DNA of 64,000 bases. Source: Bispira polyomma. Its lineage: Eukaryota. The stretch spans positions 40,176,001-40,240,000 of the forward strand of contig OZ287755.1 in the NCBI GenBank assembly GCA_965649765.1. The letters are read 5' to 3'. Shown piece after piece: positions 1-64,000 of the stretch. The translations under genes were made by a program, and so were the position numbers. The notes beneath the pieces were generated by a model that saw only the letters and a program-made list of their open reading frames with translations, was not told the origin of the DNA and did no database searches. Numbering within the stretch: position 1 is the first letter of the stretch; the number at the start of each line of letters is the position of its first letter.

Positions 1-254
1 AACAATTAATTAATTAAGGAAAACTCAAGCTCAAAAGGCCCTCGTACTCCATTAAGTTTACATAATGTAGTGTCACTTGGTATTTATCTATATAAAAATT
101 TTATATCATAATTTTGATGAATAAATGTGATATATATTTAAAAGTTACTGAATATGAAATGCCAATGTAAACTTGAACTGACTAATTTATTAAACAAGGT
201 CATTCAATAATGTGGCACATAAAAGGGACAGGACATTCTTTAAAAGGTAACATA

Positions 255-448
255 TGTTTTAAACAATAGGTATCAGACAAACAGGAGTTTAAAATTTAAA
301 AAATAAACATCTGTTTTAAACAATAGGTATCACACAAACAGGAGTTTAAAAAATAAACATCTGTTTAAAACAATAGATATCACACAAACAGGAGTTTAAA
401 AAATAAACATCTGTTTTAAACAATAGGTATCACACAAACAGGAGTTTA
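255..448. repeat. Tandem repeat, ~49-56 bp unit x4
   Basis: TGTTTTAAACAATAGGTATCACACAAACAGGAGTTTAAAA unit occurs four times in a row. Confidence 0.9.
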
Positions 449-949
449 AGATAACGTAAACACACTATGGGATACTCTTGTCAAGTTTTTCAATTTTGCT
501 AAAGTAGTTCTTCATAATATTTATTTCACTTTTTAACCATAAAATACTCAATAGTCATTTTATACTAATACTTATTAAGTGGAACGTGTGTCAGATTTTC
601 CCCTTGTGCTAAGTAATAAGTCTTACTTCTATAATAATCTATTATTTATGAAGCAACATAATGAGTTTATTTACTTCACCACAGAATAGGTAGTACAGTA
701 AATATAAACATTATGGAAGTAAGAAGAAGAATAAAACTAAAATCCCACCAGATTGGGTACAAGAGCTCTCGTCATTGTTGACATTCTATTCAGGCTTTTA
801 GTTGGTTTGTGTGAGAGGAGTTTTTGTGGTTTTTGTTGTTATTGAGGCTATTCTAGTCTCTGACTTAGTTCCTTCTAGTCTATGAGTTCTTCCCCAAATT
901 AAAGAGTGTTCAATGTAGAGATAGTTATGTAGTGCATTATCTGATGTTT

Positions 950-1300
950 CCCTGGCCTAGTGGTAAGGTAGCTGGTCTAGGGATCAGAAGGTCCCACGTT
1001 GGACTCCCAGTACTTGTTGCTAGTTTAATCATTGGGATAACATCATTGGCCAAGATGTGTACACTAATTTGCCAAGTGGCTTGGATTACCACTTAAAATG
1101 GAGATCCTCTGTCACTGAGGCCCTATCCCCAGTGCCAGGCTAAAGATCTTAGGGGGGCGTTGATAAATGGTCATCCTCAAGCTTCCTTGCCTGCAGTTAG
1201 GGCGGAAGGACACTAACTGATGCAGTTGAATGCTACAGTCAGGAAAGGGTTAATTATAAAAACTGAGTAATACTACTGAGTATAAATACAAATACAAACC
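950..1300 (+). mobile_element. tRNA-derived SINE (family 1, CORE-like central part)
   Basis: A box TGGCCTAGTGG, B-box-like GTTGGACTCC, central CATTGGCCAAGATG (CCTTGGGCAAG in the other copies), AAATAC repeat tail; homologous copies at ~34525 and ~62387. Confidence 0.75.
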
Positions 1301-3764
1301 TTATTATTAATAGCTTACAAATTATGTTCAAGCTCTTTTTATTAGCAGTTATTTCCATTAAATATATCCATTTGATTAAGACTATGACGACATTTAAACA
1401 AATATCTAGTTATTAACCTGTTAAAAAATCAATCGAGGTAAACATTTGTTAAACAGTAAAATATATATATACTTGCACTTCTATATGAAAAAAAACAAAC
1501 AAACAAACTAACTATCATTTAATGACAAAAAGGAGAAATAATAAAAACTTACATTGTTAAAAACCACAACAAATTATTTGTAGATCACTAGTTTATTGTT
1601 TGGAAACAACAAGCTATTCACTGTCCTAGTATCCACGCACTTGTCTCGTGACTTCTCTTTATTTTTTTTAGTTTTCCGCCTTTTCTTTTCAAAGTGTTGA
1701 TCAGCGATTAAGTATGTTACAGTTAGCATATATGTCAATTCAAAATAAAACTATTGAATCTCTTGGAATTTTTTACCTTTACCAGGAATAACGTATAGAA
1801 TGTAGTTTCAGATACCCTGGCTTCCAAGTGGTCCAATAAATCAAACAGAGCAAGCGAGCACAGTCTCCGGACAAAGCATGGACCACCTCAAGCCAGTCAA
1901 AAAGATAATTGGTTGTGTGCATAATATAATTTTTAACCATAATGTTTTATGTAATAAGAAACTGTACGCAGCTGGTAAAATGGCTTGTCAATACTTATAA
2001 TACTACCCCTTTAAGGTTATAGTCAGATAGGATATGTTGGGCAGTGAATAGGGGGTTGGTAAAATCCCTGCAGTTTGGTAATGACCTGACCCGGGAGGTT
2101 AGACCTGAACCCCTAGATTTTCACAAAGAATTTCACAGAAAAAAGCCCTGTTCTTTCCAGAGTTCATTTGAAAAAGAAAAACTGTTGTGTAAAGGGAGCG
2201 AATATACCCCGCTGATGTTGCGTCTGAATCTGTTATATGACAACCGTTTCCGTCATCCCATGTCCGAATTTGTAGATTCACTACATCTGAAAAAATTGGC
2301 TGAGTTTTGCAGTATTTCTGTTTTAAAAAAAATTAATAAAAATATTTCCTGTCCGTCATTCTAACAAAAAAAGATCAATCGGCCGATACGAAGGTGACGT
2401 CAGTCAGGTGTATCCTACTTCTCTGTTTTCTTAAATTTTAATTTTTTTTTGATGTCGGAAACGTACGTCGGTGTTTTAATGCACCAACCTAATCACAAAA
2501 GAGATTCCTACATGAACCCTATCTATGTGTGATATGTGACATTCTATTATACCGCTGACTTACAAACTTGTATATATTGTATGTAATCAGGTTCAATAAA
2601 TGTAAGGTAGTTTTGTTTGTCTCTATATATGTATCTTTATTTGCCAAATACCAAACATGTTGGTGAGCTAAATTTTGAATTTAGTGGGTAACTGTTACAT
2701 GTTTGTAGCACACAATTTCATTGTTTAAGGCCTGTTCTCATTTAGACTTACATCTGTGAGCCTTAGTTGCGGCAGGTTATGCCATATAAAGATTGTTACA
2801 CCATGTTTAGATCAACCCACACCCTCCAAAAATGACCCCAGCCCAACTGCTGTGAAGTTGATTCGTACCTTCACTAACAGCCACTAATGAGAAACAAATA
2901 CATAACAAACAATAATGAATGCCCACAAATACATCATCAATCACAACGAAAAGTCACTAACTGCTCCTAATTAACACTATTGTGAAATGAGCCAGATTGA
3001 GCCAACACATTTTACTACTGACGAGAAACCTTCCATCAAGACTAATCAACATGTATTCTCCTCCGCCTACTTGCCCGACAAAAACCATTACGAAGGCCAA
3101 TTCGTGCACATAATTTTTAAACATTTTAAAGTTTCAAAACAGCACGACTAATGCGCACAGATATCAACAAAGTGTAGGAATAAAAACAATATCAACAATT
3201 TAAATTAGCTTTGCTAACCAAAGTCAAACCAAGGTCAGAGACAGAGATAACATTGATATGGTGGTTTAGCTAAATGCATCTCTAAATGCAAATTTCATTA
3301 TATTCACTTGATGTATCAATTTTAGAACGACAATTGCAATCATTCTGTAAAAAGTGTTCCTATGTTGATTCCAGAGTTACTGAGCTATAAAGCTAGAATA
3401 ACCCCCACAAACTGGAAATAGAGAGGGATACATCTAATAACTAGGAAATCTAATTTATTCACAAAATGTATGCAAATAAATTTATTCACTGAATAAACCC
3501 AAGGAACTAAAAGTATTGTACACCTTTACACAATGTACATTTGAATAAATTTAAATTCAAACTTTCTTACCTTGTTATCTTTGAAAAAATTATGGATATA
3601 TATCCCTCAGTTATTTTGTTTAACTAATCAGTAAGCATTTTCGCCAATCACATATTTACGAAGTGTTTCATAACTTTCTGTGTTAATAGCCTGTGCTTAT
3701 GTGTTCAGTTTAGAGAAAAATAAATCTTAAAGAAAACTAAGTCTTTTTTTATTATACATATATG

Positions 3765-4505
3765 TAGAGGGGCCATTTCAGCAACAAGGCCTCTTCGAAA
3801 CAGCACTTTTGTGGCCATTTCAACACCAAGTACTTTTTATGTCATCATAAATTCATCATGATTTAGAGAAAATATGCATTACATAGAAAAAATTGTGGTA
3901 AAGAGTTAATATTATGTAAATATTAATTTAATTCAGCAATAATGTGTTTTGACATACTTTACTAGTTATTGCTTCACTTTAATTAAAAAAAAGTAAATGG
4001 GAATTGCATTACAAAATATTACTCAGATAAAATTGACTAGGTGCTATATTCTCAAAAGGTTGCAAGCTCCATTCAGACTCAAGCTTCAATATAAAGTCCT
4101 CATACCTCTGGCTAGACTGATCGTCAATAAAATCTGACCGCACATTCTATGAATTCAGTCAATACACTCCATTAAAACGAATGGTCCACTTACAAAGACT
4201 TTGACATAGCCTTCAAGTGACTTCAAGTAAATCTAAGCTTGAGTTTCTTCGGAGAATGCAAGCCCTCACTTATAATGTAACGTCAGTTTGAAGTATATTG
4301 CAAGTTAATCGTAATGCACTCAAGATGACCAATTATCTACATTCCAAAGACTACTAACTATCTTTTCAAAAGCATTTTTTTACTAAAGTCTAGTAAAAAC
4401 TTTTTAGTAAAAATATTTTTAAAAAATGTATGATAGTGGAAACGGCACCTCCTTATATATAGTGGTGCCACTTTGAAATGGCCCCTGGTGTCGAAATGGC
4501 GCATA
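3765..4505. mobile_element. Possible non-autonomous DNA transposon with inverted GGCCATTTC/GAAATGGCC end motifs
   Basis: GGCCATTTCA occurs twice near 3770-3820 and its reverse complement GAAATGGC twice near 4475-4500; no TSD established. Confidence 0.35.
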
Positions 4506-6776
4506 ATACATGTATGTATTAATGTCTATCAACTGTTTATTGTGTACAGAAAGGCCTTTATCAGGTAGCCTTCTATAAGAACTTCCAGAAGGGTGTGCAC
4601 CTCTTTATTTGCTTTTCACTGTATGCAGATGTTTACTCCTATTTAATATATATATATAGCTGATTGTTGATTTAATCAGGGACTTTTTAATGACAGATCA
4701 CAGACTGGCGAATGGCCAGCTACAAACATTTGTTTACTGAGAAAGCTATTCGGGATATTTATTATCCAATTCAACGAGTTTTTTTTCAATGACAACTTTT
4801 ATCATATGTGTAGGTTAAGAGAGAGGTTCAGTTGTTGGTATTATCCTCTTTTTTTTAGAATTTTCAAATGCTCATAACATAAGAAGTAAAATGTGTTGTT
4901 TCATGGGTGGGATTCTTACCACTATTTCTTTTTAAAATCAAATTTGATGCGATATATAATTTCTGTATTTTACAAGATATTGAGAACTGTTAAAAATAAA
5001 TAATAAAATATATATATAAGTCACTTGTATGATGTAATCAAATTTTAAAGATCCTTTTTGCTTGGTTTAATATATACATTTTTGTCAGTTGAATAAACTG
5101 GCCATTTCAATCCACATCTTGTGTTTTCATCTTAGTTTATAAATATTCCTAAATTTAGGCTGATATAAAGTATGGTTATTTTCTTTTAACATATGGACAG
5201 TGTTTTAACATTTCAAATTCTGAGGTGACAATGTGGAGACTATCACCTTATTGTCTCACCTTTGCCGTCGCCACCCAAGAAGTAATGGACAAAAGTAACA
5301 GGACAGAAAGAAACCAGACAAAAAGTATTTGGACAAATACACCCATGGTACTCGAGTTGACTGATAAATGAAGAAATACTGCAAAAACTCACCATTTTTA
5401 GTATTATTCCAAAGAGGAGAGTCTTGTCCATAAAATGCACACCTTTTTAAAATTATATTTACAAACAAATAAACTGTCCAGTTAAACATCAGGAGATCCA
5501 AGAAGACCTTGACCTTAAAAACAATAATACACCAAATGTGAGAGGGCCTCGAGGAAGTGCATAAAAAGTAGGAATTATTTCATTATTTTTTTTTATTTGG
5601 TCCCCAGATTATATAATAAAATGATGGTAAATCAACACACATGCAAGGACCAACCTATATTTAAACAATACAATTAAATTTAAACAAATCATTTTAAAAC
5701 CTTTCTCCAGCATATGGTGTGTACAACCTATGGTATTTATCTGATGAAATAATTAACTACTCCCTTACAGGAAAGACAACATCTTTGTAAACAGAGCAGA
5801 AATCGTTATTATTGATAACTTTACCCTTAAAATAAATATTTATATTATAAATAAGTACTAAAATATTTACAGAAGAAGATATTTATTTTTTTTTTAAACA
5901 TTATTTCATACAAAATTTAATGATGAATACAACGTCACATTCACCAAGATGGATATGTACGTCCATGGATAAACACTTTTATTATTGTGCTGTATTATAT
6001 AATTAATGCTTAATGTTATGAAATATACATGTGAGGATATAAAATTCACCGTGTTTTACAGTTTCTAATGATTGTACGAATAAAAGGGATGTGATTTAAC
6101 TTTATTTGTGACATCAGTTGTATTATTGTTCAACTCAAACACCATTCATCTCAAGTACCATGGGTGTAGTCTCACTACTAGGACAAAAAGGTACAAAAAG
6201 TAAATTTATTGAATAAAAATCCATAAAACATATGAACATTAAACATATAAAATACATAAAAATGTTGAAAAATGTAACGCTTCAGTTCTTTTGGTAATCA
6301 CTAAGAATGTCTTAATGTGTGGCCTACAATCAAGCGGTAGGCATAAAAAAAAACAATCGGGTACAAAAATGCCATTAATGTTTTTTTTAAATTCTTTCGT
6401 GAAACAACCAAATAATTGTCATCTGTCACCATTTGTTGTACCGTTCTCTTATCCTTGTCTCAATGCTGTCTCATTGTGGTCCCTTGGCTGTCGCATTTGT
6501 GTCTCCTGGGTGTTGTCATACTGTCTCAACAAATGCCATTGGAAGGACCTTTTTTTTGCAGGTGACTGCACACAAATAATGGCGACGGCAATAAATTATC
6601 GCAACGCAGTCATGCATTTTTGTCACTTTTGTGGGATGTCAGCTTATTACCTACTAAGGCTATGCTGGCTCGAGCTTTATACAAGTGTCTGAAAGAATGT
6701 TTATACAGTTGAACCTTTATTATCCGAAGCTGTTGTGTGAGCTACATTATATTTGGCACTTTAGTTTAAACATCAT

Positions 6777-6995
6777 TTGGGAGGTCTCTATGGCCAAGTC
6801 ATTGGAGTGTCGGACTTGTGCGCCGAATGTGGCAGCACTGCTAGTTTGCTTTCTAAGCGAGCTGAGACTGAACAACTGGTTGACAAGTAAAAGAACCTAG
6901 GCTGCGGTAACAACATATCAAAGCAAATTTGATAACAGTGATGTTGAAAGTGCACTATATTAAATGAACAGTTATTAGTATTAATTATTATTATT
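6777..6995 (+). mobile_element. Degenerate SINE with L2-like tail
   Basis: tRNA-like head (TGGCCAAGT...), 3' end AAAGTGCACTATATTAAAT followed by (ATT)n. Confidence 0.45.
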
Positions 6996-8082
6996 TGGGA
7001 GAACTATAGTGTGTTTATAAAATATATTTGATAACAGAAGTTTGGATACTTTGTAAGTTCACTGTGTCTATATGATGGTGAGGTTTTTAGTATATGTGAT
7101 GGTGTTGAGGTAAATTACTGACCACATAAAGGACTTTGTTTGAGGAGTGTCCCTGCTGATATGTTGATCTTGGCTCTAAATTAGAACTAATGGAACCCAG
7201 CCAAACTTATGTGATTATTTTGTAAATTATAGTGGCCCCAAAATGTCAAAAGATGTACATAACATAAAATCAATTAACAAATTTAAAATGAATTTGAGTG
7301 TGAGATGCATTTTTAATCAGCCAAGGCAAAAATTGTTACCCCAGGCCTGAGTCGAGCCTTACATATTATTTCTAAGATGGCGGCACTTTTTTCTGAAAGA
7401 AACCAACACAATAGAAAACAAATAAAACATTTGTATGCAATAATGTTTTAATGCCACCTACATTATTATCATAAGTCATCATAGACACGCTGAAGAAGTA
7501 GAGTCCAGTGACAGGGCATGAAAACTCTCCAAACTGGTTGAGTAATGGTCACCATAGTTTGTCAGTACAGAGTTGAACACAATTGGGTCACCTTCAGGAC
7601 ACAAGTCACTACCCGGGTAGGCTGTAAAGGCCACATATTGTTTCTGCAAATATATGTGATTAAAGGTCTCTAGATGGAACAATTGTGTACAGTTTTGCAT
7701 CTGTGTACAGTCTCGTACTTGAGTATGTTAGTATCTAGGCCTTGATCAGAACATAATATGTCATATGCCTCAACTTAAATATATTTTGCAATATCATTTC
7801 TTAAAATCTATGCGAAAAATAGTGTTTTGTAGCATAGCATCAAATGAAGGTATCATAGTATAAATTTTTGTTGTCATTGATATTTTATTGCTTTGTATAT
7901 CAAAGAAAATGTATCCTATTTTCAGTAGAAATATCTCAATGCAAACCTGTTGATCAAATCTGGTAAGAAGCTGCTTATATTGGAATGAAAACTGAAACCA
8001 GTATCCATTTGCTGCAGATAATACAACTAAACAAGAGCATATATATGAAGTGTCTATTACTGCACAAAGTTTCTTATTTGTG

Positions 8083-8250
8083 GCCTCCTGTGGTCTAGTG
8101 GTTAGGGAGTTGGTCTGGTGATCAAAAGGTCCCAAATTCAACTCTCAGTGGGGGATTTGGTTGGCTTGGTGATCATAAGGTCCTCAATTCGACACCTGCT
8201 ATGCTGCTAGGTTAAATGGTGGGCAAGATGTAAACATAACGACCCAGGCT
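8083..8250 (+). mobile_element. SINE family 1 fragment with duplicated tRNA head (equivalent copy at ~23043-23210)
   Basis: TGGTCTAGTGGTTAGG...GGTGATCAAAAGGTCCC is followed by a second GGTGATCATAAGGTCCTC...TTCGAC, then GGGCAAGATGT. Confidence 0.6.
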
Positions 8251-9213
8251 ATGTTGTAGGTCATATGATTGGTTGATTGATTCAGTTGTTAAGCTTTAGG
8301 AGATGGCTTGCATCAATAAAGCGCCTTAAAATATATAATACAATACAATATTCTACAATTGTCATCAGTCTTTTGGTTCTAAGAATGCTAAAAATTGTAA
8401 TTTTTCATTTATACCTGAAACTCTATGTTTATATGCTGGTCAGTCCCAGGTGAGATTGTCAGCCTAAACATTTCAACTCTAACCAATGTGAAGAAAGCTG
8501 GTGTTAGCTATTATGTTTATAACCAATAATATTATCCAAATATCCAACTCATTTACATAATATTTAAAACAAATGTGATCACTAGTTATGGCTGGCTGCA
8601 CTAAGCAGGAGGCTAAATTATACCAAAGTGAAAACTTGATTTACAGTGAAGCTTTCTTAAATATACATATAATAAGACATATTACTTAAATACAGTATCA
8701 TACAATATTACTTAAATACAATCTCATATAAAATATTACACAAAATCGAAATTTACTTTGTAGTAAAACATTTACGCAGTATATCACTGAATTACACATC
8801 ACTGTTACAATAGAAAATCATCAGTTTATACACATTTTATATTCTTCCCTTAAAAGTGAAGATTTCTAAAAAAACATTTTCTATTTCACAGCCTCATCCC
8901 TCTATTGAAGTACATATTATAGTATATATAAATAACAACTAACCCAGAGATTTTATAGTTGTGATTTCTTGAAGAAGTGTGTCATACTTCTCATCCAGTT
9001 CAGTCAAGTGACGTTTCACTTCCTCTGCTGTCTAAGTAATGAATATTATACAGCAAAAGTTCTATTATCCAAAGTTCTGTTATCCGAATATTTGATTCTA
9101 TGAGCACATATTTCCTTCAAAATTGTTTCATACACAGTGTATACTTAGTACAATATTTTCATAGGCAGTGGGTGTGAATTTATTTGGATTTTTACGTCCA
9201 TTTGAACAGCTTA

Positions 9214-9477
9214 GCCTACGCTTCCTTTGAGCATGTTTTTCTCGGCCGATGTTGGCCGACGTTTTTTGCTGATTACACAATACTACCAAGTGCATCCTTT
9301 CAGCATATTTGCAACAGATCAGATCCGACGTTGGGTTGACAGATTTTATCCCTCAGGGAGGGGAAACATCGGGAGGACTGTCCGATTTTTATATAAATAT
9401 TAACAATTTTTTTCAAATTTTATTTTACATAGAACAAATCTGATGAAAGGAAGCGCTATATCGGTGCTACATAGTCC
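9214..9477. mobile_element. Truncated copy of the 57155-57474 MITE
   Basis: Begins TTA|GCCTACGCTTCCTTT; internally homologous to the 57.2 kb copy; right TIR missing. Confidence 0.7.
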
Positions 9478-11065
9478 ACTAAAATAAATCAAATTGATGT
9501 AGCTTTATCTTTAAACCATTTACTTACTTTTGCCTCTGCTGCAAAAGGTAGAAAAAACAAAGTAACCAGTAACTATGCTGTCCTAATGCTTTCATCCTGA
9601 TATATTGTATTCTATGATTATAAACTTGTGATTTACTACTTCCCAATTCTCAGAAATACTATGACCTGTAAAGATATGGACAGTACAAAGAAATTATTGT
9701 TATCTATGTGATAAAACGTATGGTGATTGCTGTGTAGAGGAGTAACATTTCTATCGATAAAGCCAATAGCATTAAATTAAATGTATATCAGTATAAGTGT
9801 ATATGTTAGGATATGTACAAAGAAATGAATGTTATCCATGTGAAAAGACATATAGTGGTTGCTGTGAAGAAGTGTAACATTTCCATTGATAAAGCAAACA
9901 GCGCTAAATTTTATATGTACATCAGTGATGTTAAAAAATATCATACCTTTTGACAACATGTCAGTCTAATATTTATCACAAGGGGTGATATATGTGATAG
10001 GAAACAATTTTGTAGACTATATTATCACTCCATTATTTGATGTACATATAGTGTACACTTTAATGTGGTATATTTAAACAAAGGAACACTGAGAACACTG
10101 AAAATAAACTGAAATCAATTGCACAGTTTAGAAAATTGATGAATAATATCACCTGTAAAGCATATGTAAAAGTATCTATACAACAAAAATAATTGTATCT
10201 ATCAGATAAAGCATTTTGAATGACAAATTATGTTGGAGAAAGCCAGCTCTCTGTCTGACCATGACCTTAACCACATAGAATTATATTTGTTTTTGCTTCT
10301 GGAAGTCTACTTACATTCAGGAGCAAACTAACTGTACAAACATGCCTTTTTATTTAAGGAGTTTTAATAGATATTTTAACCATTTACATATTATATACAT
10401 TTGAATGTTTACTTACTGCTTATTAATCTGCAGAAGTTTTAAGAAGATGTCATGGAATTTTTCTCATAAACTTACGCTTGGTTGGCTCACTTTGGGGGGG
10501 CTGTATCTATTTCTAGTGATCTTGCTGTCATCTATGTCAAACAAAAAAATTAGCTAAATAATTTAAATATTGTATTTTTTTAGTACAAATATATTTTATT
10601 GTATTGTTCAACAATGTTTTGAGCTGCTGCCACACTCCCCACCTTATACTATTAAAACTAATGTGTACAAATAGTACAATCAGTTTTGATATGTCAGCTT
10701 CAAAAACTGGCCACTTAAATCAATCTCAATTGTTTTCGTTGATGCTATATAATCTGGCAGCTACAAATATATATATCCAGACTTAAGGTAGTGTTGCAGA
10801 TGATTATGGCTAGCATGAATTGCATGGGGTGCAAAGAAAAACATCCAAGGCCTGTATTTTGTGCTAACAGCAATGAGTGAAGATGAGGAAGAATTTTGTT
10901 ACAACATGTCGAATTTTGACTTTTCACAAACGGATGTCCTGGTTGTGGAAACTGGTATGCATTATCAGAGGTTGAGGTTTTAGAATAATCTTTTTTTAAA
11001 TTAAAAAAAAACAAAAAAACTTTTAATATCGAGACTAACATACAAGCATATGGCACATGATTGAG

Positions 11066-11237
11066 TTGTATACCACATGGATTGGTGGTATCAAGAGATA
11101 TTATATTATTAAATGATTTTGTGTGAATAAAGTGTTTGCCTTTTGGTGTTCATGTATACCACATGGATTGGTGGTATCAAGAGATATTATATTATTACAT
11201 GATTTTGTGTAAATAAAGTGTTTGCCTTTTGGTGTTC
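11066..11237. repeat. Direct tandem duplication, ~86 bp x2
   Basis: TGTATACCACATGGATTGGTGGTATCAAGAGATA...GCCTTTTGGTGTTC occurs twice. Confidence 0.85.
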
Positions 11238-11542
11238 TGACATATCTTCTTTTCTTTGGAGAATGGGCTATATTATGAAAAAGGCACATTTTAAGTACAT
11301 TGTTTCTTCCAGGAATTACTGGCAGTATCTATGACGATATTTTGGGGGCAGTAAAACCATGCCAACAGGAGGATGGACTTGTAAAAATGAGTTTAATGAT
11401 TTTACTGACTGTGTGACCCACGGTTATGAATGATAAATAACAGAAAATAAAGGGCCATATAATTACTTTTATTGGCTTTTCTTACATTTTTCTTTGTATG
11501 TAAATATGATCAGAAGACCAGATTTACAGTCAAAAGCAGGTG

Positions 11543-12371
11543 TTATGCTGAAGTAGATAAAGCTATCAAAAATCCGTAGAAGGAACATCATTCAAATCTT
11601 CAGTAACCTTTGCCACCAAAGTATCGGATCTCCAAGTGCTACGCAGCCACACTTTACTTCCTGTTGTACACTCAATTACCAAAGTATTAGTACCATCGTT
11701 CCAATTAATTTAATATATGTACCTGAAATATGCATAGTGAAAAATAGAACTCTGAACATCATTCAAATCTTCAGTAACCTTTGCCACCAAAGTATCGGAT
11801 CTCCAAGTGCTACGCAGCCACACTTTACTTCCTGTTGTACACTCAATTACCAAAGTATTAGTACCATCGTTCCAATTAACTTAATATATGTACCTGAAAT
11901 ATGCATAGTGAAAAATAGCCAATAATACCTCAAGGAAACAAACATAAATACATTGAAACACTCTGCATCACAAAATAATGTAGTAATATGTATAGACGAG
12001 TTGAACTATCCACACATATCTAGACTCTTAACCATGGGTGAATAAAATTTACATGCTGACCTACATTATCATACAATTATCTAATACAAGTCACCATTAT
12101 AACATTTTTAAAACTGAAGGACATATGTAGCTATTTTCCATAATATTTTAATGTAGTACCTGCTGAAATATTGGCATTCGGTTATCTAAAAATCTCTTTA
12201 AAAATGGGGGGGGGGGGGGGGGGGCTTTAATTACAGAAAATATGGTTTAGTGTAATTTCAAGATTTCAACATTTTACCCACATCATCAGTATAAGTCATC
12301 AAAAACACTCCAAAGAGGCAGAGTCCAGCGACAGGACAAGTAAAAATTCCAGAACTGGTGTCGTAATGATA
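11543..12371 (-). pseudogene. C1qDC type B copy B1, remnant: 3' part of exon 3 (12371-12282) and a 5'-truncated, tandemly duplicated exon 4
   Basis: YHYDTSSGIFTCPVAGLCLFGVFLMTYTDD|gtgggt; exon 4 remnant ...FYGFLIALSTSA* lacks its acceptor; ~171 bp duplication (11584/11755). Confidence 0.85.
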
Positions 12372-13947
12372 GTAAAAATTCAGAATTAAACAAGATTAAA
12401 AAGATTAGTCATGAGCAAGATAACATCATAGTTATTAAAGATTTACTGTTCATGCGTGTTACCAGAAATACTAAATTAAAACAACAGTTTCCGTAATGTA
12501 TTTATACATACAATTATATCTGTGCTTACCTATAGTTTCTATTATTCCTGTTTTAATTTTTATTGTACTTAATTGTTTTGTAATCTGAGGTGGAATAAAT
12601 AAAAAAAAATATACAAAAATAAAAAGAGGGTGTAAATTAAACATGGAGGGGTTACATCAAAATCAAGTTTAAGTTAGCCCTGGAGATCATGCCATTCTTA
12701 AGTAGACGAAAAAGCTCCAACTTAGGTCTAAGGTACATGTCATTCAAATTCCTTGACTGCGGAAGAAAATACTTTGTCTGGCTATGACACTTCAGCAGCT
12801 TCTCTCTTCCAGAACCCTTTCCTCTACTTCCCCTTTGCTTACAGCCTGTGAGCCACCCAACTTTGCAGTAGTAGATACACATGTTGATTCTGCCATCGCA
12901 TTAGTTTGATCACACAAAAAGTATCCCCCCAAAATGTCTCAGTTTGTATACTTTTAAAAAACTTTTGCCATCAACAACAATGTATCTCTCTTCCAAATAT
13001 TAGGGCCCATGGACTTTGAGGATCTTTAGCTGTCTGGAGTTACCTCCACAAAACATCTCAGGCTGCTGCCACTGTTTCACTCGCTTATTTTTCTTTCCCA
13101 CCCCTAAGTTTTAGTTTTACCTTGGATATTTTAAAATCTCTAAAATTTTACCTTCTACAACTTGTAACCTTCACACATGGATCGAGATTTGACCCAGAAA
13201 TGATATTTTGACAACATACATCAGTTGAATATCTATACCATGTCTTGATTAATATTTCCCCCATACTGGGAAAAACTAATGCATGATAAGTTTGCTAGAA
13301 ATGAATGCAGCTTGTTTAAGGCCCATGCTGGTAAATTTTGGTCTGAAATTCTTGCCCGTATGGCACCTGTTTCAAACAATTTTGTATTAAGGAATTCCGG
13401 ACAATGACAAAGTTTATAGACAATAATTTTATACCTGTGAAAGGAGGCTGCAGTACTGACAGACAAGCAATTGCCAATTTCATTAAGTTTACCATATAGA
13501 CCATATTGCGGGGCACCACCCCAGTGGTGGTATGATCAGTTCTAGGGGACCAGTCTAACCTCACTCACGGTTCATTGCATAGTACTATAAAAGCCCCAGC
13601 ATTTCCAGTATTCTACCTTTTCAAATTCAGCTGCTGGACTGACAATATAAAACAGATACTAACAGAGGTCACCAGAAAAGGGAGGCAGAAACCACAAGGG
13701 ATTTGTTGTTTACATTTTTCTTTTATAACTTTAGTACACTGGTTTTTAACATTGATTGTCTCATTTATAATTATATTTATTGTAACGGATGTAGTTGGTG
13801 GAGCATTTGTCTGAACACTGGTTTTAACATTGACTGTCTCAGTGGAGCATTTGTCTGATCAATTCCTATAACCAAAGAGACGCTAGTCTATTAAATAGTT
13901 CATTGTTCTCAGTTTCACTGTGTTAACAAATTTATTGTACCCGTAAA

Positions 13948-14809
13948 ATGCCTAAAGTTAAAGTATATGGCTGTAGCAAGTGTTGCACAAAGCACACTTG
14001 TCCGGTTGGCAGTAGATCTCAGGTTGTAATACCTGAAGATTCGGGTACAGATAGTGAGACAGTTGAGGATAGTTCGATTGGTGTTGACAGCTTAGCCGTG
14101 GTCTCGAGACAAATATTGTTACAGCTCCAGTCAATGGGCAAAATGATGGAGCGACTGGATAAGCGAGTGTCAGTCACAGAAACAGCTCTGGCTCTAGTGA
14201 AAATTCAGCAAGCTTGAATAAGGAAAGCTATGAAAATAATGCCAAAACTGTTGTACCAAGCATTCAGTTCTTGAAACAAAATTCCTCTATTCAAAGTCAG
14301 GTCGAGGCATAATTAGCAGAGCTGAAACATCTCAATGAGAACCCTTGCTAAGGGTAAGCTCAAATCACAGAGAGGTGGGGGTCTGATGTGTCTGAAGCGT
14401 GTCGTTGAATGGCCCCAAAACCATGTGCTTTCGGGAAATTTTAAGGCTAGGCCGTGTTACGATGATTTGACCATGGGGCAGTGGTTTTGTGGATTTATGT
14501 GCATAATTCAGGATAAAAAATCCTCTGAAACGAAAGAGATTATGCTCGATTATATGGCAGGACTCATGGAGGACTCTCAGGATTTTTCTTGGGAGGCCGA
14601 TAAGGCCTGCCATGCATTTGTACTTACGACCATGGAAATGGACAAACTGAAATGGAGCGATGTTGACAAGCTCGATCATCTTAGGCAGGCCTATGCTCAG
14701 AAACATGTTTCTGACAGTAACGGGTAACATGTTTTTTTAAACATGTATGTAAGACTTGTAATGGGGCTCATAAGAGTAGTAGCTGTAGCAAAAAGCCAGC
14801 AAAAACTAA
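13948..14809 (+). pseudogene. DIRS #1 gag-like ORF, disrupted
   Basis: ORFs 13948-14217 and 14335-14727 align with gag of element #2. Confidence 0.8.
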
Positions 14810-15462
14810 GGGGCCACTGCAGAAATGCAGTGTTGATATTAAAGTAATCAGGTTGATATTAAAGTAATCAGTTCTATGGCACTGATTTTCGGGATTTCCA
14901 TCTGCTCAACAAACCCAGTAGTGCTAACTTATGTAAATAAAACAGTAGTGGTAACAACTATAGCTACAGTGGGGTACTGCGAGATAATCAAATCAAAATA
15001 AAACCAATGCACATTGAGGTGCAGTGTGTAGTCAAAATAAAAGCGGAAATAGTGCACAACCACTTGTCAAGGCTAACAGAGCCAAAGCCACAAGTAGCCT
15101 TCTCACTGTTCCCTACAAGCTGACCTTGCATGGTACTACCCAGCACAAACGCAATACTAGTGTTGGGGGGAAAAGAACTGTACAGAGCAAGGCTGGTGTC
15201 ACAATTGGGAAGGGTGCCAAGAAGTGTAAGTACACAGAGGCTAAAGTCATAGACAATTCTTAAGGGGTGGCTGTAAAGAATAGGTTTCAAATACTACAAG
15301 AAATAGACAAAATTGGAAATGACAAAGAACCAATTGTGGGTTCTGTTGTAGGCAATCTCATAGCTAAAGCTAGTCGGGCCCAAACAATAGGAACCATAAA
15401 GATGGTTAAGGCGCTCAGAAATTGGTCACACTAGTAGTGGTATTGCAATTGAAAGTGCAAGT

Positions 15463-17141
15463 ATGGATAAATATGCTTTGGAACTTAAGCAAAAAGTAAA
15501 TAAGAGGGATCTTTTGGACAAGGCTAAAACTTGTGATACACACTGTGCTTGGCGGGAACAACATAAGGTGGGCTACAGCTTCACCCTATTGATGGATTTA
15601 GGCTGTCGAGTAAGCGACAGTGGTTCCACTAATTATAGTCCCGACATCTTAAAAATGCACAAGTTACTGCGTAAAGATGGTAGGCAAAACTTTAGAGGTT
15701 TGCATATTCCGGTAAGTTAACAGCTGAACTCTGACAAATGGGCTCAATATCTAACAAAATACTGGGACTGGCAACTCCCGCTATTGATCAAATATGGGTT
15801 TTCTCTTGATGTAAGACATGGAAATATCGATCAATCAGATGAAACCAACCATAAGTCGGCCAACGACTTTCCACAGCATGTGGACACATATCTTGCTGAG
15901 GAATGTAAGTTTAGTGCAATATTAGGCCTGTTTCAAAATCCTCCAATTAATAACATACATTTCTCTCCTATGATGACTCGAGCCAAGTCTAGTTGTGGTG
16001 ACAGAAAGGGTCATTTAAGATCTCAGCTGGCCTATTGACCAGTCTGTAAATGCAGGGGTGTTTGCCACTGAATATCTCGGTACTGAGTTTTTATTGTCCT
16101 ATCCTATTTTATTGTCGCGCATTTAGGCATGTGCCTATTGACCCTAGAGATGTCGATTTACTTGGTCTGAAGTCCTGGGTCCTATTTTCTGGACAGATCA
16201 CTCCAGTTTGGATACCAGAATTTCAGACACGGTCAAATACATAATGGCTCAAGAGGGTTTCCATATGCACGCTTATATTGTTGATTATCTATGTGTGGCG
16301 CTCCCTAGTAACATTGAGAAAATATATAACAGACTACAGGGTCTGTTGGCAGAATTGGGCCTGACTGTGAGTGCCAAGACACTTATACCATCTAGTACTG
16401 AGGTGGTCTGCCTGGGTATTTTGATAAATACTGAAACAAATTAAGACATTGTGCGAACAATGAAAAGGAAAAAATGTCTTCACAAACAGGGAACTACAGT
16501 CACTGCTTGGTTCCCTATTGTATGTATCAAAATATATTATGTACTCTTTTGTGTACCTGTAGCACATGTTGCAACTTCTTAGAGACAACTATAGTAAGAA
16601 GAAATTTCGTTCACAACTGAGTTTAGAAGAGATTTAAAATGGTTTACCACTTTTATGCAGTAGTTTAATGGTGTCAGTTTCTTTGCTCACAAACCAATAA
16701 CAGGGCCCAGGTTGAGCTGGATGCTTGCCTTAAGGGTATGGGAGGCATATATGCCGACCAGGTTTATAAACTTAACATCCCTATTGAAATGACCAACGAT
16801 AACATATCCTCCTTGAAAATGCTGAATATTTTGGTGGCCCTCAGAATCTGGGCCCATGTTTGGCATGGCAAATGGGTGCTGTTTAAATGTTGTTACTTAC
16901 TAGTGGTCGCACATAGGATCCTGTTTTGGCTACTTATTCTAGGAACATCTACATGGTAGCAAGCCAACATGATATTGACATTAAAGAAATTTATATTTTA
17001 GGAGTAAAGAATAAAGTCGCAGATTTGCTCTCTAGATGGGACAAAACCATGAAAAATTTTAAACTGCCGCATGAATAGGTGGGACCTGTCACATGGATTC
17101 CTACCCATGTAGGCCTCCTAAGAGTTGATACCAGTATATAG
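15463..17141 (+). pseudogene. DIRS #1 reverse transcriptase / RNase H, disrupted
   Basis: NHKSA, FSPMMTRAK, AFRHVPID, VVCLGILIN, DAC and NKVADLLSRW motifs spread across frames. Confidence 0.85.
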
Positions 17142-17177
17142 TGTATGTATAGCATATGTTGTGGTTTGTGTATATAG

Positions 17178-17936
17178 GTGAAAACCCTGTAAGACCCCTG
17201 CTGACCAAGTGGGCCTGTGGCAGGTTGCATACTGCTTTTGCTGCCTCTACCTGCAACCGTATAACAGCATGTTTAGTCTCTTCCTGGCCTTCACTATATT
17301 CATGAATTGTGTCTCCTGCTCAGATTTCCAACCACTTGTCAGCCATTAAGGCTAAGTTTACCATGTTTCACATGTCAATTGAGGTCTTTTCAGACCCCCG
17401 AATAACCTTTAACAACAAAGCACTTCTAGCGAACCAGCCTTTTAAGGCTAAATTAAAAAGTCTATTTGATATTCCCATTTTATTAGATTAAGATCATAAG
17501 TGTGAGTGTACCTACATAGGACAGATTTTCAAGGCAGTTTATCTAACCAGCTTCTTTAGTTTCCTTTGTCTTTCTAACTTATATTGGTCACTGTCATTAA
17601 AACAGCTTTAGCCCTTGCCCCCCCCCCCCCGGCCCAAATGCCCCTCTGTTTCAGTACAAGCTTAACTCCACCTGGGTCCCTCTGACCGACTCACGTGTAC
17701 ATCACCATTGTAAAAATTTCCTTTAGTTATTAAACTGAGAAGATTCAAACTTGACATTTCACGCTTTCCGACGTTCAGGTGCCACCTTTGTTTTAAATAA
17801 TAACGCCCGTCTTCAGGACATTCAGCATCACGGCACCTGGACGTCGGACTGCGTTTGGTGCTATATTGCAGATTTGGCGGAGGTAGGTACTCAGGTGGCT
17901 GACTCCTTTCAGGCGGCCTTACAACCTAAACACTAG
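17178..17936 (+). pseudogene. DIRS #1 tyrosine recombinase, internally deleted
   Basis: N-terminal A..RL..AF..ST; catalytic HxxR (HAFR), W (GTW) and Y at the C-terminus. Confidence 0.85.
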
Positions 17937-18619
17937 TTTGGTGTTTGGTGGTTTAGGACACTCCGTGTCCCCTGTTTAGAATTTCAAATGTCTATAAAAC
18001 TAAATAGTCAGAAATTGTACCTAAATCTTGAGCTGACTTGGTGTATCTTGAAACTTAAGTATTTTAAAGAAGGAACTTCTAAAGAGAGACTATTCTATTA
18101 TTTTGTTGTTATATTGAGAAACACTATATTTTACAACTTATGATTATTGTACTGGTCATCTGTACATTAACTTCAACTTTATAAGGATGTTCAAAGCAAA
18201 TATTCTATTGATTGGTCTGGTCTAACTGAACTGTTTTCACCAATGAATCAATAATATTTAACTGTGTGTAAAAGCAATGATAATACACATATGTCACTGA
18301 AAAGCCTTCAGTTTGTGTAACTTTCTGAACATTCCTTATCAAAACTTTCGCAGGTTAATAATTAATATCAGCACTCACTACTTTAAAATTTTTAATTTGT
18401 ACATAGCTAACCCCTTGGGCGATTTGGCGGGAATAGCCAATGGCAATTAGAGTCATTCTGACCAGAATAGTTTTTTAAAAGTCCCTATCTAGCACTGACC
18501 CTACTAGCCCATTCGGGCTACCTTGCCAACATTTATCCAGGACCAATTAAAAATATTGCGATAGTGTTTGGTGGTGCAATGTTTGTTATTTGCTGACCTA
18601 AAAGCTTCTATCCTCAATA

Positions 18620-19950
18620 GCCATGACAATAAACTCAACAGCCGTGGTAGTAAGATCACTATTCATGGTAGTAGGATCAAATAGCCATGGTAGTAAGCTT
18701 AACAGCCGTGGTAGTAAGCTCACTATCCATGCTAGTAAGTTCAATAGCCATGGTAGTAAGTTGCATAACCATGGTTGTAAGATCAATAGCCATGGTAGTA
18801 AACTCAATAGCTGTTGTAGTAAGCTCAATTGATATGGTAGTAAGCTCAATAGCCATAGTAGTAAGCTCGATACCTGTGGTAGTAAGCTCAATAGCCGTGG
18901 TAGTAAGCTCAATAGCCATAGTAGTAATCTCACTACTGGTGTTTTTTTGCGAATACTACCAACACTACTGGGGTTTTCCCACCAATATTACCAAAATAAA
19001 GTTAATGTTTTATGGTCAAAGCCAAAATATTGAGTTTTAGACTGACAACCTTACTAAAAATATCACCCCACTAACACTGACAAAAAACATTACTACTGTG
19101 GTGCTGTTACTTTTCATAAAAAAGTACAAAATACGGTAAATTTACAAGATGTTTTGGGTAAGGTATAAAATATATCAGTGTGATGTAACTTTATCTTTAA
19201 ACCATTTACTTACTTTTGCCTCTGACTGAAATGGTAGATAAAACAAAGTAACCAGTTAGATATGCTGTCCTAATGCTTTCATCCTAAAATATGTATTCTA
19301 TGTTTGTAATCTTGTGATTTACTGCTCCCCAATTCTCTTGAATACTACGACCTATAAAGATATATATTGCTATGGACTAATGATAAATTATGTCTGAAAT
19401 TATTATTATTATTAATGATGGTAAACTAAATAACCATGATAATAAGCTCAATAGCCATGATTATAAGCTCAATAGCCGTGGTAGTAATTTCAATAGCTAT
19501 GATGGTAAGCTCACTAACCATGATAATAAGCTCAATAGCAATGATTATAACCTCAATTATGTATTGCAGTGAAAAACTACAATTTTTTCATGTTTAGTGT
19601 AAATCTTGTTTGAATAAATAAACAACAACAAATAACTTTATACAAGCAGCTGATAACAATGAGAGTTAGAAATTAATTCGATAATAGCATAATCGCCATT
19701 TAAATTATTTCTTATATCTATGTATTCCACTTAATATCCATTAAAATTATAATTAAAATCAATGATTTAAATCAATTGATTTAAATCAAACAACACTGTA
19801 CCTATGATGGTAAGCTCAATAACCATGATTATAAGCTCAATAGCAATGGCAGTAAGCTCAAAACCATGATTGTAACCTCAATAGCCATGGCTTTAGGCTG
19901 AATAGCCGTGGTAGTAAGCTGAATAATCATAGTTGTAAGCTAAATAGCCG
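18620..19950. repeat. 21-bp minisatellite (GTAGTAAGCTCAATAGCCATG), three interrupted blocks
   Basis: Blocks at ~18620-18925, 19415-19560 and 19803-19950; gives spurious periodic ORFs. Confidence 0.9.
19214..19282 (-). pseudogene. Orphan type A signal-peptide exon with in-frame stop
   Basis: MKALGQHI*LVTLFYLPFQSEAK|gtaagt; flanks homologous to ~25120-25535. Confidence 0.8.
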
Positions 19951-20135
19951 TATATGACATTGTTGTAAGCAAATAGCTGTATATGACATTGACTTTATGT
20001 ACACACATTTTAATAGTTATCATACAAAGGAACACAATATAGTAATGCATCATGTATTTCACCATTGATTGCAAATTTGAAATTACAATATCACATATCT
20101 GACGGTCAAATAATTTCATCCAAAAATTTTTTATT

Positions 20136-23100
20136 TTAAGTTGATAAACCTATCAAAAACCCATAAAATGTAGATTGGATGTCATTCATGTTTCCCGTTG
20201 CTTTAGCTACAGCGGTTCCAGTTAGGTGACTACTGCGCAGCCACACACGACTTCCGGCTGAGCACTCTATTATCAGAACATTGGTGCCTTGATCCCAGCC
20301 TTTTCCACTGGCTGTGGCTGTCGCGTATGCGTCATTGTTGATCATAATCTGAGGAACCACATGCTGTCAAGGCAATAATGCAAGAGAAAATATTATCATT
20401 ATTTGTTTATTTAACATACTCTATATAGAAAAAATGTTTACACATAAATATAATTCAGTTAATTTAGCAAATAAAAAAAGTAAATATATTACAAATTTAG
20501 TTTACAGAACTTTATAACATAAAGACAAAGGCAGTACATAAAGTATTATGATGTACACATATATTCCGGCATATACGTATTTTATCAAATGTTCTACCAC
20601 AATCTCTAGCATGTTTAGAAGTTTTTAACACCCTACATAGGACACTCAGTAGAGCCTAATCGCTCCACACTGGTCCCAGATTTTTTAGGTTATTACACAA
20701 TGTTTCTGTTAGTCTTTAAAAAATAATGAGGCTACAATACTAAATTTTTTACTGCAATATCATTCATCTATCACCTCCAAAATAAAGGTTTTACATAAAC
20801 TAAACCCCAGTATAGTTCCCCACCTCCCTAAAAGTGTCTTTGTCAACAGATCACACAACCAGCTATGACATTTTGCCCTGATTATTCTGATTGCTAAGGT
20901 TGCCCTCTAGTTATTATGGCTTTAAGACATCAAGGAGGTGGGGGGGGGGGGGGGGGGTCCCAAAAGTTCTTATTAAAACTGAAGTAAACTCAGACATACT
21001 CGCTAGTGTGACAACAGTCATATATGAAAGTTGGACTAAATGTTTGCTATGAACTATCCTAGTTTGTGCAACTTGGGGCAATCCTAGTTATTATTCTTGA
21101 AAACAACAAAAACAGAATATACAGCCCACTGAGGTCCAAGAGTGTGGATCACTGAAGTAAGTTTTACTATGATACATACATGCACATTATACACAGGTAC
21201 CCAAAAGAGATCAATATCAGAGTGACCATAAGGACAAAACTCTAAAGAAATGAAGAAAAATTTATGACTGGAAATGATTCAGCTTATTTCTAAAAGGTTA
21301 TAATCTACTGACAGTTCTAATGTAATGTAATGCAGAATATTTAACAGAGTACAGTCCCCATCACAGGAAAAATCACTGTCGTATTGAGCTTTGGACCTAT
21401 GAGTTTAGGACCAATGTGTTTAGGGTTCATGTGTTGTGATCTACAGATATTTATTGCTAGGATCAGCATGTCTACTATTTGACAAACAAGATGTACAAGA
21501 AATACTGTAATAAATCCCACATTTTGAGCTATGCTTGATTCCTTTTCTTGACAAATGAAAAGAACTGCCCTTACATTACATGATATATGTCCATGTATTT
21601 GATGTGTTACTTGAATGACATATAGACCCTATATCTTCACCTATTAAACTTGGAGTACCAACACAAAATACATTTTTTGTGAAAAAGGTATATCTTTATC
21701 TAAGCTATTTTTCTGCATAAACGCACATTGTTCTAGGTTCATAGAAAACAACTGGAAATACAGCTTTAATAATGTGTAAAATCTGGTGTATATCAGTTGT
21801 ATAACTAATCCTAATTTATTGTGTAAATTTAATGCAATAAATAGGTTAGAAAATGTGTGATAAACCAATATAAAGATTATTCACCATTGTGAAATGGCTA
21901 TATCATGTGTCATTTTATAACGTTTTATTGCAGCAAATACAATATGTTGGCTTTTAACTTTTCACTATTTTTATGAACAAAGAACTCTGGGATGATTTGG
22001 AATGCATTTTTAATCAGCCAAGGAAAAAAATGTTACCCCAGGGCTGTGTTTTGCCTTACATATCATTTCTAAGATGGTGGGCCTTTTTCAAAAAGAAAAC
22101 ATGTACAATATTGGTTGTTGTAAAAAAGCTTGACAAGGTGACTCTCACAGTATATTCGTAATTTAAACATAGTTTGGGTATAGAGCATAATATATTCACA
22201 TATTTGAAAAGAGTGATGTATAATATTGTATGGTCTAACAGTGAAATATGTCACACTCTGTTTTGATGTTCAATGTGACATATTTGTAATGGTAACCTGG
22301 TTGGAAGCAATTGATCCGAGTATATAGTGGCCATATCAACGTTTCACACTGTGCACCTGTGTCTTTTTTTTAAAAGGACAGCTCTTGTTTGATTAAGCGG
22401 AAAAAAATGTTTTCTTTTTATTGCCATGCTGGAGAGTCACAACTTCGACTGGGACACTGTAATCTGGTTAACATGCTGTTTTTTAACATGCCATGTGCCC
22501 ATGTGTCTGCCAATCAAAATGGAGGATTTGTATGCAATGATGTTTTAATGCCACCTACATTATTATCATAAGTCATCATAGACACGCCGAAGAAGTAGAG
22601 TCCAGTACAGGGCAGGTAAACTCCCCGGAACTGGTTGAGTAATGGTCACCATAGTTTGTCAGTACAGAGTTAAACACAATTGGGTCACCCTCAGGACACA
22701 ACAAGTCACTACCTGGGTAGGCGGTAAAGGCCACATATTGTTTCTGCACTGCAAATATATGTGATTAAAGGTCTCTAGATAGAGAAAATGTGTATAGTTT
22801 TGCATCTGTGTACAGTCTTGTACTTGAGTATGTTAGTATCTAGGCCTTGATCAGAACATAACAACAGACCACATCTACAATTGACAACAGACTATTTGCA
22901 TATAATATATATTTCCTGCAAACATTTAACAATAACACAAAACAACAACCACCTTTGCTGTTTCACATGTGAGTTTGATAAAGGAAAGCAGTGCATATAT
23001 ATTAAGTGTCCATTACTAAACAAAGTTTCCTATTCATGGTTTCCTGTGGTTGAGTGGTTAGGGAGTTGGTCTGGTGATCAAAAGGTCCCCAGTTCAACTC

Positions 23101-25452
23101 CTAGTGGGGATTTCGGTTGGTCTGATGATCATAAGGTGCTCGATTCGACAACTGCTATACTGCTAGGTTAAATGCTGGGCAAGATGTGAACATAATGACT
23201 GAGGCTATGTTATAGGCCACATGATTGGTTGATTGATTCAGTTGGTGAGCTTTAAAAGATGGCTCGCATCAATAAAGTGTGTTAAAATATAAACTACAAT
23301 ACAATATTCTACAATTGTCATCAGTCTTTTGGTTCTAAGAATGCTAATAAGTGTAATTTTTCATTTATACCTGAAACTCTATGCTCATATGCTGGTCCAT
23401 CCCAGGTGAGATTGTCAGCCTAAACATTTAAACTCTAACCAATGAGAATAAAACTGGTGCAAACTATTTTGTTTATAACCAATTATATTATCCAAATATG
23501 AAAATCATTTACATAATATTTAAAACAAATGTGATCACAAGTTATGGCTGGTTGCATTAAGCTGGAGGTTAAATTAAACCAAAGTGAGAACTTGATTTAC
23601 AGTGAAGCTTATTAAATATACATGTAAGTCTTTATAAAATATTACATAAAATCTACATTCACTTTGTAGTTAAATATGTATACAGTATATCACTGAAATA
23701 CTCATCACTGTCACTATGAAACATCATTAGTTCATACACATTTCATATTTTTCCCTGAAAAGTGAAGATTTTTTAAATGTTTATTCTATAGCACAGCCTT
23801 ATAACTGTAATACAGTACATATTGTAGTATTGATAAATAGCAACTAACCAAGAGCTTTTAAAGTTGTGATTTCTTGATGATACTTCTCATCCAGTTTAGT
23901 CAAGAGTTTTTCCAGGATTTCATACTTCTCATTTAGTTCGATCAACTGACTTTCTACTTCCTCTGTTGTCTAAGTAGGGATATAATACAGCAGAAGTTTT
24001 ATTATTCAAAGTTCTGTTATCCGAATATTTGATTCTATGAGCACAAATTTCCCCCAAAATTGCTTTATACATAGTATATACTCAGTACAGTATTTTGTAA
24101 GTGTGAATTTATTTGGGTTTGTACATCCATTTCAACAGCTCAGGGCACATGACGATGGCCAGATTTAATTGTGAAAGAAACTAGTGCTGAATGACTGTAA
24201 ATAACCAAACCAACCCGGCAAGTACTTTACAAACTTTCCCACACGAAGGAACAAGAAGTATTCAAACCCTCATTGGTGAGAGGCCAGGGATTGTGAAGCA
24301 GGCACTTCTAACAACAAGGCCATGGGAACCGACCCTGGGCATTGGGACTCAAAATGCCACTTGGCCTGATTTTGTGCCACTGATAGGCACCACTAACTGG
24401 CATGTCCATAACTGAAGAAAGAGTAGCATAAGGATAACTGCTACTTTGCCTGTTTTTGTGACTGCCATCGACCGGCACCACTAATTGGCATGCCCATAAC
24501 TAAAGAAAGAGTAGCATAACGATAACCATTTCATTCTTCGTCCCCAAGGTTTTTCATGGGGACAGGATCCAATGACAGAGATCTGCCATGTGGAAGGGTC
24601 ATCTGTGGCACTATTTATCTGCTTATATCTTAGAGCCCCATGTTGTGTTCAAACCGAGGATCTCTGTAGCCCACAGTGGGTGTGTTTCCATCTAGTGACA
24701 TGACCATCTTAGAGCCGCATGTTGTGTTCAAACCGAGGGTCTCTGTAGCCCACAGTGGGTATGTTTCCATCTAGTGACATGACTTTTTTATTTTTTACAA
24801 AGCTTGTACTTGTGACATTTTAGCACAAACATTTATTGACATATTCACTTGCACACGTTGCCTGGTCATGAATTCTTAATATTCACATATTTGTATTAAT
24901 TTTCTAAATATTATATTACTTTAGGTTGTTACAATAGCTACCCATGCTAATGCTTAATTAATCTTATGATATTTTTTTAACAAATTTTGGAAATTTGTGT
25001 AAATTTTGAAGGCGCAGGGGCAATATTTTGAGTTTTAACAAATGAGATTTGTTCAAATTCTGGTTTCTCTTCCAAAATGTTTAAGTTGAGTATTATTTGG
25101 CACTTATTATAGTTTTTCACCAACACTAATGGGTTTTCTTCCCGCCAACACTACCAATATTTAAGTCAATGTACTGTGGTCAAAACCAAAATATTGAGTT
25201 TCAAACTGACAACAGTACTAAAAATATAACCCCACTAACACTGACAATAATAAAACATTATTACTCTGGTACTAATACTTTTTCGTAAAAAAGTACACGA
25301 TGCAGTCTATTTTTCAAGACCTTTTGTGTAAGGTATAAAAAAAATCAGAGTGATGTAGCTTTATCTTTAAACCATTTACTTACTTTTGCCTCTGTCGCAA
25401 ATGGTAGAAAAAACAAAGTAACCAGTAAAATGTGCTGTTGTAATGCTTTCAT
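20136..25452 (-). pseudogene. C1qDC type A copy A2; exons 25452-25384, 23969-23849, 22748-22559, 20363-20136; one 1-nt deletion in exon 3
   Basis: MKALQQHILLVTLFFLPFATEAK / coiled coil / VQKQYVAFTAY...FTCPV(fs)GLYFF / HVVPQ...FYGFLIGLST*. All introns GT-AG, phases 0,1,0. Exon 3 is 190 nt versus 191 in intact copies. Confidence 0.85.
24104..24330 (-). mobile_element. tRNA-derived SINE family 2 (equivalent copy at ~59540-59765)
   Basis: Reverse complement resembles 26091-26348 (CTTCACAATC.CTGG.CTCTCAC, GTGGGAAAG, GGA.GT..AA..CCAAAT). Confidence 0.7.
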
Positions 25453-26090
25453 CCTGAAATATTGTATTCTATGATTGTGATCTTGTGATTGACTGCTCTC
25501 CAATTCTCGTGAATACTACGACCTGTAAAGATATGTGCAGTACAAAGAAATTAATGTTACCTATGTGATAAGACATATTGTTGCTGTGTAGAGGAGTAAC
25601 ATTAACTATCGATAAAGCCAGTAGCATTGAATTTTATATGTACAGCAGTGTAAGTGTATAAATTATGATATGTACAAAGGAATGAATGTTATCTATGTGA
25701 AAAGACATGTGGTGGTTGCTGTGTTAGGTGTAACATTTCCATTGATAAAGCAAACAGCGCTGAATTTTAGTTGTACATCAGTGATGGTAAAATATATCAT
25801 ACCTTTTGACAAGATGTCAGTTTGATATTTATCACAAGGGTGATATATGTGACAGGAAACAATTTTTTTTAAAACTATAATATCACTCTCTATTATCCGA
25901 TGTGCATACAGTGTACACTTTAATGTGGTATCCTTAACAAAGAAACATTTTCCTTTAAGAAAACAAACTGAGATCAATTGCATAAGTTTAGAAAATTGAT
26001 GAATAATATCACCTGTAAAACATTATGCAAGTATCTGTATAACATAAATAATTTTATCAGTCAAATAATACATTTAAATGGCACAATGTT

Positions 26091-26348
26091 TGGGGCCGCG
26101 GTGGCCTAGTGGTTAGCATGCATTGCGCTTCACAATCACTGGTCTCTCACTTCTGGGCAGCGTGAGTTCAAATCCCGTCGATGCCTATGTGGGAAAGGTG
26201 GTACTTCCTTACTGTGGGCCGCTGGTTTCAGTGCAGAACCTTGACCGACTGTATGCAGTGTTTCCTCCAGCGTTTCCAACTACCTGTCCCAATATAACCT
26301 ACTAAAAGGTACTAGAGTGGACGTTAAATATCCAAATTCAAATTCAAG
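26091..26348 (+). mobile_element. tRNA-derived SINE family 2, full length
   Basis: A box TGGCCTAGTGG, B box GAGTTCAAATCCC, GTTTCCTCC motif, (TCAAAT)n tail, ATGTT on both flanks; absent at the equivalent site near 10230. Confidence 0.85.
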
Positions 26349-27096
26349 TATGTTGGAGAAGGCCATCGCTCTGTCTAACCATGATCTTAACCACACAGAA
26401 TTCTATTTGTTATTGCTTCTGGAAGGCTACTTCATTTAGGTGGCCCAACTTCAATTTCATTAGTTCACATCATTGGTGTTTTTGAAGGGACAACATTCCG
26501 GAGCTAACTAATTGTTCAAGTATTAACATTGAAGACAAAAATGTATTGTCATTTAAACAAAATTATCGTGTGAGCTGATACAGACATGCTTTTTTATTTA
26601 AGGAGTTTTTATAGATATCTTATATACTTTTGAATGTTTACTTGTTGCTTATTAATCTGCAGAAGTTTTAAGAAGATGTCATTGAATTTTTCTCATCAAC
26701 TTACACTTGGTTTGCTCACTTTGAGGGCTGTATCTATTTCTAGTGATCCTGCTGTCATCTATGTCAAACAAACAAATGAGCTAAATAGTTTAAGTGTTGT
26801 ATTATGTTTTTAGTACAAACATTGAATTTTCTATTGTACTTTTCAACAATGTTAAGCATTCATAATACTTTTTTGATAATGTTAAAGTTGGTACTTCCAT
26901 ATTGGTGTATGTTTGGTGGGGGACATACTTTCGGTATTTCGGTATTTAATTTAATATCATGACTCTGTGACCTACGGTTATGAATAATAAATAGCAGAGA
27001 AAAAAATGGCCATATTATTACTTTTATTGGCTTTCTTACATTTTTCTTTCCATGTAAATATGATCAAATGACCAGATTTACAGCCCAATGCAGCTG

Positions 27097-27330
27097 TTAT
27101 GCTGAAGTAGATAAAGCTATTAAAAATCCATAGAAGGAACTCTGAACATCAGTCATATCCTCAGCAGCATGAGCCACCAAATACCCGGAATTCAAACTAC
27201 TGAGCAGCCACACTTCACTTCCTTCTGTACACTCAGTTATAAAAGTATTAGTACCATGGTTCAAACCATTTGAACCTGCTGTTGCTGATGTATATCCATC
27301 ATTATTAATCATAATTTGTGGGGCAACATA
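27097..27330 (-). CDS. B2 exon 4 (C1q C-half)
   Basis: ttttag acceptor; ends FYGFLIALSTSA-TAA. Confidence 0.92.
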   Translation of the reverse strand, partial: YVAPQIMINNDGYTSATAGSNGLNHGTNTFITECTEGSEVWLLSSLNSGYLVAHAAEDMTDVQSSFYGFLIALSTSA

Positions 27331-28440
27331 CTAAAATAAATTAATTAACATAAGAGTAAATATATGTACCTGAAATATGCATAGTGAACAATATAGCCAA
27401 TGACCTTAATGACACAAACGTAATAACATTAAACCCTTTGCATCAGCAACTAAATCACCAGTTCAAGAATTTGTGATCATAAAAATAATAAGAATATGAT
27501 TCAAGAATACTATCTTCTGTAAAAAAACTGCCCTTGGGCGTTGTATATTTCTAAAAAAGGGGTTATAATTAAAAAAAAATTCTGTGGCTTTGTAACATGT
27601 TGTTGGAAAGTCATAGTAATATGTATACAACATTTGAACTATCCACAAATATCTGGTCTCTGAACCAAGGGTGAATAAAATTTACATGTTGACCTACATT
27701 ATCATACAATTATCTAAAACAATCTAATAATAAAAACTGCCTGAAGGACAGATGTAGCTATTATCCATATTATTTTAATGTAGTAACTTCTAAAATATTG
27801 GCATTTGGTTATCTAAAAATTTCTTAAAAAAGGGAGAGAGGCTATAGCTAGAGAGGGGGCTTTAATTACATAAATATAGTTTAGTGTAGTTTTAAGATTT
27901 TAAACATTTTACCCACATTATTAGGTAAAGTCATCAAAGACACTCCGAAGAAGTAGAGTCCAGTTACAGGGCAAGTAAACATTCCAGAACTGGTGTCGTA
28001 ATGTCCGCCATAGTTTGCAAACACTGAATTAAACACGATTTTCTGTCCCTCTGGACATTCCATATCTGCTCTGGGATAGGCTGTGAATCCCACATATTGC
28101 TTTTGTACTGCAAATATATCACCTAACATCAAACATTTATCTATTTAATGCATAGAACCAAGACTTACATTCTAACATAACCGAAAACTTCTCAATTTTA
28201 AGTGTAAATTTTTTTGTGTAGTCATATTAAACATGAGATAAGACACTTCTAGTCATCCTAGTCATGCTTTGTTACATAAAATATTGCACCGTGCTTTAGC
28301 CTAAGTGCAATGCATTATTTTATAATATTGCACTCTTACATTGTAGATTATTGTGACATGAAAACAGTTTTAAATCAATGTATAACAACACCAAGTACAA
28401 ATCTTATTTGAGTATTTTTTTTACTGTAAATTAAAGGTGA

Positions 28441-28480
<40 letters not shown>

Positions 28481-31400
28481 CACAAAAGAAACCCTGGAAC
28501 AATAGTCATTCAGTATCTCAAAATATTTAACTATGAGTAAATCTAACAGTAGAAATCAACAGTTACATATATATGTTACAGGCAACCTGTGTAATCAGGA
28601 ATTTTGCAAAATCCCTGGAAATTTCAGTCATTTCGCAAAATCCCTGATTCACTTAGGCAATTCCCAAACTGCCACAAAGTATCAACTTTTTTCTCATTAC
28701 TTGTCAGACATACAGAATTCATACACTTTTAAGTTGATTGTACATCATAGGCTAATATAATTGGTAAACACTTTGTAGTGACTCAAGGTCATGTGTATGT
28801 ACCACAAATGCAATGAAGCACTAATCTTTTTAAGCATTTGCTCTAAGTTGATCGTACATCATGGGCTTTATAGCATGAAGAAAATATAATGGATAAACAC
28901 TTTGAAGTGACTTTTGGGATAAATACTGACCACAGATGAAATCAATCACTTATTTTTTTAAGCAGTGGCCTCCTGTAAGTTCATCCCTGAGTAAGTATTT
29001 GTTTTTATTATCAAAACATCTTGGTACCTTTTAATGTTTGCCAAGACAAGAATTTTAAACCAGCAGCCACCTAAAGAGTGATTAAAGTCTGAGTAAGAAA
29101 TGATGCGAGATCCTTGGTAGGAAGTGTATTACATTGATAATTGCAATCAGATTCATTTCCTGGTAGGAGGGTTTATAAAATCTAAACAGATTGGTAATCC
29201 TTCACTTTTTACTTTTCATATATATTAAACTGCTGTATTTACTTGTGGAAATGGCTAATTTCTCTCGTGGTGTCTAGGCTACACGGGTGTCAGTCCTGCC
29301 CCACCCTTAAAATTTGACTTAAGTTACCAGGCTAAATTGTACAGGTAAACTGCTTATGACATCACACGAGTTTCCCCTTGTTGTCAGAGGTTCAAATGTT
29401 TACACTCATTTTTCATTGGCTTAGAGCTTGGGCTAACCCAAAGGGTCTTATTAATCAGTCAGTTTAAAATTTGAAACTGAAAGGCACAGACGTGCTAGAA
29501 CTTTTATGTGGAAACTGAATATTTTTATGAACTGTCTTCTCGTTTTTAGTTTGTTTTTAGTTGTTGTTTTTATATTAAAGTGATCTGCAACGAACGAACA
29601 CTAACTGGAAGGAGTTTGGATGAAATTATCAGTGAATTGTGCTAGATACGGCTGATCTGACAACCTCATGCTTGCTTGGCTCGAAAGGGCAACAAAATTA
29701 TAAATACTGGCTTCTCTATTTCTGTATAACAAATTTTTGGTGTCAAGCGTGTGATTGTCAAACCAGGCCCAGAGGTATGTGCTATCTTTTCAGAGTTTCA
29801 GTATTAACTGTGACTATTAAAAATGCCAAAGTGTAGTAAAACGCTGTGCAAAAAGTGTGTGACCAGACATTTCCCACCCACGGGTAAAAAATGTCAATTG
29901 GAATTAGAATTGGACGTGACTTCACAGGTGGACGAAGTACTAATGCAGAAGAAGGATTCTCACCAGAGGCTGAAGTGGCTGAAGAAGACGAGGGAGACAT
30001 GCAGAGGCAGATCCTGAAGGAGCTTCGAAAGGTCAACTCCAGGCTGGATGTGGTGGAGGAACGGGTGGCGGAAACACAGAAGGGACGACAGAGAGTACGG
30101 GATAATTCAAAGTTAAGTAGTGATTCAAATAAACGTTACAGTAAGAGTATAAAACGCAGTTCAAGAAACAAACATATGGAAAGTGACAGTGATACGTTTT
30201 CTCATAAACAGTGCAGTAAACATAAGAGAACAGTCAGTAGAACAGTTTCAAGTGATAGTGATACATCTTCTGATGATTCAGTAGTACCTACTATGTCAGT
30301 ATTGAAATCCTCCCAGGATATACAGAGGGAAGTAGACAGCAGGTTGAGAGAACTAGAATGTGAAGGGGCGTGTAATTCAGGTAAACATTTGACCTCCAAA
30401 ATTAAGTCGAAAAGGGGGGGGGGGGGGGGGTAATGTAGATATCATTGTCAAGAATAGAGTGGCTTGGCCACATGAGTGTATCCTGGGGGGTACCAGTAGA
30501 CAAAGAGTGGTATATGATCAGTTGTCGCTCACACAGTGGGTACAGGGCTTTTGTAAAAATATTATAGAAGAGCGTGATAGCTCAACCAAGGATAAAATGG
30601 TGCAGTATATATCAGAATTGATGGAAGATGCTACAGACTTTTCGTGGCAGGGGGCGAAGGCGGCTCATGCGTTTGTCTTATGCGAAATGGAGAGAGGTAC
30701 TGTAACATGGCAGAACACATCTCGTATTGACAGAATACACAGGGCCCATGTGCAAAAACATATCCCAGGTTTGGGCAAATCCAGTTAGGGTAAAAATACT
30801 GAAAATACCAGAAAACCTTGGTATTGTAAAAATTATCAAAATGGTAGCTGCTCTCACAGCAAAGATCACAAAATGGGGGACAAATGCAAAAACACATTTG
30901 TTCTACTTGTTTGGAAAGGGGAAGAGAATTGAATCACCCAGAAAAAGATTGTAACTTTGCCAAAAAGAAAACCTTTTCAAAAAACGAGCTAGCTGCTCAA
31001 CTTTAGAGCAAGGTGAGGGCAGCAAAATATCAGCTCATGATAATAAATGTTCTACAAAAGTAAATATTAAAACAGAAGCTGGTTGCAGCAAGGCTGCAGT
31101 ATCTGTCAATGTTGGTAAAGGTAAAGTTTCAGTGGAAAAGGTGTCTGAAAAAGTGGTAAATATATTCAGGACCAGACTTGTTTATAACAGTCGTGTCAAT
31201 GTGAGAGAAACCCAAGCTATGTTAGCACATAAAGGTAAACAAAGTCGACAAATGTGACAGAACGACCAAGTACACAAAACAAAGTACTGACAAAGACTTT
31301 CTTCCCAACAAAAGACTCGACCCAAAGTAAGCACGACAATAGACATTGTGTAACAAAGGGTGACGTCAACAATAAAAATGCTAAAGGGGGCTCACACAAA

Positions 31401-34400
31401 GGGGTAACTCTAGTTCTCCCAGAGCAATAGACACTAAAGTTAGTGGTGAGGTGTCACTTCACAATGGTGACATTGAAGTTACAAACACAGGCAGACTAAT
31501 TGAACAGAATGACGTGAGCGATAGTGACAGGCAATTAGCTGACACAGGTGAAACAATCAATGGTGACACGGGAATGAAGCAGTTGGTATATGATGTAAAC
31601 AAATACAACTCTGATGATAAGTTCATCAATTCAATCCTTGGTAGAACAAAGAATCGGGACTTGGACAATAAGGCATTGACCAAGGTGTTCACTTTCATGA
31701 CTTGGCAAAAACAATCAGAATTTGACTTTGGGTTTATCCCTCTATCGGACAGAATAGAAAAAGGGGGGTGCTCGGGTGAATGCCCTAATAAGGTGGTCAA
31801 TCCTTTCCAGCAACATGCAGTGATAAAAAGTACTGGGGATTACAACTTTAAGGTCGCCCGTATACCAATTGCTTCACAACTAAACGTTAACAACTGGAAA
31901 AAATACTTGCAAAACTATTGGGATCAGCAGTTAGTAGAACTGATTGAGTTTGGATTTCCCCTTGACTTTAATAGGCGATGTCCTCTGAGATGGGAAGGGG
32001 AGAACCATAAGTCGGCTACAGATTACCCAAAAGACATAGAAGTATACTTGAAAGAAAAAGGTACATTTGGGGCAATCTTGGGTCCATTTAATAAACATCC
32101 CATTGAAGGTGGTCACTTCTCCCCCTTTATGAGTAGGGAAAAGCCAAATTCAGATAACAGAAGTCATTATTGACTTAAGTTGGCCTCCTGAGGCGTCGGT
32201 GAATGCAGGAGTGGATAAGAACCAATACTTGGGTGTTGATTTCAATTTAACATTTCCAACGGTCGATCACATAACTGCTGAACTCAATAAACTCGGTAGA
32301 GGTGCATTGATTTATAAAATAGACGTGAGTCGTGCGTTTAGACACGTGAAAATAGACCCCCATGACTATGACTTGCTAGGTCTCCAGTGGAAAGGCACTT
32401 ATGTAGACACGTGTCTCCCATTTGGGAGTAGACACGGGAGTCAAATTTTTCAGAGACTAAGTGACGCGGTGCGTTACATTATGTGTAACCATGGTTACAG
32501 CGTAATAAACTACATTGACGATTTTATCGGATATGGTACGCCCTCTGTAGTTCAAAAATTGTATGACTGTCTAACCAAAACCTTAGAGGACCTAGGTTTG
32601 ACCATCAGTGCATAAAAGCTCATCACCCCTGCGACGCAAGTGGTATGTTTGCGTGTCCTTATTGACACCACAAAAGGTACAATTGCTATACCCCAAGAGA
32701 AATTGCTAACAATACAAGACACAGTCAAAAAATGGCTAACAAAAACCATGTGCACAAAGCGTCAACTGCAGTCTGTACTTGGATTTCTGCTGTATGTTCA
32801 CAAGTGTGTAAAACCAGCTAGGATATTTCTTAATAGAATGCTAGAACTCCTCAGGTGCTCATATAGCAAAAGTACTATAAAAATAACCAATGACTTTCAC
32901 AGAGACTTAAAGTGGTTCAGTAAGTTTCTCCCAGAATATAATGGGATTTCCATGTATGACTATAGGGCTGTGGACTATGTGTTAGAGCTGGACGCGTGTT
33001 TGACTGGACTTGGAGGTGTTTGGAAGAACTGGGTATATCATTTAGAGGTTCCTAGAGGTTACATGAATTTGACCATTGTGCACCTAGAAATGGTGAATGT
33101 GTTGCTGGCTGCTAGGTTGTTCCAGAAAGCATGGGCTGGCAGAAAGGGTGATAACCAGGCAGTGGTGTGGGCTTTACAACTGGGCAAAGCAAAAGATCCC
33201 TTTTTGGCAGCTTGTGCCAGGAATATTTGGTACACGGCTGCAGTAGCAGACATTGAATTCCAATTTGTCCATATACTGGGAAAATGAAATAGAACCGCTG
33301 ATTTGCTGTCAAGATGGCAGAATACCATTGAAAATAATCAGGAACTCTGTAATCTTGTTAATAGCCCTGTTTGGTTGAACACATCAGTGGAAATGTTAGA
33401 GCTAGATAGCGAATTGTGATCACATAATAATGATATGATGCTATACTTTGTTACAGGACACAGGCTCCTGGGGAAGCTGGGGTCACAGGCCAATTCTAGA
33501 CTTACAGAGGCTTTCAGGCCCAAGACGCAGACGACATACAGACAACAGTTTAGGACATTTGTGGCATTTTGTGTGTATGTTAAAGTTCAATTGCATCAAG
33601 TGTCTGTGACATGTGTCATGTCCTTTCTAGAATTTCTAATGTTTAATAATGTTTCTAGTCACATGATGGCCAACTATATCTCTGCAATCAAAGCGAATTT
33701 TAACACTTAAAAGATGGTTTTAGTTAAGGTCACCTTAGGGTGTACGTAAAGTAAATTAAGGTCACCAGATGTTGGTGACCAGTGTTCAGCATAAAAGTAA
33801 ATGTAACTGAATGTTTTGTGTACTCTGTATAATCGTGTTTTATCTGTGAATATATTGTAGTAGTAGTTCATGTACATATTAATAAATCAGTATCCGCATA
33901 TGAATCTTTTCACTTTGACTTGGTGGGGTAGGGACTGATGATAATGGCCTTAAATACAGAAATGAATTATTCCAAAGGGTTGCAAAGTGTGAAAAGTATC
34001 TGCTTGTACATTTCAGATCCAGATCCAGACATCTTTACATACTCAACAAATATGAGGTTCTTCAGTGTGGAGACATTTAGAAACTGATTAAGAAACGTTC
34101 ATCCCCAGAGGATCCTCTCATATACTATGTCTGCATTGAAGAGACATATGAAATATTGTTCATTTTTCAATCACTGTTTGTAATTACTACAAATTTTGGC
34201 AATTTGCGTATGCCTAAGCCTAAAAACCAGTCATTTTGCGAAATCCATGGAAATTTTAGTCATTTCTCGAATTGCCTAAATGAATCAGGGATTTCGCGAA
34301 ATGACTGAAATTTCCAGGGATTTTGCAAAATCCCTGATTACACAGTTTGCTTGTAACATATACATTTCACAATAATTATCGTAATCATTGACTTTGCAAA

Positions 34401-35983
34401 GATTCGTGTGACAAACACTGAGGTCTGTATCTTAAATGTTAACATTATCGACCCTCTATGTTTTCATCTAGCCACCAATGGCATTTGTTACTCCTAGAAC
34501 TTATGTCTGTCTACCAGTATCAAGGTCCCTGTGGCCTAGTGGTTAGGGAGTTGGTCTGAAGATCTGCAGGTTCTGGGTTCTTTTCCTGGAACTGGTCGCT
34601 AGTTTCATTGGTGGGATAACATCCTTGGGCAAGATGTGTATACATGTTTGCCCAGTGGCTCTGATGACCACTTAAAAAAGATGCTTGGGGACTTTGATAA
34701 ATGGTCATCCTCAAGCCTTTTTCCTCAGTCAGGGGAATGACAGTAACAGTTGCAGTCAGGTAAGGGTAAATTTGCGCTCTGAATACCAGATGAAGGTAGA
34801 TATATGCGATGAATATAAATCTGAATATGAATTATTCAACATCACAAGAACATCCTATTCCATTTTCCTTGGGTTACTCGCAATAGGAAATTCTTAGTAA
34901 GCACAATTCCCTGTATTAAAAATATAGATGAGGCCGTTATTAAATTCTCAAAGTAATTTGTCGTGTGTTTTTTAGTTTTGTTTTTCCCGGTAATAGTTTT
35001 CTTCTGGGATCCAAATTGTTTAATATTTGCTGGTCTCATAATATTCTTGCGTATGGTAATGCACTACTAATTGACCACAAATACAACAGATCTATAGATT
35101 GCAGGATAGCCAATACTTACCCACAGACTTCAAAACATTGATCTCCTGCAAAACTTTTTGGAGCTGCTTTTCTACCTCATCCAGCCTCTAAAGAAAAAAA
35201 AAACTACTTGAATTATTATGCTAAACCTAACTATATTTTTTGGTTCTGTTTAATGCTTAAAACATTAATAGCAGTATTAATTGGTGCAAATTATCTGATT
35301 CTTTATAATAAAGAATAAGTCTAGAAGTTGGAGTGGTCTCCCGACAATGGAGTGGCCATCCAGTAATAGTTGTCACTATTACAGGTTTGACTGTATTAAT
35401 TATTACTTTGTAAATCATTGTTCATATAATTATGAACAGTATTTTTGGTACACAAACTACTCTCTGCACCAAAACCAGTGATGCAGAGGTTAAAGGCAAG
35501 TGATGGTGAAGCTATTTACTAATTGGCCAACGCAATTAAAAATGAAGACATTAGTTGCAAAAGAAGGAGATTGTTCCATCCCAGGGGCGATAAGATATAT
35601 ATTTGTAGGTCTAATGACCAGACAAAATATCAGTCCTCTGTCAGTTGGTTTTATCCCGAGTGGTAGGCTAAATATACCTTTGAGACGTTGATAGATGGTG
35701 GCATACTCAAGTTTCTGTTTAAAGTCAGGAGCATGACAGCTACTGCTGTTGTTTGGCAATTGTTTGAATACCAGATAAATAAATAAAATGAACCAAGTAT
35801 AAGTTTGTATACAATACAATAAAAGATGAAAAAACGCTGTTATAGAAGAAATACCTAATAAATCAAGTATCCATCAATAATATTATTGGCAAATTAAAGT
35901 CCAATACATACCTTTGTCTCAGAAGCCAGACAACAGCATAGAGCAAGATATAAAAGAATCAACTTCAGAATAAGCCCTGTCAT
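27097..35983 (-). CDS. Secreted C1q-domain-containing protein type B (copy B2), 187 aa, intact; exons 35983-35912, 35187-35121, 28107-27917, 27330-27097
   Basis: MTGLILKLILLYLALCCCLASETK | RLDEVEKQLQKVLQEINVLKSV | VQKQYVGFTAY...IVFNSVFANYGGHYDTSSGMFTCPVTGLYFF...NN | YVAPQ...GSEVWL...SSFYGFLIALSTSA*. GT-AG introns, consistent phases 0,1,0, C1q signature motifs. Confidence 0.88.
27917..28107 (-). CDS. B2 exon 3 (C1q N-half)
   Basis: tttgcag acceptor, gtgggt donor, 191 nt. Confidence 0.92.
28444..28479. repeat. (TA)n microsatellite
   Basis: Directly visible. Confidence 0.95.
29823..31006 (+). pseudogene. DIRS #2 gag-like ORF with frameshifts
   Basis: N-terminal CKKCVTRHFPPTGKKC, coiled coil, WPHECIL...YDQLSLTQWVQGF, C-terminal CCCH-like finger, ends ...SKNELAAQL*. 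Confidence 0.85.
30985..33418 (+). pseudogene. DIRS #2 pol (RT + RNase H), a few lesions
   Basis: ORFs 31451-32173, 32199-32615 and 32640-33287 carry the RT and RNase H motifs. Confidence 0.92.
33457..33710 (+). pseudogene. DIRS #2 tyrosine recombinase N-terminal domain, truncated
   Basis: ANSRLTEAFRPKTQTTY...FLEFL...ANYISAIKA aligns with the element #1 YR N-terminus (SNHLSAIKA). Confidence 0.8.
34525..34830 (+). mobile_element. tRNA-derived SINE family 1
   Basis: TGGCCTAGTGG head, CCTTGGGCAAGATG core; equivalent copy at 62387-62700. Confidence 0.75.
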
Positions 35984-37439
35984 CGTGATGTCTTTTACTC
36001 AGTTATGGTGATGTTATATTAAAAACAGATAAAGAAATAAGTAGATAACACACTAAATATATCACACGGAATATATGAATATGTTATCAATGAAAGAAGA
36101 CAGACTGTTTCCCAATGTATGCAGTTGTAATCTCAATTACGTCCATTGTAATATTGATGCACTTGTACACTTGGGTGATGGCCATGTGGCTTTAGCGTCT
36201 GTTGAATAATACATGAACGGAAAGACCAGATGGACAATTGCAAATAATTTCCAGTAACGAACCCCCTGTCATATCTTACAAATATCTGGCAGATATAGTC
36301 TATAATAGCAAACTTAATGAAATTGGCAATTACTTGTCTGTCAGTATTAGTGCCTCCTTTCACAGGTATAAGATTATTGTCTATAAACTTGGCCATTGTC
36401 CGGATTAACATGAATTCGTTAATAACCAATTTCTTTGAAACAGAAGCAATTTCAGACCAGGAATTTCAGACCAGGGTTTATCAGCATGGCCTTACACAAA
36501 CTGCATTCATTTTTAGCAAACTCTTCATGTATTGGGTTTCCCCATAATGTGGAAGATATTCAGCAGTCATTACTTATCACAACTTTTTGCAGGTTCTGTT
36601 TGGCAAGTCCCTATACCTGTAGGTAGAATTTCTCATACACTTGTCCCAATGGGCATTTTGATATCGTTCAGAATCAAGTCCTGCAAGTCTGATGCTAGAT
36701 ATTGCTTCAAAGTAGTACTCCCACAAATGGATCATGTGTTGCTAAAACTAAGAGTCAATATGGCAACACAGGGCAGGTGCATAATGACGCAACATGACAT
36801 CCACATAGGTCACCAGAAAGTCTGCAGTTTGTTTAACTTTTTGATCATTCCTTATCACAACTTTTCGCAGGTTCTGTTTGGCAAGTTTGATTTCCACACA
36901 TAATTGCATTCTCTTCTTGAAGCCTCTGGCCATATTAGTGCTACCAATGGCCAAGCAGCGGATAAGATGGGAAAGTTGGTGTATTAATATCTTCACGACA
37001 GTAAGAACTGTATGTAATCAAAGCTATTCATGCATTCCTGTTTCCTGTCTTGTAAGGAAACTTCAGTTGTAATGGGTCATTTACACAACAAAAGTCCACC
37101 GAATGAGAAGCAAAGTCAAATATTTGCCTGAAGATACAAAACATGATCTCTTTCCCAGGATGGAGGCGGTTCTCCATCTAATAAACACAGTAAGTACACT
37201 ATTATCTGTTCAGATTATATACTCACCATATTATACTATGCATTGTTTTGATTATTAGTTTTTGTCGTTAATTACTAGTTACTGTACAATAAATGTTTTG
37301 GAAATTTTAGTTTCATTAACCAAAACATTTTATGGAACAATATTAGGTACAGAATAGTACTGTAATGAGTAGTGCAATATTTACAATAATACATAAACAA
37401 TTGAACTTAGCCATGTATCGGTATTATCTGATAAAATAT

Positions 37440-37935
37440 AGGAGAAGGCCAAGGATGCGTGTTTGAGTACAGAACTGGGTCCTAGGGAGGCCCCATTATG
37501 GGCAATATGAGAACTTGATGGCCGAGCTAGAACTGGAAGATCAGACCGCCTTTACAGAGTTTGTGCAGCTCAATCCAGTAATGTTCCATAAGCTATTGCA
37601 GCGCTTGGAGTACTGGATCGGGAGGTCACACACCTATTTTGGTGGTCAATTGAACCCGATTGTAGATTGGCCACCACCTTAAGATATTTGGAATTGGGAA
37701 ATTCATACAGTTCCCTGATGTTCAGTTTCCGTGTGGCCTCAACAACAATCTTATAAATTATCAGCTAAGTCTGCGTTGTGATATATGAGGAATATCATGC
37801 TTGGGTCTGGAAATGCCCGCAGACACTGGACGAGTGGAAAGCAGTCACAGCTGAGTTTGCTGCTAGGTGAAATTTCCCACATACCCTGGGCTCAATCGAC
37901 GGGAAACATGTTGATATCGCCCGTCCACCAAATCG
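37440..37935 (+). pseudogene. PIF/Harbinger transposase remnant #1
   Basis: YGQYENLMAEL...LATTLRYL...YSSLMFSFRVA...FPHTLGSIDGKHV; C-terminal half missing. Confidence 0.88.
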
Positions 37936-37939
37936 TCCT

Positions 37940-39430
37940 CCCCTTGTTGTGCAGGGGAGGGTGTCCAGGGGTTGTCACTACGCTGGATATTGAGATATCC
38001 ATTTGCCTTTTGCCCAACACTGAGGGGACACCACTCCCTTAGAAAGTGGTGATCTAAAGAGGCTGCTGCTTCCCGCAGCAGCTGTTCCAGCCGTGGCAGC
38101 AGAAGCAGCAGCACCAGAAGTTGAGGTTGTACTGGTTACAGTGGTGGTGCTGCTTCTAATCCAATTATTAGAATATAAAGTCTAGTATTGGGGAGTGGCA
38201 TCTGAGTATTGCAGCTGTGACTGTAAAGGCAGACTGTAATGCGGCTACTGCGAAGTCTGTGACAAAAGCTGCTGCTGCAAAGTGTGTGATAACTGCGGCT
38301 GCTGCTGCAAAGTGTGTGATAACTGCTGCTGCTGCAAAGTCTGTGATAACTGCTGCATCAGCTATGGGTGGATGTGTTCACTAGCCCTCAGTATGAGCCA
38401 CTTCCCTCAGTGCGAGATGGCATCCTCCTGCTTGTCCTGTTTCTTCTCCGATTGCTGCTGCAGCTGGACCCCTATGTAGCAATTTATGTTTTTTTGGGCC
38501 CACTTCATGTCGCTGACACCCTCCTTCATTGTTTGCAGGATCTCATGCTCCCCAATGAAGCAGTTGCTCGATGGGTGAGAAGACTGTATCCATATCAGGG
38601 GCATCAGGGTCCCGTGGGGCAGGCGGTGGCTTCCCCAGCTGTAATGATAGACTGAACAACAACATTAGTCAAATAATTTGAACTAGGTAAAAATCCATTC
38701 ATTTGATGTGAAAAGAAAGAAGGTTTTAATAAAATATGTCTGCACTGGCCTGAAAATAATTTATATTGAAGCAATATATATACTAATAGACTACATACAA
38801 TATAAAAATCAAATTCAATCTTATTACTATTTAAATTTTGCAATCACATCACCATTACATTATATATTACACCCCTTACTACATCTCTTAATACTATAGA
38901 AATTTAAAAAAAAAGATACTTACAGCGCAGCTCACCGGCCCCACATGGCAGTGATATCCCCTTTGAGGAAGTGGAAATGCTTCAGTATCCAATTGTCCTT
39001 CTTGGTGCGCTCTGTGGTCCCCGCCCTGGAAGCCGTCTTGGTCAGCTTCCTGTATCTGGTCCTCATGGAGCACCACCAGATCTCCAGCTTGGCAGGGGTC
39101 TCGCCAACCTTCTCGGGTTGGATGGCCCACAACCTCTTCTTCTTCTGGATGTCCTTGTATTCCTTAAGGCCCTTTCTAGAAAACAAGAGGTGGGCCTCTA
39201 TGGCATCCTCATTTTTATCCCCTAAGTTTACATGGGTCTTTGGCCTCCTCCTGCCAAGCTCTCCAACTCACTCTCAGACTGTGCCAGGGAACCAGCCAGC
39301 AATTCCAGAGCACCAGGAGCAACTTCTTCAGCTGCTTCTTCCTCCTTCATGCACTCAACGATGACAGGCAGAGGGTCAACAGGCTGCTCGACCTCTGGCA
39401 CCAAAGCCCTCTTCTGCCTTTGGAGGCATT
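37940..39430 (-). pseudogene. Harbinger accessory Myb/SANT (MADF-like) gene #1, convergent with the transposase
   Basis: EYKDIQKKKRLW...LEIWWCSMRTRYRKL...NWILKHFHFL; gtaagt donor at ~38923, acceptor at ~38652; Q-rich repeats in exon 2. Confidence 0.75.
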
Positions 39431-40469
39431 TTGAAATTCTAACCAAATTAATTCTAAATCTCAAAAATAAAAGCCTAATAATACTAAAGAATCTTTCAAT
39501 AAGTATAAAAAAAATAAAATCCTGTATTATATCTCAGCAAAAATGTAGATGTTGACTCCTCGATGACACTGACTGAACTGAATGAATTTGTCAAAGTGTG
39601 GCGGCCTTTTATAGTAAAATCTGACACACAATACACATGCTTTGACACATAAGCAATGCACGTACTAGGTATGTATAGCACTCTCACAAGACACACAATA
39701 AACAATGACACTAATTAGATATTTGACCGTGATTAACTAAACACAAGCGAGCAGGTGACGCGGTACGTATAACACATACGACACTAATAAAATATTTGAC
39801 CGCGATGTTTGTATAAGGATCACAATACATGCCCTCTGAAATTCTAGGTAAGCACTACACACACTCATATGTATAAGGTACAAAGCTGGAATTCATCAAA
39901 AGAATTTATGATGTGACATGTATTTACCTTCTAGGTATCTGCTTGGTGTGAAAATGGGTTATAGGTGTGTTGTGAGAGTGTTTTGAGTTTATTGCGTATG
40001 ACTGGGTATGAGTAAGATACCCCTTCTTGGCGGCTTGTATTACGGTTTTATAGGTTTTTTTTAAATTGCAGAAAGGGCCGTGAGGATATACGTTTACCCA
40101 TAATTTCAGACGGATATATTTGTATCATTTTGTACACAAACATTTGTGGCAGTGAATATTGTTTTTCTGTCAGTACATTTGCCAAATTATATTTCATGAA
40201 AGTCTGTCTAGTACATCGTTATTCTGTGCTTCTGTCATTTTGCTGTACAGATGGCATTGACTAGCAACTTGATCAAATCCTGCACTAGCACCAACTAGCC
40301 TGTACAATAAATTACAGGTTACCTACTCTAATTCAAGAGATATTTAAATATATAAACAACCTTATTAATAATTAACTGAAAAAATGAGTTTTTAATGCAA
40401 TTTTTAAAATTTAGTTGGGTTTTATCTCACTTTCAACTACTTAAGTCATATTTCAATGGCCGAACTTAA

Positions 40470-40585
40470 TCGTACAAGAAACTACCCACCTACAGCAAGT
40501 ACCTGACAAACTCTCCTACATGAAGGAATAAACACGATACAAACACACATTAGGGAGAGGCCAGTGATTGGGCCACCATGGCCCC
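40470..40585 (-). mobile_element. SINE family 2 fragment
   Basis: Reverse complement GGGGCCATGGTGGCCCAATCACTGGCCTCTC...TTTGTCAGGTACTTGC. Confidence 0.55.
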
Positions 40586-42899
40586 TGTTTTTAACATGTG
40601 GACTGAGTTTAGTCAACTCTAATGCATTGTTACACATATGTGATATTCAAAGATCTCATGGAAATACTTTTACAGAAGCCATTTTCATATGATCCTAGTA
40701 ATTTTGAAGTATGTTTGCTGGCATATTTTAGTGCATATTATTAGGTGAATTTTAAAATGTGACCAATCGTTGCTAAGTTTGCACTATTGAATGGATTTTT
40801 ATTCAACAAAGGAATCATAAAGTGTCTCATGTCAGACTTTATAATAGTAGCAAATGGTTTAAAAATTACAGATATATCCAAATTCAACCAAGGGCAGGAT
40901 GTCACAAAGTTGAAAAAATATTGAACAAATATTGAGATCCATGCGGTTTAATTATGTGTGACAAACCTTATCTTCATTCACACAATACTTTAGTTCAAGA
41001 GAGGTACATCATCTTTTAGACAAATAAAATAAATCATGTGATGGCATAGGGTCCTGTTATGTACAACAAACAAAAAATTCTGAGAAAGGCTAAAGTAGCA
41101 CTATTATGTTGTAAAGTGAAATCATCCCAATTTATTATCACACATGCAGATGTTACTAAGTGCGGTCTAGTTTATGGCTACTCATTATCAGTTCATCAAA
41201 GATATAATGTTCTGAGTAAATATCAGTAAACATACCTAGAACCCTGGGGTCTCAACAAAGAGAAATTTAAACAACACCATACCACGATTACGATTACAGG
41301 ATATTAAATATAATCATGTATCTCCTACTGACAGATTGCCTTAAACTAGTTTTCTCTATCCTTATATCAAGGACGTTTGATATCTATGTCTCTTAATATG
41401 GTGTATGCAATCACGATTATTCAAATTTATGGGAAATATACCAAATAATTTGTCATATATGGGTTACAGGTAGAATATTTGAACAGTTGTATTTAGTGTA
41501 TTCTTTATAAACACTGTCAAATGTAATTATTTAAAAGTGATTGTAATTACCCTTCATTTCTGTCATAAATTTGGAGATAGTTATATCACACATAGGTATT
41601 TTACCTTTGGCACATGCTACATGTAACACTTGTTAACTTGAGATATCAAAATAGGCTTCTGTTAAATTAAAACAAAGCCGAATTAGGTAATTCAGTGGTA
41701 AAACATGTGCAAATTTGTGTACAGAGAAGTTCCCATCAGTCCAAAATAAAGAAAAAAGAGCCTAGCTTTGTAATTAAACCCTAGCAATTGTGCGGTTATT
41801 ATGTTTTTACTGGTCATGGCTCAAACAGTGAATGGGTAAGCCATTGTTATTACACAAATTTTTATATTGGTTTTTCCATAAGATTATTCTGTTTAATAAT
41901 GAACTACATGTATATAGAAATTATATTTAACTCACAAATAATTTTATCATAATTTTAAATCTAGACAGATATCAAAATATAATTTTTAACACACAAGCCC
42001 CGTCCGCCCCTCCAACCCCCCCCCCCCCCCAAACACACACACACTCACACACCACCACCATCAACAACATAGAATGAAAGGGGGAGGGGTGTCTCTTTGC
42101 CATCAAAATCTACCAGTATTCTTATCTGTCATAAATCTTTAAAGGTAATACAACACAAACATTTTATACTGTTCACTTTAAATTTCCTCGATTTTAGAAA
42201 AATACTAAAAACTAAAGTGTTATGAAGTCCGCATCAAATTTATGAATCTGTAAGTTTTACATTAAATTAATGAAATTAATACTAAATAAAATAAAATACT
42301 AAATATCAATAAATTGTACACACACTAACTGTTATTACCAAATCATCTTTTCATCACAGAAGTCCCCTGTAGCAGGGGACCCCAATTCATCAAATTGCTA
42401 ACTCTTAATGTGATTAAATATATATTTCGAATTGTAGGACAAACGTAACTAGACAAAAAAAATAAAATAACTATACTTTTTGTGATAGTTATATGTTTAT
42501 ATGTTTTATGGTAATATGGTTTTTTGCAATAAAAAATACTTTTTGTCCTAGTAGTGACACTTTGTGCAAATACTTTATCTCTGGTTTCTTTTTGTCCGTA
42601 CCTCGTATTTAGCTATGAAAATTTGCTTTAACCAGAGTGTTGAATTATCAACAAAAATATTGTGAAGTATCTGTAAAATTTCATTGTTCCTGATGTATTA
42701 GGATATTTCTGATGCATAAGATATACTTTGTCATTATTATGCTGACTGTTCATTAAACTTGCATTATTTTCAAAGACAACTATAAATTTTAAACCAAAAA
42801 TAAAATTGCTTATTAAATTTTGTATCCGAATAAACAACCTTTTGTGGGTTTTCTGAATGACTTACTAAATTGTCGTATCTATAAGCCTTGATGACTTAT

Positions 42900-43220
42900 T
42901 GCTGTTGTGTGAATCCCAATACCTTGGATGATTTCAAAATCATCATTGAAGATTAAGTCTTGAAGATTGCAAACTTCATCAACATTCAAAATATGAAGGC
43001 CTAACTTAAACCCTACTTCTTTACGAAAGGAGTGTCTTGATGTTCCACTGACTCCCTAAAATCTTTCAGAGCTAACTCCTTTACTAAAAAACCCAAAATT
43101 CGATAGAAATAACTTTAAAAATTACAGACCAATATCTAATCTTAGCATGTGTGCAAGTTGATTAAGAAAGATGTTGCACTCTAAATTAATAAACATATAT
43201 CCATTAACTATATGTCTCAA
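42900..43220 (+). mobile_element. L2/CR1-type LINE RT fragment, very degenerate
   Basis: LLKNPKFDRNNFKNYRPISNL motif. Confidence 0.65.
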
Positions 43221-43384
43221 ACAAGTAGTGGAAATCAGTGGATTTGTGGATTAACAATGTGTTTGTAACTTCTTTCTCTTTTTATCTTTATCTATATTGA
43301 CAATTTTCTAATGTGTAAGGATATCAAGAAATTTTCTACTGCACATAGACTTTGAAATGCAAAGGTTCACAAAGTGTCACCATA

Positions 43385-44000
43385 ATATACAGCTGTGGTA
43401 GTAAGATCACTAGCATGGTAGTAGGATCAAATAGCCATGGTATTATGCTTAACAGCCGTGGCAGTAAGCTCACTGTACATGCTAGTAAGTTTAATATGCA
43501 TGGTAGTAAGTTCAATAACCATGGTGGTAAGATCAATGGCCGTGGTTGTAAGCTCAATAGCCGTGGTAGTAAGCTCAATAGCCATGGTAGTAAGCTAAAT
43601 ATCCATTATAGTAAACTCAATAGCCATGATTGTAAGCTCAATAGCCATTGTAGCAAGCTCTATAGTCATGTCTTTTTAGCTAAATAGCATTTATGGTGAA
43701 CTTAATGACCATGATAATAAACTCAATAGCCATGATTATAAGCTCCATAGCCATGGTAGTAATCCCCATAGCTATGATTGTAAGGTCAATAGCCAAGACA
43801 GAAAGTTCAATAGCCATGACTGTAAGCTCAATAACCAGGATTCTAACCATGATTGTATAGCCATGGCAGTAAGCTCAATAGCCATGGCTTGCAGCTAAAT
43901 AGCCGTGGGAGTAAGCTGAATAACCATAGGTGTAAGCTAAATAGCCATGGTAGTAAGCTTAAAATCCATGATAGTAAGATCAATAGCCATGATAGTAAGT
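43385..44000. repeat. 21-bp minisatellite, same family as 18.6-19.9 kb
   Basis: GTAGTAAGCTCAATAGCCATG units; leading sequence matches ~18640. Confidence 0.9.
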
Positions 44001-44252
44001 TGCTTAGAATTTGCATTGAAAGAGTGATAGCCACAATACAAGAGGCAACTGCAACGTCTTACACTCATAAATAATGAAACTTGTACTGCAAACATTTGTA
44101 TATATATGACATTGAATTTATATACACACATGGTTATCATACAAAGGGACACAACATAGTAATGCATCATGTATTTAAATTTTTATTGCAGATTTCAAAT
44201 GACAATGTCACATATCTAACAATGAAATAATTTCATCCAAAAATATCTTATT

Positions 44253-44480
44253 TTAAGTTGATAAAGCTATCAAAAACCCGTAAAAGGAAGACTGGATGTC
44301 ATTCATGTCTCCCGTTACTTTAGATACTGCGGTTCCAGTTGAGCGACTACTGCGCAGCCACACACGACTTCCGGCTGAGCACTCTGTTATCAGTACATTT
44401 GTGCCTTGATCCCAGCCCTCTGCACTGCCTGTGGCAGTCGTGTATGCATCGTCATTGATCATAATCTGAGGAGCCACATG
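44253..44480 (-). CDS. A3 exon 4 (C1q C-half)
   Basis: ttgacag acceptor; GSRVWL and FYGFLI motifs; TAA stop. Confidence 0.9.
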   Translation of the reverse strand, partial: HVAPQIMINDDAYTTATGSAEGWDQGTNVLITECSAGSRVWLRSSRSTGTAVSKVTGDMNDIQSSFYGFLIALST

Positions 44481-47400
44481 CTGTCAAAGGCAATAATGCA
44501 AGAGAAGATATCATCATAATTATTATTTGTTTATTATATGTTTACACATAAATAGAATTAAAAAAATGAAAAAAAATATATATATTACAAATTCAGTTTA
44601 CAGAACGTTATAACATAAAGACAAATGCAGTACATAAAATATTATGATGTAAACATATATTCCGTCATATACATATTTCATCAAATGTTGTACCAGAATC
44701 TCTAGCATGTATCAGAGTTCTTAACACCCTACAAATGACACTAAGTAGAGCCTCATCGGTTCCCCTGGTCCCTGATTTATCAGGTTATCACACAATATTT
44801 CCGTCAGTCTTTCACAAATAATGAGGCTACAATACTGAATTTTTTACTACAATATCTTTTATCAGTCACCTCCAAAAACGTTTTACATAAATTAAGCCCC
44901 AGTAAAGTCCCCTTTCCCCCTAATGCCGTGGTCACACTGAGTACGTTTCGTGTACGTTTTTGCCGTTTCTGGGGGGTATATATAGGAGTCAATCACATAT
45001 TTTCCTCATTATTTGAATTTCATTCTACTGTTCACTGGATTTTTCAACAACTTCAACAATGGCTTTTAAATTTGTATTGGAGCAATTCCAGGTCCTGCAG
45101 CAAGCTATGATGGTTCAAGTACAAGCGATGCGGAATATTTTTTATGCCACTCAACAGATAGGTATGGAAGAACAGGTAGGTATGGTCAGAAGGAGAAGGC
45201 CGAGGCAGGTGTGGACCAGGCCCTGGATAATTAGGAGACCATTGTTTGGATTCTACGAGCACCTATTGCAGGAGATTGAGGCTAAGGACCCTGCTAGTTA
45301 TAGGAATTTCACCAGGATTGATCCTGTCCTCTTCCGAGAACTGATCCAACGCCTGCAACCAAGACTGCAAAGAAAAACGGTCAGTTTTAAGGCTCCCCTA
45401 GAACCAGGTTTAATGGTGGCCATCCCCCTGAGATACCTGGCTACTGGTTTCGGACTACTGATCTATGGCCTATGGTTTTCATGTGACACATAACACAGTG
45501 TCAGTGATTATCCGGGAAGTTTGCCATACCATAGAAGCAGAATACCTTGATGAAGTTATATCTGCTCGGGACACACCCCAGGGCTGGACTGATATTGCAG
45601 AACTTTTCAAGAAAAGATAGAACTATTCCCATTGCATTGGTGCAATAGATGGGAAACTCGTCCTATTGAAGCCCTCTCACAGTGGATCACAGTTATATAA
45701 CTACAAGCGGTTTACTTCAGTTATACTTTTGGCTGTGGTGGGTGCTGACTACAAGTTCATCAACCTCGATGTTGGTGCAAATGGCTGCTGCTCTGATGCC
45801 CAGATCTGGAATGCCTCTTACTTGAAGCAAGCCTTAGAGGATGACCTACTTCCAGCAGCTACTCAAGGAGAGTTGTTAAAAATGCTTTTGGGTTCCTCGT
45901 CAATGGGTTCAGATGCCTCAGTGAGAAGTTGCGCCATGGTCCAGAAGTAGCCACTCTAATCACCACAGTCTGCTGCATCTTGCACAACATTTTCAGAGTG
46001 AGGTATCCAAATGGCCAAAACCCAGAATTGTTGGACAACGAAGACGCACATCACAATCTACTACCAGGGGATTGGAGAAATGGGGCAGCGTTGCAAGATA
46101 TGGAGGAGATGCTGCTGGGAAACACGACAAACAGAGAGGCCAAGGCTTAACACACCTTACTAAAGGGGTACTACAACAACCCAATAGGTGCTGTTTCCTT
46201 GCAGGACGGAATGATTTAATGTATACTTTGCATCCAATTTTTGTAATTAATATGTCATTTTGTGAATAAAGGCTGCTTCTTCTTGTTGTTTTATTTTATA
46301 ACTAACTTTGAAAGGGCAATTAACCACTATCAACTGGGTTCAAACCCAAGAACCAAGAACTCATCATTTGACTTTCAAAGGGAAATTTATATCAACTACC
46401 ATCAACTGGGTTCAAACCCAGAAGCAAACAACTAGTCATTTGACTTTCAAAAGTTTCAAATGGCCATTGTCTTAACAACCATGGGTTCAAACCCAGTAGC
46501 AAAGAAATTGTTATTTGACTTTCAAAGGGACATTTATCTCAACCACCATCAACAGGGTTTACATACAGAAGCAAAGAACTAGTAATTTGACTTTTAAAAG
46601 TTTCAAATGGCCATTGTTTCAACCATCATCAACTGGGTTAAAACCCAGGAGCAAAGAACTTGTCATTTGACTTTCAAAACTCCGAACTCCAACAAGTGCT
46701 ACTACTGGGTCAAACCCCAGAACCAAATAACTAGCCCTTTAGTTTGCGAAAGTAAATTTTTAATAAAAAGATAAGATCAAATAACACAAGTAACTGAAAT
46801 CCAACATTCTTTTATTTTAATTTGTAACAAAACAAAGTACATCACAAGTACATCACCAATACATTATAAGTGCTACTATGGATACTGTAAGACAGTACAT
46901 AACAAGTACACCACCAATACATTACAAGTGCTACTATGGATACGGTAAGGAAGTACATCACAAATACATCACAAATACAAGTGCTACTCTGGATACTGTA
47001 AGACAGTACATAACAAGTACACCACCAATACATTACAAGTGCTACTCCTGCCCCTCCAAATATTGATAGGCATTACAAATATTCTGCATAGCTTGTACAT
47101 CACCAATACATTACAAATGCTACTCTGACAAGAGTTGGTAAAAAACTACATCACAAGTACATTACCAATGCATTACAATGTTTCATCTTTTCTAGAAAAG
47201 TTCTGCCATGTCCATCCGTCCTTAGGGTTTATCCAGAGCACATATAATTCTATCGCTGTATGTCACCTCTATGGCACGGAAAACATCCCTGATAATGACC
47301 TTAATTTACTTTAATTTACTTCAATTTATTTAATTAATTTATTCATTTTTAATTGTACATATTCATATTTTCAGAGATTGAGATTCATATTCATATTTTT

Positions 47401-50400
47401 CAGAGATTGAGATTGAGATAAAGCTCTTATAGATATCTGGAGGATCAGACATAAGGAAAAGCTAATTTTTACAAGACGTGAAATGACAAAACTTGGACTG
47501 GTTCAGTCTTGAATCGACTTTTGGCTTGTTTCAATACAAATAGAATCATTAATTGTGGATACGAGTGTAAAAGCTGGAAACAGCTCTGATCATAGAATAA
47601 TATATCTCGAAATTGAAATAACAGAAAGTAGAAAAAGGGGTAGGGAAATATAGAAATTTAACAATGCCCTTCTAACAGATCTAAGTTATGTTAATTTAAT
47701 TAAAGATATTGTTAAAAATATTAAAAATAAGGTATTTATGGAAACTTCGTAAAACTTTGTAAAATGTGAAATTAGTCATACAATTATTTACTCAGCTGAT
47801 AAAGCAAAGAGAATAAGAGAACAGGAGAACGATCTGGTAGAAATAAATAACAGATTAGAGCAAAACATTAACGAAAATGAAAGTAGCTATTCAGTGTAAA
47901 CTTGAATGGGAAAATCTAATTAAGACCAAAAATAATGGTATAATAACAAGGTCAAAGGCCTAATGGATAGAGCAGGGTGAAAAAAAAATACAAAATATTT
48001 CTTAAATCTAGAGAAACGAAATTTTAATAACAAGTATGTAAACAAAATTATCACGGACAATGATAACGAATTAACTGATCTCGAAAACATAATACAAGAA
48101 GAAGAAAGGTATTATCGGAAATTATACACATCTGAGGTCAATACAGATAACTTTGCTATAGAAAGCCACTTTTTGAACAACAATTTGATTCCAAAGTTAG
48201 AAAATGCTGATCATCTTTTATGTGAAGCCCTATTGACTATTGAAGAATATACAAATGCACTGAAACTTCTACGTAATAATAAATCTCCAGGGTCAGATGG
48301 TTTCACAACCAACTTTTACAAATTCTTTTGGATTGACTTTAAAGATATGTTGTTCGATAGTTTTCTTTTTTCATTTGTACATAAGCAGTTAAATAATGAC
48401 CAACAGATAGGAATAATAAATTGGATACCGAAAGGTGATAAGGATCTTTGTTACTTGTCAAACTGGAGACCTGTAAGTCTGTTGCAAACAGATTATAAAA
48501 TCTTGACAAAAGCATTAGCCTTAAGACTACAGAAAGTCTTACCAAAAAATTATACATCCACATCTGGTAGGATATATTTTAGGCAGATAGATTTCAGAAA
48601 AGCCTTTGACATAATAGAATAGAACTTTATGTTCAAATGTTTAGAAAAATTTAACCTTGGTCCCCAGTTTATCAGTTGGGTTAAAATATTGTGCACCAAG
48701 ATATCTTCATGTGTAGGTAATAATGGCTATTACTCTCAATATTTACAGCTAACACGAAGTATTAGACAAGGTTGCCCAGTTTCTGCTATACTTTTTCTGC
48801 TTTTTGCAGAAATAATGGCAATATGAATAAGACACAAAGATGATATAAAGGGAATATCTGTAAATGGATGTGAATTCAAAATTAAAATGCTAGCTGATGA
48901 TACAACCCTTTTTCAAAAGAATATGGCATCTGTTGAAGAAGCGGTTTAACAATATAATTTTTTTTCTCAATGTTCAGGGTTAAAACTCAATCTTGACAAA
49001 ACTGAAATAATACCAATTGATACAAATGTGCATAAAATTATCACCACTCCTAAGTCAACCAATATTGTTAAAATAAAAAAAAAACACTGCATTTAAAACA
49101 ATAGGGATCTGCTTTTCCAAAAGTAGAAAAGAAATGGTTTATTTATTCAGTTTTATCTCTACAAAAAAGTGCTTGACAATGTTTCATCAACAATTCTTAG
49201 AAAGCTGGTATAAAGTCTATTGTACAACTTCTGACAATGAAACTGAGATATTAAATGAATATATGAAGAAGAAAAAAGGAAAATAACTAAAACACCAACT
49301 GCAATTGAAAGCTGGATCAAAATTTATCCTTGGAATCTCATCATTGGACTGAAACTTTTACACTACCATATCAATTTTTAATAGAACCTTACCATCAAAT
49401 TTTTCAATACAAGATAATTAACAGACTTTTAAATTGTAATTACAACTTATATAAGTGGCACATACTTACTTCACCAAATTGTTTGTACTGTGGGAGTGTA
49501 GACACGATTTTTCACCATTTATATGAATGTCAAGAAAGTATAAAATTCTGGAAAAAATTGGAGGATTGGATCTATAGTTACCTAAACACAAAGTTTAACT
49601 TTACTCTATGTGAAGTGATAGTTGGAGTACCTTATACACATGATCCCATATTAGAAACCATAAATGATATTTTAACTCTTGGAAAATGGTTTATCAATAA
49701 AAAAGAACAAATAAGAATAGTCCAATATTCTTTGAATTTGTTTTAGTTTTGAAAGAAAAATTTAAAGTTCTCTGCACAACAAAAATACTTAAAGGAATTA
49801 CACCGGACAAATATTATTATTATGAATTATTATACAAGACCAAATGACATGTTGCTTTGTTTCAAAACATGTAATAGGAATGATATATCTAAGGCTGATT
49901 AATATACTTATTATCATAGTAATGTTGTAATATGTTTGTCTTTTACTGTGGTCTCTTTTTTGCAATACTTGTATATTGTAATGTTGTATTGTATATGTAT
50001 GTATATTTATATGAAAAAAACAATAAAAAAAGAGGAAAAAAAAAGAGATTGAGATAAAGAACATTCAAGCTTTTCTTTGCTTTGTGTATGTACATACTGA
50101 CCATTAAGGTAAGTAGGAGGGGTGAGGCCTTACAAGTGAAATGGGTATCACTGGAGATTATGAAATCAAACCCTTCCATTATGTGCCATCAATACTGAGA
50201 AATTATTGGAAAGATAAATACTTTTCTTTCGAAAGGAGAGACACCTGAAACATGGGAGATGTCAAATCGGACTCAGTGAAAACCTTTAATGCTATACCAG
50301 CAATTACTATTGACCATGCAACGCTTCCCTATTTCTCAAAAAAAATTTGAAAATTGATGAAAAATTGACCCTAATCCTTTTATCAAGGATGCATTTATGA

Positions 50401-53400
50401 CAACTATATGGATTTTTGCATGATGTGGTGGTATAGAAAGAAGAGACAGAAATTTTGGAAGAAAATGACACTCTGAAGAGAGGTCTGATTTAACAAATGG
50501 CTAATGGTACCTAAGAGTCGGGACAATATGGCGGTCTAGTTTGGATTATTGAGGTGTAAGTGGAAGAGTGTAATTGACAATGTGTAATGTTTAATTTATT
50601 ATTTTAGTTCTAATCCTATTTTATTTGTAATTTTATTTTATTTTAAAAGTTTATTTTATTTAGGTTTAATTAGTTTGAACAACCTCTTAAAGTTTAAGGG
50701 ATGTCAGACTTGACAAATGTCACCGACACCTGAGTCAATACCACACTCACACGCAACTTATAAGATTGGAAAATGGATACATTGTTAGATGACATTATTA
50801 AGCTTAACAGAAAGAGGCACATACAACCAAATGAACTCAGAATTGATAGAGTAGAATGTATTTGTAATGTGTAATTTTAACATGACCCCACGGGAAATTT
50901 GCGAGAAAAGTTCCTAAGTTGTGATTTATTAGAGCATCAGAGGCTGTCATTAATGTTTGTATTTATATATACATACTGTACTTATTCTTAGATATATGTC
51001 AAAGTCAACAGGCAACAGACCCTTAAAGGTCAAGATGAAGTGGATGTGGAGGTCGCCTGCAAGGAAAGAAGTGGAGGCATGTGGAGGTCACACACAGTGA
51101 ACTGGAGGAATGTAACTTTAAAAATTAATGTTATAACGTTTAATTTTATTTTATTTATAATTTTGTTTCATTGATAATATATTTGATTCATAATTTTATT
51201 TTATTATCGTGCTAGAAGAAAGACCATTCAAGAAAGCATCTTGAGGACACTTAGAACTTGGGAAAAGGCGTTTGCAAGATTCTACCTTTGTCTAAGCGAC
51301 AAGAGAAGAGATTTGATTAATATTGAGTCAGATCACAGGATGCATGTGGGTGTCACACACAAGAAGGGTATGTAGAAAGTAGAGGTCACCCTCAAGGAAG
51401 GAGTGGAGGAATGTAGAGGTCACCTGCAGTGGAAGAAGTTGAGGCATGTGGAGGTCACCTTCAATGAAGGAATGGAGCAAAGTGGGGGTCACCTGCAAAA
51501 AAGAAGTGGAGGCATCTAGAGGTCTCGCACAAAGAAAACTCAAGGAAGGAATGGAGCAACATACAGGTCACCTCATGGCAGAACTCTGTTAAAGGGTAAG
51601 GAAGTCCCACCAAGGACTATCCCATTAGACCTTTTATACATGAATAGCCCAGAGGCCCACAGTGGTTGACAATGCACAGTGCAGGAAAGTGTAGGTCACC
51701 TGCAAAGAAAGAAGTGGAGCATGTGGAGGTCACACACAGTGAACTGGAGAAATGTATTTTTAAAAATTTATATAATAATATTTATTTTATTTGATAATGT
51801 TATATTTAATTGTATTTGACAATGGTCACTATGGTCGGGTAATAGAGAGGTCACATTAATTAATTAACATATGGGAACAATGTCAGAGGTTGGGGGAGAG
51901 GAAACAGAGGAAATGGGAGGACTGTTGGGGTCAGGCACAGTGTAACAGACAAAATGTAGGACTGGGAAAGTCACAGTGAAACAGAGGAGATGGGAGGAAA
52001 AAAAAGTAGATGCATGGGGGAATGTCTTTTAAAAAAATTATGTAACAATGTTTAATTTTATTTATAATATTATTTATTGATTTAATTTATAACTTTCTTT
52101 GAGAATGAAAGTGAGAAATGATTTTAAATTAGAAACCTGATTCTAGAGGAGCCTTAGAATTTACCAATTTCTTACATCAATCAAATTATCCAAACAAGAT
52201 TTTACTCAATCAATATGATTGACAATGCTGTAATTTCAATCATAATATTATTCAAGAATGGAATGGAAAAAGTTTTATTTAAAATATTATTTAATAATGT
52301 TAAATTTTAATTGATCATTTCTATTAATAATTTTATGGAGAAAGCTTTATAATGTGTATGCAGTAATGTAATTCAATAATGTTATTGAATTATGTTATTC
52401 ACTAATTATGTTACTGCTTCACAAGTTGAGCTTATGAAAGGCCACTAACTTTGGTCACAGACTTAAAAATATTAAAGACACAAAAGCTATTAATACAACT
52501 ATAAAATAGAGGATGTGGTATGCATGGCTATAATCTGAGAAATAGTATGCATATTCAGCCAATCTTTTGTAAGAAAGACTACTACTACAAATCATTCTTT
52601 CCATCAGTTATAAGACTTTGGAACCACCTTAACCCTGACATGAGAGGTGTCTTATCACTTCAAATTTTTAAGTCAAAGCTAAAATCAAACTATCAAGTAA
52701 AATTTAATAAAGCCAATTTGTGGCACACAGGTAAACCTGCAGTATACACAGTAGGCTTCGAATGGGTCTCAGTGCTTTGAACTTCCACCGTAGATCATAC
52801 GGCTTCATAGAACACAACTGCTGCTCTGTGTGTAAAACTGGTCCAGAAACTGTGACACATTATTTCATAGAATGCCCTGCTTATCCTGCTCATAGAGATG
52901 AAATGCTACAGAACATAAGTACTCATATGCCTGAAATTAATCTTCTTGATTGTCCAAGTGAGTTATCACATATTTTACTGTATTGCACTGGTCTTTTTAA
53001 AATTGATCGAACACTATTTGAAATAGTACAGTTCTTTATTTCACACACCAATAGGTTCACTATTAATTAGATTTTAATGTCACACATGTTACATGTCATC
53101 CTATCATCCTATCATTCAGCTTTTGTACTATGTAATAACTTCCTGTTTTTCTAAATTATCACTTAATAGTGTATAGTGTTTCTTTGGTACTATATGTTGT
53201 TGTTTAACTATGTAAAATGTGTTTTTCCTTGGACAAGAACCCCAAGTGGCCTGTAGCTGTGGGTAATTGTCGTTAAATAAATTATGTTTAAATAAAAAAA
53301 TACATAATTAAAAATTATAACTACTAAATCATATAACGATATAATTAGGACTATGACATATTTTAATATCTGTTAATACTGTAGTCCACAAAAGGGGTGG

Positions 53401-56400
53401 AAAGACAGTGAATGGCAACTTTGTTTCATTACTTGAACAACTTGGATGTGAATGCATAGACACTTTCAGAGAACAGGAACCACAAGGGTTGTTAAGGCTC
53501 ATGGCCAACTTTGAAACTGTCAAAAAGCATTTCAAACCCAATGGTGATACCACCCTTTCGATTAGAATTAGATCACACAAAGACTACAACATTATTGTTA
53601 TAAATATAAACCAATAATTATGAAACCAAAACCATATAATGATATCATTAGGACTATGACATATTACAATATCACAGACAACCAAAATTGGCACTGGAGG
53701 TGAACAAATTTTGAAAGCAATAACAAATCCAACAATTTTATCATTATTTGGTCAGATACTTAAAAACATTAAAGACTATAAAATTATTGTTATAAATATT
53801 AAACAATAATTTTGACCCAAATATAATATAACAATATATTTAAAACTAGAAAATAATGACAAACCACTAAATTTGGCCACTGCGGTGCAACTTTTCAATG
53901 GAGATGATGCCAAGGTTGTCTGCTGCTGCTATTATATCTCCCACCTGGTTGGCTACTCCGACTGTTGATACACCTTGAGCAAGGTTAAAATGTTGATGTT
54001 CAGTATTTAGGAAAACTTACCCAACATCAGCATTGGAGAAAGTAGACACAACGGGCACACCACCAGCATTGGAGAAAGTAGACACAATGGGCACACCACT
54101 AGCATTGGAGAAAGTAGACACAACAGGCACACCACCAGCATTGGAAATGGCAGACACACGAGTGACACCACCAGCATTCGAGAAAGCTGACACAATAGGC
54201 ACACCAACAGCATTGGAGAAAGTAGACACACCAGGCACACCAACAGTATTGGAGAAAGTAGACACAACATCAGTAGTGCAGAAAGTAGACACACCATCAG
54301 GCCGAGCAGGGGTGTCCAACAAGGAATTGTCCTTTAACATAGAACTGTGACATAACATAGACATGCCCATAGGTGACATATCTATCGAAGGGCAGACTGG
54401 TGAGGCTGGCTCTGAAAAACACACAGAGAATTCCGCTGGTCTTGAAATGCTAGACAAGGTCGCACTGGCTGATGGTCGTGGAAATTTGAAATGGCCGGGT
54501 GGACCTCAGCAGGTACCACAGCTAACAAGTCCTTTCTGCAGTCTAACCAGTATCAATCCTCAATGGCTTCAGCATCTGTACATAACATATTAAAAGATTG
54601 CTGACAACGACCGGTTTGCTTTCTCAGGTGTATAGTTTAATTCAGCTGTTGCAATAGCTTACCACTGATTGATTCACTTATAGAGCTGCGAGCACCTGAT
54701 CCTTTGGGTGTTTGTGAACTAGATCTTGACAACTACGAATCTAGGGTGCGTTCATCCTGCCCTTGCACATCATCCTAATTGACTGCATGCCTTATTTGAT
54801 TGCTCCCTGGATTGCTCAGTGGATTGCTTAGTGGATTGCTCAGTGGATGATGGACTGACCCACAACTTTCTCAGAACCTAATTCACCCTCACTGAGTGTT
54901 TCGCAGGCGCAGATCCAGAGGCGGGAATGTCTGTGTTGCGGCCATAGATGTTGCAAAGATTAGTCCACCACTGCAGCAATTGTTCCCCTGTAGAGAAAAA
55001 GATGCAACGCCATAATATCAAGATAATATACAACACATTATCCCGACAGATCAATCTATTTATCCAAACAAGACACCACTCCCTCATTATTGCCAGATAA
55101 TAGAGGGGCTAAATTAATTAATTAAAATGGGGGAACAATGACATATAACATGAAATATAATAGCAATATAATATCCAACACATTTTCACAGATCAATCTT
55201 ATTATCCGAACAAGACACCACTCCCTCACTATAGTCGGATAATAGAGGGGTCACATTAATTATTTAAAATGGGGGAATAATGACACATAACATTAAATAT
55301 AATAGCAAGATAATATCTAACACATTTTCACAGATCAATCTAATTATCCAAACAAGGCCCCCACTCCCTCACCATGGTCGGATAATAGAGGGGCCACATA
55401 AATTAATTAAAATAGGGGAACAATAACATATAAAATTATATATAATATCACGATAACCTCCAACACTTTTCTCCACAGATCAATATAATTATCCAAACAA
55501 GACCCCACTCCTCATTATGGTCGGATAATAGAGGGCCTACATTAATTAAAGTGGGGAACAATGACATATGAAATGACATATTATATCAAGATATTCTCCC
55601 ACATATTTCAACACACAAATCTAATTATCCAAACACAAATTTAGTCCCTCAACTTGGATGGTTATCCAAGGCTGTAAAATACCTTATAATTAACAGGTAA
55701 ATCAAGGTAAAATGATGTAAATACTCACCATTCTTGTCATATTCAGGTGCCTTTTGCGACCACATTGCCATCTTTTCTGGCTGCCGGATATGCACAAAGT
55801 CAGCAGCCCGTGACCACAACTCCGGGTTTTTTTTTAACCAATCCAACAAATCCTTCTCCTGTGTGTGGGTCAATTTCACTACCTGGCTCCTTTTCTATGC
55901 AAGTTTCTTGGTCTGGCTCTGGGTCTGGGAAACATCCAGAAGTTCTCCTTTATCTTGTGTGAAAATTTCCAACTGAGTGGCAATCTGAGTGTCAATCTGA
56001 CTGTCAATCTAGGTGTCTTCCACAGTTTCGGCCTCTGGCTGTAGTGAAGGTAAAGGTGCTGATGCTTTCCTCTTTCTAGTAACTCTACCCATTTTACAAA
56101 TGGGGGAAAAAAACTTTCATGAAAATTCCAAACACGTCCGTGCACAATGAAATATAACTTTCGAATGATGCGAGAGCATGGTGCCTTGTGGTAGCGTATG
56201 ACGCGTTAGATGATAAATTGAGCTAATGACGAAAGCAAAAACGGGTGCAATGTGTGATAAACGTCTTGTAAATCCCAACTTATAATTGAAATCCAAAGTC
56301 ATATTTGAAAGTTGTACTAAAAGTTTGCAAATAAATATCGTAGTTTGTGCTGCTCGGGGCAGTCTCAGCTATTATTCCTGAAACAAGAAATACAGAATAT

Positions 56401-59400
56401 ACAGCGCAGTGAGGTCCAGGAGTGTTTTGCTTTCATGGCATTCTGTGCTGGATTACTGAAGTAAATTTTACTTTGATATGTACATGGACGTCATAAGCCA
56501 GTACCCAAAAGAGTACTTGCTGTAAAAAGTCAATGGAGTATAGTTCCCATCTACATATATTTATTGCTAGGATCAGTATGTATAGTATTTGACTAACACG
56601 AAACACAAGAAATACTGGAATAAATCTGATATACAGTGCTATGCTTGATTCCTTTGCTTGACATACAGTTGTACTACTAATCCAAATTTATTGGTTAAAT
56701 ATCATACAATAAATAGGTTAGAAAATGTGTGATTTACCAATATAAAGATTATTCACCCTGGTGACATGGCTATATCATGTGTCATGTTAAAACCTTTTAT
56801 TGCCGCGAATACGATATATTTCATTGGCCTTAAACTTTTCACTGTTTTTATAATAAAAACTCATTGGGGGTGTGGAATGCATTTTTGATCAGCCAAGTCG
56901 AGCCTTACATATTATTTCTAAGATGGCGGCGCCCTTTTCAGAAAGAAAACAACACCCAGCTACGCCTGATAAAAACAGTAATTTAAATTATCAATACAAA
57001 GGAAACATGTACAATATTGGATATTGTAATAAAGCTTGACAAAGGTGACTCACAGTATATATATTTGTAATTTAGATTTAGTTTAGGTATAGAGTATAAT
57101 ATATTCACATATGTCATATTTGAAAAGGGTGATGTATAATATTGTATGGTCTAAGCCTGCGCTTCCTTTCAGCATGTTTTTCTTGGCCGATGTCACGATT
57201 TTTTTTGCTCACTACATAATATAACCAAGTGCTTCCTTTCAGCATATTTACATCAGATCCAATCCGACGTCTGCCGACGTCTGTTGGGCCAACAGATTTT
57301 ATCTCTCAGGGAGCGAAAAAAACTGGTGGACTGTACGATTTTTAAATAAATGTTAACAAAAAAAAAATTATTTTATTTTACATACAACATATCTGACAAA
57401 AGAAAGTGCTACATCGGCGACTTCATTTCGGCTCGGCCACACACAAATTGAATGTGCTGAAAGGAAGCGTAGGCTTACAGTCAAATATGTCACACCATGT
57501 TTTGATGTACAATGTAGACATACATATTCGTAATGGTTATCATTTCATATTGATTTTTGTTACCCTTAGGAAGATTGCTAACCTGGTTGAATACAATCGA
57601 CCCGTCAAAACTGAGGGTGTCAGGTTTGCCTGAGTATATAGTGGTCATATCAACGTTAGTGTATTTCATACTGTGCACCTGTGTCTTTTTAAAAGGACAA
57701 CTGTTGTTAGATTTAAGTGGAAGAAAATGTTTTATTTTTATTGCCATGCTGGAGTGACTTCGACTGGGACAGTGTCATCTTGTTAACATGCAGTTTTGTT
57801 ACATGTCATGTGCCCATGTGTCAGCCAATGAGAATAAAGGATTTGTATGCAACAATGTTTTAATGCCACCTACATTATCAGAATAAGTCATCAGAGACAC
57901 CCCAAAGAAGTAGAGTCCAGTGACAGGGCAAGTAAACTCCCCGGAACTGGTTGAGTAATGGTCACCATAGTTTGTCAGTATAGAGTTGAACACAATTGGG
58001 TCACCCTCTGGACACAGCAAGTTACTACCCGGGTAGGCAGTAAAGGCCACATATTGTTTCTGCACTACAAATATATACTCTTGCATCTGAGTATAATAGT
58101 ATACAGGCCTTGATCATAACATTAGATGTCATATGTCACAACACCTTGAATATATTTTGCAATATCATTTGTTCAAAATCTATGAGAAAAAAATAGTGTT
58201 TTGTAGCATCAAATGAAGGTATCATATTATAAATCTTTGTTGTAATTGATATTTAATTGCTTCATATATCAAAAAAAATGTATGCTATTTTCAGTAGAAA
58301 CATCTCAATGCAAACCAGTAGATCAAATCTGATAAGAAGCTGCTTAGATTGGACTGAAACTAATATCCATTTGCTGTAGATAAAACAAGTAAGCAAGAAA
58401 TTATGTCATTCAAAGAGCTGTGATATGTCGGTTGTTGGGGCGTGCTGATCAGTTGGGGGTGAGGTTCCTCATCAGACTGACAACAGACTATTTGCACATA
58501 ATATATATTTCCTTAACATTAACATTTAACAATACCACAAAACAACAATCATCTTTGCTGTTTCACATCTGAGTTTGATAAAGGGAATACAGCTGCTAAT
58601 GCTGCTTGGTTAAATGATGGGCAAGATGTGAACATAACGACCCAGGCTCGCATCAATAAAGCGTATTAAAATATATGATACAATACACTAATCTAGAATT
58701 GTCATCAGTCTTTTGATTCTAAAAATGCTAATAATTGTAATTTTTCATTTATTCTTGAAACTCTAAGTTTATATGCTGGTCAGTCCTAGGTGAGATTGTC
58801 AGCCTAAACTGTTAAACTTCAACCAATGAGAAGAAAGCTGGTGTAAGGTATTATGTTTACAGCCAATAATGTTTTCCAAATATGTAAACTCAATTAGGTA
58901 ATGTTTGAAACATATGTGATCACAAGTTATGGCTAGCTGCACCAAGCTGAAGGCTAAATTATGCCAAAGTGAGAATTTGATTTACAGATAAGCTTATTTA
59001 AATATACATTCAATAGACATATTACTTGTTTAAACACAGACTTTATAATAATACAAAATATCTATAGCATTTACTACATTTACTTTTGTAGTAAAACATG
59101 TACACAATCCATCACTGAAATAGACATCACTGTTACTATAAAACATCATTAGTTCATACATACTTTATATTCTTCCCTGAAAAATGAAGATTTCTAAAAT
59201 GTTCATTCTATAACACAGCCTTATAACTGTAATAGAATACATATTGTAGTATATAAATAACAACTAACCAAGAGCTTTTAAAGTTGTGATTTCTTGAAGA
59301 TGTGTGTCATACTTCTCAACCAGTTTAGTCAAGAGCCTTTCATGGGATTCATACTTCTCATTCAGTTCAATCAACTGACTTTCTACTTCCTCTGCTGTCT

Positions 59401-60736
59401 AAGTAATGAATATAATACAGCAGAAGTTCTATTATCCAAAGTTCCGTTATCTGAATATTTGATTCTATGAGCATAAATTCCCTCCAAAATTGTTTTATAC
59501 ACAGTGTATACTCAGTACAGTATTTTTGTTGGCAGTGGGTGTGAATTTATTTGGGTTTTGACATCCATTTCAACAGCTTGGGGAACATCATGATGGCCAG
59601 ATTTAATTCTGATAGAAACTAGTGATGAATCACTGTAAACGACCAAACCAAATCGGCAAATACTTGATAAACCCTCCCACACAAGGGGAAAAACAATATT
59701 CAAACCCTCATTGGTGAGAGGCCAGTGATTGTGAAGCAGGCGCTTCTAACAAAAAGGCCATGGCAACCCACCCTGGACTGTTTTTGTGCCACCGACCGGC
59801 ACCACTAACTGACATGCCCATAATTGAAGAAAGAGTAGCATAAGGATAACTGCCACTTTGTCTGTTTTTGGGACTGCCACTGACCGGCACCACTAACTGG
59901 CATGCCCATAACTAAAGAAAGAGTAGCATAAGGATAACCATTTTATTCATCATCCCAAGGGTTCATTAGACTTTTCATGGAGACAGGGTCCAATGACAGA
60001 GATTTGCCATGTTGAAGGGTCATCTGTGCCACTATTTATCTGCTTATATCTTAGAGCCCCAGTTTGGGTTCAAACCAAGGGCCTCTGTAGTCGGCAGTGG
60101 GTGTGTTTCCGTCTAAGCCATAGTGACAGATACAGTACTTGTACTTGTGACATTTTAGCATCAAAGTTTTATTAACATATTCACTTGCACATGTTGCCTG
60201 GTAATGAATTTTTAATATTCACATATTTGTATTAATTTTCTAAATATTATATTACTTTGGGTTGTTACAATAGCTACCCATGCTTATGCTTGATTAATTT
60301 TATGATATTTCTTTAACATATTTCAATATTTTGAGTTTTAAAAAATGAGATTTGTTTAAATGCTGGTTTAAAAAGAATATTATTTGGCACTTATTATAGT
60401 TTTTCACCAACACTTCTGGTTTTTTTTCTCGCCAACGCTAACAATATAAAGTCAATGTATTGTGGTCAAAACCAAAATATTGAGTTTTAAACTGACAACG
60501 CTACTAATAATATAACCACTAACACTGACAATAATAAAACATTATTACTGTGGTACTAATACTTTTTTGTAAAAAAGTACAAGATGCAGTACATTTTTCA
60601 AGACATTTTGTGTAAGGTATAAAATAAATCAGAGTGATGTAGCTTTATCTTTAAACCATATACTTACTTTTGCCTCTACCGCAATTGGTAGCAAGAACAA
60701 AGTAACCAGTAACATATGCTGTTCTAATGCTTTCAT
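44253..60736 (-). CDS. Secreted C1q-domain-containing protein type A (copy A3), 205 aa, ORF intact; exons 60736-60668, 59398-59269, 58064-57874, 44480-44253
   Basis: MKALEQHMLLVTLFLLPIAVEAK | TAEEVESQLIELNEKYESHERLLTKLVEKYDTHLQEITTLKAL | VQKQYVAFTAY...FTCPVTGLYFF...SDN | HVAPQ...FYGFLIALST*. GT-AG, phases 0,1,0. Intron 3 is collinear with that of A2 on both sides of an 11.4 kb insertion. Confidence 0.82.
45059..46219 (+). pseudogene. PIF/Harbinger (HARBI1-like) transposase #2, disrupted
   Basis: WTRPWI, YRNFTRID, LRYLATG, CIGAIDGK, YNYKRFTSVILLAVV, SDAQIW, RRVVKNAFG, CCILHN; internal deletion and frameshifts. Confidence 0.92.
46320..46740. repeat. ~72-80 bp tandem repeat x6 with hairpin CTGGGTTCAAACCCAG
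   Basis: Core recurs at ~46335, 46407, 46482, 46554, 46634 and 46707. Confidence 0.85.
46835..47180. repeat. Complex tandem repeat (CAAGTACATCACCAATACATTACAAGTGCTACT)
   Basis: Motif recurs about 6 times with variable spacers. Confidence 0.8.
47430..50045 (+). mobile_element. L1/Tx1-clade LINE, 5'-truncated and degenerate
   Basis: Endonuclease tail (IDFWLVS, SDH, KFNNALL), RT (SPGSDG, NWRPVSLL, IDFRKAFD, RQGCP, LADDTT), C-terminal CLYC...HHLYEC; A-rich 3' end. Confidence 0.9.
51035..51745. repeat. Degenerate ~34 bp repeat (GAAGTGGAGGCATGTGGAGGTCACCT)
   Basis: AGGTCAC-like core recurs about 10 times. Confidence 0.7.
52500..53300 (+). mobile_element. CR1-type LINE 3' end
   Basis: YNLRN, SFFPSVIRLWNHL, FKSKLK, LRMGLSALN, C..C...ETVTHYFIECPAY; AATAAA and A-rich tail. 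Confidence 0.85.
53384..53566 (+). pseudogene. HSP70-12 (HSPA12)-like coding fragment
   Basis: GGKTVNGNFVSLLEQLGCECIDTFREQEPQGLLRLMANFETVKKHF matches my recollection of the HSPA12 pattern GG..V...F..LL....G...I..F....P...L.LM..FE..K; not confirmed by search. Confidence 0.55.
54025..54300. repeat. 39-bp tandem repeat x~7
   Basis: CCAGCATTGGAGAAAGTAGACACAACGGGCACACCA unit. Confidence 0.92.
55030..55640. repeat. ~142-bp tandem repeat x~4.5, intronic in the Myb/SANT gene
   Basis: CAGATCAAT at ~55047, 55188, 55331 and 55476; stray partial unit at ~51825. Confidence 0.88.
57155..57474. mobile_element. Harbinger-type MITE, 320 bp
   Basis: TIR GCCT(G/A)CGCTTCCTTTCAGCA; TAA/TTA flanks; empty site at ~22236. 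Confidence 0.85.
57874..58064 (-). CDS. A3 exon 3 (C1q N-half)
   Basis: tttgtag acceptor, gtaggt donor, 191 nt open. Confidence 0.92.
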
Positions 60737-61423
60737 CCTGAAATATTGTATTCTGTGATTGTAATCTTATGATTTAATGCTTAATACTGATATGTACAGT
60801 ACAAAGAAATTATTGTTATCTATGTGATAAGACGTATGGTGGTTGCTGTGTAGAGGAGTAACATTTCCATCGATAAAGCCAATAGCATTAAATTAAATGT
60901 ACAGCAGTATAAGTGTATATGTTAGGATATGTACAAAGAAAAAAATGTTATCCATGTGAAAAGACATATGGTGGTTGATGTGTAGAGAAGTAACATTTCT
61001 ATCGATAAAGCAAACAGCGCTGAATTTTATATGTACATCAGTGATGTTAAAAATATCATACCTTTTGACAACATGTCAGTCTAATATATTATCACTCCAT
61101 TATGTGATGTGCATACAGTGTACACTTTAATGTGACGTCCTTAAACAAAGAACACTTCATTTAAAAAAATAAACTGACATCAATTGCATCAGTTTAGAAA
61201 ATTTATGAATAATATCACCTGTAAAAGCATGTGTGAAAGTATCTGCCTGAAGGACGTATGTAGCTATTTTTCATACTATTTTAATGTAGCACCTACTGAA
61301 TTATTGGCATTTGGTTATCTAAAAATCTTTTTAAAAAGGCGGGAGAGGCTACAGTTAGAGAGGGGGCTTTAATTACAGAAAATGTGGTTTAGTGTAATTT
61401 CAAGATTTCAACATTTTACCCAC

Positions 61424-63050
61424 ATCATCAGTAATAGTCATCAAAGACACTCTCCTTTTAAAAAGGACAACTCTTGTTCGATTACGTGGAAGGAAATGTT
61501 TTTTTTTCATTGCCATGCTGGAGTGTCACAACTTCTACTGTGACACCTGGTTAACATGCACTTTTGTTACAAGTGTCAACCAATGAAAATAGACGATTTG
61601 TATGTAACAATGTTTTAAGGCCACCTACATTATTTTCATATGTTATCAGAGACATCCCGAAGAAGTAGAGTCCAGGGACAGGGCAAATAAACACTTCAGA
61701 ACTGGTGTAATAAATACTGCCAAAGTTTGCAAATACTGAATTAAACTCGATCTTCTGTCCCTCTGGACATTGCATATTTGCTCTGGGGTAGACTGTAAAT
61801 CCCACATATTGCTTTTGTACTGCAAATATATCTGGTAGAAAAAAACAACAATGCCTAAATTTATCATCTAACATCAAGCATTTATCTATTTAATGCAAAG
61901 AACCAAAACTTACATTATAATATGATAATCTGTGCCAAAAACTCCTCAATTTTAAGTGTAGTATTATTTGTGCAGTCATGGTAAAATTGAGATATGCCAC
62001 TCCTAGTCGTGCATTGTTATATAGAATAATGTACAGTTTAAAATCAGTGTATAACCCCATGTACAAATCCTGTTTGAGTAATTATTTAACTGTAAAACCA
62101 AGGTAAAGAGAGATCGAGAGAGACATATATAGCACAAAAAGAAACCCAGAACAATGGTCTTTCAGTATCTCAAAATATTGAACTATGAGTGAATGTAATA
62201 GTAGAAAGCAACAGTTACATATATACGTTTCACAGTAATTATCGCAATCATTGATTTTGCGAAGATTCGTGTGACAAACACTGAGGTCTGTATCGTAAAT
62301 GTTAACATTATCGACCCACTATGTAGTCATCTAGCCGCCAACGGCATTTGTTACTCCTAGAACCTATGTCTATCTACAAGTATCAAGGTCCCCGTGGCCT
62401 AGTGGTTAGGAAGTTAATCTAAAGGTCAGAAGGTCCAAGGTTCTTTTTCCTGGTACCAGCCGCTAGTTTCATTGGTGGGATAACATCCTTGGGCAAAATG
62501 TGTACGCACGTTTGCCCAGTGGCTCGGATGACCAATTAAAAAAGATCATTGGGGACGTTGATCAATGGTCATCCTCAAGCCTTTTTCCTCAGTTCGGGAA
62601 ATGACAGTAACTGTTGCAGTGAGGAAAGGGTTAATTAGTGCTCTGAATACTAGATAAAGGTAGATATATGCGATAAGTATAAATCAAAATATGAATTAGT
62701 CAACATCACAAAAATACTATTTCATTTTCCTTGGGTTACTCGCAATAGGAAATTCTTAGTAAGCACAATTTCCTGTATAAAAAATTATAGGTAAGGCCGG
62801 TATTAAATTCCTAAAGTAATCTGTGGTGTGTTTTTTAGCTTTGTTTTTCCCGGTAACAGTTTTCTTCTGGGATCCAAGTTGTTTAATATTTGTTGGTCTC
62901 ATAATATTCTTGTGTATGTTATTGCACTACTAATTGACCACAAATACAATAGATCTATAACTTCTAGGATAGCAAATACTTGCATCCAGACTTCAAAACA
63001 TTGATCTCCTGCAAAACTGTTTGGAGCTGCCTTTCTACCTCATCCAGCTT
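61424..63050 (-). pseudogene. C1qDC type B copy B3: exon 2 (63050-62984) and chimeric exon 3 (61819-61629) present; exons 1 and 4 deleted
   Basis: KLDEVERQLQTVLQEINVLKSG|gcaagt; QKQYVGFTVYPRANMQCPEG...GLYFFGMSLITYENN|gtaggt; deletion junctions at ~61245 and ~63946. Confidence 0.85.
62387..62700 (+). mobile_element. tRNA-derived SINE family 1
   Basis: Same insertion as 34525-34830, duplicated with the cassette. Confidence 0.75.
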
Positions 63051-63102
63051 CTAAAGAAAAACAGAAACTATTTCTTGGTTCTGTTTAATGCTTCAAATAT
63101 TA

Positions 63103-63714
63103 AAGCGTGGTCACACCTACACGTGCTGGAGATACGTGTGTGTGACATTTTGAACTGTTTGGAAACAAAATGAAGATCCTTGGTGCGTTTGTTCCGTGAC
63201 GTTGCTTACCGGTTGATAGCGTTTCAGAAACGTCTCCCTTTGGCCTGCTACCGCGATTGTTTCAAAATGTTTGAAACAATCGTGTGACAGCTTACGTTTC
63301 TTTCCGTTTCTCTGTTCGTCCTGGAACGTTTCCGAAAGTAGCATAGACGTATCAGTAAGTAGCTCTACATAGTAGTAGGTAGCGAGGAAGTCCCAGTAAG
63401 TAGTGAGATTGTCTTCAGTCGTTTCCGTTAACAGAAGGCAACAGAACACACCAGCAAGTAGCAGAAGGCAAGAGAACACACCAGTAAGTAGCAGTATAGT
63501 AGCTCCACGTAGTAGTAGGTAATGATATCCTACCAGTAAAGTGATCGATTTTTACCCCCGCTTCGTGTGTCCAAGTACCAACATCGTCACAAAAACGTCA
63601 CAATCGACTCTCCTTTTATGGTAATGATGTCACTTTGCATGAAACAACTACGTTTTCACTTTATATAGCTTTCTTACGTTGGGGATGCTAGCATGTGTAG
63701 ATGTGACTGGGCTA
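63103..63714. mobile_element. Harbinger-type MITE, ~612 bp
   Basis: Imperfect TIR AGCGTGGTCACACCTACAC / GTGTAGATGTGACTGGGCT; TTA TSD; empty site at ~35265. Confidence 0.82.
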
Positions 63715-64000
63715 TTAATAGCAGTATTAATTGGTGCAACTTATCCTATTATTTATGATCGTTTTATTAATCAGTCAGACTCCTTAGGAAAAAAATACTC
63801 ACATTGTAATTAAAATGTGTGTACATCGTAACACTGTTGCTTCCACCTGTGTAGTTGGGGTGGTCTCCCAACAAGGGAGTGGCCATCCAGTAAAAGTTGT
63901 CACCGTTACGGGTTTGACTGTATTAAATATTACTTTGTAAATCATTCAGTATTAGAGCCTCCTTTCACAGGTATAAGATTATTGTTTATAAACCTGGCCA

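Follow-up and report, generated by a model that had tools for sequence, protein, structure and literature searches.

Decayed Ngaro-type retrotransposon copies carry a clade-conserved slippery heptamer and stem-loop that probably serve −1 frameshifting from gag into pol

Two decayed retroelement copies lie on the forward strand of the window analysed here, a stretch of 64,000 nucleotides from Bispira polyomma, and at the end of gag in each of them a heptamer of slippery type is closely followed by a hairpin. The question raised by this arrangement is whether the motifs are the remains of a signal that took ribosomes from gag into pol. That the motifs are there is confirmed. The frameshift interpretation offered in the initial annotation is supported by the wider family, from which we infer the slip itself, its rate, the role of the hairpin and a splice further downstream. 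Taken as a whole, it is very probable that these are decayed copies of a clade-conserved heptamer and stem-loop, likely to direct −1 frameshifting, with the tyrosine recombinase (YR) likely to be expressed via splicing.

Element 2 (29261..33937, + strand), delimited by blastn to L072 and by Pfam RVT_1, is a decayed Ngaro-type YR retrotransposon that retains a 5′ repeat A, gag, pol, a truncated YR and part of repeat B. Its gag (29823..31006, placed by translation and family alignment) is broken by private indels and one stop, and ends in a Cys/His finger followed by KNELAAQL and the stop codon at 31004-31006. As first reported, A_AAA_AAC is at 30979..30985; it shares the frame of the gag zinc finger, and a 6-nt spacer (30986-30991) separates it from the paired arms GCTGCTC (30992-30998) and GGGCAGC (31017-31023). 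The minimum free energy fold of this predicted frameshift stimulator (30992..31023) adds an inner helix of 5 bp to the 7-bp outer one, at −14.8 kcal/mol and a z of −2.8. The −1 frame, closed upstream at 30952, stays open for exactly 90 codons (30985-31254), with its first Met at codon 79. The pol that it enters (30985..33419: linker, RT and RNase H, with the RVT_1 match at 32133-32612) is broken here, first by a stop at 31255, and uninterrupted in relatives.

Element 1 (13503..18015, + strand) is an older decayed copy from a related clade, in which gag, RT/RNase H and YR are all broken. The degenerate heptamer with the gag stop (C AAA AAC TAA, 14800..14809), the 8-nt spacer and the hairpin CACTGCA-GAAA-TGCAGTG (14815..14832) are all where they had been described. 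The hairpin has a predicted folding z of −2.4, and relatives have a longer stem and a variable loop. In this copy the heptamer does not share the frame of its own zinc finger, and the −1 frame meets a stop after 13 codons. Alignment of the subfamily shows all six A's, with CTAA next to them, in 11 of 20 other loci, two of the 11 being tandem neighbours. Both window copies are dead, and can now make neither Gag-Pol nor the other proteins.

How often would such a combination arise by chance? Counting both strands, the window contains 952 X-XXY-YYZ heptamers, and 11 of these are followed 5–9 nt downstream by a stem at least as stable as −13 kcal/mol; element 1, whose heptamer is non-canonical, was left out of this scoring. 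For A6C heptamers an equally good stem is found at 1 of 35, and that one is element 2. One heptamer plus hairpin is thus within what chance allows in 64 kb and proves little, and it is the family data that carry the claim.

The family is a large one, and by sequence both elements are Ngaro-type YR retrotransposons, an assignment that rests on split direct repeats, ORF order and the absence of a methyltransferase. The available parts of PMC8547959, PMC3266345 and PMC7192593 define Ngaro by split direct repeats and no methyltransferase, and place the superfamily, with its gag, RT/RNase H and YR, in the DIRS order; the elements here agree on each count. Split direct repeats in the arrangement A1-ORFs-B1-A2-B2 are seen in L072 (A, 256 nt at 97%; B, ~430 nt at 96–99%) and are closer still in L195 and L197 (A, 212 nt at 100%; B, 392 nt at >99%), while the window copies retain only parts of them. 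The order gag, RT/RNase H, YR is read from RVT_1 matches above the Pfam cut-off and from RNase H-like and Phage_integrase/SAM matches that are below it, yet in order; gag, having no Pfam match, is named by its position and its Cys/His fingers. No methylase match was found at E values up to 1 in any of three full pol proteins, and pol ends ~35–40 codons past the last RNase H motif, which leaves no room for a methyltransferase.

The label ‘DIRS-like’ given to both elements needs correcting to Ngaro-type, as opposed to DIRS1-like. As far as the available parts of the sources describe them, DIRS1-like and PAT-like elements are likewise YR retrotransposons with RT/RNase H, and PAT-like elements share the split direct repeats; both, however, carry a methyltransferase domain that is absent from pol here, and DIRS1-like elements have inverted terminal repeats that are also absent. 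A DIRS1-like element would show inverted terminal repeats, an internal complementary region and a methyltransferase; we rejected this identity on the direct split repeats, the lack of a terminal inverted pair and the lack of a methylase.

Of the 111 genome copies across the family that could be scored, 95 have A_AAA_AAC in the gag frame, 0–7 codons ahead of the gag stop, as do 25 of 29 lineages, although these lineages are related and do not amount to 29 independent trials. In the element-2 group it is kept in 66 of 74 copies (the others have AAAAAAT in four, AAAAAAA in two and neither in two) and in the element-1 group in 29 of 37; by lineage, defined at <80% identity, the counts are 18/20 and 7/9. 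The loci were drawn from the best 150 matches, with long gag frames preferred, and rows with no in-frame finger match were dropped before counting (20 out of 94 loci retrieved and 23 out of 60). A looser search of the dropped rows found the A6 run and stem in 20/20 and 13/23, of which one or two look spurious.

It is the codon choice, as well as the dipeptide, that is held. The product of codon frequencies gives an expectation of ~0.085 NNA-AAA-AAC per KN site, and of the other KN dipeptides in gag only 1 in 49 is spelt in this way. The residue preceding K may be S, A, P, T, E or L, and its codon ends in A in 20/20 lineage representatives, which were themselves picked as heptamer-bearing. Beyond this genome, KN lies within 25 residues of the finger in 94 of 100 Gag homologues, that is, those of the 120 matches listed that have a finger match, and some of these proteins continue into a linker resembling the −1 frame of the elements here. 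A metagenome scan with the Gag alignment gave 284 pattern matches, none of which was confirmed, and thus yielded no DNA of a second organism, and a search of the ESM Atlas returned only unnamed clusters (0.90–0.91).

The initial proposal also required pol to lie in the −1 frame with respect to gag, and both frame lengths and read-through copies speak in its favour. Over all 95 heptamer copies, taken without selection, the median open length from the heptamer is 246 codons in the −1 frame, compared with a single codon in frame 0 and 10 codons in +1; at least 100 codons are open in 66, 1 and 2 copies, respectively. Upstream, the −1 frame is closed at a median of 7 codons before the heptamer. In 24 copies no stop interrupts it between the heptamer and the RT YxDD motif, and in 16 of these it runs on through RNase H. 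The canonical features of −1 frameshifting appear to be assembled here: a zero-frame X_XXY_YYZ, a predicted downstream structure and a long, conserved, start-less −1 ORF.

Folding bears out a stable predicted stem-loop 5–9 nt downstream of the heptamer across lineages. In the window beginning 5 nt after the heptamer the median z is −3.9 and 15 of 20 lineages fall below −2, whereas at 35 other offsets only 0–6 of 20 do so and none folds as well. The stem pairs are kept in 86.7% and 92% of cells, and in 16–53% when the stem is slid. Covariation is present and modest, with two of ten pairs changing on both sides per clade; the score was reached by 22/500 and 3/500 shuffles, and most stem pairs never vary. 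Since covariation is weak, conservation of the stem could partly reflect a coded residue or shared descent; a Cys is coded at the stem in the −1 frame of most lineages.

Other details of the structure fared less well. That the two stems differ in sequence is partly so, with a CUGC...GCAG-type core common across lineages. Across the family the loops differ in both sequence and length, mostly 4–6 nt, and a GNRA tetraloop as a conserved feature was accordingly discarded. A pseudoknot, too, found no support, as loop–downstream pairing reached p <0.05 against shuffles in 1 of the 14 lineages scored (19 had been planned), and the loops of element-1 type, at only 4–6 nt, count against one. On predicted folding, the stimulator looks like a plain stem-loop.

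On the frameshift reading, most ribosomes would stop 0–7 codons after A_AAA_AAC to give a Gag of 355–380 aa. A minority, which the hairpin 5–9 nt downstream likely holds up, would shift back by one base together with tRNA-Lys and tRNA-Asn and continue into a Gag-Pol of ~1,200 aa comprising linker, RT and RNase H. The YR, which is behind the pol stop and in no fixed frame, would likely be made from a spliced mRNA in which a phase-1 junction connects YR with the first half of gag.

Might pol instead have its own spliced or subgenomic mRNA, using an internal AUG or the gag donor, the overlap being incidental? The donor in gag is strong and conserved, some lineages have a Met at codon 14–20 of the −1 frame, and an AG that closely follows the heptamer in the element-2 group would have the right phase. 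That AG, however, is absent from several lineages and from the entire element-1 group, and pyrimidines make up on average 33% of the 14 nt that end with the heptamer, against mostly 57–71% at the YR acceptors. The first in-frame Met of the −1 frame ranges from codon 14 to 299 without a conserved place; in 10 of 19 representatives, chosen for long −1 frames, it falls at codon 96–299, behind a stop-free, partly conserved peptide. These pre-Met peptides align between several lineages, for example at z 8–26 among L143, L144, L147, L149, L153 and L174, with many other pairs at ~0. A separate pol mRNA also leaves the fixed heptamer codon choice and the hairpin unexplained, and we consider it very unlikely.

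RNA polymerase could in principle slip on A6, adding an A in some transcripts and fusing gag to pol; extra-A genomic copies do exist, L170 having an 898-aa fused frame, and several copies have seven A's. These copies are, however, few and scattered, as replication errors would give, and the run is held at six A's and then C, in ribosomal phase and with a hairpin at a ribosome-sized distance. Pol II is not known to slip efficiently on A6 as a usual matter, and we regard this route as extremely unlikely. Just as improbable is that KN is a conserved Gag end and the hairpin a separate cis element, for packaging, termination or stability, with no role in frameshifting. It would suit a stem core conserved in sequence and not only in pairing, but a protein motif would not fix three synonymous choices, and pol would be left startless wherever its first Met sits 96–299 codons in.

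The frameshift reading brings Gag and Gag-Pol, and the YR would need a different route. It starts at or behind the pol stop, where sequence resembling a splice acceptor is found, and its frame after that stop is 0, +1 and +2 in 4, 6 and 10 of 20 elements. The first Met is behind the first conserved YR motif in 7 of the 20, and 13 have an upstream Met. In gag, a phase-1 donor G|GTA is found in 81 of 84 copies scored, compared with 157 of 896 other Gly codons. Element 2 has a predicted donor GT of this type at 30381..30382 and a predicted acceptor AG (33455-33456) with the leftover 5′ part of the YR gene (33455..33705); in element 1 the predicted donor is at 14354..14355 and the predicted acceptor, preceding YR, at 17176..17177, after a pol stop at 17139-17141. 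Phase-1 donor and acceptors would predict a Gag-N/YR fusion, and the conserved, in-phase signals lend support to the earlier prediction of three proteins. A phase-1 YAG within 30 codons is easily found by chance. In three runs of unspecified kind from one study, one young copy gave no splice-type joint and no indel rows, which speaks neither for nor against the splice. The best 120 of 278 YR homologues are all of stand-alone length (255–368 aa) and look like plain ORF calls, so that they have no bearing on it.

A −1 shift between gag and pol is textbook in LTR elements, and retroviruses make three products as Gag, a frameshifted Gag-Pol and a spliced env. One transcript unit with three products is likewise predicted here, the third of which would be no envelope protein but the integrating enzyme, with the first half of Gag as its fusion partner. 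We think it somewhat probable that the clade works in this retrovirus-like manner, with Gag, a −1 Gag-Pol made through A_AAA_AAC and a simple hairpin, and a spliced Gag-N/YR whose Cys/His knuckle and coiled region, from the N-terminus of Gag, would bring YR into the particle.

If so, the three-product scheme would replace, for this clade, a published guess. Poulter and Butler 2015, as quoted in the available part of PMC13003380, have the YR ORF overlapping RT/RH in −1 and probably reached by frameshifting; here, by comparison, YR is in any of three frames, the frameshift signal is at gag/pol, and the quoted overlap is not seen in this clade. Such an overlap is no strict Ngaro feature, since Ngaro elements are usually without overlaps (PMC3266345, available part) and the YR frame varies (PMC3783388). 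Translation of downstream genes in the DIRS order is little studied, the accessible literature amounting to overlaps and that one quoted guess. The literature covered, to which Goodwin and Poulter 2004, Repbase, and Poulter and Butler 2015 do not belong, describes neither a slippery site nor a splice for any element of the DIRS order. In the review PMC5009743, the first 300,000 of 449,034 characters contain 0 instances of ‘DIRS’, ‘Ngaro’ and ‘tyrosine recombinase’.

The available text of PMC5009743 ranks A_AAA_AAC among the shiftiest heptamers for mammalian ribosomes, and cites pol in −1 in 28 of 51 animal retroelements. Frameshifting of this kind is a familiar mechanism and the surprise moderate; what the elements would add is its extension to a retroelement order with a different integrating enzyme. 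As in animal LTR retrotransposons, retroviruses and PEG10, an X_XXY_YYZ at the gag end precedes a 3′ RNA structure and a −1 pol, whereas the element here carries a tyrosine recombinase, and neither an integrase nor a protease was matched in it. Repeat annotation should accordingly join gag and pol in one protein and assign YR to a second exon. The cassette is short, exact and testable, and conserved across lineages that are 45–79% identical in gag; the splice is a second testable prediction. The PEG10 stimulator is a pseudoknot and the one here apparently a plain hairpin, of which the family supplies ~25 natural variants.

The genome was searched twice with protein queries; either search yielded thousands of candidates, of which the best 150 matches were taken. 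With long gag frames favoured, 94 long loci related to element 2 and 60 related to element 1 were fetched, and the 74 and 37 of these with an in-frame final Cys/His zinc finger in gag were scored. The heptamer A_AAA_AAC, which encodes Lys-Asn, follows the final finger in the gag frame in 66/74 and 29/37 copies, respectively. When the copies are split into lineages at <80% identity (20 and 9), the exact heptamer is found in 18/20 and 7/9, so the motif that the initial annotation had proposed as a −1 frameshift signal at the gag/pol junction of both elements is indeed conserved. Scored copies without it have AAT or AAA endings, G-AAA-AAC or indels in the A run, and when the loci dropped from the count were searched with looser criteria, 20/20 and 13/23 proved to have an A6 run followed by a stem. 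Outside the genome, Lys-Asn lies shortly after the finger in 94 of the 100 finger-bearing Gag homologues among the matches listed, which may come from one or a few assemblies only. The heptamer C is part of a CpG in many lineages; its change to T, seen at loci L138, L160, L162 and L163, also creates a −1 frame stop, and for this reason is found only in dead copies.

In the 95 copies with the heptamer, the median open length after it is 246 codons in the −1 frame, 1 in frame 0 and 10 in +1. The −1 frame is closed at a median of 7 codons upstream of the heptamer, so any shift is confined to the heptamer's surroundings. The −1 frame runs unbroken to the RT motif in 24 copies, 16 of which continue through RNase H (816–864 codons), bearing out the supposition that pol lies in the −1 frame of gag. 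In four examples the predicted sizes are 355–380 aa for Gag and 1,194–1,222 aa for Gag-Pol. The frame relation is confirmed by four single copies (L170, L069, L230 and L179), each with its own private indel close to the junction that merges gag and pol into one frame of ∼900–1,220 codons. A conserved linker motif, Y-x-S/N...L-L-A-R and then, in many lineages, S/T-Y-A-x-V-V-K, lies in the −1 frame ∼30–130 codons past the heptamer, within an otherwise fast-changing stretch of ∼300 aa ahead of RT; outside homologues extending past the junction share it.

RNA folding was scanned in 45-nt windows for 20 lineage representatives. The window 5 nt past the heptamer gave a median z of −3.9, with z < −2 in 15/20 representatives, compared with 0–6/20 at 35 further positions between offsets −400 and +475. 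Across lineages the stem starts ∼5–9 nt past the heptamer and the loop varies from 4 to ∼18 nt. In alignments of 15 rows for each of the two clades, 86.7% and 92% of cells retain the base pairing, slid controls being far lower. Covariation is modest: both-sided changes occur at just 2/10 pairs in each clade, and the covariation score was equalled by 22/500 and 3/500 shuffles. Protein constraint may play a part, since the stem core is conserved in sequence and, read in the −1 frame, encodes Cys in most lineages. Loop-to-downstream pairing judged against shuffles gave no support for a pseudoknot (1/14 lineages).

Both motifs described in the window were recovered, on the + strand. In element 2 the heptamer (30979–30985) shares the reading frame of the final gag finger, and a 6 nt spacer precedes a predicted stem-loop (30992–31023; −14.8 kcal/mol, z −2.8). 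The −1 frame of this element stays open over 90 codons and has no Met before codon 79, in agreement with the claimed lack of an early ATG. Element 1 has C_AAA_AAC plus a stop (14800–14809) and a predicted hairpin (14815–14832; z −2.4); the heptamer is not in the frame of its own finger and the −1 frame ends after 13 codons. A six-A run is present in 11/20 other loci of its subfamily. Taken alone, the window motifs are weak, because an equally good stem lies beside 11/952 slippery-type heptamers of the window. Each copy carries numerous stops and indels, and in both the signal is vestigial.

The signal is real and conserved, and very likely functional in active elements. Motif, frame relation and conservation are direct observations; the slip and its rate are inferred. 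With high probability, the ribosome would slip in tandem on A_AAA_AAC into the −1 frame, stimulated by the downstream hairpin, to yield Gag-Pol as a minority product. Translation of pol from a separate mRNA is very unlikely. In the −1 frame the first Met falls anywhere from codon 14 to 299, and the peptides ahead of it can be aligned among several lineages, though not all. Still less probable are RNA polymerase slippage and, to the same degree, an unrelated protein motif together with a cis element; the heptamer spelling has an expected frequency of 0.085 from gag codon usage and occurs at 1/49 other Lys-Asn pairs in gag.

For the third product, the tyrosine recombinase (YR), a single fixed frameshift from pol is ruled out, as YR lies in frames 0, +1 and +2 relative to pol in 4, 6 and 10 of the 20 elements (of 28 tried) whose pol end could be scored. 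We infer instead a spliced Gag-N/YR fusion, which seems probable. A candidate phase-1 G|GTA donor stands just ahead of the conserved KSxRG motif of gag in 81 of the 84 copies with an identifiable motif, allowing for any Gly up to 12 codons away, compared with 157/896 other Gly codons. A phase-1 YAG, mostly preceded by a U-rich tract, precedes YR in all 20 elements, and in 7/20 no Met comes before the first conserved YR motif. The other 13/20 have a Met upstream of the motif, so YR may instead be translated by re-initiation. Candidate sites for the splice in the window are donor 30381 and acceptor 33456 (element 2) and donor 14354 and acceptor 17177 (element 1); phase-matched pairs recur across the clade (loci L061–L276).

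Relatives of element 2 encode gag, pol (RT and RNase H) and YR. Pol stops shortly past RNase H, after which no match to a methylase domain was found, and split direct repeats (A1-ORFs-B1-A2-B2) are present in loci L072, L195 and L197. On these two features, and under the definitions given in PMC3266345, PMC8547959 and PMC7192593, the elements are assigned to the Ngaro type and are not DIRS1-like, which corrects the earlier label ‘DIRS-like’. PMC5009743 describes −1 gag-pol frameshifting as common in animal LTR elements and ranks A_AAA_AAC among the shiftiest heptamers; neither DIRS nor Ngaro is named in the review text searched. Frameshifting was proposed for the Ngaro YR ORF by Poulter and Butler (2015), as quoted in PMC13003380, and overlapping frames are reported for Xenopus Ngaro-like families with frameshifting unmentioned (PMC9210276). 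The portions seen of PMC3783388, PMC6681497, PMC2632668, PMC9341512 and PMC12517315 give no translation mechanism. We found no slippery site or splice described in the DIRS order in a search that lay outside the founding papers, where earlier mention of a gag/pol overlap is quite possible. The mechanism is well known, but for the DIRS order we found it put forward only as a guess; the splice prediction is more novel.

The clade is very large in this 1.04 Gb genome, with 8,768 and 6,881 first-look candidates in the two Gag searches and at least 29 lineages. Some lineages contain near-identical copies and terminal repeats that are 99–100% identical, which points to recent spread. Two inverted repeats of 117 nt (28562–28678/34254–34370; 87%) form a pair that brackets element 2 at a distance, beyond its ends, and probably represents host repeats. 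An interspersed repeat of ∼255 nt (26091–26347), SINE-like in size alone, is 95% identical to copies beside the unrelated loci L072 and L206. The window also contains two related blocks of 21-nt minisatellite, 24 kb apart (18600–19950 and 43330–44030), and tandem arrays with units of 36 nt and ∼142 nt (53986–54305 and 55046–55651).

Follow-up and report, generated by a model that had tools for sequence, protein, structure and literature searches.

Two decayed retrotransposons lie on the forward strand of our window, the whole stretch of 64,000 nucleotides of Bispira polyomma DNA analysed here, and their tyrosine recombinase (YR) is probably expressed by splicing: comparison with related elements indicates that a donor within gag is joined to an acceptor behind the RNase H stop, giving a fusion of the N-terminal part of Gag with the recombinase. 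In the proposed scheme, a single gag ATG would serve as the start for all three proteins. Gag would be translated from the unspliced RNA, as would Gag-Pol after a -1 ribosomal frameshift at A AAA AAC. The fusion, composed of 133-211 Gag residues (369 in one lineage) and a recombinase of about 320 aa, would be encoded by a subgenomic mRNA in which a phase-1 gag donor is spliced to a phase-1 acceptor just past the RNase H stop. The features concerned are as follows, a slash marking the exon border.

13507..18015, + strand: element 1, decayed Ngaro-type YR retrotransposon of the form A-ORFs-B, disrupted by frameshifts, stops and internal deletions
13948..14353, + strand: predicted exon 1 of element 1, from the gag ATG to the donor
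14354..14355, + strand: predicted splice donor GT of element 1, phase 1, AAGG/gtaagc after 14353
14354..17177, + strand: predicted intron of element 1, 2824 nt, with gag core, pol (RT/RNase H) and spacer
17176..17177, + strand: predicted splice acceptor AG of element 1, phase 1, gtgtatatag/GT before 17178
17178..17935 (end approximate), + strand: predicted exon 2 of element 1, tyrosine recombinase with stops, frameshifts and two deletions
29258..33937, + strand: element 2, decayed Ngaro-type YR retrotransposon of the form A-ORFs-B, most of the YR deleted
29823..30380, + strand: predicted exon 1 of element 2, from the gag ATG to the donor, frame broken in the window copy
30381..30382, + strand: predicted splice donor GT of element 2, phase 1, TCAG/gtaaac after 30380
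30381..33456, + strand: predicted intron of element 2, 3076 nt, with gag core, Cys/His knuckle, pol (RT/RNase H) and spacer
30979..31023, + strand: predicted -1 frameshift signal of element 2 at the gag 3' end, A AAA AAC, short spacer and hairpin
33455..33456, + strand: predicted splice acceptor AG of element 2, phase 1, tttgttacag/GA before 33457
33457..33703, + strand: predicted exon 2 of element 2, recombinase N-terminal SAM-like domain only (PF13102/PF02899, E about 2e-4)

All four splice sites of the original prediction were confirmed on the sequence with their positions and letters, each in phase 1 of the local gag or YR frame, and the introns, expected at about 3 kb, measure 2824 and 3076 nt. 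The RNase H stop lies at 17139-17141 in element 1 and at 33417-33419 in element 2, followed by spacers of 36 and 37 nt. A spacer of 36-38 nt is thus correct for the window, but does not hold as a general rule, since relatives have 5-103 nt. Similarly, both donors precede a KSxRGG-like motif by a short distance, though not by an equivalent one (3 codons in element 1 versus 8 in element 2). The in-frame spacer ATGs of element 2 at 33435 and 33438 are present as described, and element 1 also has an in-frame spacer ATG, at 17156.

Elements 1 and 2 have no alignable DNA in common. The ends of element 1, about 13507-18015, are the limits common to its family matches, and its closest relatives are about 80-87% identical. 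Its exon 1 comprises an N-terminal Cys/His motif, a coiled coil and a second helix. Its deletions, which affect gag and YR, appear as breaks against the family copies, and the match to the catalytic domain PF00589 is weak (17739-17900, E=0.007). The closest copies of element 2 show 91-92% identity. A Pfam match to RVT_1 (32160-32612, E=8e-10) marks its pol, the integrase SAM-like match begins just 3' of its acceptor, and compared with copies L001 and L002 the catalytic part of its recombinase is deleted beyond 33703. As originally noted, both copies are decayed, with exon 1 out of frame in both and with stops and shifts in pol. As dead copies, they can make none of the three proteins. An apparent element 1 spacer of 99 nt was rejected as an artefact of decay, the true value being 36 nt. 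A degenerate 21-nt tandem repeat array lies 3' of element 1 at about 18610-18935 of the window, and related copies occur elsewhere in the window region.

Both elements are of the Ngaro type, an assignment made on structure. The ORFs follow each other on one strand as gag-like, RT/RNase H and tyrosine recombinase, the order of Ngaro elements, and Pol ends about 40 aa past the RNase H motif ADLLSRW. No methyltransferase was found after RNase H, and Pfam matches on the long Pol ORFs of relatives are confined to RT and RNase H. Full split direct repeats, A1-ORFs-B1A2B2, are present in the family-2 copies L001 and L007 and in the outside elements L021, L026, L027, L028, and L030, and a downstream A copy is found at some family-1 loci; both window copies have lost A2-B2. 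Self-comparisons of family-2 copies and outside elements revealed no terminal inverted repeats. Lack of a methyltransferase, split direct repeats and lack of inverted repeats match the Ngaro features listed in PMC13465315 and PMC8547959, namely no methyltransferase and A1-ORFs-B1A2B2 split direct repeats, and the elements were therefore filed as Ngaro-type. A DIRS1-like identity was ruled out, as inverted terminal repeats with an internal complementary region were not found, and a pol without methyltransferase domain speaks against both DIRS1-like and PAT-like elements. The label DIRS-like of the original prediction is to be corrected to Ngaro-type.

Among the 20 family-2 copies, only L001 and L007 retain the full split repeats. 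The form A-ORFs-B without A2-B2 is seen in L003-L005, L008, L010-L016, L018, L020, and both window copies. The loss of A2-B2 may result from B1-B2 recombination or from a template jump during reverse transcription, and copies lacking A2-B2 should be replication dead ends. One outside locus, the Tara scaffold L031, apparently contains the same element in tandem or nested form, positions 1-1670 being identical to 5416-7085.

The genome (1.04 Gb, 75 contigs) allowed conservation of the sites to be followed copy by copy. Twenty family-2 copies were analyzed, which belong to subfamilies that are 71-97% identical. The acceptor AG is present in 20/20 copies, the window element included. Position -3 is always C or T, and position -4 varies among A, T, and G. 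Read in the YR frame, the variable -4 is codon position 1, the fixed A is a synonymous third position and the next G is fixed as well. A free first and a fixed third position are the reverse of the pattern that protein constraint would produce. The donor, CAG/GTAAAC, has its GT in 17 of the 18 copies (window counted) and GC in one. In L011, L016, and L020 exon 1 is open and ends in phase 1. For family 1, the donor GT is found in 8/8 matches and the acceptor TATAG in 5/5, counts that derive from two short pattern searches in which the test positions were left free. The conservation of GT/AG and phase asked for by the original prediction is hence found in both families, and it extends to distant lineages as described below.

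Some details of these copies deserve mention. GC replaces GT at the donors L026:2372 and L003:2659, which points either to decay of the single copy or to tolerance of a GC-AG intron. The L011 subfamily has a spacer of 39 nt; a reading of 29 nt is an artefact of decay in that copy. An identical 20-nt start of exon 2 occurs at 19 genome places, which represent a further family-2-related subfamily outside the 20 copies. Family 2 also shows a candidate 5' leader intron (29345-29793 in the window, likewise in L011 and L016), with a CAG/GTAAAC donor about 480-510 nt and a TTTCAG acceptor about 30 nt 5' of the gag ATG; its signals are not clearly present in outside lineages.

YR searches yielded 120 close homologues, which are 42-54% identical, and 5750 clusters with E values no higher than 1e-10. 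We analyzed eleven outside loci, one from ERZ26052378, one Tara scaffold, three metagenome contigs and six from ENA ERZ22147071, so that 6/11 outside lineages share a single ENA sample. Their YRs are 34-52% identical and show the same phase-1 donor/acceptor pair. A T-rich YAG acceptor in phase 1 precedes the first conserved YR helix in all 11 lineages, mostly 17-19 codons before an AFRP-like recombinase motif. Each of the nine lineages in which gag is available has a phase-1 donor past the second helix of gag, 3-12 codons ahead of the KSxRGG-like motif. The stretch from ATG to donor is open and of length 3n+1 in each of the 11 elements tested. Typical features of U2 introns are found, i.e., GT(GC)-AG ends, donor context, a pyrimidine-rich tract and YAG.

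With a crude scorer blind to the reading frame, the best acceptor was in phase 1 in 12/13 lineages and the best donor in 11/11, with nominal p values of about 2e-5 for acceptors and about 6e-6 for donors; the scorer was home-made and designed after some sites were known, so that these values serve as a rough indication. Ten lineages use GGT for the Gly at the donor and one uses GGC, the background being 63 GGT among 211 Gly codons. As part of the sites had been selected for their GT, the knuckle control is the cleaner evidence: the Gly of the conserved G-K/R in the gag knuckle is freely GGA, GGT, or GGC. The acceptor can also be traced at the protein level. A pair [ILVSTPA][GDE] stands at exactly -19/-18 after a hydrophobic stretch in 83% of the 46 close YR homologues of sufficient length, a position-specific count that alone was used because the control window included an internal conserved site (max 0.72). 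Such a pair behind a hydrophobic run is what an NYAG/R acceptor with its pyrimidine tract gives when read in frame.

No conserved ATG-initiated YR was seen. Within family 2, an in-frame ATG before the acceptor is absent in 8/19 copies, which make up two whole subfamilies (the L003 and L016 groups), and present in the spacer of 11/19; some subfamilies retain in-frame ATGs 6-7 codons before the acceptor. Most outside lineages have no upstream in-frame ATG, and across 16 elements such an ATG is absent in 10. Five elements have their first ATG only after 33-80 codons of the conserved YR region, so that initiation at an ATG of its own would remove the SAM-like domain. Among homologues, the called YR start codons are spread from 1 to 73 residues before the AFRP-like motif. 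The spacer from the RNase H stop to the AG varies from 5 to 103 nt, and the YR is in frame 0, 1, or 2 relative to pol. Frequent lack of an ATG and a variable frame together argue that the YR needs an upstream coding exon ending in phase 1.

Translation of the YR from its own start, at a spacer ATG or a non-AUG codon after reinitiation or from an internal promoter, is accordingly a reading to which we give little credence, although such an ATG occurs in both window copies and an ML(Y/C)FV-G-like start recurs among the homologue ORF calls. The splice-like motifs would then reflect constraint on protein or RNA structure, yet conservation acts at the nucleotide level, with the third-position A fixed and the first position free, the ATG is missing from two clearly replicated subfamilies and most outside lineages, and the conserved phase-matched donor in gag would be left unexplained. 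Still less probable, and indeed very improbable, is a Pol-YR polyprotein formed when ribosomes read through the RNase H stop or shift frame there. The YR does follow this stop in frame in element 2 and in the L003 and L016 groups, and according to PMC3783388 a fungal Ngaro YR may be in frame with RT-RH or shifted. However, the variability of spacer and relative frame excludes readthrough or frameshifting as a general mechanism, some lineages carry tandem or further in-frame stops, and a shared recoding signal like that of the gag-pol junction was not seen at the RNase H stop.

In 6/10 elements another GT within gag scores higher than the predicted donor, and the identity of the donor is the weakest link of the model. 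The acceptor could be real and be served by another donor upstream, located in the 5' leader, earlier in gag or at a phase-1 GT of the C-terminal knuckle, with a YR carrying a short leader or a nearly full-length Gag-YR as product. Candidates exist: a strong leader donor CAG/GTAAAC in family 2, strong phase-1 GTs at the knuckle in L022, L026, and L029, and, in L011 and L029, strong phase-1 GTs close to the N-terminal motif. We nevertheless consider this unlikely, if less so than the two preceding readings. In most lineages, the family of the window among them, the knuckle Gly reads GGA or GGC, so that a GT at the knuckle is not a conserved feature and is missing from the window's family, and a non-coding leader without ATG would cost the YR its conserved N-terminal helices wherever the first ATG lies so far inside. 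The donor behind the second gag helix is the only one found in all lineages examined.

Splicing from this post-helix donor also agrees with the predicted architecture of Gag. An AlphaFold model of the L021 Gag (mean pLDDT 66) has an N-terminal Cys/His motif and helices at 97-131 (long) and 171-197, followed by a confident helical core and the C-terminal knuckle. The donor, at residue 198/199, falls into the linker between helix 171-197 and the folded core and is thus, according to the model, at a domain boundary. Fold searches with the Gag model returned generic coiled-coil/helical matches only, with Z under 5, and for this reason no capsid fold is claimed. Through the shared coiled coil the recombinase might co-assemble with Gag in a ribonucleoprotein or particle and so be brought to the cDNA, a tentative suggestion to which we assign slightly less than an even chance. 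Equally plausible roles of the Gag part are nuclear targeting and the choice of target sites; PMC8547959 ties Ngaro ORF1 to site choice.

Gag-Pol is likely made by a -1 frameshift at A AAA AAC and the hairpin behind it, as judged from the sequence. Family 2, L021, L026, L028, and L029 share this heptamer in the reading frame of gag, in each case with a hairpin behind it, and the -1 frame is open into pol wherever the copy is intact. Among the loci that could be scored, L023 and L031 did not reveal this signal.

Traces of the spliced product itself were sought in several ways. No spliced retrocopy was present among 42 exon-1 and 46 exon-2 pattern matches in the genome, which is unsurprising, since most such copies may be rare or unviable, and gives no support. 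Three homologue searches and a representative search returned no Gag-YR fusion protein; the matches that were traced had been predicted as ORFs on genomic contigs, where a splice would not be apparent. A few long N-terminal extensions of the YR represent read-through of the intron rather than fusions. A search of viral contigs found nothing. Three runs over L011 behave like genomic DNA, and no donor-acceptor joint occurs among the joints listed for them.

Expression of a 3' ORF from a spliced subgenomic RNA is familiar from retroviral env and foamy-virus pol, and retroviral Gag-Pol arises by a -1 frameshift at A AAA AAC with a stem-loop. The spliced 3' ORFs of retroviruses are not known to carry more than a few Gag codons, whereas here about 130-210 Gag residues would stay on the equivalent of the integrase. 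The closest precedent in the literature searched is the subgenomic splicing of copia-type elements (PMC5580714). Drosophila copia, barley BARE1 and Arabidopsis EVD, all Ty1/copia, are likewise retroelements that splice their own coding RNA (PMC5580714, which also mentions frameshifting), and the copia intron covers all of pol, as does the intron predicted here. The copia-type product, however, is Gag alone, in contrast to an enzyme placed on a truncated Gag.

Ngaro elements of Cafeteria (PMC8547959) and Xenopus (DIRS-53_XT, PMC9210276) resemble ours in a gag-like ORF1, an RT/RNase H ORF2 and a YR ORF3, in the lack of a methyltransferase and in the arrangement A1-ORFs-B1A2B2. They are presented there with three separate or overlapping ORFs and no mention of splicing, whereas our elements apparently have the YR as the second exon of a Gag fusion. 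A further difference is that no SGNH hydrolase ORF was seen in ours. Dictyostelium DIRS-1 (PMC7192593) likewise combines gag, RT/RNase H and YR in one retrotransposon, but DIRS1 is bounded by inverted terminal repeats and contains an internal complementary region and a methyltransferase, and in our elements neither inverted repeats nor a methyltransferase were found; splicing in PMC7192593 concerns a reporter intron only. Full-text searches and a targeted reading of PMC7192593, PMC4157794, PMC6681497, PMC9210276, PMC2685390, PMC3266345, PMC3783388, and PMC8547959 revealed no mention of spliced expression of the YR. We are thus dealing with a real and well-conserved feature of a known element class, and the expression strategy to which it points is apparently undescribed in the literature covered.

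The DIRS/Ngaro literature searched is silent on how the 3' recombinase ORF is expressed and how the enzyme is delivered to the cDNA, and a conserved splice offers a concrete answer. There is about an even chance that this extends to a broad clade of animal Ngaro elements, in which the integrase would be a spliced Gag(N)-recombinase, delivered by its coiled coil, within a scheme of three proteins from one ATG. If true, stand-alone YR ORFs called on DNA would be N-terminally incomplete. A conserved splice would correct the ORF annotation of a widespread element class and change which recombinase protein merits biochemistry. Likewise, the splicing decision of the host would act as a switch between production of genome, Gag and RT on the one hand and of the integrase on the other.
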